Positions 1-64,000 of a stretch of DNA of 64,000 nucleotides are shown here, piece by piece. Origin of the DNA: Isurus oxyrinchus (lineage: Eukaryota); contig JANJGN010000031.1 in NCBI GenBank assembly GCA_026770705.1, forward strand, positions 1,488,001 through 1,552,000, given 5' to 3'. The notes beneath the pieces are model-generated. The model was given only the letters and a program-made list of their open reading frames with translations, was not told the origin of the DNA and did no database searches. Position numbers and translations under genes: made by a program. Positions within the stretch are counted from its first letter, which is position 1; every line of letters starts with the position of its first letter.

Positions 1-1811
1 CTCCAGCTGCCCTTTCTCCTCAAGGAGTCAGCCAGGGACCCTCTGGCACCCATAGGGAGGAGGCCTATCCACCAGCTGACTCTGGGAGTGACTGATCCAT
101 CCAACTCCCCTTTACTGTGACCTCAGCAGCTTCAGCTCCACAGGCCGAGGAGGGAGCCATTGCCACACAGCAGGACCCCAAAAGCAGGCCGGGGCCCTCC
201 AAGTCTCAGCCCTCCAGAGCACGCCCACCAAAAGTCACCACAGACAGGGCATAGCAGTCAGCAGTCTGCCCCCACCTCCACTGTGGATGTCCAGGGAGCA
301 TCAAGACGTAGTGGCAGGGTTAGGGGACAGTTAAGGAGAACTAGTTGCACAGCCTGGGCACAAGTGTTAATCACTCATATATAATGTTCACTTTTGTCAA
401 TAAACTCCCAAGAATGTCTCCCAGCCTATGGCTCCTTGCTCTGATGAGCAGGGTTCATGTCACTCAGATGTGAAATCATTCTGCACAAGGTAAAGGCAGG
501 TGTCTCAGTCCAGGGCCTCTTCCCTGTGTCTGTGCAGCCTTCAGACCAAAGTGATTGTCTAGCCTCACACTCCCTGGAAACATTACTGATGCCTGCACCT
601 CAGTGGTACTGGTCATTGCTGCCAGAATGTAGTAAGCAGGCACCACAGAGTTCTCTCATTCTCTCTGTGTGCTCTCAGCACCTTTAAGGTGCGGCTGGCC
701 CCCATCTCTTCAATACTTGTGACCACTGATGCTGTGCCCAGCTCCTGAAGGGCTCAGGTGCTGAGGGTGGACAAAGGATCATATGTTTCTAAAGTTTCAT
801 TGCTGCACCTCTATGATATGATCCTGATAACATAACGTAAGCGAGCTGCCCTCAGCCAGACAGGAGTCAGACATTCTCAGAGGCTATGTGATGATTTATG
901 GAGTGTCTTCACTGTGTGCTGTAATCATCGTCCTGCAACTGAGTGACTATTAGGGCCTCCACTGCATCTCCATGACAGGAGCATTATCACAGAGGGTATT
1001 GGCATTGCCAATACATTACATAATGTCGTCAAACATTCACAAATGCGATGTGAGGAACTATGGGGTCTCTCCAATGCATATCATCATCATCCTCCACAAA
1101 TCTATCAGCTATGAGAGCCTCATCCCCGTTGTTATTTGTCTCTGAGGATCCCCTCACCCTCATCCCTGTCAGTGTCCTCCTCATCCAAGGAGACCTCCAG
1201 CTCCTCCATCTCCTCCTCTCAATCTCGTATCACCTTTGAAGCACCAGGTTATAAAGGACGCAGCAGACGATGATGATGCATGACACCCTCTGTGGACTGT
1301 ATTGCAGGGCTCCACCAGCACTGGAACCTCACTTTCAGCATCCCAATGGTCTGCTCCACCAAGTTGTGAGCAGCTACATGAGCCTCATTACAGTGTCGCT
1401 CTGCTGCAGTCTGAGGCCGCCACACGGGTGTCATCAGCCACGGCCTCTGTGAGCAGCCCTTGTCCCCGAGCAGCCATCCCTGCAGCTTCTGTGGACCCTG
1501 GTAGACTCCAGGGATCTGTGACCGACTGAAGGTGTAGGAAACTGTGCGCACACCTGCAGGATGCATTTCTGGTGGTCGCACACTAGCTGCACATTCAGCC
1601 AATGGAACCCCCTGCAGTTGATGTAGTTCACCTTGTGTTGTGATGGAGACCTGAGCACCACATGAGTGCAGTCGATCGCACCCTACACCCGTGGGAAACC
1701 TGAGATCTGGGTGAATCCAATTGTTCATGCATCCTGGCTGTCTTAGTCCTGGGAAAAATGCACAAAGTTGTGTTGCCCTTGCAAAGCTGGCATCCATGAC
1801 CTCAATGCATG
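1..1811. mobile_element. Degenerate Harbinger/PIF DNA transposon (3' part of Myb/SANT gene plus truncated transposase), cut by window start
   Basis: Minus-strand frames give NCRGFHWLNVQLVCD and GWLLGDKG...WLMTP...N.AH...VEQTIGMLKVRF, matching PIF/Harbinger DDE motifs. Same sequence as 21296-23108. Confidence 0.85.
1130..1811 (-). pseudogene. Harbinger (HARBI1-family) DDE transposase remnant, frameshifted and 5'-truncated
   Basis: Motifs are split between ORFs 1434-1661 and 1249-1797; acidic Glu/Asp tail at ~1140-1220; N-terminus absent. Confidence 0.85.
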
Positions 1812-2844
1812 AACCAAAGTGCTAAATTCTTTGCCGGCAATAATTCACAGATTATTTCATAAACACCCGAAAAGCGACCTTGAATCTGAGAGAAGTGAGT
1901 TAACGGTTTTCAGCAGATTCTGAAACCGCTGTCAGGGGGCAGGTGTCCTGCTGCTGAATACACCTTGTACAGTGTGAACCATCAGAGGCGTTTAAAGGTT
2001 CCAAAATGAATTATTTCCTAGTTGTGTGGGATATTCTCTTTAGAGATGAGATGGCTGAGCTAAAGTTTGCCGAAATGGGGAAAGGGTGAGGGTTTCCTAT
2101 GGATTCTGTTTGTGCAGAGAGATTGGAGTAGCCGGGATTCTCCTCCACAGTGGAGATTAGATAACAGCATTCAGATCCATGAAGGTTTTTCTTAGAGTGA
2201 ATAGGGAGAAGCTGTATCCAGTGATTCGGAACCGATGAACGATGTTTTAAGATGACTAGGGGCGGTAATTAGAATTGTTTCCTTCAGTCAGTGATATCAT
2301 TGACCCTGTCTCACTTGCTCAGTTTGAACATACATGACAATCAGGAAGCGGAAGGGGCTCAGTGTCAACCCTTGGTGCTATCCAGCTTTGACTTTGAAAC
2401 TTTCATTCTCCCCGAACCTGCTTCTTATTCTTGTCTGGCACTATTTGAACATGTCCTGTAATAATCGTAAGCACTTGTCAGAGTCTCCGCAAATTCTAAT
2501 CACCAGTCTTCCTCCTAGATACCCAGTCATAAGGCATCTTTAGATCAGTGAATACATGAGGACTCAAAACGTCAACCCTTTTCTTCTCCGCCAATGCTGC
2601 CAGACCTGTTGAGTTTTATCAGCCTAGTGAACCGTCTCTCAACTCTTTCCAATGCAAGTATATCCCTACTTAATTAAAGTGACCAAAATGGAACCCATTG
2701 CCGTATGTGTGGCCTCACCAATTCCCTGTGCAGTTGTATCAAGACTTCTCTACTTTCATACTTAAACATTAGAACTCTACTTTATAAGCACAAACTTGTT
2801 TCCAAATTGCATCATGGTCACACATATTCCCTATCCCTGGGCCT

Positions 2845-3185
2845 TCCCTCAGCATCTACAACCCTCCCTATCTATGTAACCACCTCCAGCCTCTACAATC
2901 CTCCATATCTCTGTAATCTCTACCAGCCCCTAAAACCCTTCCTATCTATGTAATCACCTCCAGCCCCGACAACTCTCCTCATCACTGTAATCTCCTCCAG
3001 ACTCTAAACCCTCCCTATCTCTTTAATCTCCTCCTGCCCCCACAACACTCCCTGTCTCTGTAACCTCGTCCAGCACCTACAACCGCCTATCTGTGTAACC
3101 TGCTTTTACAACCACCCCCCCCCCCCCCCCACCAACTCTGTACCCTCCACCAGCCCCTTCAACCCTCCGTATCTATGTAACCAGC
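2845..3185 (+). repeat. Degenerate ~33-bp C-rich minisatellite (ctccagcc.ctacaaccctccctatct.tgtaac); also at ~24143-24483 and ~46783-47121
   Basis: About 9-10 imperfect tandem copies are visible, with a variable poly-C tract. Confidence 0.8.
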
Positions 3186-3579
3186 TCCCATCTCAAAACC
3201 TTCCGGGATCTGCAACTGTCCTAATTCTGGTCTCTGGAATATTCTCAATTTGAATTTCACTCTTATTGGCAGCGATCAACCACCAAGTAATGGGTTTCCT
3301 TCACTACATCTCTTCGCCTCTCTATCTCTCTCCTACTTTAAGGTACTCCTGAAAACCTACCTCTTAGATCAACTTTTTGGCCATCTACTCTAATATATTC
3401 TTACCCCGCTCGGTGTCAAAGCAGGTTTTATAATACCCAGGAGAAGTGTCTTGGGCTAGTTCACTACATTAAGGATGCCATCTAAATATAACTTTTTCTC
3501 CTGTTGGCATTAAGGTTATAACAGCGTGAATTCACTAAACTGAAACCGGCGGTTAGAGGCTAAATTATGGGGATGGATT

Positions 3580-4235
3580 CTTTTTAATTTCTTCTCGTGA
3601 TGTGAACGTGGCAAGACCAAAATTAATTCCGGAGCCTTGAAAAATCATGGTGAGCCACCTCGTTCAATGGCTGCAGCGAATGATGTGTGGGTACATCCCC
3701 GGTTAGGGAGGGTGTCCTAATGTTTACACCCAGCAACAGCGAAAGAAGACTTAAGTATTTCCCATTCCGAATAGTGTGTGATTTGGAGGGGTATTTGTAG
3801 GTGGTGGTGTTCCCATGTCTCTGCTGACCCTTTCTCAGGTATAAATGTTGCAGTTTTTGATCACATTGCAAAAGAAACCTTGGCGAATTCTTGCAGTGCA
3901 TCTTGTAGATGGTACACACTGTGCTACTCAGCATCGGTAGTGCATGGAGTGAATGTTTCTGGATGTGGTGCCATCAAGCGGACTGCTTTGTCCTGGATAG
4001 TGTTTATCTTCGAGTGTTGTGGGAGCTGCACTCATCCAGGCAAGTGGAGAGTCTTCCATCACACTCCTGACTTGTGCCATGTAGACAGTGGACAAGTCTT
4101 GGGGAGTCACGAAGTGAGTTACTTTCCACAGAAAACCCAGCCTCTGACTTGCCCTTTCAGCCCATTAGTTACGTTTCTGGTCAATGATAATCCCTAGGAT
4201 GTCGAGGATGGTGCATTCAGCGAAGGCAATGCCAT
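3580..4235 (-). mobile_element. CR1/L2-clade LINE ORF2 3' fragment; copies at ~24879-25534 and ~47517-48172
   Basis: Minus-strand peptides LSTVYMAQVRSVMEDSPLAWMSAAPTTL and VCTIYKMHC resemble the post-RT C-terminus of fish CR1/L2 LINEs; frameshifted. Confidence 0.7.
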
Positions 4236-4985
4236 TGGGAGTTGTTGGAGTTACATAGACTTGGTCTCTATTCCCTTGAGTATAATACATTTAGTGGTTA
4301 GTTAATTGAGCATTAGAAAAATGTTAAAATGGGTTTATATATTTGAGAAAGGGAAACAGTTCCCTGTGGTAGCTGAATCCAGACAAGATGGCAAAGTATT
4401 GAAATTCAGGCTAGGTATATTCAGATGTCCTGTTCTATTCCTTCGCATGACCAATGTGCTTATTGGAGTTACGGGTGAAATTGAGCTTTCAAGAGAAACA
4501 TATGGAACAAAGACAGTTAGATACAGTTAAGACATATTTGAACCATGGTCTAATTGAATGGCTCTACAGTTTCTGTGTAAAAGGCTCGAGAGACGTTTAA
4601 ACGGCCTCTTCCTGCAGCTATATAACTGGTCTGTTTAGGGGCAATTGACCTCCTCCTGCTGAAAAGTCGAATGAGCTAAATTGGATTCCGTTGTGCCACT
4701 TCAAACAATTTCAGTCGTCTGTTTCGTGGCCCTAGAGAGTCCTCTACTGTATTTGTGGAGAAATGCAACACAGCTTCAGTATATCGATTGAGAACAAATT
4801 CACTCCTCTCTATCGTTCTTCCTTTGTTTATTACATTCTCTCTTTCCTTCCTTTCTTTCGATATTCCCGATGTAACTTTTGTCTCTTCTTCTTGTCAAAA
4901 ACACATTCATTCTGCAAAATGAAATCAAGTTTTTTTGGGGACAGCGCATGATTTCCTCATTCACAGTTGTTTCCTGCCGCCTTTG

Positions 4986-5024
4986 GGCTTTTGTTGAGCT
5001 GCTCCATTTCTGTGAGTCACTGTG
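4986..5024 (-). other. 23-RSS of V-A1
   Basis: CACAGTG (5024-5018), 23-nt spacer, ACAAAAGCC (4994-4986). Confidence 0.95.
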
Positions 5025-5528
5025 AAGACTCCAGGCGCAGTAATACACGGCCGAGTGATCCGCCTGCAGGTTGGGGGTCTCCAGTTTGAATTCAGGGTCA
5101 CTCGGTCTCCGGGCAGTGAAACCGTCCACCGGGTCCCTCGGAACTAACTTGGTTGATAGCAGCTGAGTAAAACATTATTTGGGGCTCTCTCCCCGGGTAT
5201 TGTCTGTACCAGTTAATAGCAGGGTTAGTGCTGCCCTCCACATCGCAATTCAGTTCCACTGCCTGCCCGGGAAATTTGGAGACAGCGGCGGGAGTCTGGC
5301 GGATCGTCTGCGAGTTCACGTCTGGAGAAGAGGCAGGAAGAGGAGGAGGCCAGAACCGGAGAAATTCTGGAGATGGAGAAGGAAAGTGGGAAAGAAAGGA
5401 AGGAAGGAAGGGGGGAGGAGAGGAATAATGAAGGAAAGGAAATATAAAGGATTGTTGTTTAAACGGTTATTGCATAAAAAACATCACTTACATTGAAATA
5501 AGATCAGCAATCTCAAAACCACATATAT
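5025..5528 (-). pseudogene. TRBV: TCR beta V pseudogene A1 (TRBV30-like)
   Basis: Leader 5528-5492 with start codon mutated to ATA; GT/AG intron; V exon 5321-5025 is 297 nt with a +1 frameshift at ~5130 (GGACCCGGTG vs GGGCCGGTG). Cys, WYRQ and YYCAWS are present. Confidence 0.9.
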
Positions 5529-5599
5529 GTTGACCGGTAAAATTTTCCTATAATACGCAAATGAGCTGAACCAAGGGCGTTGGGCATTGTTGGGAACCG

Positions 5600-5715
5600 A
5601 CCTGCTTGTTTAAAATCATTGATGAAAACATGAAGAGCTTAAGGAAGTGATTTAGGTGTAAAAAGCCAAGCCCCGCCCCCTCTGATTGAAAGCCCCGCCC
5701 TCATTATTGAGTGGA
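5600..5715 (-). promoter_or_regulatory. Putative V-A promoter: ETS site (AGGAAGTG), two GC boxes, CAAT-like elements
   Basis: Lies 70-190 nt upstream of the leader. The block gaaaaca.gaagagc...aggaagtga is shared with the V-D upstream region (~12088-12114). No Ig octamer seen. Confidence 0.5.
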
Positions 5716-6479
5716 ACAGGACGTTTCAAAGCGGACAGAGTGGGAAAAGAAGCGGCAGATGCATTTTGATGTGACCCATTCTCAGGACATCCAGGGTCGA
5801 CCTAAGAAAGAGGGAGCAGGATACTTTCTAACTGGCGGAAGCGAAGGACTCTGGAGCTGCAAAGGAATTTAGTTGTCTCGCTGAACAAGGAAGAATCATA
5901 CAGTCCAATCGAATTTTTACTTGAAGGGAACTAGAAGGCGAAACGGAGGAAGTTCTGGCTCATTGTAAGGAACTCAGAACAAACCCCTCCGACAATCCTT
6001 CTTTCCATTCGGGGCAGTCACATCAGGAAGGATGAATTGGACCTGGAGGGTGTTCAACGCTGATGCAACAGAATTATACCTTGGTTTAAGGGGTTAAATC
6101 ATGAGGACAGGTTGCATAATCTTGTCTGCCTGACCTTCAGCATGAAAGACCCACGGGAACATTTGAGGTTCTTTCATGAGTTTCAGAAGCAGTTATCACA
6201 GGCTATAGGTACCTTGTTTTCTAGATTCCCACACCAGGAAAAATAGTATAACTTCACAGTTAGAGACATGTCTTTCAGGGTGATGTGAGGAAATATTTCC
6301 TCTGACAAATGGTTGTAGAAATCTGGAACTGTCTCCCAGCAAAAGATTAATGGGGGGGGGGGCGTTAACCTTACATTTCAAAACTGAGATTGATGGACTT
6401 TTTGGGGGACAGTGTGCTGAGAAATATGGACTGGAGGTGGACAGTTGGAGGTAAAATGTAGTCCTGACGCGGTCATGGT

Positions 6480-6775
6480 AACCATTAACATTAACACTCC
6501 CTTTGTCCTTTAGCTCATGACATCTTTGTCAATCTCTCATTTGCCTCCACCTATCGCTGGCTTTGTATCCAGATCGACCTGCCCACCCCCCTTAAACAGT
6601 ATAAACTTCAACATATTTCCACTTCTCTTCAACTCTGAATAAGGGTCATACGGACTCAAAGCGTTAACTCCTTCTCTCTCCACAGATGCTGCTAGGCCTG
6701 CTGTGTTCTTTCAACATTTTCTGGGTTTTTGTTTTCAGATTTCTGGCATCTGCACTATTTTGCTTTTATTTTAGT
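6480..6775 (+). mobile_element. Penelope-type terminal-repeat fragment; related pieces at ~2545-2625 (+) and ~9575-9672 (-), repeated in units 2 and 3
   Basis: ctgaataagggtcatacggactcaaagcgttaact...cacagatgctgct..acctgctg is the same family as the insertion at 8801. Confidence 0.55.
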
Positions 6776-7713
6776 CATTTCCCTCGCCCTTTCTCTCTCT
6801 CTCTTTTTTCTGTTGTTCTTCCTTCTCTAACCTTCCCTCTCCCTTTCTATCCTTATTTCCCTCTTTCCTTTCTTTTTTTCACATTACTTAGTTGAATCTA
6901 TTTATTTCTCCCTCATGTATTTGTTTAGTTTCTCCTCAAGCACATCCCTGCTGCAACCACATTCTCACCACCCACTGGATTTATTTCTCCTGGATTCCCA
7001 GTTAATTGTATTACTGATGACGTCTTCTAATCGTTTTGATCTTCCTAGAAAGTGGAAACATGTTTGCGTTATCTTTCCTATCAAACAACTTTCACAATTT
7101 CAAATACCTCTATCATGAAAATATCTCAATCTTCTTGCTCGAATAGAAATGCATATTCCAATTCTTTGCTTTTAACTATAGTCTCTCAGTTCTGGTAACC
7201 TCCTCCTTAATTTTCCTTTTCACTTTCTACAGTCCTTCACAATATAATCAGTCACTTTCATTGTAGTCTTTTCTCTTATTGTCAAAAACCATATTAGCTC
7301 TGCAAGAAGAACAAAACACAACAGGTCCAGCCACCGCGCAGTGTTACCATTCGCAGCTGTTTCCTGCCGCCTTTGCATGAATTAGTTTGTTCCAAACTCC
7401 TGATTCGTTTTTGTAACTTATTCTCATCTTCCCCACCTCAATTCTAATAAATCCCTTCATCATTTCAATAAAACTTCTTGACAACTGCTCTCAACATCTA
7501 TTTTCCAACAAAAACGAACAAATTCAGAATATGCTGATGCTTGACCCACTCATATCTGGGAACTCTCTTCTCCAGTGCTTCCCAAACTAATCACTCACTT
7601 TTATTCTCGCTGTTCTCTTAGTGTCAAAAGGTCTTTGCCCCGAGAGAAAAAGAAACAGGGAGTCGAAGCGCCCGGTGATGTTGTTTCGGGCAGCTGTTTC
7701 CTGCCGCCTTTGG

Positions 7714-7752
7714 GGTTTTTGTTGAGCTGCTCCATCTCTCTGAGTCACTGTG
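7714..7752 (-). other. 23-RSS of V-B1 (consensus)
   Basis: CACAGTG (7752-7746), 23-nt spacer, ACAAAAACC (7722-7714). Confidence 0.97.
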
Positions 7753-8276
7753 AAGACTCCAGGCGCAGTAATACACGGCCGAGTGATTCCCCCGCAGGCT
7801 GGGGGACTCCAGCATGAACTTGGAGCCACTCGGTCTCTGGGCCTTGAAACCGTCCACCCGCCCCTCTGAACTCACTTGATTGGTGCCTGTGGAGTAAAAC
7901 ATCAGCTGCGGCTCCCTCCCCGGGTACTGTCTGTACCAGAACATGTAAAGGTTACTGCTCGCCTCTACAGTGCACTCCAGTTCCACTTTATCCCCGGAAT
8001 ATCTGGAGACAGCAGCGGGAGTCTGGCGGATAGTCTGTGAGTTCACATCTGGGGAACAGAAGGAGAGCGGAAGCCGTCAGTAAAGGGGGTTAATTGGGTG
8101 TTGGGGAAACAAAGAAAGATAAGAGATAAACGTAGAGAAATAGAAAGAAACACCAGAAGGAGAGAGAGCAAGGGAAGGTCAGCAAGTGGAGCGGAAAGCT
8201 CGAGGCTGAGCTGGAATTGTTGTCTGGAAAGTTCCTTACAGTGAAACATGATTAACGGCGGCAGCAACAGATACAT
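7753..8276 (-). CDS. TRBV: TCR beta V gene segment B1, apparently functional (TRBV30-like); exons 8276-8240 and 8048-7753
   Basis: Leader MYLLLPPLIMFH, phase-1 GT/AG intron, then open V exon (Y)VNSQTIRQTP...LECTVEASSNLYMFWYRQ...YYCAWSL directly followed by the RSS. Confidence 0.92.
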
Positions 8277-8334
8277 CTTCCACTTCAGGTTCCCTTTGAA
8301 CCAATCTTTATCACTGGTAAGAAAACACTAGAAA

Positions 8335-8470
8335 TAAAATGCTCCTCCTCCTCACTCTGATTGGCAGCCCAACCCCTCCCATTCAGACTAACAGCCCCGC
8401 CTTTTCCCGTTTCAGCCCCGCCTCTCTCTCCCTGATTGGATTATGTGGAGCTGCGGGCAGCAGGAAGGTG
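8335..8470 (-). promoter_or_regulatory. Putative V-B promoter: two CCAAT boxes (CCAATCAG), GC boxes, ETS-like CAGGAAG; paralogous to V-E promoter 17509-17645
   Basis: ctgattgg occurs twice and ccccgcc twice, 60-190 nt upstream of the ATG; conserved between B and E. Confidence 0.55.
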
Positions 8471-8800
8471 CGCACATGGGGGTGTTAGTGGACAGGGCAA
8501 AACTCGAGGGGTCACAACTCAGATTCATCAGGACAATACCGGAGTTTAGAGGGGTAAATTAAGAAGACAGGCTGCAGCAACCTTGCTGCATTCCCTGAAT
8601 TTAGAATAGTGAGGGGTGACTTAATTCAACTGCTCAAACTGGAAAAGCAAAATTGAGGGTATTTGATAGAAACTTTTCTCTCTGCTGGGAGGACTGTCCA
8701 AAAGAGTAGAATAACCTTAAAATTAGAGTTCGGAATGAGAGGTGAGCTTATTGATACATAGAAGATTCGGAGGTTGGCTTGAAAAGGCAGATACTGTTCT

Positions 8801-8942
8801 AGTTCTGTCGAAGGGTCATGAGGACTCGAAAGGTCAACTCTTTTCTTCTCCGCCGATGCTGCCAGACCTGCTGAGTTTTTCCAGGTAATTCTGTCTTTGT
8901 TTTGGATTTCCAGCATCCGCAGTTTTCTTTGTTTTTATTTTT
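8801..8942 (+). mobile_element. Short Penelope-type retro-insertion with 12-bp TSD AGATACTGTTCT; copies at 30109-30241 and 52747-52879
   Basis: TSD at 8789-8800 and 8943-8954; the paralogous site upstream of V-E (~17976) is empty. Confidence 0.75.
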
Positions 8943-10330
8943 AGATACTGTTCTTCATGGGGGAAGAGAGAACTCGGAGCAGTTTCAAAAAAGGGGGTCG
9001 CCCGTTTAAGAGGGAGATGAGGAACAATCTCTTTGAGAGTCGTGAATGTTTGCAATTCTGTACCTCAAAGAGCAGTGGAGGATGGGTCAATGAATATATT
9101 CAAGGCTGAGCAAAAGTTTTGAATTATTCGGGAAATAGGAGATAATGAATGCGGGAAGGCTGCAGACAAAGTGGATAAGGCTGCAATGAGATTTGCCATG
9201 ATCTCATTGAATGGCAGAGCAGGCTCGTGGGGCCGAATGGCCTACTCCTGCTCTTCTTTCTTATGTCCTTACGTTATGACCGGCTAACTTGCTCCTATAT
9301 CAGTAACTACTTTCGATATTCCCGGGATAGCTTTCACTCTGACCAGCCTTGTATTCCCTGGAATGTAGAAGTTCGAAGAGTGAGCAAATCAAGGCGTTAA
9401 TGATTAAAGGATTTGATAAAGCAGATGGAGAGAAAGCATTTGGCTGGGGAAGGGTCCACCACACCGGCGCAGTACAATCAAATTCGACCCAGGCCGGTGG
9501 AAATCTTGAGCTCGGTCCCCTGCAAACAGCTGTGGAGCCTGGGGATCAACTGTAACCTTCAACAGCCGAATTAATCGAAAACAGAAAATGGTGGGAAAAC
9601 GCAGGTCAGGCAGCATCTGTGGGGAGAGAAACAGATTTAACGTTTCGAGTCCGTCTAACACTTCCTCAGACCGGAAATGATAGATTTTTGTAATGTTGGG
9701 AGAACGAAAATACAGAGCGCAGGCGGGTAAATGGAGCGAAGAAACAGAGCAGCCACGATTCCATTGAATGAATGAACAGTTTCGCGGTGAGGAATCGCCT
9801 CCTCCGCCGACTCGAATGGCCGAATGGTCTCCCGATATTCCTGTGTAAAAACTTCATTAAGCTCGATGGGCCTCCTCCTGTTCCTGTCTAATAGTTTCGA
9901 GAGGGGGCTGAAATGACCTCCTCCTTTACGTATGTAACAAATCCAAAGGGACAGAATGGGGACGTATGTAACAAAACCAAAGGGACAGAATGGGGCTTCC
10001 GTATGTTGCCGTGCTGAATGGACGCCTTCTGTAACTTGGTTTCCTTTAAAACATTGTCCGGCGCTGGTCTCCTTGATGGTCTTTGTCCGTCCCCTGCTGC
10101 TCCAAGGAGAACGCGCAGTTAGTGAATAAATTTCAATTATTTTTGCTGCAGTCACAAACTCCTAATTCTGGTACAATATTGTTAATTAAACTCCAGTGTT
10201 TTTACATCCATTCCCTCACTTTCATAGTAACCGGTTTCCTCTTATTGCCATAAACACGTTATTCAGCAAACGTGAAACAGGGGGCAACCGCCTGGTTCTC
10301 TCATTTACAGCTGTTTCCTGCCGCCTTTCG

Positions 10331-10369
10331 GGTTGCTGTTGAGCTGCTCCATCTCTCTGAGTCACTGTG
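10331..10369 (-). other. 23-RSS of V-C1 (weaker nonamer)
   Basis: CACAGTG (10369-10363), 23-nt spacer, ACAGCAACC. Confidence 0.9.
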
Positions 10370-10657
10370 AAGACTCCAGGCGCAGTAATACACGGCCGCG
10401 TGATCCACCGGGCGACTCCAACTTGAACTCCGAGTCTCTCGATCTCCGAGCGCTGAAACCGCCCACCGGCCCCTCTGGATTTACAATATTGGTGCCTCAG
10501 GAGTCAAACATCAGCTGCAGCTCTTTCCCCGGGTCCTGTCTGTACCAGAACATGACACCGCTACTGGCTCCATCCGCAGTGCAATTCAATTCCACTCTCC
10601 CTCCAAGAAATTTGGAAATAGTTCGGGGAATCTGATGGACTGTCGCCGATTTCGCGG
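10370..10657 (-). pseudogene. TRBV: TCR beta V pseudogene C1 (V exon only; leader and promoter deleted)
   Basis: AKSATVHQIP...LNCTADG...WYRQDPGKELQLMFDS then TGA (AGA>TGA); 8-nt deletion in FR3 (288-nt exon); leader removed by the deletion at 10769/10770. Confidence 0.9.
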
Positions 10658-11451
10658 CTGAGAAACAAAACGGGAGAGAAGGACGTAAATAAACAGGGAC
10701 ATTCTCATGGAGAAGCAGGGAATGAAAGAGAAAACATGAGAGAAGGATGGAAGAAAATAAATGATAAACTGATGTGTTTCATGGTCCTAGAGCGTCCTCT
10801 GCAGTTCGAGTTGGGAAAGAAATCGCAGAGTCAGTGTATTAAAGCCCAGCCTTTTCTGTGCTTCCTTAACGCTGTTTCCCTTCCCTTTTGTAATTTATCT
10901 TTTATTTTTATTTGCTATTTAATTTGCCGCACTCACAGCTAAATTCACAGTGAAAACCAGCCTCGTCCGCTGACTGTGCTCAAAACTTCAGCCCAGAGTG
11001 GGTTATTCATTTATTCACTTATTCATTTCTCATTCGTGTTTATCCAGTTTCCGCTTCAGGGCATCGATAATATTCCCCTCAAACACTCGGTGGTGGCGAC
11101 TTCCACACGCTTTGCTTGAATTAGATTGTTCCAAATTCCTAATTCGATTTTGTAACTGATTCGCATCTTCTCCACCTGAATCCTACTGAACCGCTTCATT
11201 GTTTCAATAAAACTTCATGAGAATTGCTCTCAACCTCCATTTTCCAGCAAAAACAAACAAATTTAGACTTTGCTGATGGTTTCACCACTCATAGCTGGAA
11301 ACTCCCTGCTCCAGTGCTTCACAATCTATTCACTCATTTTATTGTAACTGTTCTGTTATTGTCAAAAGGTCTTTGTCCCGAGAGAAAAAGAAACAGCGAG
11401 TCGAAGCGCCTCGTAATGTTGTCTCGAGCAGCTGTTTCCTGCCGCCTTTGG

Positions 11452-11490
11452 GGTTTTTGTTGAGCTGCTCCATCTCTCTGAGTCACTGTG
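11452..11490 (-). other. 23-RSS of V-D1 (consensus)
   Basis: CACAGTG (11490-11484), 23-nt spacer, ACAAAAACC. Confidence 0.97.
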
Positions 11491-11993
11491 CAGACTCCAG
11501 GCGCAGTAATACACGGCCGAGTGATTCCCCCGCAGGCTGGGGGACTCCAGCATGAACTTGGAGTCACTCGGTCTCTGGGCCTTGAAACCGTCCACCGGCC
11601 CCTCTGAATTCACCTGATTGGTACCTCTGGAGTAAAACATCAGCTGCGGCTCCCTCCCCGGGTACTGTCTGTACCAGAACATGTTAGGGTTACTGCTCCC
11701 CTCCATAGTGCACTCCAGTTCCACTTCATCCCCGCGAAATCTGGAGACGGCAGCGGGAGTCTGGCGGATAGTCTGTGAGTTCACATCTGGGGAAGAGAAT
11801 GGAAGGAGGAGGTCAGTAAGTGGAGACAATGGCAGAGATTGGGGAAAAAAGGACAAAAAGAAAAGAAAAATAGCAAAAGACAGAAAGAAAGAGATAGAAA
11901 TAAAAATATAAAAGAAGGTTATGAATGAGAGTTACTATTTAAAAGAATTCACTTACGGTGAAACAAGGTCATCAGACCCAGCAACAGATACAT
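11491..11993 (-). CDS. TRBV: TCR beta V gene segment D1, apparently functional; exons 11993-11957 and 11786-11491
   Basis: Leader MYLLLGLMTLFH, GTAAGT donor, CAG acceptor, open 296-nt V exon with CDR1 GSSNPN ending YYCAWSL. Confidence 0.93.
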
Positions 11994-13011
11994 TTTTAAC
12001 TTGAAGTCTTTTACTCAATAAACACAAGAGCGAGAACAGAAGTGTGGACGCCTGTGAGGTGCCAACCCGCTCTTATCAAAACATCGAGGAAAACACGAAG
12101 AGCGGGAGGAAGTGATGAAGATTCGGACACACCTCTCCCTCTGAATGGCCTTTCTGCGACTCCCTCTCGAAGTTGCTGGGCCCTCCCTCTCTCTGATGTA
12201 TTGACTCCCCGTACAGCCTGTTAACGTTTAAAGAGAAACTGAACTCCCAGTGAAAACAGTACGATACAAGATTTTAGGTTTTGAATAAGAAAAGCTTTAC
12301 TGTACAAAACTTGTAAAAGCGAGCACTACTAAATTAACATAATATTTTGTAATGACTCTGTTTAAAACCCATTTTACTTTCTACTTCCACTCAAGAATTT
12401 CTTTATACATTACAAGGTCTGGAGGTTTCATTCACTTCTTCTGAGACAAACCAAGGTACATCACAGTTCTCGGGAATTCACTCGGTAATTCTCCTCAATG
12501 ATCCAGCTATTCTCTGATGTGCAAGTGCTTTTGGGATCCTTCCACCAGCATTTGTATAGGTGACTCCAACCCTCCTTTGACACCTCCCGATTGTGGATCC
12601 CCACAGCTCAAGCATGGGCTTCACCATCTTGCGTAATTACTTTTAAAATCAGAAAATCACCTTTCATTTCTGACAGCCCTTTGTTATGGTTCTCATTGCT
12701 TCACAGCTCCTGGCAGACCTTCTCTCTGCTTTTCTTCAAGCTGAGTGACTGTTTCTGTGAGAAAACATATAGATAAAAACCCAAAACAAAAGTTTACCTT
12801 CCTGCATTGCATATCTCCATAGCAACGTGTATGTTCCTAACAGAAATGTAAATTATCAAAACAACCCTTCGATTCTGGGTCCCACACGAATAATTTACAT
12901 CTCTAATGAGAATAACAACCATCTTACCAGCTTCTCAGGTTCCATGAAGAAACTCATTGTTTATAAAATAGTTTAAGAGCTTCTCAAATCTAGAGAGCCT
13001 ACATGAATTAT

Positions 13012-14385
13012 TTAATAAAACCATGGCTGATCTAATTTTCACCTCAACTTCAAATTCCTGCCTACTCCTGCTAACCTTTCACCTCCTTAATATCAAGAAT
13101 CTCTCTACTTCCGCCTTAATGATATTCAAAGACTCTCCCTCAAACACCTTTTGCAGAAAAGAATTCCAAACCCTCACAACACTCTGAGAGAGAGAAAAAT
13201 ATCCTCACCACTGCCTGAAATAGGCAATGCCTAATTTTTAAACAGTGCCCCTTAGTTTGAGATTCTCCCACAAGAAGAAACATCCTCTCCACAACCACCT
13301 TGTCAAGACCCCTCAGGATCTTATATGTTTCAATCAAGTCGCCTCTTCCCTTCTAAACTCCAGTGGATACAAGCCTAGTCTGTCCAACCTTTCCTTATAA
13401 GACAACTCGCCCATTCCAGTATTAATCTAGGAAAACTTCTCTGAACCGCTTCCAATGCATTTCCATCCTTCCTTAAATACTGCACACAGTACAGGAGATG
13501 TGGTCTCACCAATGCCCTAAATAACTGAAGCATAACTTCCCTATCCTTGTTTTCAACTCCCATCACAAAAAACAATAACATTCTCTTAGCTTTCCCAATT
13601 ACTTGCTGTACCTGCATTCTAACCTTTTGGGATTCAAGCACTTGGGCACCCAGAAATCTCTACATCTCAGAGCTCTGCAATCTCTCACCATTTATATAAT
13701 ATGCTTCTTTTTATGTCCTGCCAAAATGGCAACTTCACATTTTCTCACATTAATACTGTATTTGCCAGGTCTTTACCCACTCATTTAACTCATCTATATC
13801 CGTTTGTAACCTTCTTATGTCCTCTTCACAATTTACTTACCTACCTATCTTTGGATCAACAGCAAATTTAACAACAATATCATCATTCCCTTCATGTTAA
13901 TTATTTGTATAAATTGTGAAGTGTTGAGGCCCCAGCATTGACACCTGTAGCACATCACTCGCCACATCCCAGCAACCAGAAAAAGACATATTTATGCCTA
14001 CTCTCTGTTTCCTGTTAGCTAGTCAATCTGCTATCCATGCCAATATGTAATGTCAAATACCACGTGCTCTTATTGTCAGTAATAATCTTTGATGTGGCAC
14101 TTTATCAAATGCTTTCTGGAACTCTAAATGTAGTACATCCACCAGTTCGCCTTTATTAACAGTACCTTTTCCTGTTTCAAAGAACTCCAATGAATTGGTT
14201 AAATATCATTTCCCTTTCTCAAAACCATGTTGACTCTGCCTGATGACCTTGAATTTACCTAAGTGTCCTGTTATAGCATCTTTGAGAACCACTTATGTCA
14301 TTTTCCCTTTGACAGGTGTAAAGCTCACTGCCCTATAGATTCCTGCTCTCTGTCTCCCTTCCTTTTCAATAAAGCAGTTATATCA
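13012..14385 (-). mobile_element. CR1-type LINE RT/3' fragment; copies at ~36055-37482 and ~58693-60119
   Basis: LFRALVRPHL.YCVQ...LEAVQR and LIETYKILRGLDKV...MF.LVGES.T.GH.LKI are CR1 ORF2 C-terminal motifs. The 3' tail (aggagcaggagtaggcc) survives in units 2 and 3 only. Confidence 0.85.
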
Positions 14386-14649
14386 GGTTTTTTTGCAATC
14401 AGAACTAGGCTGTTGAGTTATGATATCAAGAAGCATTTATTCACACAAACAAATCTGTAACACTTGCCCCAATGATCACTGGATGACTTGGAGGGTCATT
14501 TGAAGATTTAAGACCGAAATTGATAGTTTTTTGTTGGGTAAATGTATGAATGGTGACAAGGCAGATAATTGAAATTAAGATACAGAACAGCTGGAATCTA
14601 ATTGAATTGTCTGGCAGGTACGAAAGACTCCCGATTTTTCTTGAGTTCT

Positions 14650-15030
14650 CTACTTGAGGGCAGGTCCGACCCACAGCCTCCACCACAGGTGGGGCTAGGA
14701 AGCAGGCCATGAATTCACCCTATCCAGAATGGAGATCAAACCCCGTCGCTGTTAGCACCAAACTGATCCACACTAGCCATCCAGCTACTTCAACATGTAT
14801 GTGGGAGCCTGGAATCTCCGACATTCCAAAACATTGCTAACCAGGAATATCTCCCGCTCCCACTGCCTGCCATTTGCGTGTGTTGGAAGGACTTCTACGT
14901 TGACACTCAACCTGTTTGGCTGCATTACGAATGTACCTTCCACGGGCATCGAGCCCTATAGTGGGGGATGAAGATAGAGCTTCTGACTCAGAGGCAGGGT
15001 CACTACTCGCTGCGCCACAAGACCGCCTCC
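14650..15030 (-). mobile_element. Two degenerate tRNA-derived SINE heads; also in units 2 and 3
   Basis: Minus strand reads TAGCTGGATGG...GGTTTGATC (~14790-14730) and TGGCGCAGCGAGTAG (~15020), resembling Pol III A/B boxes. Confidence 0.4.
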
Positions 15031-16271
15031 TGAGTTTCGATTCCTGTTAAACCAACATGTCAGGCACCAGGGTCTGGCAACAGCTTCGATCGCCTCCTGC
15101 TGTCCACTTGGAGAAAGAAACCCGGTGCCTGGAAACACTGGACGTTATATTGTTCTCTTTGTCTCTTTATTTCTTTCTTCATTTGTCAAAGCCTTTCTCT
15201 TACTTGCTGTTTCATTATTTTCTGCGTCACTTCTTTCTTCCTGTCTTTAGTTTCATTTATTTCTCTATTCTGACTCTTACATTTTTTTAAACCCTGAAAC
15301 AGGACGATGAGACTGGGCATGGCCTATGACGTGTTTATTACTTTCTCTGCTCCTGTCTACCTATCCTTCTTATTTTCATTTTTTCATTCGCCCTTTCCTC
15401 GGGTTGGCTACTTTATTTTCTATTTTCCATTTTTCAACCTTTTGTAATGACCACAGAGTTTGTAAACACATGCCTGCTGCAGATCGAAAGCCCATCTCTG
15501 TGACTCCCGGTCCGCCCTTTATTTACCCGCCAATAAGAACAGCGTAAAAATGCTGAAAGAAGCAAGAAGCCAGAGTCCATCTCCCCCTCCCCACGGTTCC
15601 CATGTCTGTCCCTACTCAGGGGTCAGTTCACTAACTCCACTGATTAATCCCATAAAGACATTTTACTGCCCCTCACTGTACCAACATGGACTGTATCACA
15701 CAGAAACAGACCAGTCAATCCAACAGCCTCGTGCTACTGTTTAAAGAGCGGCTTTAATCCTCTCCTCCCATGCAAACTGATTTCAACCCTTCAACACACC
15801 CTTCATCATTCATCTGTTTATCCAGCTTCCCCTGAAATCCATCTCTGCTCTTCGCCCCATGGTTCCAGAATCTCGCCTCTCTGGGAAAATTAGGTTTCTC
15901 CTGAAAGCCCGATGGGATATATTGTATTATTAATCATCTCATATTGATGACCCCTAGTTCTGGTCACGCCTGCAAGTGAAAATATCTCCTGTCCATCTCC
16001 TTGTTGAACCGCCTTCCATCATGTTAAATTCCTCTATCAGGATAGCAGCCATTCTGGTGGAAACAGCTCCAGTCTCTTCCGTCTTTCCCGATAGTAACAG
16101 CCGCTCAGTTGCTTGTAAATTTGTCTGTGCACCTTTTCCACAGCTTCTATACCTGACATTCAACCCAACTGATCTCTTGTTCTTCCCAAAACTGCCTTCA
16201 CTTTGGTAAAAAGAAACAAGAGGCAGCATCGCCTGGTTTCCTCATTCACAGCTGTTTCCTGCCGCCTTTGG

Positions 16272-16310
16272 GTGTTTTGTTGAGCTGCTACATCTCTCTG
16301 AGTCACTGTG
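16272..16310 (-). other. 23-RSS of V-E1
   Basis: CACAGTG (16310-16304), 23-nt spacer, ACAAAACAC. Confidence 0.93.
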
Positions 16311-16832
16311 AAGACTCCAGGGGCAGTAATACACGGCCGAGTTATCCGCCCGCAGGCTGGGGGACTCCAGCATGAACTCGGAGTCTCTTGGTCTCTGGGC
16401 GGTGAAACCGTCCACCGGCCCCTTTGGATTTACAATACTGGTCCCTCTGGAGTAAAATAGAAACTGCAGCTCCTTCCCTGGGTCCTGTCTGTACCAGAAC
16501 ATGTCAGGGTTACTGCTCCCTTCCACAATGCACTCCAGTTCCATTTCATCCCCAGGAAATCCGGACACAGCAGCGGGAGTCTGGCGGATAGTCTGTGACT
16601 TCACACATGGGAAGGAAAGGAGAGCGGAAGCCGTCAGTAAAGAGGGTAAATTGGGTGTTGGGGAAACAAAGGAAGGAAAGAGACAAACGTGGTGAAATAG
16701 AAAGAAAGACCAGAAGGAGAGAGAACAAGGGAAGGTCAGAAAGTGGAGCGGAAAGCTGGATGCTGAATAGGAATTGTTGTCTGGAAAGTTCCTTACAGTG
16801 AAACATGATTAACGGAGCCAGCAACAGTACAT
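16311..16832 (-). pseudogene. TRBV: TCR beta V pseudogene E1 (open V exon; dead leader and splice acceptor)
   Basis: Leader 16832-16797 is 36 nt (1-nt deletion; ATG TAC TGT TGC TGG CTC CGT TAA). Acceptor is CAG>CAT at 16607. V exon is in frame but ends YYCPWS. Confidence 0.88.
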
Positions 16833-16905
16833 CTTCCACCTCAGGTTCCCTTTGAACCAATCTTTATCCCTGGTAAGAAAACACAGCAAATACAATGCTC
16901 CTCCT

Positions 16906-17508
16906 GGCTTGGCCTAAATAGCCAAGTGGTTATGATACTGGGTTTGTAACCCCAAGATCAAGAGTTCAAATCTCACAATGGCAAACTATGAAACAATGTA
17001 ACTTCATCTGAAAAACAGATGGAAACGGTTTGTACTCAAAAGAGATACAGCAGTTCAAGAGGAAAAAATGAGCAGTTGTGAATGAAGCACTTGAGGGCTT
17101 GGCCTAAATAGCCAAGTGGTTATGGTACTGGGTTTGTAACCCCAAGATTGAGAGTTCAAATCTCACAATGGCAAACTATGAAACAATGTAACTTCATCAG
17201 AAACAGATGGAAATGGGTTTGTGCTCGAAAGAGTATCAAGCATTCAAAATCTCACAATGGCAAATATGAAACAATGTAACTTCATCTGAAACAGATGGAA
17301 ACAGGTTTGTACTCGAAAGAGTATCAAAAGTACAAATCTCACAATGGCAAACTATGAAACAATGTAACTTCATCAGAAACAGATGGAAATGGGTTTGTGC
17401 TCGAAAGAGTATCAAGCATTCAAAATCTCACAATGGCAAAACTATGAAACAATGTAACTTCACCTGAATAGGAACAGATGGAAACGAGTTTGTACTCGAA
17501 AGAGTTAT
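16906..17508 (+). mobile_element. tRNA-headed SINE-like insertion with internal ~88-bp tandem repeats; 12-bp TSD AATGCTCCTCCT
   Basis: A box TAGCCAAGTGG, B box GAGTTCAAATC; two heads and five tail units; TSD at 16894-16905 and 17509-17520; empty site in the V-B promoter (~8338). Confidence 0.8.
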
Positions 17509-19722
17509 AATGCTCCTCCTCCTCCTCGCTCTGATTGGTAGCCCAGCCCCTCCCATTCAGACTGACAGCCCCGCCTTTTCCAGTTTCAGCCCCGCCCCTC
17601 ACTCCCTGCTTGGATTATGTCGAGCTGCGGGCAACAGGAAGTTGCACATAGGAGGGTGGGGGGGGCGGTTTTAGTGGACAGGACAAAACTGGAGGGATCA
17701 CAACTCAGATTCACCAGGACAATGCTGTGGTTTAGAGGGGTAAATTAAGAAGACAGGCTGCAGAAACTTTGCTGCATTCTCCTGAATTTAGAATAGTGAG
17801 GGGCGCTTTAATTGAACAGCTCAAACTGGAAAAGCAAAATTAAGGGTGTTTGATAGAAACTTTTCTCTCTGCTGGGAGGACTGCCCAACAAAGTGGAATA
17901 ACCTTAAAATTAGAGTTCGGAATGAGAGGTGAGCTTATTGATGCATAGAAGGGTCTGAGGTTGGCTTGACAGGGCAGATGCTGTTCTTCATGGGGGAATC
18001 TAGAACTAGGAGCAGTTTCAAAAAAAAGGGTTGCCCGTTTGAAGGAGATGAGGAGGAATCTCTTTGAAAACTGTGAATATTTGGAATTCTCTATACCAGA
18101 GAGCAGTGGAGGCTGGGTCATTGAATATATTCAAGGCTGAGCTAGAGTTTTGAATTATTAGGGAATCGGGGATAATGGATGGGGAAAGGCTGCAGACAAA
18201 GTGGATAAAGCTATAATGAGATCAGCCATGATCTTATTGAATGGTGGAGCAGGCTCGTGGATTAACATAATGCATTAATTTTGGCACTAAATTTCTACTC
18301 AGTTAAAGGGCTTGTTGGTTCAGATAAGATTTTCCATTAGGATGAATGTTTTAATATTTTTGTAATTCCAAAACATAAATTCTTTACAAAGAAATGAAAG
18401 CAATGTTTTCCTCCTTTTACTGTCCTTTGGAAAAATTGTTGAGCCCACCACTTACTGAAAGGAAGCAGGGGATGTTTCTGTCTACCGACCAATCAAATGG
18501 TGTGATGAGAGTGATTTTCCCTTTGCCCTCCCACCCATTGCAATGTAGTTAAAATCAAGAACTTTGAAAGAATGAAGACAATCAAACTTTCAGTCCGGCT
18601 TTGCTTTTGAATGCAACTACAAGAAAAAAGCTTGTCTGTTGGGTTACCCCTTCCTACCTCTAGATTCTGATCATTCCCTTCTGTGGTTATTTTTGTTTCT
18701 CTGTTGTGCACATTCTGTGCCCCCTCACCCTCGCCCTACCAGCTTCTATTGTCAGCATTTTGAAAAATTTTCTCCTAAGCTGCTAATACACCATCTCACA
18801 AACTGTTCCCTCCCTGCTTCCTCTTTGCTTTGCAATCAGAACGTACAGGATTGTTTCTAACTCTTCAACTTCTAATTCCCCAGGCACATGAAGCTATGCA
18901 ACTACTGTAATTTTACCAACTGTTGATGATCTTTTAAACCTATCATTTATTATTAACTGCAGTGTGCTCCACACTCTACAACCTTCAAACTAAACTGCGA
19001 TTGGTGAAATATGGCTGTTTATCACTGAGAAATACTGCTTGACAATTTCTGTAACCTGAAGGGGTACAGAACCAATCCCCCTCCAGTAGGTTGTGTGCAA
19101 GTTGGTCATCTTATATACTGAATGGTGATGCACTAATCTATGAGTTCCTGCAACTGTAAATATCAGTTTTCCAAACCTTTTTTAAGCCAAAGCTTCAGCT
19201 ATCCAACTTCCCCTCTCCATATGAAATAAAACTGAAAATATTGGACCTGCAACAGTGAAAGCAAGGATCGTAAAAATCTCAAGTAAAAAACCAGTGGGGA
19301 AAACGAAAGTATTACAGAGCCAAGAAAATTAAAGCATCGAAAATATATGAATAATCATACAGGGGATTGAAAAGACCCATTTAGAATAAGATAAAACAGA
19401 ATAAAAGAGAAGCTGAGATTCAGCAGGTAAAGAGAGGTTACCTAACAGCTAAAGGATGGAACCACTTAAAGATATTTCAAAGGGAATAGTTCCTCACTGA
19501 TACCTTTTGGGTCTCCCTTCCTTTTCCTTTTGATGCATTTTATAAGTGGGTTTTCCTACTGTACCAGCTCCAATCGAAACAGCAACCTCCTTGTTTTCTA
19601 TTGAATTGTTGACTGACTCGTTTATAGATTTCCAGCATTTTCTGTTTTTATTTCTAATTTCCAGCGTTTCTGCATTTCCCTTTTGATTTATGACTAATCA
19701 ATCTCTGATAGCATTGTACACA

Positions 19723-22700
19723 GGGACAGAACTTTCCCAAACTTGCTCTAAATGCGGTAGCGGGTGGGTAAAACGTTGTTTTACCCACTGGCCACAATGG
19801 CAGCTTTACGCAGTATCGTCCCAAACCCGCCTCCTTATTTATGCACTCCAGGGAAACACGCTGTTTCCATGGCGAGCAGATTCTCATTCACCGCCCGCCA
19901 TCACCCCGCTGCTGCATCACCCCGGGTGCCATGTTTAAAGTCCAGCCACAAGCACACATCCCAGTGCTTCCAGCTCACCACTGCTGCTCCAAAGACATGG
20001 CCCTGAAAGTGAAAATGACTGCAGCCTCCAGGTTCAGCGACACGCCCCTTGATCACCTTTTGGATGCCATGGAGGCTCATCGTGATGTTCTCTACATCCG
20101 CTGTGGCCGCAGGATGGGCAGCAACCGCACTAATCCAGCGAGGTGGCAGCGGTGGTCAGTGCCAACACCCTGCAAAACAGCACAGCCACCCACTGCTGCA
20201 AAAGGATGAATGATCTCCTCCATCCCACCAGGGTAAGTCACCCTTCTCATCGCTCCCAACTCACACACTCACAAACCCATCACACACCCACAGGGCCCTC
20301 ACTCACTGGCGATTGAAGGGACATCACAATTCAATCTCTCACTCTCACCATCATTGTCCTCATCTCATCCATGGGACCACTCATCACCCACACATGCCAG
20401 GCACCTTTATCATCTGGCCCAGCAGGCATCCTGCTTACACTCTCTCCATCTCAATTCATGCAGGACATCTGGCACACAACGAAAAGGAGAGGTCACAGAC
20501 TGGTGGAGGAATGTCTGAAATCAAGGTCCTCACAGACTTTGAAAACAGCCATCCAGCTGGTCAGTGAGGATCTGGACTGTTCCTGTGCTGATGGTGAGGT
20601 CGGCGCGGCTCTACCAAGTGAGGATCCAGCAGTGCAACATCCATCAGACAACCATGCTCTGAGTGATGTGTCCTGCTTCACAGGCCGCTGCCATGCACTA
20701 ATTATCTCCCCTTGCTTCCACAGGCACATCTGCCAAATGACTGACAGAGTCCATGACCCAGGGCCTCCAATCAAACCCCAAAAAAACCTCTGAAGAGGAA
20801 TCTGAAGGCACCCTCCCTAAAGCCCTGTCACAGCGCTCACCTACACACTCCACCAGTGCAGAGACACACACCTCAGTGGGACCTAGCTGTAGAGTAGCCT
20901 TGGGACCACAATCTGGTGAGCACGTTGCACTGTCTAATCCACAGCAGGCAGAGGCAGGGACTTCCCAGGTCCCCGGCACTCGGAGGACTGCTGGAGGCCA
21001 GAACCTTGCTGAGCCCGAGTCAGATGATGAGTCTCTGGACTTAGTCATGTCACAGTTGCTGGAGCTGCAAAGGCAAGCTCGAGAACATCAGGAAGGGATG
21101 TCCACTGCACTCCTCAGATTGCAAGGCACGATGGAGGAGTCTGTCCGCCTTCACTCTGGACCAAGGTCAACACTGGCAGGATGGCAGCTGCCATGGAGAC
21201 CTTGGTCCAGATGTCACTCCTGCACTGCTGCACTGATGTCATAGTTGGCCTCCTAAAGTGTGTACATGAGCGGGGTGCTGTGCAACATGATCTCACTCCA
21301 GCTGCCCTTTCTCCTCAAGGAGTCAGCCAGGGACCCTCTGACACCCATAGGGAGGAGGCCTATCCACCAGCTGACTCTGGGAGTGACTGATCCATCCAAC
21401 TCCCCTCTTACTGTGACCTCAGCAGCTTCAGCTCCACAGGCCGAGGAGGGAGCCATTGCCACACAGCAGGACCCCAAAAGCAGGCCGGGGCCCTCCAGGT
21501 CTCAGCCCTCCAGAGCACGCCCACCAAAAGTCACCACAGACAGGGCATAGCAGTCAGCAGGATGCCCCCACCTCCACTGTGGATGTCCAGGGAGCATCAA
21601 GACGTAGTGGCAGGGTTAGGGGACAGTTAAGGAGAACTAGTTGCACAGCCTGGGCACAAGTGTTAATCACTCATATATAATGTTCACTTTTGTCAATAAA
21701 CTCCCAAGAATGTCTCCCAGCCTATGGCTCCTTGCTCTGATGAGCAGGGTTCATGTCACTCAGATGTGAAATCTTTCTGCACAAGGTAAAGGCAGGTGTC
21801 TCAGTCCAGGGCCTCTTCCCTGTGTCTGTGCAGCCTTCAGACCAAAGTGATTGTCTAGCCTCACACTCCCTGGAAACATTACTGATGCCTGCACCTCAGT
21901 GGTACTGGTCATTGCTGCCAGAATGTAGTAAGCAGGCACCACAGAGTTCTTTCATTCTCTCTGTGTGCTCTCAGCACCTTTAAGTTGCGGCTGGCCCCCA
22001 TCTCTTCAATACTTGTGACCACTGATGCTGTGCTCCAGCTCCTGAAGGGCTCAGGTGCTGAGGGTGGACAAAGGATCATATGTTTCTAAAGTTTCATTGC
22101 TGCACCTCTATGATATGATCCTGATAACATAACGTAAGCGAGCTGCCCTCAGCCAGACAGGAGTCAGACATTCTCAGAGGCTATGTGATGATTTATGGAG
22201 TGTCTTCACTGTGTGCTGTAATCATCGTCCTGCAACTGAGTGACTGTTAGGGCCTCCACTGCATCTCCATGACAGGAGCATTATCACAGAGGGTATTGGC
22301 ATTGCCAATACATTACATAATGTCGTCAAACATTCACAAATGCGATGTGAGGAACTATGGGGTCTCTCCAATGCATATCATCATCATCCTCCACAAATCT
22401 ATCAGCTATGAGAGCCTCATCCCCGTTGTTATTTGTCTCTGAGGACCCCCTCACCCTCATCCCTGTCGGTGTCCTCCTCATCCAAGGAGACCTCCAGCTC
22501 CTCCATCTCCTCCTCTCAATCTCGTATCACCTTTGAATCACCAGGTTATAAAGGACGCAGCAGACGATGATGATGCATGACACCCTCTGTGGACTGTATT
22601 GCAGGGCTCCACCAGCACTGGAACCTCACTTTCAGCATCCCAATGGTCTGCTCCACCAAGTTGCGAGCAGCTACATGAGCCTCATTACAGTGTCGCTCTG

Positions 22701-23108
22701 CTGCAGTCTGAGGCCGCCACACGGGTGTCATCAGCCACGGCCTCTGTGAGCAGCCCTTGTCCCCGAGCAGCCATCCCTGCAGCCTCTGTGGACCCTGGAA
22801 GACTCCAGGGATCTGTGACCGACTGAGGGTGTAGGAAACTGTGCGCACACCTGCAGGATGCATTTCTGGTCATCGCACACTAGCTGCACATTCAGCCAAT
22901 GGAACCCCCTGCAGTTGATGTAGTTCACCTTGTGTTGTGATGGAGACCTGAGCACCACATGAGTGCAGTCGATCGCACCCTACACCCGTGGGAAACCTGA
23001 GATCTGGGTGAATCCAATTGTTCATGCATCCTGGCTGTCTTAGTCCTGGGAAAAATGCACAAAGTTGTGTTGCCCTTGCAAATCTGGCATCCATGACCTC
23101 AATGCATG
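19723..23108. mobile_element. Degenerate Harbinger/PIF transposon with convergent Myb/SANT (+) and transposase (-) genes; right end truncated
   Basis: Begins GGGACAGAACTTTCCC (Harbinger-like end, tentative). Myb-like SRFSD..LD.LLDAME...W...KRMNDL, then ER.QTGGG and a coiled-coil; DDE remnant at ~22425-23108. Confidence 0.85.
19997..21680 (+). pseudogene. Harbinger accessory Myb/SANT-like DNA-binding protein remnant (spliced, frameshifted); copy at 42636-44320
   Basis: ATG at 19997 (MALKVKMTAASRFSD...), donor GTAAGT at ~20233, downstream exon AHNEKERSQTGGG, coiled-coil MSQLLELQRQAREHQE, AATAAA at ~21695. 3' boundary is approximate. Confidence 0.7.
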
Positions 23109-26100
23109 AACCAAAGTGCTAAATTCTTTGCCGGCAATAATTCACAGATTATTTCATAAACACCCGAAAAGCGACCTTGAGTCTGAGAGAAGTGAGTTAA
23201 CGGTTTTCAGCAGATTCTGAAACCGCTGTCAGGGGGCAGGTGTCCTGCTGCTGAATACACCTTGTACAGTGTGAACCATCAGAGGCGTTTAAAGGTTCCG
23301 AAATGAATTATTTCCTAGTTGTGTGGGATATTCTCTTTAGAGATGAGATGGCTGAGCTAAAGTTTGCCGAAATGGGGAAAGGGTGACGGTTTCCTATGGA
23401 TTCTGTTTGTGCGGAGAGATTGGAGTAGCCGGGATTCTCCTCCACAGTGGAGATTAGATAACAGCATTCAGATCCATGAAGGTTTTTCTTAGAGTGAATA
23501 GGGAGAAGCTGTATCCAGTGATTCGGAACCGATGAACGATGTTTTAAGATGACTAGGGGCGGTAATTAGAATTGTTTCCTTCAGTCAGTGATATCATTGA
23601 CCCTGTCTCACTTGCTCAGTTTGAACATACATGACAATCAGGAAGCGGAAGGGGCTCAGTGTCAACCCTTGGTGCTATCCAGCTTTGACTTTGAAACTTT
23701 CATTCTCCCCGAACCTGCTTCTTATTCTTGTCTGGCAACATTTGAACATGTCCTGTAATAATCGTAAGCACTTGACAGAGTCTCCGCAAATTCTAATCAC
23801 CAGGTCTTCCTCCTAGATATCCAGTCATAAGGCATCTTTAGATCAGTGACGAAATGAGGACTCGAAACGTCAACTCTTTTCTTCTCCGCCGATGCTGCCA
23901 GACCTGTTGAGTTTTATCAGCCTAGTGAACCGTCTCTCAACTCTTTCCAATGCAAGTATATCCCTGCTTAATTAAAGTGACCAAAATGGAACCCATTGCC
24001 GTATGTGTGGCCTCACCAATTCCCTGTGCAGTTGTATCAAGACTTCTCTACTTTCATACTTAAACATTAGAACTCTACTTTATAAGCACAAACTTGTTTC
24101 CAAATTGCATCATGGTCACACATATTCCCTATCCCTGGGCCTTCCCTCAGCATCTACAACCCTCCCTATCTATGTAACCACCTCCAGCCTCTACAATCCT
24201 CCATATCTCTGTAATCTCTACCAGCCCCTAAAACCCTTCCTATCTATGTAATCACCTCCAGCCCCGACAACTCTCCTCATCACTGTAATCTCCTCCAGAC
24301 TCTAAACCCTCCCTATCTCTTTAATCTCCTCCTGCCCCCACAACACTCCCTGTCTCTGTAACCTCGTCCAGCACCTACAACCGCCTATCTGTGTAACCTG
24401 CTTTTACAACCACCCCACCCCCCTCCCCACCAACTCTGTACCCTCCACCAGCCCCTTCAACCCTCCGTATCTATGTAACCAGCTCCCATCTCAAAACCTT
24501 CCGGGATCTGCAACTGTCCTAATTCTGGTCTCTGGAATATTCTCAATTTGAATTTCACTCTTATTGGCAGCGATCAACCACCAAGTAATGGGTTTCCTTC
24601 ACTACATCTCTTCGCCTCTCTATCTCTCTCCTACTTTAAGGTACTCCTGAAAACCTACCTCTTAGATCAACTTTTTGGCCATCTACTCTAATATATTCTT
24701 ACCCCGCTCGGTGTCAAAGCAGGTTTTATAATACCCAGGAGAAGTGTCTTGGGCTAGTTCACCACATTAAGGATGCCATCTAAATATAACTTTTTCTCCT
24801 TGTTGGCATTAAGGTTATAACAGCGTGAATTCACTAAACTGAAACCGGCAGTTAGAGGCTAAATTATGGGGATGGATTCTTTTTAATTTGTTCTCGTGAT
24901 GTGAACGTGGCAAGACCAAAATTAATTCCGGAGCCTTGAAAAATCATGGTGAGCCACCTCGTTCAATGGCTGCAGCGAATGATGTGTGGGTACATCCCCG
25001 GTTAGGGAGGGTGTCCTAATGTTTACACCCAGCAACAGCAAAAGAAGACTTAAGTATTTCCCATTCCGAATAGTGTGTGATTTGGAGGGGTATTTGCAGG
25101 TGGTGGTGTTCCCATGTCTCTGCTGACCCTCTCTCAGGTATAAATGTTGCAGTTTTGGATCACATTGCAAAAGAAACCTTGGCGAATTCTTGCAGTGCAT
25201 CTTGTAGATGGTACACACTGTGCTACTCAGCATCGGTAGTGCATGGAGTGAATGTTTCTGGATGTGGTGCCATCAAGCGGACTGCTTTGCCCTGGATAGT
25301 GTTTATCTTCGAGTGTTGTGGGAGCTGCACTCATCCAGGCAAGTGGAGAGTCTTCCATCAAACTCCTGACTTGTGCCATGTAGACAGTGGACAAGTCTTG
25401 GGGAGTCACGAAGTGAGTTACTTTCCACAGAAAACCCAGCCTCTGACTTGCCCTTTCAGCCCATTAGTTACGTTTCTGGTCAATGATAATCCCTAGGATG
25501 TCGAGGATGGTGCATTCAGCGAAGGCAATGCCATTGGGAGTTGTTGGAGTTACATAGACTTGGTCTCTATTCCCTTGAGTATAATACATTTAGTGGTTAG
25601 TTAATTGAGCATTAGAAAAATGTTAAAATGGGTTTATATATTTGAGAAAGGGAAACAGTTCCCTGTGGTAGCTGAATCCAGACAAGATGGCAAAGTATTG
25701 AAATTCAGGCTAGGTATATTCAGATGTCCTGTTCTATTCCTTCGCATGACCAATGTGCTTATTGGAGTTAAGGGTGAAATTGAGCTTTCAAGAGAAACAT
25801 ATGGAACAAAGACAGTTAGATACAGTTAAGACATATTTGAACCATGGTCTAATTGAATGGCTCTACTGTTTCTGTGTAAAAGGCTCGAGAGACGTTTGAA
25901 CGGCCTCTTCCTGCAGCTATATAACCGGTCTGTTTAGGGGCAATTGACCTCCTCCTGCTGAAAAGTCGAATGAGCTAAATGGGATTCCGTTGTGCCACTT
26001 CAAACAATTTCAGTCGTCTGTTTCGTGGCCCTAGAGAGTCCTCTACTGTATTTGTGGAGAAATGCAACACAGCTTCAGTATATCGATTGAGAACAAATTC

Positions 26101-26284
26101 ACTCCTCTCTATCGTTCTTCCTTTGTTTATTACATTCTCTCTTTCCTTCCTTTCTTTCGATATTCCCGATGTACCTTTTGTCTCTTCTTCTTGTCAAAAA
26201 CACATTCATTCTGCAAAATGAAATCAAGTTTTTTTGGGGACAGCGCATGATTTCCTCATTCACAGTTGTTTCCTGCCGCCTTTG

Positions 26285-26323
26285 GGCTTTTGTTGAGCTG
26301 CTCCATTTCTGTGAGTCACTGTG
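26285..26323 (-). other. 23-RSS of V-A2
   Basis: CACAGTG, 23-nt spacer, ACAAAAGCC. Confidence 0.95.
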
Positions 26324-26827
26324 AAGACTCCAGGCGCAGTAATACACGGCCGAGTGATCCACCTGCAGGTTGGGGGTCTCCAGTTTGAATTCAGGGTCAC
26401 TCGGTCTCCGGGCAGTGAAACCGTCCACCGGGTCCCTCGGAACTAACTTGGTTGATAGCAGCTGAGTAAAACATTATTTGGGGCTCTCTCCCCGGGTATT
26501 GTCTGTACCAGTTAATAGCAGGGTTAGTGCTGCCCTCCACATCGCAATTCAGTTCCACTGCCTGCCCGGGAAATTTGGAGACAGCGGTGGGAGTCTGGCG
26601 GATCGTCTGCGAGTTCACGTCTGGAGAAGAGGCAGGAAGAGGAGGAGGTCAGAACCCGAGAAATTCTGGAGATGGAGAAGGAAAGTGGGAAAGAAAGGAA
26701 GGAAGGAAGGGGGGAGGAGAGGAATAATGAAGGAAAGGAAATATAAAGGATTGTTGTTTAAACGGTTATTGCATAAAAAACATCACTTACATTGAAATAA
26801 GATCAGCAATCTCAAAACCACGTACAT
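26324..26827 (-). pseudogene. TRBV: TCR beta V pseudogene A2
   Basis: Intact leader MYVVLRLLILFQ (26827-26791); V exon 26620-26324 has the same +1 frameshift as A1. Confidence 0.9.
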
Positions 26828-29021
26828 GTTGACCGGTAAAATTTTCCTATAATAGGGAAATGAGCTGAACCAAGGGCGTTGGGCATTGTTGGGAACCGAC
26901 CTGCTTGTTTAAAATCATTGATGAAAACATGAAGAGCTTAAGGAAGTGATTTAGGTGTAAAAAGCCAAGCCCCGCCCCCTCTGATTGAAAGCCCCGCCCT
27001 CATTATTGGGTGGAACAGGACGTTTCAAAGCGGACAGAGTGGGAAAAGAAGCGGCAGATGCATTTTGATGTGACCCATTCTCAGGACATCCAGGGTCGAC
27101 CTAAGAAAGAGGGAGCAGGATACTTTCTAACTGGCGGAAGCGAAGGACTCTGGAGCTGCAAAGGAATTTAGTTGTCTCGCTGAACAAGGAAGAATCATAC
27201 AGTCCAATCGAATTTTTACTTGAAGGGAACTAGAAGGCGAAACGGAGGAAGTTCTGGCTCATTGTAAGGAACTCAGAACAAACCCCTCCGACAATCCTTC
27301 TTTCCATTCGGGGCAGTCACATCAGGAAGGATGAATTGGACCTGGAGGGTGTTCAACGCTGATGCAACAGAATTATACCTTGGTTTAAGGGGTTAAATCA
27401 TGAGGACAGGTTGCATAATCTTGTCTGCCTGACCTTCAGCATGAAAGACCCACGGGAATATTTGAGGTTCTTTCATGAGTTTCAGAAGCAGTTATCACAG
27501 GCTATAGGTACCTTGTTTTCTAGATTCCCACACCAGGAAAAATAGTATAACTTCACAGTTAGAGACATGTCTTTCAGGGTGATGTGAGGAAATATTTCCT
27601 CTGACAAATGGTTGTAGAAATCTGGAACTGTCTCCCAGCAAAAGATTAATGGGGGGGGGAGGGGGGGGGGCGTTAACCTTACATTTCAAAACTGAGATTG
27701 ATGGACTTTTTGGGGGACAGTGTGCTGAGAAATATGGACTGGAGGTGGACAGTTGGAGGTAAAATGTAGTCCTGACGCGGTCATGGTAACCATTAACATT
27801 AACACTCCCTTTTTCCTTTAGCTCATGACATCTTTGTCAATCTCTCATTTGCCTCCACCTATCGCTGGCTTTGTATCCAGATCGACCTGCCCACCCCCCT
27901 TAAACAGTATAAATTTCAACATATTTCCACTTCTCTTCAACTCTGAATAAGGGTCATACGGACTCAAAGCGTTAACACCTTCTCTCTCCACAGATGCTGC
28001 TAGGCCTGCTGTGTTCTTTCAACATTTTCTGGGTTTTTGTTTTCAGATTTCTGGCATCTGCACTATTTTGCTTTTATTTTAGTCATTTCCCTCGCCCTTT
28101 CTCTCTCTCTCTTTTTTCTGTTGTTCTTCCTTCTCTAACCTTCCCTCTCCCTTTCTATCCTTATTTCCCTCTTTCCTTTCTTTTTTTCACATTACTTAGT
28201 TGAATCTATTTATTTCTCCCTCATGTATTTGTTTAGTTTCTCCTCAAGCACATCCCTGCTGCAACCACATTCTCACCACCCACTGGATTTATTTCTCCTG
28301 GATTCCCAGTTAATTGTATTACTGATGACGTCTTCTAATCGTTTTGATCTTCCTAGAAAGTGGAAACATGTTTGCGTTATCTTTCCTATCAAACAACTTT
28401 CACAATTTCAAATACCTCTATCATGAAAATATCTCAATCTTCTTGCTCGAATAGAAATGCATATTCCAATTCTTTGCTTTTAACTATAGTCTCTCAGTTC
28501 TGGTAACCTCCTCCTTAATTTTCCTTTTCACTTTCTACAGTCCTTCACAATATAATCAGTCACTTTCATTGTAGTCTTTTCTCTTATTGTCAAAAACCAT
28601 ATTAGCTCTGCAAGAAGAACAAAACACAACAGGTCCAGCCACCGCGCAGTGTTACCATTCGCAGCTGTTTCCTGCCGCCTTTGCATGAATTAGTTTGTTC
28701 CAAACTCCTGATTCGTTTTTGTAACTTATTCTCATCTTCCCCACCTCAATTCTAATAAATCCCTTCATCATTTCAATAAAACTTCTTGACAACTGCTCTC
28801 AACATCTATTTTCCAACAAAAACGAACAAATTCAGAATATGCTGATGCTTGACCCACTCATATCTGGGAACTCTCTTCTCCAGTGCTTCCCAAACTAATC
28901 ACTCACTTTTATTCTCGCTGTTCTCTTATTGTCAAAAGGTCTTTGCCCCGAGAGAAAAAGAAACAGCGAGTCGAAGCGCCCGGTAATGTTGTTTCGGGCA
29001 GCTGTTTCCTGCCGCCTTTGG

Positions 29022-29060
29022 GGTTTTTGTTGAGCTGCTCCATCTCTCTGAGTCACTGTG
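29022..29060 (-). other. 23-RSS of V-B2 (consensus)
   Basis: CACAGTG, 23-nt spacer, ACAAAAACC. Confidence 0.97.
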
Positions 29061-29584
29061 CAGACTCCAGGCGCAGTAATACACGGCCGAGTGATTCCCC
29101 CGCAGGCTGGGGGACTCCAGCATGAACTTGGAGCCACTCGGTCTCTGGGCCTTGAAACCGTCCACCGGCCCCTCTGAACTCACTTGATTGGTGCCTGCGG
29201 AGTAAAACATCAGCTGCGGCTCCCTCCCCGGGTACTGTCTGTACCAGAACATGTAAGGGTTACTGCTCCCCTCCATAGTGCACTCCAGTTCCACTTCATC
29301 CCCGGAATATCTGGAGACAGCAGCGGGAGTCTGGCGGATAGTCTGTGAGTTCACATCTGGGGAACAGAAGGAGAGCGGAAGCCGTCAGTAAAGGGGGTTA
29401 ATTGGGTGTTGGGGAAACAAAGAAAGATAAGAGATAAACGTAGAGAAATAGAAAGAAACACCAGAAGGAGAGAGAGCAAGGGAAGGTCAGCAAGTGGAGC
29501 GGAAAGCTCGAGGCTGAGCTGGAATTGTTGTCTGGAAAGTTCCTTACAGTGAAACATGATTAACGGCGGCAGCAACAGATACAT
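29061..29584 (-). CDS. TRBV: TCR beta V gene segment B2, apparently functional; exons 29584-29548 and 29356-29061
   Basis: Intact leader, splice sites and V exon (CDR1 GSSNPY, CDR2 SAGTNQ), YYCAWSL. Confidence 0.92.
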
Positions 29585-31634
29585 CTTCCACTTCAGGTTC
29601 CCTTTGAACCAATCTTTATCACTGGTAAGAAAACACTAGAAATAAAATGCTCCTCCTCCTCACTCTGATTGGCAGCCCAACCCCTCCCATTCAGACTAAC
29701 AGCCCCGCCTTTTCCCGTTTCAGCCCCGCCTCTCTCTCCCTGATTGGATTATGTGGAGCTGCGGGCAGCAGGAAGGTGCGCACATGGGGGTGTTAGTGGA
29801 CAGGGCAAAACTCGAGGGGTCACAACTCAGATTCATCAGGACAATACCGGAGTTTAGAGGGGTAAATTAAGAAGACAGGCTGCAGCAACCTTGCTGCATT
29901 CCCTGAATTTAGAATAGTGAGGGGTGACTTAATTCAACTGCTCAAACTGGAAAAGCAAAATTGAGGGTATTTGATAGAAACTTTTCTCTCTGCTGGGAGG
30001 ACTGTCCAGAAGAGTAGAATAACCTTAAAATTAGAGTTCGGAATGAGAGGTGAGCTTATTGATACATAGAAGATTCGGAGGTTGGCTTGAAAAGGCAGAT
30101 ACTGTTCTAGTTCTGTCGAAGGGTCATGAGGGTCAACTCTTTTCTTCTCCGCCGATGCTGCCAGACCTGCTGAGTTTTTCCAGGTAATTCTGTCTTTGTT
30201 TTGGATTTCCAGCATCCGCAGTTTTCTTTGTTTTTATTTTTAGATACTGTTCTTCATGGGGGAAGAGAGAACTCGGAGCAGTTTCAAAAAAGGGGGTCGC
30301 CCGTTTAAGAGGGAGATGAGGAACAATCTCTTTGAGAGTCGTGAATGTTTGCAATTCTGTACCTCAAAGAGCAGTGGAGGATGGGTCAATGAATATATTC
30401 AAGGCTGAGCAAAAGTTTTGAATTATTCGGGAAATAGGAGATAATGAATGCGGGAAGGCTGCAGACAAAGTGGATAAGGCTGCAATGAGATTTGCCATGA
30501 TCTCATTGAATGGCAGAGCAGGCTCGTGGGGCCGAATGGCCTACTCCTGCTTTTCTTTCTTATGTCCTTAAGTTATGACCGGCTAACTTGCTCCTATATC
30601 AGTAACTACTTTCGATATTCCCGGGATAGTTTTCACTCTGACCAGCCTTGTATTCCCTGGAATGTAGAAGTTCGAAGAGTGAGCAAATCAAGGCGTTAAT
30701 GATTAAAGGATTTGATAAAGCAGATGGAGAGAAAGCATTTCCATTGCCTGGGGAAGGGTCCACCACACCGGCGCAGTACAATCAAATTCGACCCAGGCCG
30801 GTGGAAATCTTGAGCTCGGTCCCCTGCAAACAGCTGTGGAGCCTGGGGATCAACTGTAACCTTCAACAGCCGAATTAATCGAAAACAGAAAATGGTGGGA
30901 AAACGCAGGTCAGGCAGCATCTGTGGGGAGAGAAACAGATTTAACGTTTCGAGTCCGTCTAACACTTCCTCAGACCGGAAATGATAGATTTTTGTAATGT
31001 TGGGAGAACGAAAATACAGAGCGCAGGCGGGTAAATGGAGCTAAGAAACAGAGCAGCCACGATTCCATTGAATGAATGAACAGTTTCGCGGTGAGGAATC
31101 GCCTCCTCCGCCGACTCGAATGGCCGAATGGTCTCCCGATATTCCTGTGTAAAAACTTCATTAAGCTCGATGGGCCTCCTCCTGTTCCTGTCTAATAGTT
31201 TCGAGAGGGGGCTGAAATGACCTCCTCCTTTACGTATGTAACAAATCCAAAGGGACAGAATGGGGACGTATGTAACAAAACCAAAGGGACAGAATGGGGC
31301 TTCCGTATGTTGCCGTGCTGAATGGACGCCTTCTGTAACTTTGTTTCCTTTAAAACATTGTCCGGCGCTGGTCTCCTTGATGGTCTTTGTCCGTCCCCTG
31401 CTGCTCCAAGGAGAACGCGCACTTAGTGAATAAATTTCAATTATTTTTGCTGCAGTCACAAACTCCTAATTCTGGTACAATATTGTTAATTAAACTCCAG
31501 TGTTTTTACATCCATTCCCTCACTTTCATAGTAACCGGTTTCCTCTTATTGCCATAAACACGTTATTCAGCAAACGTGAAACTGGGGGCAACCGCCTGGT
31601 TCTCTCATTTACAGCTGTTTCCTGCCGCCTTTAG

Positions 31635-31673
31635 GGTTGTTGTTGAGCTGCTCCATCTCTCTGAGTCACTGTG
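31635..31673 (-). other. 23-RSS of V-C2
   Basis: CACAGTG, 23-nt spacer, ACAACAACC. Confidence 0.92.
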
Positions 31674-32151
31674 CAGACTCCAGGCGCAGTAATACACGGC
31701 CGCGTGATCCACCGGGCGACTCCAACTTGAACTCCGAGTCTCTCGATCTCCGAGCGCTGAAACCGCCCACCGGCCCCTCTGGATTTACAATATTGGTGCC
31801 TCAGGAGTCAAACATCAGCTGCAGCTCTTTCCCCGGGTCCTGTCTGTACCAGAACATGACACCGCTACTGGCTCCATCCGCAGTGCAATTCAATTCCACT
31901 CTCTCTCCAAGAAATTTGGAAATAGTTCGGGGAATCTGATGGACTGTCGCCGATTTCGCGGCTGAGAAACAAAACGGGAGAGAAGGACGTAAATAAACAG
32001 GGACATTCTCATGGAGAAGCAGGGAATGAAAGAGAAAACATGAGAGAAGGATGGAAGAAAAGAAATGATAAACGATGGATGTTGACAAACATTGTCGCTT
32101 GAAAAATCACTTACACTGAATTAAGATCATGACACTCAGCAACAGAAACAT
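31674..32151 (-). pseudogene. TRBV: TCR beta V pseudogene C2
   Basis: Leader MFLLLSVMILIQ (32151-32115) intact; V exon 31961-31674 has TGA at 31803-31801 and an 8-nt FR3 deletion. Confidence 0.9.
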
Positions 32152-32924
32152 CTTTCACTTTAAGTTTGTCTTGTAATTGGGAAAGGAACGAAAACTGGAG
32201 AGGCCAGGCTTGATGGGAGTGAAACCGCCTCCTGTCAAATCAATGAAGGGAAGATGGAGGGCCCAGGGATGTGTGCATATAGCCCTCCCTCCATGGTGGA
32301 AAGACACGCCCTCTCCCTCAATAATTGGCTGTAAGTGGAGCTGATAAGAACAGCAGGTTTCAAAGGCCAGAGGGCGCGAGTGGGCAAAGCAGTCGCAGAT
32401 GCAGTGGGTAATGTCAGAGGTCACAATTATCGGCCTAAGCGGGGAGAGCATAATATGTTCTAACTGGCGAGAAGCGAAGAACTCTAGAGCTGCAAAGGAA
32501 CTTAGTTATCCAGCATGAAAAATCTCAGATAGACAGAAAGAAAAATGAGTCACCAAGGTGAATGGAATGCTAGCCTTTACTCAAGCGGAGCTGGAGTGCA
32601 GCATGGAGCCAGTTACACTCCAGTTGTTGAGAGCGCCGGGCGGACTCCATCGCGAGATTTATTTCAGTTCTGGCCAGCTCACCTCAGGAGGGATGTATTA
32701 GTCTGAGAGGGGGCGGGGGACAAAGTGGATTGACCAGATTAATATTGGGCTCAAAGCGTTAAATCACGTGGACGGTTTCTCTGTATTCCCTTGAGTTTAC
32801 AAGATTGAGGAATGTATTTGCGAGCCCCTTTTTGGACATTTTAGAAAGGTATCCCGCGTTAATAAATAGGTGCTATTTCATCTAGTGTTCTTCTAGAACA
32901 ATGAGGTGCAGTATGTTGCTTAGT

Positions 32925-33270
32925 GCTGGTGTTGGCATCATGGTGTTGTTACTGGTCTCGTATTTCAGAGAGCCACGATTATTCTCTGGGGGCCCGGGTT
33001 CAGGTCCCACCACGGCAGGTGGCGAAATTTGAATCCAATCAAAATCTGAAATTGAAAGTCTGATGACTATGAACCGATTGTCGTAAAAACCCATCTGGTT
33101 CCCTTTAGGGAAGAGAATGTGCCGTCCTTACCCTGGTCTGGTCTACATGTGACTCCACACCCACACCCGCAGCAATGTGGTTCACTCTGAACGAGGGCAA
33201 TGAGGGATGGCCAATAAATGCTGGCCTAGCCAGCGACGCCCACATCCCACGAACGAACCATTAAAAATAA
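32925..33270 (+). mobile_element. tRNA-derived SINE with LINE-type tail; copy at ~55563-55908; absent from unit 1 (inside the deletion)
   Basis: A-box-like TGGCATCATGG, B-box-like GGTTCAGGTCCC, tail AATAAATGCTGGCCTAGCCAGCGACGCCCACATCCC and an A-rich end. Confidence 0.7.
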
Positions 33271-34230
33271 AGCCTAGGCCTTATTAGAGGCGTGCGGTAA
33301 GGAAGAACTGATTAAACAACGGATAGTGAAAACCTGCAACATTCTCCCCAAAATACAGTCAATGTTGGTGGTCAATTTCAAAATTGAGGTTGATAGATTT
33401 TGTTCGGTCAGTGTTTCAAGGGATGAGTAGTGGAGGTAGGTAGATGGAATGAACGGTACAGATCAGCTATAATGCTATAGTGGAACAGGCTCGAAGGGCT
33501 GTCTCGCCTCCATCTGTTTCTGTTCCAATTTCACCATGTTCCAGGCACTGATGTGTTTCATGGTCCTAGAGCGTCCTCTGCAGTTCGAGTTGGGAAAGAA
33601 ATCGCAGAGTCAGTGTATTAAAGCCCAGCCTTTTCTGTGCTTCCTTAACGCTGTTTCCCTTCCCTTTTGTAATTTATCTTTTATTTTTATTTGCTATTTA
33701 ATTTGCCGCACTCACAGCTAAATTCACAGTGAAAACCAGCCTCGTCCGCTGACTGTGCTCAAAACTTCAGCCCAGAGTGGGTTATTCATTTATTCACTTA
33801 TTCATTTCTCATTCGTGTTTATCCAGTTTCCGCTTCAGGGCATCGATAATATTCCCCTCAAACACTCGGTGGTGGCGACTTCCACATGCTTTGCTTGAAT
33901 TAGATTGTTCCAAATTCCTAATTCGATTTTGTAACTGATTCTCATCTTCTCCACCTGAATCCTACTGAACCGCTTCATCGTTTCAATAAAACTTCATGAG
34001 AATTGCTCTCAACCTCCATTTTCCAGCAAAAACAAACAAATTTAGACTTTGCTGATGGTTTCACCACTCATAGCTGGCAACTCCCTGCTCCAGTGCTTCA
34101 CAATCTATTCATTCATTTTATTGTAACTGTTCTCTTATTGTCAAAAGGTCTTTGTCCCGAGAGAAAAAGAAACAGCGAGTCGAAGCGCCTCGTAATGTTG
34201 TCTCGAGCAGCTGTTTCCTGCCGCCTTTGG

Positions 34231-34269
34231 GGTTTTTGTTGAGCTGCTCCATCTCTCTGAGTCACTGTG
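34231..34269 (-). other. 23-RSS of V-D2 (consensus)
   Basis: CACAGTG, 23-nt spacer, ACAAAAACC. Confidence 0.97.
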
Positions 34270-34772
34270 CAGACTCCAGGCGCAGTAATACACGGCCGAG
34301 TGATTCCCCCGCAGGCTGGGGGACTCCAGCATGAACTTGGAGTCACTCGGTCTCTGGGCCTTGAAACCGTCCACCGGCCCCTCTGAATTCACCTGATTGG
34401 TGCCTCTGGAGTAAAACATCAGCTGCGGCTTCCTCCCCGGGTACTGTCTGTACCAGAACATGTCAGGGTTATTGCTCCCCTCCATAGTGCACTCCAGTTC
34501 CACTTCATCCCCGCGAAATCTGGAGACGGCAGCGGGAGTCTGGCGGATAGTCTGTGAGTTCACATCTGGGGAAGAGAATGGAAGGAGGAGGTCAGTAAGT
34601 GGAGACAATGGCAGAGATTGGGGGAAAAAGGACAAAAAGAAAAGAAAAATAGCAAAAGACAGAAAGAAAGAGATAGAAATAAAAATATAAAAGAAGGTTA
34701 TGAATGAGAGTTACTATTTAAAAGAATTCACTTACGGTGAAACAAGGTCATCAGACCCAGCAACAGATACAT
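34270..34772 (-). CDS. TRBV: TCR beta V gene segment D2, apparently functional; exons 34772-34736 and 34565-34270
   Basis: Intact leader, splice sites and V exon (CDR1 GSNNPD), YYCAWSL. Confidence 0.93.
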
Positions 34773-34997
34773 TTTTAACTTGAAGTCTTTTACTCAATAA
34801 ACACAAGAGCGAGAACAGAAGTGTGGACGCTTGTGAGGTGCCAACCCGCTCTTATCAAAACATCGAGGAAAACACGAAGAGCGGGAGGAAGTGATGAAGA
34901 TTCGGACACACCTCTCCCTCTGAATGGCCTTTCTGCGACTCCCTCTCGAAGTTGCTGGGCCCTCCCTCTCTCTGATGTATTGACTCCCCGTACAGCC

Positions 34998-35803
34998 TGT
35001 TAACGTTTAAAGAGAAACTGAACTCCCAGTGAAAACAGTACGATACAAGATTTTAGGTTTTGAATAAGAAAAGCTTTACTGTACAAAACTTGTAAATTAA
35101 CATAATATTTTGTAATGACTCTGTTTAAAACCCATTTTACTTTCTACTTCCACTCAAGAATTTCTTTATACATTACAAGGTCTGGAGGTTTCATTCACTT
35201 CTTCTGAGACAAACCAAGGTACATCACAGTTCTCGGTAATTCACTCGGTAATTCTCCTCAATGATCCAGCTATTCTCTGATGTGCAAGTGCTTTTGGGAT
35301 CCTTCCACCAGCATTTGTATAGGTGACTCCAACCCTCCTTTGACACCTCCCGATTGTGGATCCCCACAGCTCAAGCATGGGCTTCACCATCTTGCGTAAT
35401 TACTTTTAAAATCAGAAAATCACCTTTCATTTCTGACAGCCCTTTGTTATGGTTCTCATTGCTTCACAGCTCCTGGCAGACCTTCTCTCTGCTTTTCTTC
35501 AAGCTGAGTGACTGTTTCTGTGAGAAAACATATAGATAAAAACCCAAAACAAAAGTCTACCTTCCTGCATTGCATATCTCCATAGCAACGTGTGGATACC
35601 TGGATGTTCCTAACAGAAATGTAAATTATCAAAACAACCCTTCGATTCTGGGTCCCACACGAATAATTTACATCTCTAATGAGAATAACAACCATCTTAC
35701 CAGATTCTCAGGTTCCATGAAGAAACTCATTGTTTATAAAATAGTTTAAGAGCTTCTTAAATCTAGAGAGCCTACATGAATTATTTAAACCTCCTCAGTT
35801 TAC
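34998..35803. mobile_element. Possible solo-LTR-like insertion upstream of V-D (TGTTAAC...GTTTACA)
   Basis: Abrupt switch to AT-rich sequence bounded by TG...CA with imperfect inverted ends; no TSD found. Confidence 0.25.
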
Positions 35804-38800
35804 ACTCCAACTTTTACGCATTTTCTAAGATGTTGTGAGACAAACGGGCTGCTATACAGAGATCCAGATGTGCTGTTATAGAATGCTAGGTGTAAATATC
35901 TTTCACCACTATCCCAAAATCAAACTTTCCTCTTTGAACTGTAATGAAGAGGTGAACTGTCGAGTATTTCTTTATTTGTGAATTGATAGGGTAGATAGTT
36001 TACAGTTCTCTCCTCTGTGGGGAAATTCAGAACAACTTTACAATAAAATCAACACACATACGAATTAGGAGCAGGAGTAGGCCACTCGGCCCCTCTAGCC
36101 TGCTCCGCCATTCAATAAAACCATGGCTGATCTAATTTTCACCTCAACTTCAAATTCCTGCCTACTCCTGCTAACCTTTCACCTCCTTAATATCAAGAAT
36201 CTCTCTACTTCCGCCTTAATGATATTCAAAGACTCTCCCTCAAACACCTTTTGCAGAAGAGAATTCCAAACCCTCACAACACTCTGAGAGAAAAATATCC
36301 TCACCACTGCCTGAAATAGGCAATGCCTAATTTTTAAACAGTGCCCCTTAGTTCGAGATTCTCCCACAAGAAGAAACATCCTCTCCACAACCACCTTGTC
36401 AAGACCCCTAAGGAACTTATATGTTTCAATCAAGTCGCCTCTTCCCTTCTAAACTCCACTGGATACAAGCCTAGTCTGTCCAACCTTTCCTTATAAGACA
36501 ACCCGCCCATTCCAGTATTAATCTAGGAAAACTTCTCTGAACCGCTTCCAATGCATTTCCATTCTTCCTTAAATACTGCACACAGTACTGGAGATGTGGT
36601 CTCACCAATGCCCTAAATAACTGAAGCATAACTTCCCTATCCTTGTTTTCAACTCCCATCACAATAAACAATAACATTCTCTTAGCTTTCCCAATTACTT
36701 GCTGTACCTGCATTCTAACCTTTTGGGATTCAAGCACTTGGGCACCCAGAAATCTCTACATCTCAGAGCTCTGCAATCTCTCACCATTTATATAATATGC
36801 TTCTTTTTATGTCCTGCCAAAATGGGCAACTTCACATTTTCTCACATTAATACTGTATTTGCCAGGTCTTTACCCACTCATTTAACTAATCTATATCCGT
36901 TTGTAACCTTCTTATGTCCTCTTCACAATTTACTTACCTACCTATCTTTGGATCAACAGCAAATTTAACAACAATATCATCATTCCCTTCATGTTAATTA
37001 TTTGTATAAATTGTGAAGTGTTGAGGCCCCAGCATTGACACCTGTAGCACATCACTCGCCACATCCCAGCAACCAGAAAAAGACATATTTATGCCTACTC
37101 TCTGTTTCCTGTTAGCTAGTCAATCTGCTATCCATGCCAATATGTAATGTCAAATACCACGTGCTCTTATTGTCAGTAATAATCTTTGATGTGGCACTTT
37201 ATCAAATGCTTTCTGGAACTCTCAATGTAGTACATCCACCAGTTCGCCTTTATTAACAGTACCTTTTCCTGTTTCAAAGAACTCCAATGAATTGGTTAAA
37301 TATCATTTCCCTCTCTCAAAACCATGTTGACTCTGCCTGATGACCTTGAATTTACCTAAGTGTCCTGTTATAGCATCTTTGAGAACCACTTATGTCATTT
37401 TCCCTTTGACAGGTGTAAAGCTCACTGCCCTATAGATTCCTGCTCTCTGTCTCCCTTCCTTTTCAATAAAGCAGTTATATCAGGTTTTTTTGCAATCAGA
37501 ACTAGGCTGTTGAGTTATGATATCAAGAAGCATTTATTCACACAAACAAATCTGTAACACTTGCCCCAATGATCACTGGATGACTTGGAGGGTCATTTGA
37601 AGATTTAAGACCGAAATTGATAGTTTTTTGTTGGGTAAATGTATGAATGGTGACAAGGCAGATAATTGAAATTAAGATACAGAACAGCTGGAATCTAATT
37701 GAATTGTCTGGCAGGTACGAAAGACTCCCGATTTTTCTTGAGTTCTCTACTTGAGGGCAGGTCCGACCCACAGCCTCCACCACAGGTGGGGCTAGGAAGC
37801 AGGCCACGAATTCACCCTATCCAGAATGGGGATCAAACCCCGTCGCTGTTAGCACCAAACTGATCCACACTAGCCATCCAGCTACTTCAACATGTATGTT
37901 GGAGCCTGGAATCTCCGACATTCCAAAACATTGCTAACCAGGAATATCTCCCGCTCCCACTGCCTGCCATTTGCGTGTGTTGGAAGGACTTCTACGTTGA
38001 CACTCAACCTGTTTGGCTGCATTACGAATGTACCTTCCACGGGCATCGAGCCCTATAGTGGGGGATGAAGATAGAGCTTCTGACTCAGAGGCAGGGTCAC
38101 TACTCGCTGCGCCACAAGACCGCCTCCTGAGTTTCGATTCCTGTTAAACCAACATGTCAGGCACCAGGGTCTGGCAACAGCTTCGATCGCCTCCTGCTGT
38201 CCACTTGGAGAAAGAAACCCGGTGCCTGGAAACACTGGACGTTATATTGTTCTCTTTGTCTCTTTATTTCTTTCTTCATTTGTCAAAGCCTTTCTCTTAC
38301 TTGCTGTTTCATTATTTTCTGCGTCACTTCTTTCTTCCTGTCTTTAGTTTCATTTATTTCTCTATTCTGACTCTTACATTTTTTTAAACCCTGAAACAGG
38401 ACGATGAGACTGGGCATGGCCTATGACGTGTTTATTACTTTCTCTGCTCCTGTCTACCTATCCTTCTTATTTTCATTTTTTCATTCGCCCTTTCCTCGGG
38501 TTGGCCACTTTATTTTCTATTTTCCATTTTTCAACCTTTTGTAATGAACAGAGTTTGTAAACACATTCCTGCTGCAGATCGAAAGCCCATCTATGTGACT
38601 CCCGGTCCGCCCTTTATTTACCCGCCAATAAGAAAAGCGTAAAAATGCTGAAAGAAGCAAGAAGCCAGAGTCCATCTCCCCCTCCCCACGGTTCCCATGT
38701 CTGTCCCTACTCAGGGGTCAGTTCACTAACTCCACTGATTAATCCCATAAAGGCATTTTACTGCCCCTCACTGTACCAACCGGACTGTATCACACAGAAA

Positions 38801-39365
38801 CAGACCAGTCAATCCAACAGCCTCGTGCTACTGTTTAAAGAGCGGCTTTAATCCTCTCCTCCCATGCAAACTGATTTCAACCCTTCAACACACCCTTCAT
38901 CATTCATCTGTTTATCCAGCTTCCCCTGAAATCCATCTCTGCTCTTCGCCCCATGGTTCCAGAATCTCGCCTCTCTGGGAAAATTAGGTTTCTCCTGAAA
39001 GCCCGATGGGATATATTGTATTATTAATCATCTCATATTGATGACCCCTAGTTCTGGTCACGCCTGCAAGTGAAAATATCTCCTGTCCATCTCCTTGTTG
39101 AACCGCCTTCCATCATGTTAAATTCCTCTATCAGGATAGCAGCCATTCTGGTGGAAACAGCTCCAGTCTCTTCCGTCTTTCCCGATAGTAACAGCCGCTC
39201 AGTTGCTTGTAAATTTGTCTGTGCACCTTTTCCACAGCTTCTATGCCTGACATTCAACCCAACTGATCTCGTGTTCTTCCCAAAACTGCCTTCACTTTGG
39301 TAAAGAGAAACAAGAGGCGGCATCGCCTGGTCTCCTCATTCACAGCTGTTTCCTGCCGCCTTTGG

Positions 39366-39404
39366 GTGTTTTGTTGAGCTGCTACATCTCTCTGAGTCAC
39401 TGTG
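39366..39404 (-). other. 23-RSS of V-E2
   Basis: CACAGTG, 23-nt spacer, ACAAAACAC. Confidence 0.93.
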
Positions 39405-39926
39405 AAGACTCCGGGGGCAGTAATACACGGCCGAGTTATCCGCCCGCAGGCTGGGGGACTCCAGCATGAACTCGGAGTCTCTTGGTCTCTGGGCGGTGAA
39501 ACCGTCCACCGGCCCCTCTGGATTTACAATACTGGTGCCTCTGGAGTAAAATAGAAACTGCAGCTCCTTCCCTGGGTCCTGTCTGTACCAGAACATGTCA
39601 GGGTTACTGCTCCCTTCCACAATGCACTCCAGTTCCATTTCATCCCCGGGAAATCCGGAGACAGCAGCGGGAGTCTGGCGGATAGTCTGTGACTTCACAC
39701 ATGGGAAGGAAAGGAGAGCGGAAGCCGTCAGTAAAGAGGGTAAATTGGGTGTTGGGGAAACAAAGGAAGGAAAGAGACAAACGTAGAGAAATAGAAAGAA
39801 AGACCAGAAGGAGAGAGAGCAAGGGAAGGTCAGAAAGTGGAGCGGAAAGCTGGATGCTGAATAGGAATTGTTGTCTGGAAAGTTCCTTACAGTGAAACAT
39901 GATTAACGGAGCCAGCAACAGTACAT
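39405..39926 (-). pseudogene. TRBV: TCR beta V pseudogene E2
   Basis: Frameshifted 36-nt leader (39926-39891), acceptor CAT, open V exon ending YYCPRS. Confidence 0.88.
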
Positions 39927-39999
39927 CTTCCACCTCAGGTTCCCTTTGAACCAATCTTTATCCCTGGTAAGAAAACACTGCAAATACAATGCTCCTCCT

Positions 40000-40144
40000 G
40001 GCTTGGCCTAAATAGCCAAGTGGTTATGATACTGGGTTTGTAACCCCAAGATCAAGAGTTCAAATCTCACAATGGCAAAACTATGAAACAATGTAACTTC
40101 ACCTGAAAAACAGATGGAAACGAGTTTGTACTCGAAAGAGTTAT
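40000..40144 (+). mobile_element. Short (145 bp) form of the tRNA-headed insertion in the V-E promoter
   Basis: Same head and TSD as 16906-17508, with one tail unit. Confidence 0.8.
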
Positions 40145-42361
40145 AATGCTCCTCCTCCTCCTCGCTCTGATTGGTAGCCCAGCCCCTCCCATTCAGACTG
40201 ACAGCCCCGCCTTTTCCAGTTTCAGCCCCGCCCCTCACTCCCTGCTTGGATTATGTAGAGCTGCGGGCAACAGGAAGTTGCACATAGGAGGTGCGGGGGG
40301 GGGCGGTGTTAGTGGACAGGACAAAACTGGAGGGATCACAACTCAGATTCACCAGGACAATGCTGGGGTTTAGAGGGGTAAATTAAGAAGACAGGCTGCA
40401 GAAACTTTGCTGCATTCTCCTGAATTTAGAATAGTGAGGGGCGCTTTAATTGAACAGCTCAAACTGGAAAAGCAAAATTGAGGGTGTTTGATAGAAACTT
40501 TTCTCTCTGCTGGGAGGACTGCCCAACAAAGTGGAATAACCTTAAAATTAGAGTTCGGAATGAGAGGTGAGTTTATTGATGCGTAGAAGGGTCTGAGGTT
40601 GGCTTGACAGGGCAGATACTGTTCTTCATGGGGGAATCTAGAACTAGGAGCAGTTTCAAAAAAAAAGGGTTGCCCGTTTGAAGGAGATGAAGAGGAATCT
40701 CTTTGAAAACTGTGAATATTTGGAATTCTCTATACCAGAGAGCAGTGGAGGCTGGGTCATTGAATATATTCAAGGCTGAGCTAGAGTTTTGAATTATTAC
40801 GGAATCGGGGATAATGGATGGGGAAAGGCTGCAGACAAAGTGGATAAAGCTATAATGAGATCAGCCATGATCTTATTGAAAGGTGGAGCAGGCTCGTGGA
40901 TTAACATAATGCATTAATTTTGGCACTAAATTTCTACTCAGTTAAAGGGCTTGTTAGTTCAGATAAGATTTTCCATTAGGATGAATGTTTTAATATTTTT
41001 GTAATTCCAAAACATAAATTCTTTACAAAGAAATGAAAGCAATGTTTTCCTCCTTTTACTGTCCTTTGGAAAAATTGTTGAGCCCACCACTTACTGAAAG
41101 GAAGCAGGGGATGTTTCTGTCTACCGACCAATCAGATGGTGTGATGAGAGTGATTTTCCCTTTGCCCTCTCACCCATTGCAATGTAGTTAAAATCAAGAA
41201 CTTTGAAAGAATGAAGACAATCAAACTTTCAGTCCGGCTTTGCTTTTGAATTCAACTACAAGAAAAAAGCTTGTCTGTCGGGTTACCCCTTCCTACCTCT
41301 AGATTCTGATCATTCCCTTCTGTGGTTATTTTTGTTTCTCTGTTGTGCACATTCTGTGCCCCCTCACCCTCGCCGTACCAGCTTCTATTGTCAGCATTTT
41401 GAAAAATTTTCTCCTAAGCTGCTAATACACCATCTCACAAACTGTTCCCTCCCTGCTTCCTCTTTGCTTTGCAATCAGAACGTACAGGATTGTTTCTAAC
41501 TCTTCAACTTCTAATTCCCCAGGCACATGAAGCTATGCAACTACTGTAATTTAACCAACTGTTGATGATCTTTTAAACCTATCATTTATTATTAACTGCA
41601 GTGTGCTCCACACTCTACAATCTTCAAACTAAACTGCGATTGGTGAAATATGGCTGTTTATCACTGAGAAATACTGCTTGACAATTTCTGTAACCTGAAG
41701 GGGTACAGAACCAATCCCCCTCCAGTAGGTTGTGTGCAAGTTGGTCATCTTATATACTGAATGGTGATGCACTAATCTATGAGTTCCTGCAACTGTAAAT
41801 ATCAGTTTTTCAAACCTTTTTTAAGCCAAAGCTTCAGCTATCCAACTTCCCCTCTCCATATGAAATAAAACTGAAAATATTGGACCTGCAACAGTGAAAG
41901 CAAGGATCGTAAAAATCACAAGTAAAAAACCAGTGGGGAAAACGAAAGTATTACAGAGCCAAGAAAATTAAAGCATCGAAAATATATGAATAATCATACA
42001 GGGGATTGAAAAGACCCATTTCGAATAGGATAAAACAGAATAAAAGAGAAGCTGAGATTCAGCAGGTAAAGAGAGGTTACCTAACAGCTAAAGGATGGAA
42101 CCACTTAAAGATATTTCAAAGGGAATAGTTCCTCACTGATACCTTTTGGGTCTCCCTTCCTTTTCCTTTTGATGCATTTTATAAGTGGGTTTTCCTACTG
42201 TACCAGCTCCAATCGAAACAGCAACCTCCTTGTTTTCTATTGAATTGTTGACTGACTCGTTTATAGATTTCCAGCATTTTCTGTTTTTATTTCTAATTTC
42301 CAGCGTTTCTGCATTTCCCTTTTGATTTATGACTAATCAATCTCTGATAGCATTGTACACA

Positions 42362-45300
42362 GGGACAGAACTTTCCCAAATTTGCTCTAAATGCGGTAGC
42401 GGGTGGGTAAAACGTTGTTTTACCCACTGGCCACAATGGCAGCTTTACGCAGTATCGTCCCAAACCCGCCTCCTTATTTATGCACTCCTGGGAAACACGC
42501 TGTTTCCATGGCGAGCAGATTCTCATTCACCGCCCGCCATCACCCCGCTGCTGCATCACCCCGGGTGCCATATTTAAAGTCCAGCCACAAGCACACATCC
42601 CAGTGCTTCCAGCTCACCACTGCTGCTCCAAAGACATGGCCCTGAAAGTGAAAATGACTGCAGCCCCCAGGTTCAGCGACACGCCCCTTGATCACCTTTT
42701 GGATGCCATGGAGGCTCGTCGTGATGTCCTCTACACCCGCTGTGGCCGCAGGATGGGCAGCAACCGCACTAATCCAGCGAGGTGGCAGCGGTGGTCAGTG
42801 CCAACACCCTGCAAAACAGCACAGCCACCCACTGCCGCAAGAGGATGAATGATCTCCTCCATCCCACCAGGGTAAGTCACCCTTCTCATCGCTCCCAACT
42901 CACACACTCACAAACCCATCACACACCCACAGGGCCTTCACTCACTGGCGATTGAAGGGACATCACAATTCACTCTCTCACTCTCACCATCATTGTCCTC
43001 ATCTCATCCATGGGACCACTCATCACCCACACATGCCAGGTACCTTTATCATCTGGCCCAGCAGGCATCCTGCTTACACTCTCTCCATCTCAATGCATGC
43101 AGGACAAGCTGGCACATAACGAAAAGGAGAGGTCACAGACTGGTGGAGAAATGTCTGAAATCAAGGTCCTCACAGACTTTGAAAACAGCCATCCAGCTGG
43201 TCGGTGAGGATCTGGACTGTTCCTGTGCTGATGATGAGGTCGGCGCGGCTCTACCAAGTGAGGATCCAGCAGTGCAACATCCATCAGACAACCATGCTCT
43301 GAGTGATGTGTCCTGCTTCACAGGCCGCTGCCATGCACTAATTATCTCCCCTTGCTTCCACAGGCACATCTGCCAAATGACTGACAGAGTCCATGACCCA
43401 GGGCCTCCAATCAAACCCCAAAGAAACCTCTGAAGAGGAATCTGAAGGCACCCTCCCTAAAGCCCTGTCACAGCGCTCACCTACACACTCCACCAGTGCA
43501 GAGACACACACCTCAGTGGGACCTAGCTGTAGAGTAGCCTTGGGACCACCATCTGGTGAGCACGTTGCACTGTCTAATCCACAGCAGGCAGAGGCAGGGA
43601 CTTCCCAGGTCCCCGGCACTCGGAGGACTGCTGGAGGCCAGAACCTTGCTGAGTCCGAGTCAGATGATGAGTCTCTTGACTTAGTCATGTCACAGTTGCT
43701 GGAGCTGCAAAGGCAAGCTCGAGAACATCAGGAAGGTATGTCCACTGCGCTCCTCAGATTGCAAGGCACGATGGAGGAGTCTGTCCGCCTTCACTCTGGA
43801 CCAAGGTCAACACTGGCAGGATGGCAGCTGCCATGGAGACCTTGGTCCAGATGTCACTCCTGCACTGCTGCACTGATGTCATAGTTGGCCTCCTAAAGTG
43901 TGTACATGAGCGGGGTGCTGTGCAACATGATCTCACTCCAGCTGCCCTTTCTCCTCAAGGAGTCAGCCAGGGACCCTCTGGCACCCATAGGGAGGAGGCC
44001 TATCCACCAGCTGACTCTGGGAGTGACTGCTCCATCCAACTCCCCTCTTACTGTGACCTCAGCAGCTTCAGCTCCACAGGCCGAGGAGGGAGCCATTGCC
44101 ACACAGCAGGACCCCAAAAGCAGGCCGGGGCCCTCCAAGTCTCAGCCCTCCAGAGCACGCCCACCAAAAGTCACCACAGACAGGGCATAGCAGTCAGCAG
44201 GCTGCCCCCACCTCCACTGTGGATGTCCAGGGAGCATCAAGACGTAGTGGCAGGGTTAGGGGACAGTTAAGGAGAACTAGTTGCACAGCCTGGGCACAAG
44301 TGTTAATCACTCATATATAATGTTCACTTTTGTCAATAAACTCCCAAGAATGTCTCCCAGCCTATGGCTCCTTGCTCTGATGAGCAGGGTTCATGTCACT
44401 CAGATGTGAAATCTTTCTGCACAAGGTAAAGGCAGGTGTCTCAGTCCAGGGCCTCTTCCCTGTGTCTGTGCAGCCTTCAGACCAAAGTGATTGTCTAGCC
44501 TCACACTCCCTGGAAACATTACTGATGCCTGCACCTCAGTGGTACTGGTCATTGCTGCCAGAATGTAGTAAGCAGGCACCACAGAGTTCTCTCATTCTCT
44601 CTGTGTGCTCTCAGCACCTTTAAGGTGCGGCTGGCCCCCATCTCTTCAATACTTGTGACCACTGATGCTGTGCTCCAGCTCCTGAAGGCCTCAGGTGCTG
44701 AGGGTGGACAAAGGATCATATGTTTCTAAAGTTTCATTGCTGCACCTCTATGATATGATCCTGATAACATAACGTAAGCGAGCTGCCCTCAGCCAGACAG
44801 GAGTCAGACATTCTCAGAGGCTATGTGATGATTTATGGAGTGTCTTCACTGTGTGCTGTAATCATCGTCCTGCAACTGAGTGACTATTAGGGCCTCCACT
44901 GCATCTCCATGACAGGAGCATTATCACAGAGGGTATTGGCATTGCCAATACATTACATAATGTCGTCAAACATTCACAAATGCGATGTGAGGAACTATGG
45001 GGTCTCTCCAATGCATATCATCATCATCCTCCACAAATCTATCAGCTATGAGAGCCTCATCCCCGTTGTTATTTGTCTCTGAGGACCCCCTCACCCTCAT
45101 CCCTGTCGGTGTCCTCCTCATCCAAGGAGACCTCCAGCTCCTCCATCTCCTCCTCTCAATCTCGTATCACCTTTGAAGCACCAGGTTATAAAGGACGCAG
45201 CAGATGATGATGATGCATGACACCCTCTGTGGACTGTATTGCAGGGCTCCACCAGCACTGGAACCTCACTTTCAGCATCCCAATGGTCTGCTCCACCAAG

Positions 45301-45748
45301 TTGCGAGCAGCTACATGAGACACATTACAGTGTCGCTCTGCTGCAGTCTGAGGCCGCCACACGGGTGTCATCAGCCACGGCCTCTGTGAGCAGCCCTTGT
45401 CCCCGAGCAGCTATCCCTGCAGCCTCTGTGGACTCTGGAAGACTCCAGGGATCTGTGACCGACTGAGGGTGTAGGAAACTGTGCGCACACCTGCAGGATG
45501 CATTTCTGGTCGTCGCACACTAGCTGCACATTCAGCCAATGGAGCCCCATGCAGTTGATGTAGTTCACCTTGTGTTGTGATGGAGACCTGAGCACCACAT
45601 GAGTGCAGTCGATCGCACCCTACACCCGTGGGAAACCTGAGATCTGGGTGAATCCAATTGTTCATGCATCCTGGCTGTCTTAGTCCTGGGAAAAATGCAC
45701 AAAGTTGTGTTGCCCTTGCAAAGCTGGCATCCATGACCTCAATGCATG
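42362..45748. mobile_element. Degenerate Harbinger/PIF transposon, third copy
   Basis: Colinear with 19723-23108. Confidence 0.85.
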
Positions 45749-48700
45749 AACCAAAGTGCTAAATTCTTTGCCGGCAATAATTCACAGATTATTTCATAAA
45801 CACCCGAAAAGCGACCTTGAGTCTGAGAGAAGTGAGTTAAGGGTTTTCAGCAGATTCTGAAACCGCTGTCAGGGGGCAGGTGTCCTGCTGCTGAATACAC
45901 CTTGTACAGTGTGAACCATCAGAGGCGTTTAAAGGTTCCGAAATGAATTATTTCCTAGTTGTGTGGGATATTCTCTTTAGAGATGAGATGGCTGAGCTAA
46001 GGTTTGCCGAAATGGGGAAAGGGTGAGGGTTTCCTATGGATTCTGTTTGTGCAGAGAGATTGGAGTAGCCGGGATTCTCCTCCACAGTGGAGATTAGATA
46101 ACAGCATTCAGATCCATGAAGGTTTTTCTTAGAGTGAATGGGGAGAAGCTGTATCCAGTGATTCGGAACCGATGAACGATGTTTTAAGATGACTAGGGGC
46201 GGTAATTAGAATTGCTTCCTTCAGTCAGTGATATCATTGACCCTGTCTCACTTGCTCAGTTTGAACATACATGACAATCAGGAAGCGGAAGGGGCTCAGT
46301 GTCAACCCTTGGTGCTATCCAGCTTTGACTTTGAAACTTTCATTCTCCCTGAACCTGCTTCTTATTCTTGTCTGGCACTATTTGAACATGTCCTGTAATA
46401 ATCGTAAGCACTTGTCAGAGTCTCCGCAAATTCTAATCATCAGGTCTTCCTCCTAGATACCCAGTCATAAGGCATCTTTAGATCAGTGAATACATGAGGA
46501 CTCGAAACATCAACTCTTTTCTTCTCCGCCGATGCTGCCAGACCTGTTGAGTTTTATCAGCCTAGTGAACCGTCTCTCAACTCTTTCCAATGCAAGTATA
46601 TCCCTGCTTAATTAAAGTGACCAAAATGGAACCCATTGCCGTATGTGTGGCTTCACCAATTCCCTGTGCAGTTGTATCAAGACTTCTCTACTTTCATACT
46701 TAAACATTAGAACTCTACTTTATAAGCACAAACTTGTTTCCAAATTGCATCATGGTCACACATATTCCCTATCCCTGGGCCTTCCCTCAGCATCTACAAC
46801 CCTCCCTATCTATGTAACCACCTCCAGCCTCTACAATCCTCCATATCGCTGTAATCTCTACCAGCCCCTAAAACCCTTCCTATCTATGTAATCACCTCCA
46901 GCCCCGACAACTCTCCTCCTCACTGTAATCTCCTCCAGACTCTAAACCCTCCCTATCTCTTTAATCTCCTCCTGCCCCCACAACACTCCCTGTCTCTGTA
47001 ACCTCGTCCAGCACCTACAACCGCCTATCTGTGTAACCTGCTTTTACAACCACCCCCCTCCCCCCCACCAACTCTGTGCCCTCCACCAGCCCCTTCAACC
47101 CTCCGTATCTATGTAACCAGCTCCCATCTCAAAACCTTCCGGGATCTGCAACTGTCCTAATTCTGGTCTCTGGAATATTCTCAATTTGAATTTCACTCTT
47201 ATTGGCAGCGATCAACCACCAAGTAATGGGTTTCCTTCACTACATCTCTTCGCCTCTCTATCTCTCTCCTACTTTAAGGTACTCCTGAAAACCTACCTCT
47301 TAGATCAACTTTTTGGCCATCTACTCTAATATATTCTTACCCCGCTCGGTATCAAAGCAGGTTTTATAATACCCAGGAGAAGTGTCTTGGGCTAGTTCAC
47401 TACATTAAGGATGCCATCTAAATATAACTTTTTCTCCTTGTTGGCATTAAGGTTATAACAGCATGAATTCACTAAACTGAAACCGGCGGTTAGAAGCTAA
47501 ATTATGGGGATGGATTCTTTTTAATTTCTTCTCGTGATGTGAACGTGGCAAGACCAAAATTAATTCCGGAGCCTTGAAAAATCATGGTGAGCCACCTCGT
47601 TCAATGGCTGCAGCGAATGATGTGTGGGTACATCCCCGGTTAGGGAGGGTGTCCTAATGTTTACACCCAGCAACAGCGAAAGAAGACTTAAGTATTTCCC
47701 ATTCCGAATAGTGTGTGATTTGGAGGGGTATTTGCAGGTGGTGGTGTTCCCATGTCTCTGCTGACCCTCTCTCAGGTATAAATGTTGCAGTTTTGGATCA
47801 CATTGCAAAAGAAACCTTGGCGAATTCTTGCAGTGCATCTTGTAGATGGTACACACTGTGCTACTCAGCATCGGTAGTGCATGGAGTGAATGTTTCTGGA
47901 TGTGGTGCCATCAAGCGGACTGCTTTGTCCTGGATAGTGTTTATCTTCGAGTGTTGTGGGAGCTGCACTCATCCAGGCAAGTGGAGAGTCTTCCATCACA
48001 CTCCTGACTTGTGCCATGTAGACAGTGGACATGTCTTGGGGAGTCACGAAGTGAGTTACTTTCCACAGAAAACCCAGCCTCTGACTTGCCCTTTCAGCCC
48101 ATTAGTTACGTTTCTGGTCAAAGGTAATCACTAGGATGTCGAGGATGGTGCATTCAGCGAAGGCAATGCCATTGGGAGTTGTTGGAGTTACATAGACTTG
48201 GTCTCTATTCCCTTGAGTATAATACGTTTAGTGGTTAGTTAATTAAGCATTAGAAAAATGTTAAAATGGGTTTATATATTTGAGAAAGGGAAACAGTTCC
48301 CTGTTGTAGCTGAATCCAGACAAGATGGCAAAGTATTGAAATTCAGGCTAGGTATATTCAGATGTCCTGTTCTATTCCTTCGCATGACCAATGTGCTTAT
48401 TGGAGTTAAGGGTGAAATTGAGCTTTCAAGAGAAACATATGGAACAAAGACAGTTAGATACAGTTAAGACATATTTGAACCATGGTCTAATTGAATGGCT
48501 CTACTGTTTCTGTGTAAAAGGCTCGAGAGACGTTTAAACGGCCTCTTCCTGCAGCTATATAACCGGTCTGTTTAGGGGCAATTGACCTCCTCCTGCTGAA
48601 AAGTCGAATGAGCTAAATGGGAGTCCGTTGTGCCACTTCAAACAATTTCAGTCGTCTGTTTCGTGGCCCTAGAGAGTCCTCTACTGTATTTGTGGAGAAA

Positions 48701-48922
48701 TGCAACACAGCTTCAGTATATCGATTGAGAACAAATTCGCTCCTCTCTATCGTTCTTCCATTGTTTATTACATTCTCTCTTTCCTTCCTTTCTTTCGATA
48801 TTCCCGATGTACCTTTTGTCTCTTCTTCTTGTCAAAAACACATTCATTCTGCAAAATGAAATCAAGTTTTTTTGGGGACAGCGCATGATTTCCTCATTCA
48901 CAGTTGTTTCCTGCCGCCTTTG

Positions 48923-48961
48923 GGCTTTTGTTGAGCTGCTCCATTTCTGTGAGTCACTGTG
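48923..48961 (-). other. 23-RSS of V-A3
   Basis: CACAGTG, 23-nt spacer, ACAAAAGCC. Confidence 0.95.
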
Positions 48962-49465
48962 AAGACTCCAGGCGCAGTAATACACGGCCGAGTGATCCGC
49001 CTGCAGGTTGGGGGTCTCCAGTTTGAATTCAGGGTCACTCGGTCTCCGGGCAGTGAAACCGTCCACCGGGTCCCTCGGAACTAACTTGGTTGATAGCAGC
49101 TGAGTAAAACATTATTTGGGGCTCTCTCCCCGGGTATTGTCTGTACCAGTTAATAGCAGGGTTAGTGCTGCCCTCCACATCACAATTCAGTTCCACTGCC
49201 TGCCCGGGAAATTTGGAGACAGCGGCGGGAGTCTGGCGGATCGTCTGCGAGTTCACGTCTGGAGAAGAGGCAGGAAGAGGAGGAGGTCAGAACCCGAGAA
49301 ATTCTGGAGATGGAGAAGGAAAGTGGGAAAGAAAGAAAGGAAGGAAGGGGGGAGGAGAGGAATAATGAAGGAAAGGAAATATAAAGGATTGTCGTTTAAA
49401 CGGTTATTGCATAAAAAACATCACTTACATTGAAATAAGATCAGCAATCTCAAAACCACGTACAT
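48962..49465 (-). pseudogene. TRBV: TCR beta V pseudogene A3
   Basis: Leader 49465-49429 intact; V exon 49258-48962 has the shared +1 frameshift. Confidence 0.9.
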
Positions 49466-51659
49466 GTTGACCGGTAAAATTTTCCTATAATAGGGAAATG
49501 AGCTGAACCAAGGGCGTTGGGCATTGTTGGGAACCGACCTGCTTGTTTAAAATCATTGATGAAAACATGAAGAGCTTAAGGAAGTGAGTTAGGTGTAAAA
49601 AGCCAAGCCCCGCCCCCTCTGATTGAAAGCCCCGCCCTCATTATTGGGTGGAACAGGACGTTTCAAAGCGGACAGAGTGGGAAAAGAAGCGGCAGATGCA
49701 TTTTGATGTGACCCATTCTCAGGACATCCAGGGTCGACCTAAGAAAGAGGGAGCAGGATACTTTCTAACTGGCGGAAGCGAAGGACTCTGGAGCTGCAAA
49801 GGAATTTAGTTGTCTCGCTGAACAAGGAAGAATCATACAGTCCAATCGAATTTTTACTTGAAGGGAACTAGAAGGCGAAACGGAGGAAGTTCTGGCTCAT
49901 TGTAAGGAACTCAGAACAAACCCCTCCGACAATCCTTCTTTCCATTCGGGGCAGTCACATCAGGAAGGATGAATTGGACCTGGAGGGTGTTCAACGCTGA
50001 TGCAACAGAATTATATCTTGGTTTAAGGGGTTAAATCATGAGGACAGGTTGCATAATCTTGTCTGCCTGACCTTCAGCATGAAAGACCCACGGGAACATT
50101 TGAGGTTCTTTCATGAGTTTCAGAAGCAGTTATCACAGGCTATAGGTACCTTGTTTTCTAGATTCCCACACCAGGAAAAATAGTATAACTTCACAGTTAG
50201 AGACATGTCTTTCAGGGTGATGTGAGGAAATATTTCCTCTGACAAATGGTTGTAGAAATCTGGAACTGTCTCCCAGCAAAAGATTAATGGGGGGGGGGAG
50301 GGGGGGTGCGTTAACCTTACATTTCAAAACTGAGATTGATGGACTTTTTGGGGGACAGTGTGCTGAGAAATATGGACTGGAGGTGGACAGTTGGAGGTAA
50401 AATGTAGTCCTGACGCGGTCATGGTAACCATTAACATTAACACTCCCTTTTTCCTTTAGCTCATGACATCTTTGTCAATCTCTCATTTGCCTCCACCTAT
50501 CGCTGGCTTTGTATCCAGATCGACCTGCCCACCCCCCTTAAACAGTATAAATTTCAACATATTTCTACTTCTCTTCAACTCTGAATAAGGGTCATACGGA
50601 CTCAAAGCGTTAACACCTTCTCTCTCCACAGATGCTGCTAGGCCTGCTGTGTTCTTTCAACATTTTCTGGGTTTTTGTTTTCAGATTTCTGGCATCTGCA
50701 CTATTTTGCTTTTATTTTAGTCATTTCCCTCGCCCTTTCTCTCTCTCTCTTTTTTCTGTTGTTCTTCCTTCTCTAACCTTCCCTCTCCCTTTCTATCCTT
50801 ATTTCCCTCTTTCCTTTCTTTTTTTCACATTACTTAGTTGAATCTATTTATTTCTCCCTCATGTATTTGTTTAGTTTCTCCTCAAGCACATCCCTGCTGC
50901 AACCACATTCTCACCACCCACTGGATTTATTTCTCCTGGATTCCCAGTTAATTGTATTACTGATGACGTCTTCTAATCGTTTTGATCTTCCTAGAAAGTG
51001 GAAACATGTTTGCGTTATCTTTCCTATCAAACAACTTTCACAATTTCAAATACCTCTATCATGAAAATATCTCAATCTTCTTGCTCGAATAGAAATGCAT
51101 ATTCCAATTCTTTGCTTTTAACTATAGTCTCTCAGTTCTGGTAACCTCCTCCTTAATTTTCCTTTTCACTTTCTACAGTCCTTCACAATATAATCAGTCA
51201 CTTTCATTGTAGTCTTTTCTCTTATTGTCAAAAACCATATTAGCTCTGCAAGAAGAACAAAACACAACAGGTCCAGCCACCGCGCAGTGTTACCATTCGC
51301 AGCTGTTTCCTGCCGCCTTTGCATGAATTAGTTTGTTCCAAACTCCTGATTCGTTTTTGTAACTTATTCTCATCTTCCCCACCTCAATTCTAATAAATCC
51401 CTTCATCATTTCAATAAAACTTCTTGACAACTGCTCTCAACATCTATTTTCCAACAAAAACGAACAAATTCAGAATATGCTGATGCTTGACCCACTCATA
51501 TCTGGGAACTCTCTTCTCCAGTGCTTCCCAAACTAATCACTCACTTTTATTCTCGCTGTTCTCTTATTGTCAAAAGGTCTTTGCCCCGAGAGAAAAAGAA
51601 ACAGGGAGTCGAAGCGCCCGGTAATGTTGTTTCGAGCAGCTGTTTCCTGCCGCCTTTGG

Positions 51660-51698
51660 GGTTTTTGTTGAGCTGCTCCATCTCTCTGAGTCACTGTG
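51660..51698 (-). other. 23-RSS of V-B3 (consensus)
   Basis: CACAGTG, 23-nt spacer, ACAAAAACC. Confidence 0.97.
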
Positions 51699-52222
51699 CA
51701 GACTCCAGGCGCAGTAATACACGGCCGAGTGATTCCCCCGCAGGCTGGGGGACTCCAGCATGAACTTGGAGCCACTCGGTCTCTGGGCCTTGAAACCGTC
51801 CACCGGCCCCTCTGAACTCACTTGATTGGTGCCTGCGGAGTAAAACATCAGCTGCGGCTCCCTCCCCGGGTACTGTCTGTACCAGAACATGTAAGGGTTA
51901 CTGCTCCCCTCCATAGTGCACTCCAGTTCCACTTCATCCCCGGAATATCTGGAGACAGCAGCGGGAGTCTGGCGGATAGTCTGTGAGTTCACATCTGGGG
52001 AACAGAAGGAGAGCGGAAGCCGTCAGTAAAGGGGGTTAATTGGGTGTTGGGGAAACAAAGAAAGATAAGAGATAAACGTAGAGAAATAGAAAGAAACACC
52101 AGAAGGAGAGAGAGCAAGGGAAGGTCAGCAAGTGGAGCGGAAAGCTCGAGGCTGAGCTGGAATTGTTGTCTGGAAAGTTCCTTACAGTGAAACATGATTA
52201 ACGGCGGCAGCAACAGATACAT
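51699..52222 (-). CDS. TRBV: TCR beta V gene segment B3, apparently functional; exons 52222-52186 and 51994-51699
   Basis: Intact; V-region protein identical to B2. Confidence 0.92.
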
Positions 52223-54272
52223 CTTCCACTTCAGGTTCCCTTTGAACCAATCTTTATCACTGGTAAGAAAACACTAGAAATAAAATGCTCCACCTCCTCA
52301 CTCTGATTGGCAGCCCAACCCCTCCCATTCAGACTAACAGCCCCGCCTTTTCCCGTTTCAGCCCCGCCTCTCTCTCCCTGATTGGATTATGTGGAGCTGC
52401 GGGCAGCAGGAAGGTGCGCACATGGGGGTGTTAGTGGACAGGGCAAAACTCGAGGGGTCACAACTCAGATTCATCAGGACAATACCGGAGTTTAGAGGGG
52501 TAAATTAAGAAGACAGGCTGCAGCAACCTTGCTGCATTCCCTGAATTTAGAATAGTGAGGGGTGACTTAATTCAACTGCTCAAACTGGAAAAGCAAAATT
52601 GAGGGTATTTGATAGAAACTTTTCTCTCTGCTGGGAGGACTGTCCAAAAGAGTAGAATAACCTTAAAATTAGAGTTCGGAATGAGAGGTGAGCTTATTGA
52701 TACATAGAAGATTCGGAGGTTGGCTTGAAAAGGCAGATACTGTTCTAGTTCTGTCGAAGGGTCATGAGGGTCAACTCTTTTCTTCTCCGCCGATGCTGCC
52801 AGACCTGCTGAGTTTTTCCAGGTAATTCTGTCTTTGTTTTGGATTTCCAGCATCCGCAGTTTTCTTTGTTTTTATTTTTAGATACTGTTCTTCATGGGGG
52901 AAGAGAGAACTCGGAGCAGTTTCAAAAAAGGGGGTCGCCCGTTTAAGAGGGAGATGAGGAACAATCTCTTTGAGAGTCGTGAATGTTTGCAATTCTGTAC
53001 CTCAAAGAGCAGTGGAGGATGGGTCAATGAATATATTCAAGGCTGAGCAAAAGTTTTGAATTATTCAGGAAATAGGAGATAATGAATGCGGGAAGGCTGC
53101 AGACAAAGTGGATAAGGCTGCAATGAGATTTGCCATGATCTCATTGAATGGCAGAGCAGGCTCGTGGGGCCGAATGGCCTACTCCTGCTTTTCTTTCTTA
53201 TGTCCTTAAGTTATGACCGGCTAACTTGCTCCTATATCAGTAACTACTTTCGATATTCCCGGGATAGTTTTCACTCTGACCAGCCTTGTATTCCCTGGAA
53301 TGTAGAAGTTCGAAGAGTGAGCAAATCAAGGCGTTAATGATTAAAGGATTTGATAAAGCAGATGGAGAGAAAGCATTTCCATTGGCTGGGGAAGGGTCCA
53401 CCACACCGGCGCAGTACAATCAAATTCGACTCAGGCCGGTGGAAATCTTGAGCTCGGTCCCCTGCAAACAGCTGTGGAGCCTGGGGATCAACTGTAACCT
53501 TCAACAGCCGAATTAATCGAAAACAGAAAATGGTGGGAAAACGCAGGTCAGGCAGCATCTGTGGGGAGAGAAACAGATTTAACGTTTCGAGTCCGTCTAA
53601 CACTTCCTCAGACCGGAAATTATAGATTTTTGTAATGTTGGGAGAACGAAAATACAGAGCGCAGGCGGGTAAATGGAGCGAAGAAACAGAGCAGCCACGA
53701 TTCCATTGAATGAATGAACAGTTTCGCGGTGAGGAATCGCCTCCTCCGCCGACTCGAATGGCCGAATGGTCTCCCGATATTCCTGTGTAAAAACTTCATT
53801 AAGCTCGATGGGCCTCCTCCTGTTCCTGTCTAATAGTTTCGAGAGGGGGCTGAAATGACCTCCTCCTTTACGTATGTAACAAATCCAAAGGGACAGAATG
53901 GGGACGTATGTAAGAAAACCAAAGGGACAGAATGGGGCTTCCGTATGTTGCCGTGCTGAATGGACGCCTTCTGTAACTTTGTTTCCTTTAAAACATTGTC
54001 CGGCGCTGGTCTCCTTGATGGTCTTTGTCCGTCCCCTGCTGCTCCAAGGAGAACGCGCACTTAGTGAATAAATTTCAATTATTTTTGCTGCAGTCACAAA
54101 CTCCTAATTCTGGTACAATATTGTTAATTAAACTCCAGTGTTTTTACATCCATTCCCTCACTTTCATAGTAACCGGTTTCCTCTTATTGCCATAAACACG
54201 TTATTCAGCAAACGTGAAACTGGGGGCAACCGCCTGGTTCTCTCATTTACAGCTGTTTCCTGCCGCCTTTAG

Positions 54273-54311
54273 GGTTGTTGTTGAGCTGCTCCATCTCTCT
54301 GAGTCACTGTG
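54273..54311 (-). other. 23-RSS of V-C3
   Basis: CACAGTG, 23-nt spacer, ACAACAACC. Confidence 0.92.
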
Positions 54312-54789
54312 CAGACTCCAGGCGCAGTAATACACGGCCGCGTGATCCACCGGGCGACTCCAACTTGAACTCCGAGTCTCTCGATCTCCGAGCGGTGAAA
54401 CCGCCCACCGGCCCCTCTGGATTTACAATATTGGTGCCTCAGGAGTCAAACATCAGCTGCAGCTCTTTCCCCGGGTCCTGTCTGTACCAGAACATGACAC
54501 CGCTACTGGCTCCATCCGCAGTGCAATTCAATTCCACTCTCTCTCCAAGAAATTTGGAAATAGTTCGGGGAATCTGATGGACTGTCGCCGATTTCGCGGC
54601 TGAGAAACAAAACGGGAGAGAAGGACGTAAATAAACAGGGACATTCTCATGGAGAAGCAGGGAATGAAAGAGAAAACATGAGAGAAGGATGGAAGAAAAT
54701 AAATGATAAACGATGGATGTTGACAAACATTGTCGCTTGAAAAATCACTTACACTGAATTAAGATCATGACACTCAGCAACAGAAACAT
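54312..54789 (-). pseudogene. TRBV: TCR beta V pseudogene C3
   Basis: Leader 54789-54753; V exon 54599-54312 has a premature TGA and an 8-nt deletion. Confidence 0.9.
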
Positions 54790-56868
54790 CTTTCACTTTA
54801 AGTTTGTCTTGTAATTGGGAAAGGAACGAAAACTGGAGAGGCCAGGCTTGATGGGAGTGAAACCGCCTCCTGTCAAATCAATGAAGGGAAGATGGAGGGC
54901 CCAGGGATGTGTGCATATAGCCCTCCCTCCATGGTGGAAAGACACGCCCTCTCCCTCAATAATTGGCTGTAAGTGGAGCTGATAAGAACAGCAGGTTTCA
55001 AAGGCCAGAGGGCGCGAGTGGGCAAAGCAGTCGCAGATGCAGTGGGTAATGTCAGAGGTCACAATTATCGGCCTAAGCGGGGAGAGCATAATATGTTCTA
55101 ACTGGCGAGAAGCGAAGAACTCTAGAGCTGCAAAGGAACTTAGTTATCCAGCATGAAAAATCTCAGATAGACAGAAAGAAAAATGAGTCACCAAGGTGAA
55201 TGGAATGCTAGCCTTTACTCAAGCGGAGCTGGAGTGCAGCATGGAGCCAGTTACACTCCAGTTGTTGAGAGCGCCGGGCGGACTCCATCGCGAGATTTAT
55301 TTCAGTTCTGGCCAGCTCACCTCAGGAGGGATGTATTAGTCTGAGAGGGGGCGGGGGACAAAGTGGATTGACCAGATTAATATTGGGCTCAAATCGTTAA
55401 ATCACGTGGACGGTTTCTCTGTATTCCCTTGAGTTTACAAGATTGAGGAATGTATTTGCGAGCCCCTTTTTGGACATTTTAGAAAGGTATCCCGCGTTAA
55501 TAAATAGGTGCTATTTCATCTAGTGTTCTTCTAGAACAATGAGGTGCAGTATGTTGCTTAGTGCTGGTGTTGGCATCATGGTGTTGTTACTGGTCTCGTA
55601 TTTCAGAGAGCCACGATTATTCTCTGGGGGCCCGGGTTCAGGTCCCACCACGGCAGGTGGCGAAATTTGAATCCAATCAAAATCTGAAATTGAAAGTCTG
55701 ATGACTATGAACCGATTGTCGTAAAAACCCATCTGGTTCCCTTTAGGGAAGAGAATGTGCCGTCCTTACCCTGGTCTGGTCTACATGTGACTCCACACCC
55801 ACACCCGCAGCAATGTGGTTCACTCTGAACGAGGGTAATGAGGGATGGCAAATAAATGCTGGCCTAGCCAGCGACGCCCACATCCCACGAACGAACCATT
55901 AAAAATAAAGCCTAGGCCTTATTAGAGGCGTGCGGTAAGGAAGAACTGATTAAACAACGGATAGTGAAAACCTGCAACATTCTCCCCAAAATACAGTCAA
56001 TGTTGGTGGTCAATTTCAAAATTGAGGTTGATAGATTTTGTTCGGTCAGTGTTTCAAGGGATGAGTAGTGGAGGTAGGTAGATGGAATGAACGGTACAGA
56101 TCAGCTATAATGCTATAGTGGAACAGGCTCGAAGGGCTGTCTCGCCTCCATCTGTTTCTGTTCCAATTTCACCATGTTCCAGGCACTGATGTGTTTCATG
56201 GTCCTAGAGCGTCCTCTGCAGTTCGAGTTGGGAAAGAAATCGCAGAGTCAGTGTATTAAAGCCCAGCCTTTTCTGTGCTTCCTTAACGCTGTTTCCCTTC
56301 CCTTTTGTAATTTATCTTTTATTTTTATTTGCTATTTAATTTGCCGCACTCACAGCTAAATTCACAGTGAAAACCAGCCTCGTCCGCTGACTGTGCTCAA
56401 AACTTCAGCCCAGAGTGGGTTATTCATTTATTCACTTATTCATTTCTCATTCGTGTTTATCCAGTTTCCGCTTCAGGGCATCGATAATATTCCCCTCAAA
56501 CACTCGGTGGTGGCGACTTCCACATGCTTTGCTTGAATTAGATTGTTCCAAATTCCTAATTCGATTTTGTAACTGATTCTCATCTTCTCCACCTGAATCC
56601 TACTGAACCGCTTCATCGTTTCAATAAAACTTCATGAGAATTGCTCTCAACCTCCATTTTCCAGCAAAAACAAACAAATTTAGACTTTGCTGATGGTTTC
56701 ACCACTCATAGCTGGCAACTCCCTGCTCCAGTGCTTCACAATCTATTCATTCATTTTATTGTAACTGTTCTCTTATTGTCAAAAGGTCTTTGTCCCGAGA
56801 GAAAAAGAAACAGCGAGTCGAAGCGCCTCGTAATGTTGTCTCGAGCAGCTGTTTCCTGCCGCCTTTGG

Positions 56869-56907
56869 GGTTTTTGTTGAGCTGCTCCATCTCTCTGAGT
56901 CACTGTG
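56869..56907 (-). other. 23-RSS of V-D3 (consensus)
   Basis: CACAGTG, 23-nt spacer, ACAAAAACC. Confidence 0.97.
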
Positions 56908-57410
56908 CAGACTCCAGGCGCAGTAATACACGGCCGAGTGATTCCCCCGCAGGCTGGGGGACTCCAGCATGAACTTGGAGTCACTCGGTCTCTGGGCCTT
57001 GAAACCGTCCACCGGCCCCTCTGAATTCACCTGATTGGTGCCTCTGGAGTAAAACATCAGCTGCGGCTCCCTCCCCGGGTACTGTCTGTACCAGAACATG
57101 TAAAGGTTACTGCTCCCCTCCATAGTGCACTCCAGTTCCACTTCATCCCCGCGAAATCTGGAGACGGCAGCGGGAGTCTGGCGGATAGTCTGTGAGTTCA
57201 CATCTGGGGAAGAGAATGGAAGGAGGAGGTCAGTAAGTGGAGACAATGGCAGAGATTGGGGGAAAAAGGACAAAAAGAAAAGAAAAATAGCAAAAGACAG
57301 AAAGAAAGAGATAGAAATAAAAATATAAAAGAAGGTTATGAATGAGAGTTACTATTTAAAAGAATTCACTTACGGTGAAACAAGGTCATCAGACCCAGCA
57401 ACAGATACAT
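56908..57410 (-). CDS. TRBV: TCR beta V gene segment D3, apparently functional; exons 57410-57374 and 57203-56908
   Basis: Intact leader, splice sites and V exon (CDR1 GSSNLY), YYCAWSL. Confidence 0.93.
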
Positions 57411-60400
57411 TTTTAACTTGAAGTCTTTTACTCAATAAACACAGGAGCGAGAACAGAAGTGTGGACGCCTGTGAGGGGCCAACCCGCTCTTATCAAAACA
57501 TCGAGGAAAACACGAAGAGCGGGAGGAAGTGATGAAGATTCGGACACACCTCTCCCTCTGAATGGCCTTTCTGCGACTCCCTCTCGAAGTTGCTGGGCCC
57601 TCCCTCTCTCTGATGTATTGACTCCCCGTACAGCCTGTTAACGTTTAAAGAGAAACTGAACTCCCAGTGAAAACAGTACGATACAAGATTTTAGGTTTTG
57701 AATAAGAAAAGCTTTACTGTACAAAACTTGTAAATTAACATAATATTTTGTAATGACTCTGTTTAAAACCCATTTTACTTTCTACTTCCACTCAAGAATT
57801 TCTTTATACATTACAAGGTCTGGAGGTTTCATTCACTTCTTCTGAGACAAACCAAGGTACATCACAGTTCTCGGTAATTCACTCGGTAATTCTCCTCAAT
57901 GATCCAGCTATTCTCTGATGTGCAAGTGCTTTTAGGATCCTTCCACCAGCATTTGTATAGGTGACTCCAACCCTCCTTTGACACCTCCCGATTGTGGATC
58001 CCCACAGCTCAAGCATGGGCTTCACCATCTTGCGTAATTACTTTTAAAATCAGAAAATCACCTTTCATTTCTGACAGCCCTTTGTTATGGTTCTCATTGC
58101 TTCACAGCTCCTGGCAGACCTTCTCTCTGCTTTTCTTCAAGCTGAGTGACTGTTTCTGTGAGAAAACATATAGATAAAAACCCAAAACAAAAGTTTACCT
58201 TCCTGCATTGCATATCTCCATAGCAACGTGTGGATACCTGGATGTTCCTAACAGAAATGTAAATTATCAAAACAACCCTTCGATTCTGGGTCCCACACGA
58301 ATAATTTACATCTCTAATGAGAATAACAACCATCTTACCAGATTCTCAGGTTCCATGAAGAAACTCATTGTTTATAAAATAGTTTAAGAGCTTCTCAAAT
58401 CTAGAGAGCCTACATGAATTATTTAAACCTCCTCAGTTTACACTCCAACTTTTATGCATTTTCTAAGATGTTGTGAGACAAACGGGCTGCTATACAGAGA
58501 TCCAGATGTGCTGTTATAGAATGCTAGGTGTAAATATCTTTCACCACTATCCCAAAATCAAACTTTCCTCTTTGAACTGTAATGAAGAGGTGAACTGTCG
58601 AGTATTTCTTTATTTGTGAATTGATAGGGTAGATAGTTTACAGTTCTCTCCTCTGTGGGGAAATTCAGAACAACTTTACAATAAAATCAACACACATACG
58701 AATTAGGAGCAGGAGTAGGCCACTCGGCCCCTCTAGCCTGCTCCGCCATTCAATAAAACCATGGCTGATCTAATTTTCACCTCAACTTCAAATTCCTGCC
58801 TACTCCTGCTAACCTTTCACCTCCTTAATATCAAGAATCTCTCTACTTCCGCCTTAATGATATTCAAAGACTCTCCCTCAAACACCTTTTGCAGAAAAGA
58901 ATTCCAAACCCTCACAACACTCTGAGAGAAAAATATCCTCACCACTGCCTGAAATAGGCAATGCCTAATTTTTAAACAGTGCCCCTTAGTTCGAGATTCT
59001 CCCACAAGAAGAAACATCCTCTCCACAACCACCTTGTCAAGACCCCTAAGGAACTTATATGTTTCAATCAAGTCGCCTCTTCCCTTCTAAACTCCACTGG
59101 ATACAAGCCTAGTCTGACAAACCTTTCCTTATAAGACAACCCGCCCATTCCAGTATTAATCTAGGAAAACTTCTCTGAACCGCTTCCAATGCATTTCCAT
59201 CCTTCCTTAAATACTGCACACAGTACTGAGATGTGGTCTCACCAATGCCCTAAATAACTGAAGCATAACTTCCCTATCCTTGTTTTCAACTCCCATCACA
59301 ATAAACAATAACATTCTCTTAGCTTTCCCAATTACTTGCTGTACCTGCATTCTAACCTTTTGGGATTCAAGCACTTGGGCACCCAGAAATCTCTACATCT
59401 CAGAGCTCTGCAATCTCTCACCATTTATATAATATTCTTCTTTTTATGTCCTGCCAAAATGGGCAACTTCACATTTTCTCACATTAATACTGTATTTGCC
59501 AGGTCTTTACCCACTCATTTAACTAATCTATATCCGTTTGTAACCTTCTTATGTCCTCTTCACAATTTACTTACCTACCTATCTTTGGATCAACAGCAAA
59601 TTTAACAACAATATCATCATTCCCTTCATGTTAATTATTTGTATAAATTGTGAAGTGTTGAGGCCCCAGCATTGACACCTGTAGCACATCACTCGCCACA
59701 TCCCAGCAACCAGAAAAAGACATATTTATGCCTACTCTCTGTTTCCTGTTAGCTAGTCAATCTGTTATCCATGCCAATATGTAATGTCAAATACCACGTG
59801 CTCTTATTGTCAGTAATAATCTTTGATGTGGCACTTTATCAAATGCTTTCTGGAACTCTCAATGTAGTACATCCACCAGTTCGCCTTTATTAACAGTACC
59901 TTTTCCTGTTTCAAAGAACTCCAATGAATTGGTTAAATATCATTTCCCTCTCTCAAAACCATGTTGACTCTGCCTGATGACCTTGAATTTACCTAAGTGT
60001 CCTGTTATAGCATCTTTGAGAACCACTTATGTCATTTTCCCTTTGACAGGTGTAAAGCTCACTGCCCTATAGATTCCTGCTCTCTGTCTCCCTTCCTTTT
60101 CAATAAAGCAGTTATATCAGGTTTTTTTGCAATCAGAACTAGGCTGTTGAGTTATGATATCAAGAAGCATTTATTCACACAAACAAATCTGTAACACTTG
60201 CCCCAATGATCACTGGATGACTTGGAGGGTCATTTGAAGATTTAAGACCGAAATTGATAGTTTTTTGTTGGGTAAATGTATGAATGGTGACAAGGCAGAT
60301 AATTGAAATTAAGATACAGAACAGCTGGAATCTAATTGAATTGTCTGGCAGGTACGAAAGACTCCCGATTTTTCTTGAGTTCTCTACTTGAAGGCAGGTC

Positions 60401-62002
60401 CGACCCACAGCCTCCACCACAGGTGGGGCTAGGAAGCAGGCCACGAATTCACCCTATCCAGAATGGGGATCAAACCCCGTCGCTGTTAGCACCAAACTGA
60501 TCCACACTAGCCATCCAGCTACTTCAACATGTATGTTGGAGCCTGGAATCTCCGACATTCCAAAACATTGCTAACCAGGAATATCTCCCGCTCCCACTGC
60601 CTGCCATTTGCGTGTGTTGGAAGGACTTCTACGTTGACACTCAACCTGTTTGGCTGCATTACGAATGTACCTTCCACGGGCATCGAGCCCTATAGTGGGG
60701 GATGAAGATAGAGCTTCTGACTCAGAGGCAGGGTCACTACTCGCTGCGCCACAAGACCGCCTCCTGAGTTTCGATTCCTGTTAAACCAACATGTCAGGCA
60801 CCAGGGTCTGGCAACAGCTTCGATCGCCTCCTGCTGTCCACTTGGAGAAAGAAACCCGGTGCCTGGAAACACTGGACGTTATATTGTTCTCTTTGTCTCT
60901 TTATTTCTTTCTTCATTTGTCAAAGCCTTTCTCTTACTTGCTGTTTCATTATTTTCTGCGTCACTTCTTTCTTCCTGTCTTTAGTTTCATTTATTTCTCT
61001 ATTCTGACTCTTACATTTTTTTAAACCCTGAAACAGGACGATGAGACTGGGCATGGCCTATGACGTGTTTATTACTTTCTCTGCTCCTGTCTACCTATCC
61101 TTCTTATTTTCATTTTTTCATTCGCCCTTTCCTCGGGTTGGCCACTTTATTTTCTATTTTCCATTTTTCAACCTTTTGTAATGAACAGAGTTTGTAAACA
61201 CATTCCTGCTGCAGATCGAAAGCCCATCTATGTGACTCCCGGTCCGCCCTTTATTTACCCGCCAATAAGAACAGCGTAAAAATGCTGAAAGAAGCAAGAA
61301 GCCAGAGTCCATCTCCCCCTCCCCACGGTTCCCATGTCTGTCCCTACTCAGGGGTCAGTTCACTAACTCCACTGATTAATCCCATAAAGGCATTTTACTG
61401 CCCCTCACTGTACCAACCGGACTGTATCACACAGAAACAGACCAGTCAATCCAACAGCCTCGTGCTACTGTTTAAAGAGCGGCTTTAATCCTCTCCTCCC
61501 ATGCAAACTGATTTCAACCCTTCAACACACCCTTCACCATTCATCTGTTTATCCAGCTTCCCCTGAAATCCATCTCTGCTCTTCGCCCCATGGTTCCAGA
61601 ATCTCGCCTCTCTGGGAAAATTAGGTTTCTCCTGAAAGCCCGATGGGATATATTGTATTATTAATCATCTCATATTGATGACCCCTAGTTCTGGTCACGC
61701 CTGCAAGTGAAAATATCTCCTGTCCATCTCCTTGTTGAACCGCCTTCCATCATGTTAAATTCCTCTATCAGGATAGCAGCCATTCTGGTGGAAACAGTTC
61801 CAGTCTCTTCCGTCTTTCCCGATAGTACCAGCCGCTCAGTTGCTTGTAAATTTGTCTGTGCACCTTTTCCACAGCTTCTATGCCTGACATTCAACCCAAC
61901 TGATCTCGTGTTCTTCCCAAAACTGCCTTCACTTTGGTAAAGAGAAACAAGAGGCGGCATCGCCTTGTCTCCTCATTCACAGCTGTTTCCTGCCGCCTTT
62001 GG

Positions 62003-62041
62003 GTGTTTTGTTGAGCTGCTCCATCTCTCTGAGTCACTGTG
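62003..62041 (-). other. 23-RSS of V-E3
   Basis: CACAGTG, 23-nt spacer, ACAAAACAC. Confidence 0.93.
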
Positions 62042-62563
62042 AAGACTCCGGGGGCAGTAATACACGGCCGAGTTATCCGCCCGCAGGCTGGGGGACTCCA
62101 GCATGAACTCGGAGTCTCTTGGTCTCTGGGCGGTGAAACCGTCCACCGGCCCCTCTGGATTTACAATACTGGTGCCTCTGGAGTAAAATAGAAACTGCAG
62201 CTCCTTCCCTGGGTCCTGTCTGTACCAGAACATGTCAGGGTTACTGCTCCCTTCCACAATGCACTCCAGTTCCATTTCATCCCCGGGAAATCCGGAGACA
62301 GCAGCGGGAGTCTGGCGGATAGTCTGTGACTTCACACATGGGAAGGAAAGGAGAGCGGAAGCCGTCAGTAAAGAGGGTAAATTGGGTGTTGGGGAAACAA
62401 AGGAAGGAAAGAGACAAACGTAGAGAAATAGAAAGAAAGACCAGAAGGAGAGAGAGCAAGGGAAGGTCAGAAAGTGGAGCGGAAAGCTGGATGCTGAATA
62501 GGAATTGTTGTCTGGAAAGTTCCTTACAGTGAAACATGATTAACGGAGCCAGCAACAGTACAT
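62042..62563 (-). pseudogene. TRBV: TCR beta V pseudogene E3
   Basis: Frameshifted leader 62563-62528, acceptor CAT, open V exon ending YYCPRS. Confidence 0.88.
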
Positions 62564-62636
62564 CTTCCACCTCAGGTTCCCTTTGAACCAATCTTTATTC
62601 CTGGTAAGAAAACACTGCAAATACAATGCTCCTCCT

Positions 62637-62785
62637 GGCTTGGCCTAAATAGCCAAGTGGTTATGATACTGGGCTTGTAACCCCAAGATCAAGCATTCAA
62701 AATCTCACAATGGCAAAACTATGAAACAATGTAACTTCACCTGAATAGGAACAGATGGAAACGAGTTTGTACTCGAAAGAGTTAT
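62637..62785 (+). mobile_element. Short (149 bp) form of the tRNA-headed insertion in the V-E promoter
   Basis: Same head and TSD; the tail matches the last repeat unit of the unit-1 array. Confidence 0.8.
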
Positions 62786-64000
62786 AATGTTCCTCCTCCT
62801 CCTCGCTCTGATTGGTAGCCCAGCCCCTCCCATTCAGACTGACAGCCCCGCCTTTTCCAATTTCAGCCCCGCCCCTCACTCCCTGCTTGGATTATGTAGA
62901 GCTGCGGGCAACAGGAAGTTGCACATAGGAGGTGCGGGGGGGGCGCTGTTAGTGGACAGGACAAAACTGGAGGGATCACAACTCAGATTCACCAGGACAA
63001 TGCTGGGGTTTAGAGGGGTAAATTAAGAAGACAGGCTGCAGAAACTTTGCTGCATTCTCCTGAATTTAGAATAGTGAGGGGCGCTTTAATTGAACAGCTC
63101 AAACTGGAAAAGCAAAATTGAGGGTGTTTGATAGAAACTTTTCTCTCTGCTGGGAGGACTGCCCAACAAAGTGGAATAACCTTAAAATTAGAGTTCGGAA
63201 TGAGAGGTGAGTTTATTGATGCGTAGAAGGGTCTGAGGTTGGCTTGACAGGGCAGATACTGTTCTTCATGGGGGAATCTAGAACTAGGAGCAGTTTCAAA
63301 AAAAAAGGGTTGCCCGTTTGAAGGAGATGAAGAGGAATCTCTTTGAAAACTGTGAATATTTGGAATTCTCTATACCAGAGAGCAGTGGAGGCTGGGTCAT
63401 TGAATATATTCAAGGCTGAGCTAGAGTTTTGAATTATTACGGAATCGGGGATAATGGATGGGGAAAGGCTGCAGACAAAGTGGATAAAGCTATAATGAGA
63501 TCAGCCATGATCTTATTGAAAGGTGGAGCAGGCTCGTGGATTAACATAATGCATTAATTTTGGCACTAAATTTCTACTCAGTTAAAGGGCTTGTTAGTTC
63601 AGATAAGATTTTCCATTAGGATGAATGTTTTAATATTTTTGTAATTCCAAAACATAAATTCTTTACAAAGAAATGAAAGCAATGTTTTCCTCCTTTTACT
63701 GTCCTTTGGAAAAATTGTTGAGCCCACCACTTACTGAAAGGAAGCAGGGGATGTTTCTGTCTACCGACCAATCAGATGGTGTGATGAGAGTGATTTTCCC
63801 TTTGCCCTCTCACCCATTGCAATGTAGTTAAAATCAAGAACTTTGAAAGAATGAAGACAATCAAACTTTCAGTCCGGCTTTGCTTTTGAATTCAACTACA
63901 AGAAAAAAGCTTGTCTGTCGGGTTACCCCTTCCTACCTCTAGATTCTGATCATTCCCTTCTGTGGTTATTTTTGTTTCTCTGTTGTGCACATTCTGTGCC

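What the first reader, a model, noticed from the sequence alone, without database searches (positions are those of the whole stretch)
7691..7713. Conserved post-nonamer module: CTCF-like core plus ETS:E-box composite behind every V RSS
Seen: directly after the nonamer all 15 genes carry AAAGGCGGCAGGAAACAGCTG in V orientation (V-A has CAACTG, still CANNTG). Similarity among lineages drops beyond it. Known: AGGAA(A/G)CAGCTG is a described ETS:E-box composite of haematopoietic enhancers (recalled from motif libraries such as HOMER; verify). E2A/HEB and ETS1 control TCR locus accessibility, and RSS-adjacent CTCF elements promote use of proximal mouse VH genes during RAG scanning. CCCAAAGGCGGCAG has the GGNGGCAG CTCF core but a poor 5' half. 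Inference: with the AP-1 site, each V has a ~60-bp self-contained recombination-accessibility cassette (AP-1/RSS/CTCF-like/ETS/E-box). This is my best candidate for an undescribed regulatory system in the window.
Basis: partly seen in the sequence, partly recalled or inferred. Interest (0 to 1): 0.8.

Follow-up and report, generated by a model that had tools for sequence, protein, structure and literature searches.

The report
Conserved ETS/E-box block behind shark V signals
Every T-cell-receptor V gene in this shark window carries the same 21-letter block just behind its recombination signal; it is kept far better than its surroundings, also in other species' sequencing data, and probably docks gene-regulating proteins that set which V genes can be cut and joined.

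Summary
The 21-mer occurs 18 times, not 15: 15 copies lie 1-2 bp after the nonamer of a V 23-RSS, and 3 are V-less 'orphans'. The 15 genes are only 5 V lineages, because the window is three ~99% identical 22.6-kb units. Lineages A and C are frame-broken.

Among the 5 lineages the motif is the best-kept 21-column stretch of 1095 (20/21 invariant). It is separated from the conserved spacer by a less conserved nonamer and linker, and the next 21 columns drop to 5/21.

Contigs from runs under two other organism labels do not align to the flank at 80% likeness. They do align from exactly the motif's distal end through the RSS into FR3. The block is therefore very likely under selection and is not just a copied flank.

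Its distal 12 nt equal a published, enhancer-active ETS:E-box composite. The CTCF reading is weak: 3-6 mismatches to the 14-mer consensuses, and the wrong distance from the nonamer.

Function is untested. First readers noted the same element in adjacent windows. I class it as a new variant of RSS-associated factor sites.

The parts
7691..7711 (-). 21-bp post-nonamer motif, lineage B unit 1 (the finding); distal 12 nt 7691-7702 = ETS:E-box composite, E-box 7691-7696
7712..7713 (-). 2-bp linker between nonamer and motif (variable among lineages)
7714..7752 (-). 23-RSS of V-B1: nonamer 7714-7722, spacer 7723-7745, heptamer 7746-7752; TGACTCA spans the heptamer/spacer junction
7753..8048 (-). V exon of V-B1 (open, V-set domain, closest to TCR V-beta and Ig VL chains)
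8240..8276 (-). putative leader exon of V-B1 (ATG 8276-8274, GT donor after 8240), read by eye
4964..4984 (-). motif, lineage A unit 1 (CAACTG variant; frame-broken V)
7354..7374 (-). orphan motif copy unit 1, no RSS or V; downstream flank homologous to V flanks
10308..10328 (-). motif, lineage C unit 1 (frame-broken V)
11429..11449 (-). motif, lineage D unit 1
16249..16269 (-). motif, lineage E unit 1
26263..26283 (-). motif, lineage A unit 2 (CAACTG variant)
28662..28682 (-). orphan motif copy unit 2
28999..29019 (-). motif, lineage B unit 2
31612..31632 (-). motif, lineage C unit 2
34208..34228 (-). motif, lineage D unit 2
39343..39363 (-). motif, lineage E unit 2
48901..48921 (-). motif, lineage A unit 3 (CAACTG variant)
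51300..51320 (-). orphan motif copy unit 3
51637..51657 (-). motif, lineage B unit 3
54250..54270 (-). motif, lineage C unit 3
56846..56866 (-). motif, lineage D unit 3
61980..62000 (-). motif, lineage E unit 3
7613..7629 (-). second, looser shared element (17-mer) 61 bp after the B1 motif; found 54-66 bp after the motif in lineages A, B, C, D and the orphan

Best explanation
The 21-bp block that follows the nonamer of each TCR-beta-type V 23-RSS is a selectively maintained non-coding element. It is most likely a docking site for sequence-specific DNA-binding proteins. Its distal 12 nt (AGGAAACAGCTG) would be bound by an ETS factor plus an E-protein (E2A/HEB-type bHLH) dimer. The proximal AAAGGCGGC is bound by something not identified.

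The block lies on the signal side of the RSS, so deletional V-to-DJ joining removes it from the V that is used. Any selected function must therefore act on the unrearranged segment. The likeliest function is opening or marking chromatin right at the RSS, so that RAG can use that V. This would couple V-beta accessibility to E-protein and ETS activity in thymocytes.

Shown here: the sequence, its position, its conservation pattern and its identity to a published composite motif. Inferred: protein binding, which factors bind, and the effect on recombination.
For: - Non-random and position-fixed: 18 copies against 0 expected; 15 of 15 RSSs carry it 1-2 bp after the nonamer.
- Discrete conservation peak among the 5 lineages. 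Motif 20/21 invariant, mean pairwise identity 0.98. It is the only one of 1095 21-column windows to reach 20. Compare nonamer 6/9, linker 1/2, V exon apart from its last 30 bases 154/267, next 21 columns 5/21, and columns 106-300 beyond 13/195. A less conserved nonamer and linker sitting between the conserved spacer and the motif argues against a single homogenised tract.
- The orphan copy is 21/21 identical, while its downstream flank is only 0.55-0.65 identical to the V flanks and no RSS is recognisable upstream.
- Between the three units the motif shows 0 differences in 378 compared positions. The RSS plus linker shows 10/630 and the next 100 bp 28/1800 (weak, because the pairs are not independent).
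- Other organisms. Words of the 100-bp block are held by 20 rows of runs under 12 organism codes. In the runs of organisms D and G, no contig lies on 7400-7688 at 80% likeness or better. Pieces start at 7690/7691 and run through the RSS into FR3. They have 9 (X8) and 7 (X14) loose ends at 7690/7691 that lead into unlike flanks, and these runs hold contigs up to 16-18 kb. None of the 40 listed differences falls in 7691-7711.
- The distal 12-mer equals the 'ETS_Ebox' motif that gave enhancer activity as a 3x repeat (PMC5295818, passages).
- Precedents. PU.1 (an ETS factor) bound at V-kappa RSSs predicts whether a V-kappa gene recombines, and E2A at the RSS correlates with frequency (PMC5698286, passages). 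E2A drives V-beta germline transcription and acetylation, and its loss after pre-TCR signalling serves allelic exclusion (PMC9134016, passages).
Against: - No binding, chromatin or recombination data exist for any shark here. All the factor names rest on motif likeness.
- The window offers only 5 lineages plus 1 orphan.
- Frame-broken lineages A and C keep the block. A simple 'needed for use of this V' model does not predict this; conversion from intact neighbours does.
- The whole FR3-end/RSS/motif stretch of about 100 bp is conserved together, also at silent sites, so the motif's conservation is not fully separable from the RSS block.
- Organism names are coded, so the evolutionary distance of organisms D and G is unknown.
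- 65 difference rows were not shown. Single contigs differ at 7-9 of about 70-78 positions within the block, so invariance of the motif in every copy of those species is not shown.
- A few contigs lack the motif: X8 record 28 aligns only from 7713, X3 has a loose end at 7706, and X12 has three at 7739.
- In mouse, the E2A sites known for V-beta are in promoters, not at RSSs.
- Lineage A's CAACTG is a poor E-protein site (my own knowledge).
- The proximal 9 nt are as invariant as the rest and are not explained by ETS:E-box.
Confidence: 0.45

Rival explanations
1. Passive conservation. The 21-mer has no function of its own. It is kept alike because the 3' end of the V unit (FR3 end, RSS and a little flank) is repeatedly homogenised by gene conversion or unequal exchange among tandem paralogs. 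It may also simply be young duplicated DNA.
For: - The window is three ~99% identical units, so 15 copies are really 5.
- Frame-broken lineages A and C keep FR3 end, RSS and motif nearly perfect, including silent sites.
- The base before the heptamer differs T/G between unit 1 and units 2/3 in both lineage B and lineage C. This parallel change suggests patch exchange.
- Earlier notes of this scan report germline patch exchange among TRBV paralogs elsewhere in this genome (unchecked here).
Against: - A single conversion tract would also erase the nonamer and linker differences that lie between the conserved spacer and the motif.
- The cliff falls at the same base in all 5 lineages, in the orphan, and in contigs of other organisms.
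- Homogenisation within a genome does not keep a sequence identical between species. Yet runs under other organism codes hold the same words and align up to 7690/7691, while flank and most of the V exon are under 80% alike.
- The orphan is 21/21 with no alignable RSS beside it.
Confidence: 0.2
2. It is a divergent CTCF-binding element. It would be the TCR-beta counterpart of the RSS-associated CTCF sites of mouse and human VH genes, and of the CTCF-type sites noted behind other TCR V genes of this genome. It would act as a loop-extrusion anchor.
For: - CCCAAAGGCGGCAG contains the GGNGGCAG 3' half of the H19-type consensus quoted in PMC6746451. One copy (C1) has only 2 mismatches.
- All copies share one orientation.
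- RSS-associated CTCF sites are as conserved as the RSS and more conserved than the sequence between them and the RSS.
- Mouse Tcrb has 18 CTCF sites among its V-beta segments, and the Trbv1 site promotes its recombination (PMC10772921, passages).
- Earlier notes report CTCF-type motifs 21-25 bp past the RSS at other TCR V genes of this genome (unchecked).
Against: - 3 mismatches to the H19-type consensus, 4 to the FII and genome-wide consensuses and 5-6 to the VH-type consensuses in all five lineages. This is above the limit of 2 mismatches used to call sites in PMC6746451.
- The putative 5' half (CC) lies in the variable nonamer/linker and is missing at the orphan (4-7 mismatches), although the 21-mer there is perfect.
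- The invariant block extends 12 nt beyond the CTCF-like core. A CTCF core does not explain this.
- It starts at the nonamer, not 17-19 bp after it.
- No position weight matrix was available offline, so scoring was by consensus only.
Confidence: 0.12
3. It is an extension of the recombination signal itself. The DNA beyond the nonamer would be contacted by shark RAG1/RAG2 or HMGB1, or would be needed for the bend of the 23-RSS. It would tune cleavage or partner choice (for example a beyond-12/23-type restriction) directly.
For: - It is fused to the nonamer at a fixed 1-2 bp.
- It is conserved together with an unusually invariant 23-bp spacer, 20/23 columns.
- RAG and HMGB1 bend the 23-RSS strongly (PMC3575807, passages on fluorophores flanking the nonamer).
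Against: - The orphan keeps the motif without a heptamer or a recognisable RSS.
- Within the window, the nonamer, which is the actual RAG1 contact, is less conserved than the motif.
- From my own knowledge of RAG-RSS structures, no specific contacts beyond the nonamer are established. The papers I opened did not address this.
- Some RSSs in other organisms' contigs lack the motif.
Confidence: 0.08

Closest known systems
RSS-associated CTCF-binding elements of mouse and human VH genes (Ciccone et al. 2019, PMC6746451: abstract and sections 5, 6, 7 and 15 read. Jain et al. 2018: not opened; seen only as a citation in the PMC10772921 passages and otherwise recalled)
   Same: Both are short factor-type motifs on the signal side of V RSSs at a fixed distance. 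Both have one orientation, are as conserved as the RSS, and are much better conserved than neighbouring DNA. Both are lost from the V that rearranges.
   Different: The distance is 1-2 bp here against 17-19 bp there. The locus is TCR-beta type in a shark, not Igh. The conserved part reads as ETS:E-box.
PU.1, E2A and IKAROS occupancy at V-kappa RSSs in mouse pre-B cells (Matheson et al. 2017, PMC5698286, passages read)
   Same: An ETS factor and an E-protein bound at the RSS end of V genes, proposed to prime the segment for recombination. This is the same factor classes and the same logic as the best explanation here.
   Different: That work is ChIP-seq peak-based, in mouse Igk. The passages I saw define no fixed-position composite motif. 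Here there is a sequence-defined, position-fixed element and no binding data.
ETS:E-box composite motif AGGAAACAGCTG (printed as 'ETS_Ebox' in PMC5295818, passages read. Its origin in the HOMER library from an SCL ChIP-seq data set is recalled, not checked)
   Same: Exact 12/12 identity in 15 of 18 copies and 11/12 in the three lineage-A copies. That paper reports enhancer activity for the motif as a 3x repeat.
   Different: It was described in endothelial, blood and muscle enhancers of mouse, not next to recombination signals. The block here carries 9 further invariant nucleotides.
E-protein control of mouse Tcrb V-beta accessibility and allelic exclusion (review PMC9134016, passages read)
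   Same: E-boxes tied to V-beta segments. E-protein dose controls V-beta germline transcription, acetylation and V-to-DJ joining.
   Different: The mouse E-boxes are described in V-beta promoters, E-beta and D-beta2 promoters, not fused to the RSS.

Membership tests
ETS:E-box composite element | Sequence AGGAAACAGCTG: a GGAA core, one base, then a CAGCTG E-box | tested here: met
   15 of 18 copies match exactly. The 3 lineage-A copies match 11/12 (CAACTG). Chance expectation is 0.41. The string is printed as ETS_Ebox in PMC5295818.
ETS:E-box composite element | Bound jointly by an ETS factor and a bHLH dimer; enhancer activity | not testable with these tools
   No binding or reporter data exist for this organism. 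The activity reported in PMC5295818 is for mouse and human cells.
RSS-associated CTCF-binding element (VH type) | At most 2 mismatches to a 14-nt CTCF consensus | tested here: not met
   3 mismatches (H19 type), 4 (FII, genome-wide) and 5-6 (mVH, hVH) in the five lineages. The orphan has 4-7. Only copy C1 reaches 2 mismatches, to the H19 type. The consensuses were taken from PMC6746451.
RSS-associated CTCF-binding element (VH type) | Core placed 17-19 bp after the nonamer, with a non-conserved spacer in between | tested here: not met
   The CTCF-like 14-mer starts 3 nt before the 21-bp motif, within the nonamer's last base(s) and the linker. The conserved block starts 1-2 bp after the nonamer.
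RSS-associated CTCF-binding element (VH type) | More conserved than surrounding sequence; uniform orientation | tested here: met
   20/21 invariant columns against 5/21 in the next 21. 18 of 18 copies are on the minus strand. The orientation point is trivial, because all V genes here share one orientation.
RSS-associated CTCF-binding element (VH type) | CTCF occupancy in lymphocyte precursors | not testable with these tools
   No ChIP data are at hand.
V-gene 23-RSS | Heptamer CACAGTG, 23-bp spacer, A-rich nonamer directly after an open V exon ending in YYC | tested here: met
   15 of 15 have heptamer CACAGTG and a 23-bp spacer. The nonamers are ACAAAAACC (B, D), ACAAAAGCC (A), ACAACAACC or ACAGCAACC (C) and ACAAAACAC (E). 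The V exon is open in B and D only.
TCR beta V gene | V-set domain closest to V-beta chains, in a tandem V array | tested here: inconclusive
   Pfam V-set, E 2.6e-12. The best natural single chains in the PDB are TCR beta chains (E about 1e-19 to 1e-20), but antibody VL-containing constructs score similarly. No D, J or C segment lies in the window. The chain name rests partly on earlier notes.

The most novel reading that the evidence does not exclude
An ancient element, shared among sharks, fuses a docking site for E-proteins and an ETS factor directly to the nonamer of V-beta recombination signals. RAG access to each V-beta would then be hard-wired to E-protein dose. That would give a cis basis for ordered rearrangement and for feedback inhibition (allelic exclusion) at the oldest living level of jawed vertebrates.

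Other TCR loci of the same genome are noted to carry CTCF-type sites behind their RSSs. Taken together, this would mean that 'RSS-coupled factor-docking modules', with a different factor per locus, are an ancestral design principle of antigen-receptor loci and not a mammalian Igh speciality.
Probability: 0.25. Interest if true: 0.8.

Novelty: new variant of a known kind. Interest (0 to 1): 0.6.

Why it matters
How individual V segments are chosen for recombination is a central open question in the field. In mammals the known local determinants are RSS quality, promoters, CTCF sites next to proximal VH RSSs, and factor occupancy (PU.1, E2A, IKAROS) at V-kappa RSSs.

This element is sequence-defined and position-fixed. 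It sits on the signal side of V-beta RSSs in a cartilaginous fish, is kept across several species' data, and equals a known ETS:E-box composite. That gives a concrete, mutable handle for testing whether RSS-coupled factor docking is ancestral.

It would also allow a test of whether E-protein dose acts directly at V-beta RSSs. That is relevant to TCR-beta allelic exclusion, whose cis basis is still debated.

If it turns out to be mere hitch-hiking, it still marks the exact edge of the conserved V unit in these arrays.

Tried and rejected
- Direct cross-species reading of orthologous loci. The V exon alone was searched as protein.
- Metagenome scan for the motif. It gave one contig, L001. By eye this is G+C-rich bacterial coding DNA with no RSS, and one chance hit was expected for a 21-mer. 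I rejected it.
- Orphan as a decayed RSS relic. A permissive alignment suggested spacer and nonamer likeness. With stricter scoring, 157 of 2000 shuffles reached the score. I therefore call it an orphan copy with a homologous downstream flank, not a proven RSS relic.
- TCF/LEF (CAAAG) reading of the proximal part. I rejected it because the base before AAAG varies (C, T, G) among lineages. YY1 and E2F likenesses were considered from memory only and have core mismatches. They were not tested.
- Matrix scoring for CTCF and other factors. No motif library exists on the script machine, so only consensus strings quoted in PMC6746451 were used.
- The 17-mer second element at 14065, 37162 and 59799. 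It lies in DNA that reads like a LINE reverse transcriptase by eye, so I take it as chance.
- Literature on contacts beyond the nonamer gave nothing useful. PMC2190842 returned no passages.
- In-print check. Searches found no paper describing a conserved post-nonamer ETS/E-box element at TCR V genes, or any shark TCR RSS-adjacent element. Subscription journals and supplements are not covered, and supplementary tables of PMC6746451 and PMC5698286 could not be seen.
Full report
WHAT IS THERE. On the minus strand, 7753-8048 is an open V exon (98 full codons, ending ...SAVYYCAWSL). A 37-nt leader lies upstream, read by eye. Downstream follow the heptamer CACAGTG (7746-7752), a 23-bp spacer (7723-7745), the nonamer ACAAAAACC (7714-7722), a 2-bp linker (7712-7713) and the block AAAGGCGGCAGGAAACAGCTG (7691-7711).

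The V exon is a V-set domain (Pfam, E 2.6e-12). Among solved natural single chains it is closest to TCR beta chains (E about 1e-19 to 1e-20), although antibody VL-containing constructs score similarly. Its nearest database proteins are two Chiloscyllium punctatum V domains at 60 and 66% identity (5 proteins found in all). Only the V exon was searched. The spliced leader-plus-V product was not joined or searched.

THE OBSERVATION. At up to 3 mismatches the 21-mer has 18 matches, all on the minus strand: 15 exact and 3 with one change. None of 100 shuffles gave any match. The distal 12-mer gives the same 18 places, against 0.41 expected.
- Fifteen copies follow a CACAGTG / 23-bp / nonamer signal, with a 2-bp linker (1 bp in lineage A).
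- Three exact copies (7354, 28662, 51300) have no RSS or V. Each lies 337 bp downstream of a lineage-B copy.
- The window is three tandem copies of a unit of about 22.6 kb, at 98-100% identity. Each unit holds five V lineages, A to E. Over their aligned parts these are 77-94% identical to V-B1. The independent sample in the window is therefore five lineages plus one orphan, not fifteen.
- Lineages B and D have open V exons. A and C are frame-broken, and E lacks the AG acceptor by eye.

CONSERVATION PROFILE. I aligned the five lineages of unit 2 and counted invariant columns by segment.

| Segment | Invariant columns | Mean pairwise identity |
|---|---|---|
| Last 120 intron columns | 19/120 | |
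| V exon without its last 30 bases | 154/267 | 0.79 |
| Last 30 bases (FR3 end) | 26/30 | |
| Heptamer | 7/7 | |
| Spacer | 20/23 | |
| Nonamer | 6/9 | |
| Linker | 1/2 | |
| Motif | 20/21 | 0.98 |
| Next 21 columns | 5/21 | 0.56 |
| Columns 22-63 beyond | 6/42 | |
| Columns 64-105 beyond | 11/42 | |
| Columns 106-300 beyond | 13/195 | |

Of the 1095 possible 21-column windows, only the motif reaches 20 invariant columns. The profile therefore does not decay smoothly from the exon. It is a plateau (FR3 end, heptamer, spacer), a dip (nonamer, linker), a second peak (the motif) and then a cliff. At the V-exon invariance rate of 0.58, my own hand arithmetic gives about 2e-4 for a given 21-mer to have 20 or more invariant columns.

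Between the three near-identical units the motif has 0 differences in 378 compared positions. The RSS plus linker has 10/630, the V exon 45/4470 and the next 100 bp 28/1800. This points the same way but is weak, because the pairs are not independent.

THE ORPHAN. The V-less copy is 21/21 identical. Its downstream flank is 0.55-0.65 identical to the flanks of the five lineages, the same range as those flanks show among themselves, apart from B versus D at 0.88. It shares with A, B, C and D a second, looser element that lies 54-66 bp after the motif. A permissive alignment suggested that the DNA upstream of the orphan is a decayed spacer and nonamer. With stricter scoring, 157 of 2000 shuffles did as well, so I do not claim that. 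Lineage D has the homologous place, but its sequence departs after the first four letters of the motif. A perfect motif next to diverged DNA, without an RSS, points to constraint on the motif itself or to a very short copied patch.

OTHER ORGANISMS. The 100-bp block 7691-7790 (8 sampled words) is held by 20 rows of public runs, from 11 studies under 12 organism codes. The likely source holds all 8 words, five other codes hold 0.75, one holds 0.63 and five hold 0.25-0.38. The names are coded, so I cannot say how distant these species are.

I laid the contigs of four runs (organisms B, D, E and G) on 7400-7900 at 80% likeness or better.
- Organisms B and E cover all 30 bins. One B contig differs at 2 of 320 positions, so B is the same or a very close species.
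- Organisms D and G have no depth in any bin from 7400 to 7688, and none beyond 7875, although their runs hold contigs up to 18.4 and 16.8 kb.
- Their pieces begin at 7690/7691 (for example X8 record 25 and X14 records 9-12). They run through the RSS into FR3.
- D has 9 and G has 7 loose ends at 7690/7691 that lead into mutually unlike flanks (agreement 0.54-0.61).
- None of the 40 listed differences lies in 7691-7711. The only one listed between 7677 and 7788 is a spacer change at 7726.

Limits of this evidence:
- 65 further difference rows were not shown.
- Single contigs differ at 7-9 of 69-78 positions in the block.
- Summed depth in the bin holding the distal motif is about 40-60% of that in the next bin.
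- A few contigs lack the motif (X8 record 28 aligns only from 7713; X3 has a loose end at 7706; X12 has three at 7739).
- One organism-B contig carries CAGTTG in place of CAGCTG. Like lineage A's CAACTG, this keeps CANNTG.

Homogenisation within one genome cannot keep a sequence the same between species. The cliff at the same base where everything beyond is unalignable is therefore the strongest argument here for purifying selection.

WHAT IT LOOKS LIKE. The distal 12 nt are letter for letter the 'ETS_Ebox' test motif of PMC5295818. As a 3x repeat that motif gave significant enhancer activity (passages seen). That the motif comes from the HOMER library is my recollection.

The CTCF reading fares poorly. 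I compared against the 14-nt consensuses quoted in PMC6746451. The best 14-mer, CCCAAAGGCGGCAG, has 3 mismatches to the H19 type, 4 to the FII and genome-wide types and 5-6 to the VH types. Only copy C1 reaches 2 mismatches, to the H19 type. At the orphan the 5' half is gone (4-7 mismatches), although the 21-mer is perfect. That paper called sites at 2 mismatches or fewer and found the VH sites 17-19 bp after the nonamer. Here the block abuts the nonamer. No weight matrices were available. The nine proximal letters remain unexplained.

HOW IT MOST LIKELY WORKS. The block lies on the signal side of the RSS, so deletional V-to-DJ joining removes it from the V that is used (established V(D)J mechanics). 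A selected function must therefore act before or during recombination of that segment, as argued for the VH CTCF sites. The factor classes suggested by the sequence have direct precedents:
- PU.1 at V-kappa RSSs predicts whether a V-kappa recombines, and E2A at the RSS goes with frequency (PMC5698286).
- E2A drives V-beta germline transcription and acetylation in a dose-dependent way, and its loss after pre-TCR signalling underlies allelic exclusion. In mouse, however, the E-boxes described are in promoters (PMC9134016).
- Mouse Tcrb also uses CTCF sites near V-beta segments (PMC10772921).

I therefore favour an RSS-fused docking site for an E-protein and an ETS factor that sets local accessibility (confidence 0.45 for the whole chain; about 0.7 that the block is under selection at all). 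All steps after 'conserved and motif-identical' are inference.

RIVALS.
- Passive homogenisation (0.2). It is favoured by the retention of the block in pseudogene lineages, and by hints of patch exchange: a parallel T/G difference before the heptamer in B and C between units, and earlier notes of this scan.
- A divergent CTCF element (0.12).
- An extended RAG/HMGB1 contact (0.08). The orphan speaks against it, and so does a nonamer less conserved than the motif.

NOVELTY. My searches found no description of a post-nonamer ETS/E-box element at TCR V genes, nor of any RSS-adjacent element in sharks. Subscription journals and supplementary files were not searchable. First readers of this scan noted the same element in the windows on both sides of this one (s1-870138 and s1-863675). 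Follow-up agents described CTCF-type sites 21-25 bp behind the RSS at other TCR V genes of this genome. I did not check any of these notes. I class the finding as a new variant of the known kind 'RSS-associated factor-binding element'.

The cross-species case rests on one read laying summary with coded organism names.

Noticed in passing
window 7741-7752 and 14 further places: All 15 V signals read CACAGTGACTCA, so a perfect AP-1 heptamer TGACTCA straddles the heptamer/spacer junction.
   Followed up: partly
window 7271-7287, 7613-7629, 4884-4900, 10237-10253, 11351-11367 and their copies in units 2 and 3: A second shared element, close to TTTTGACAATAAGAGAA, lies 54-66 bp after the motif in lineages A, B, C, D and the orphan. 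That is 15 places at 0-3 mismatches, out of 18 matches in all against 0.43 expected. It is looser in lineage E. It starts like an inverted nonamer, and in B and D an AATAAA follows it. Its function is unknown.
   Followed up: partly
window 7328-7341, 28636-28649, 51274-51287 (minus strand): About 12 bp after each orphan motif lies CTGCGCGGTGGCTG, with 2 mismatches to the H19-type CTCF consensus. The flanks seen after the motif in contigs of organisms D and G share the neighbouring AACACTGC letters. This may be a remnant of a CTCF-type site behind an older version of the unit.
   Followed up: no
window 1-64000: The window consists of about three tandem copies of a 22.6-kb unit at 98-100% identity. 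Start-to-start spacings are 21.3-23.1 kb, so there are unit-specific indels. Among them, unit 1 is about 1.5 kb shorter between the C and D motifs. This is either a very recent triplication or an assembly issue. I did not examine which.
   Followed up: no
window 7753, 10370 versus 29061, 31674 (the base before the heptamer): Lineages B and C both have T before the heptamer in unit 1 and G in units 2 and 3. C1 also differs from C2 and C3 at two positions, one in the nonamer and one in the linker. Parallel changes in neighbouring paralogs suggest short patch exchange.
   Followed up: no
window about 14000-14400 (minus strand): This stretch reads like a fragment of a LINE reverse transcriptase (a ...FQKAFDKVPH...-type motif). 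The reading is by eye only and was not tested.
   Followed up: no
window 4985-5332, 10329-10693 and their copies: V lineages A and C are frame-broken. In the YYC frame the open stretch is only 150 nt in A, and the longest open stretch ending at the heptamer in C is 132 nt. C has an 8-column gap in FR3. Lineage E has AT where the others have the AG splice acceptor. Only B and D look usable.
   Followed up: partly
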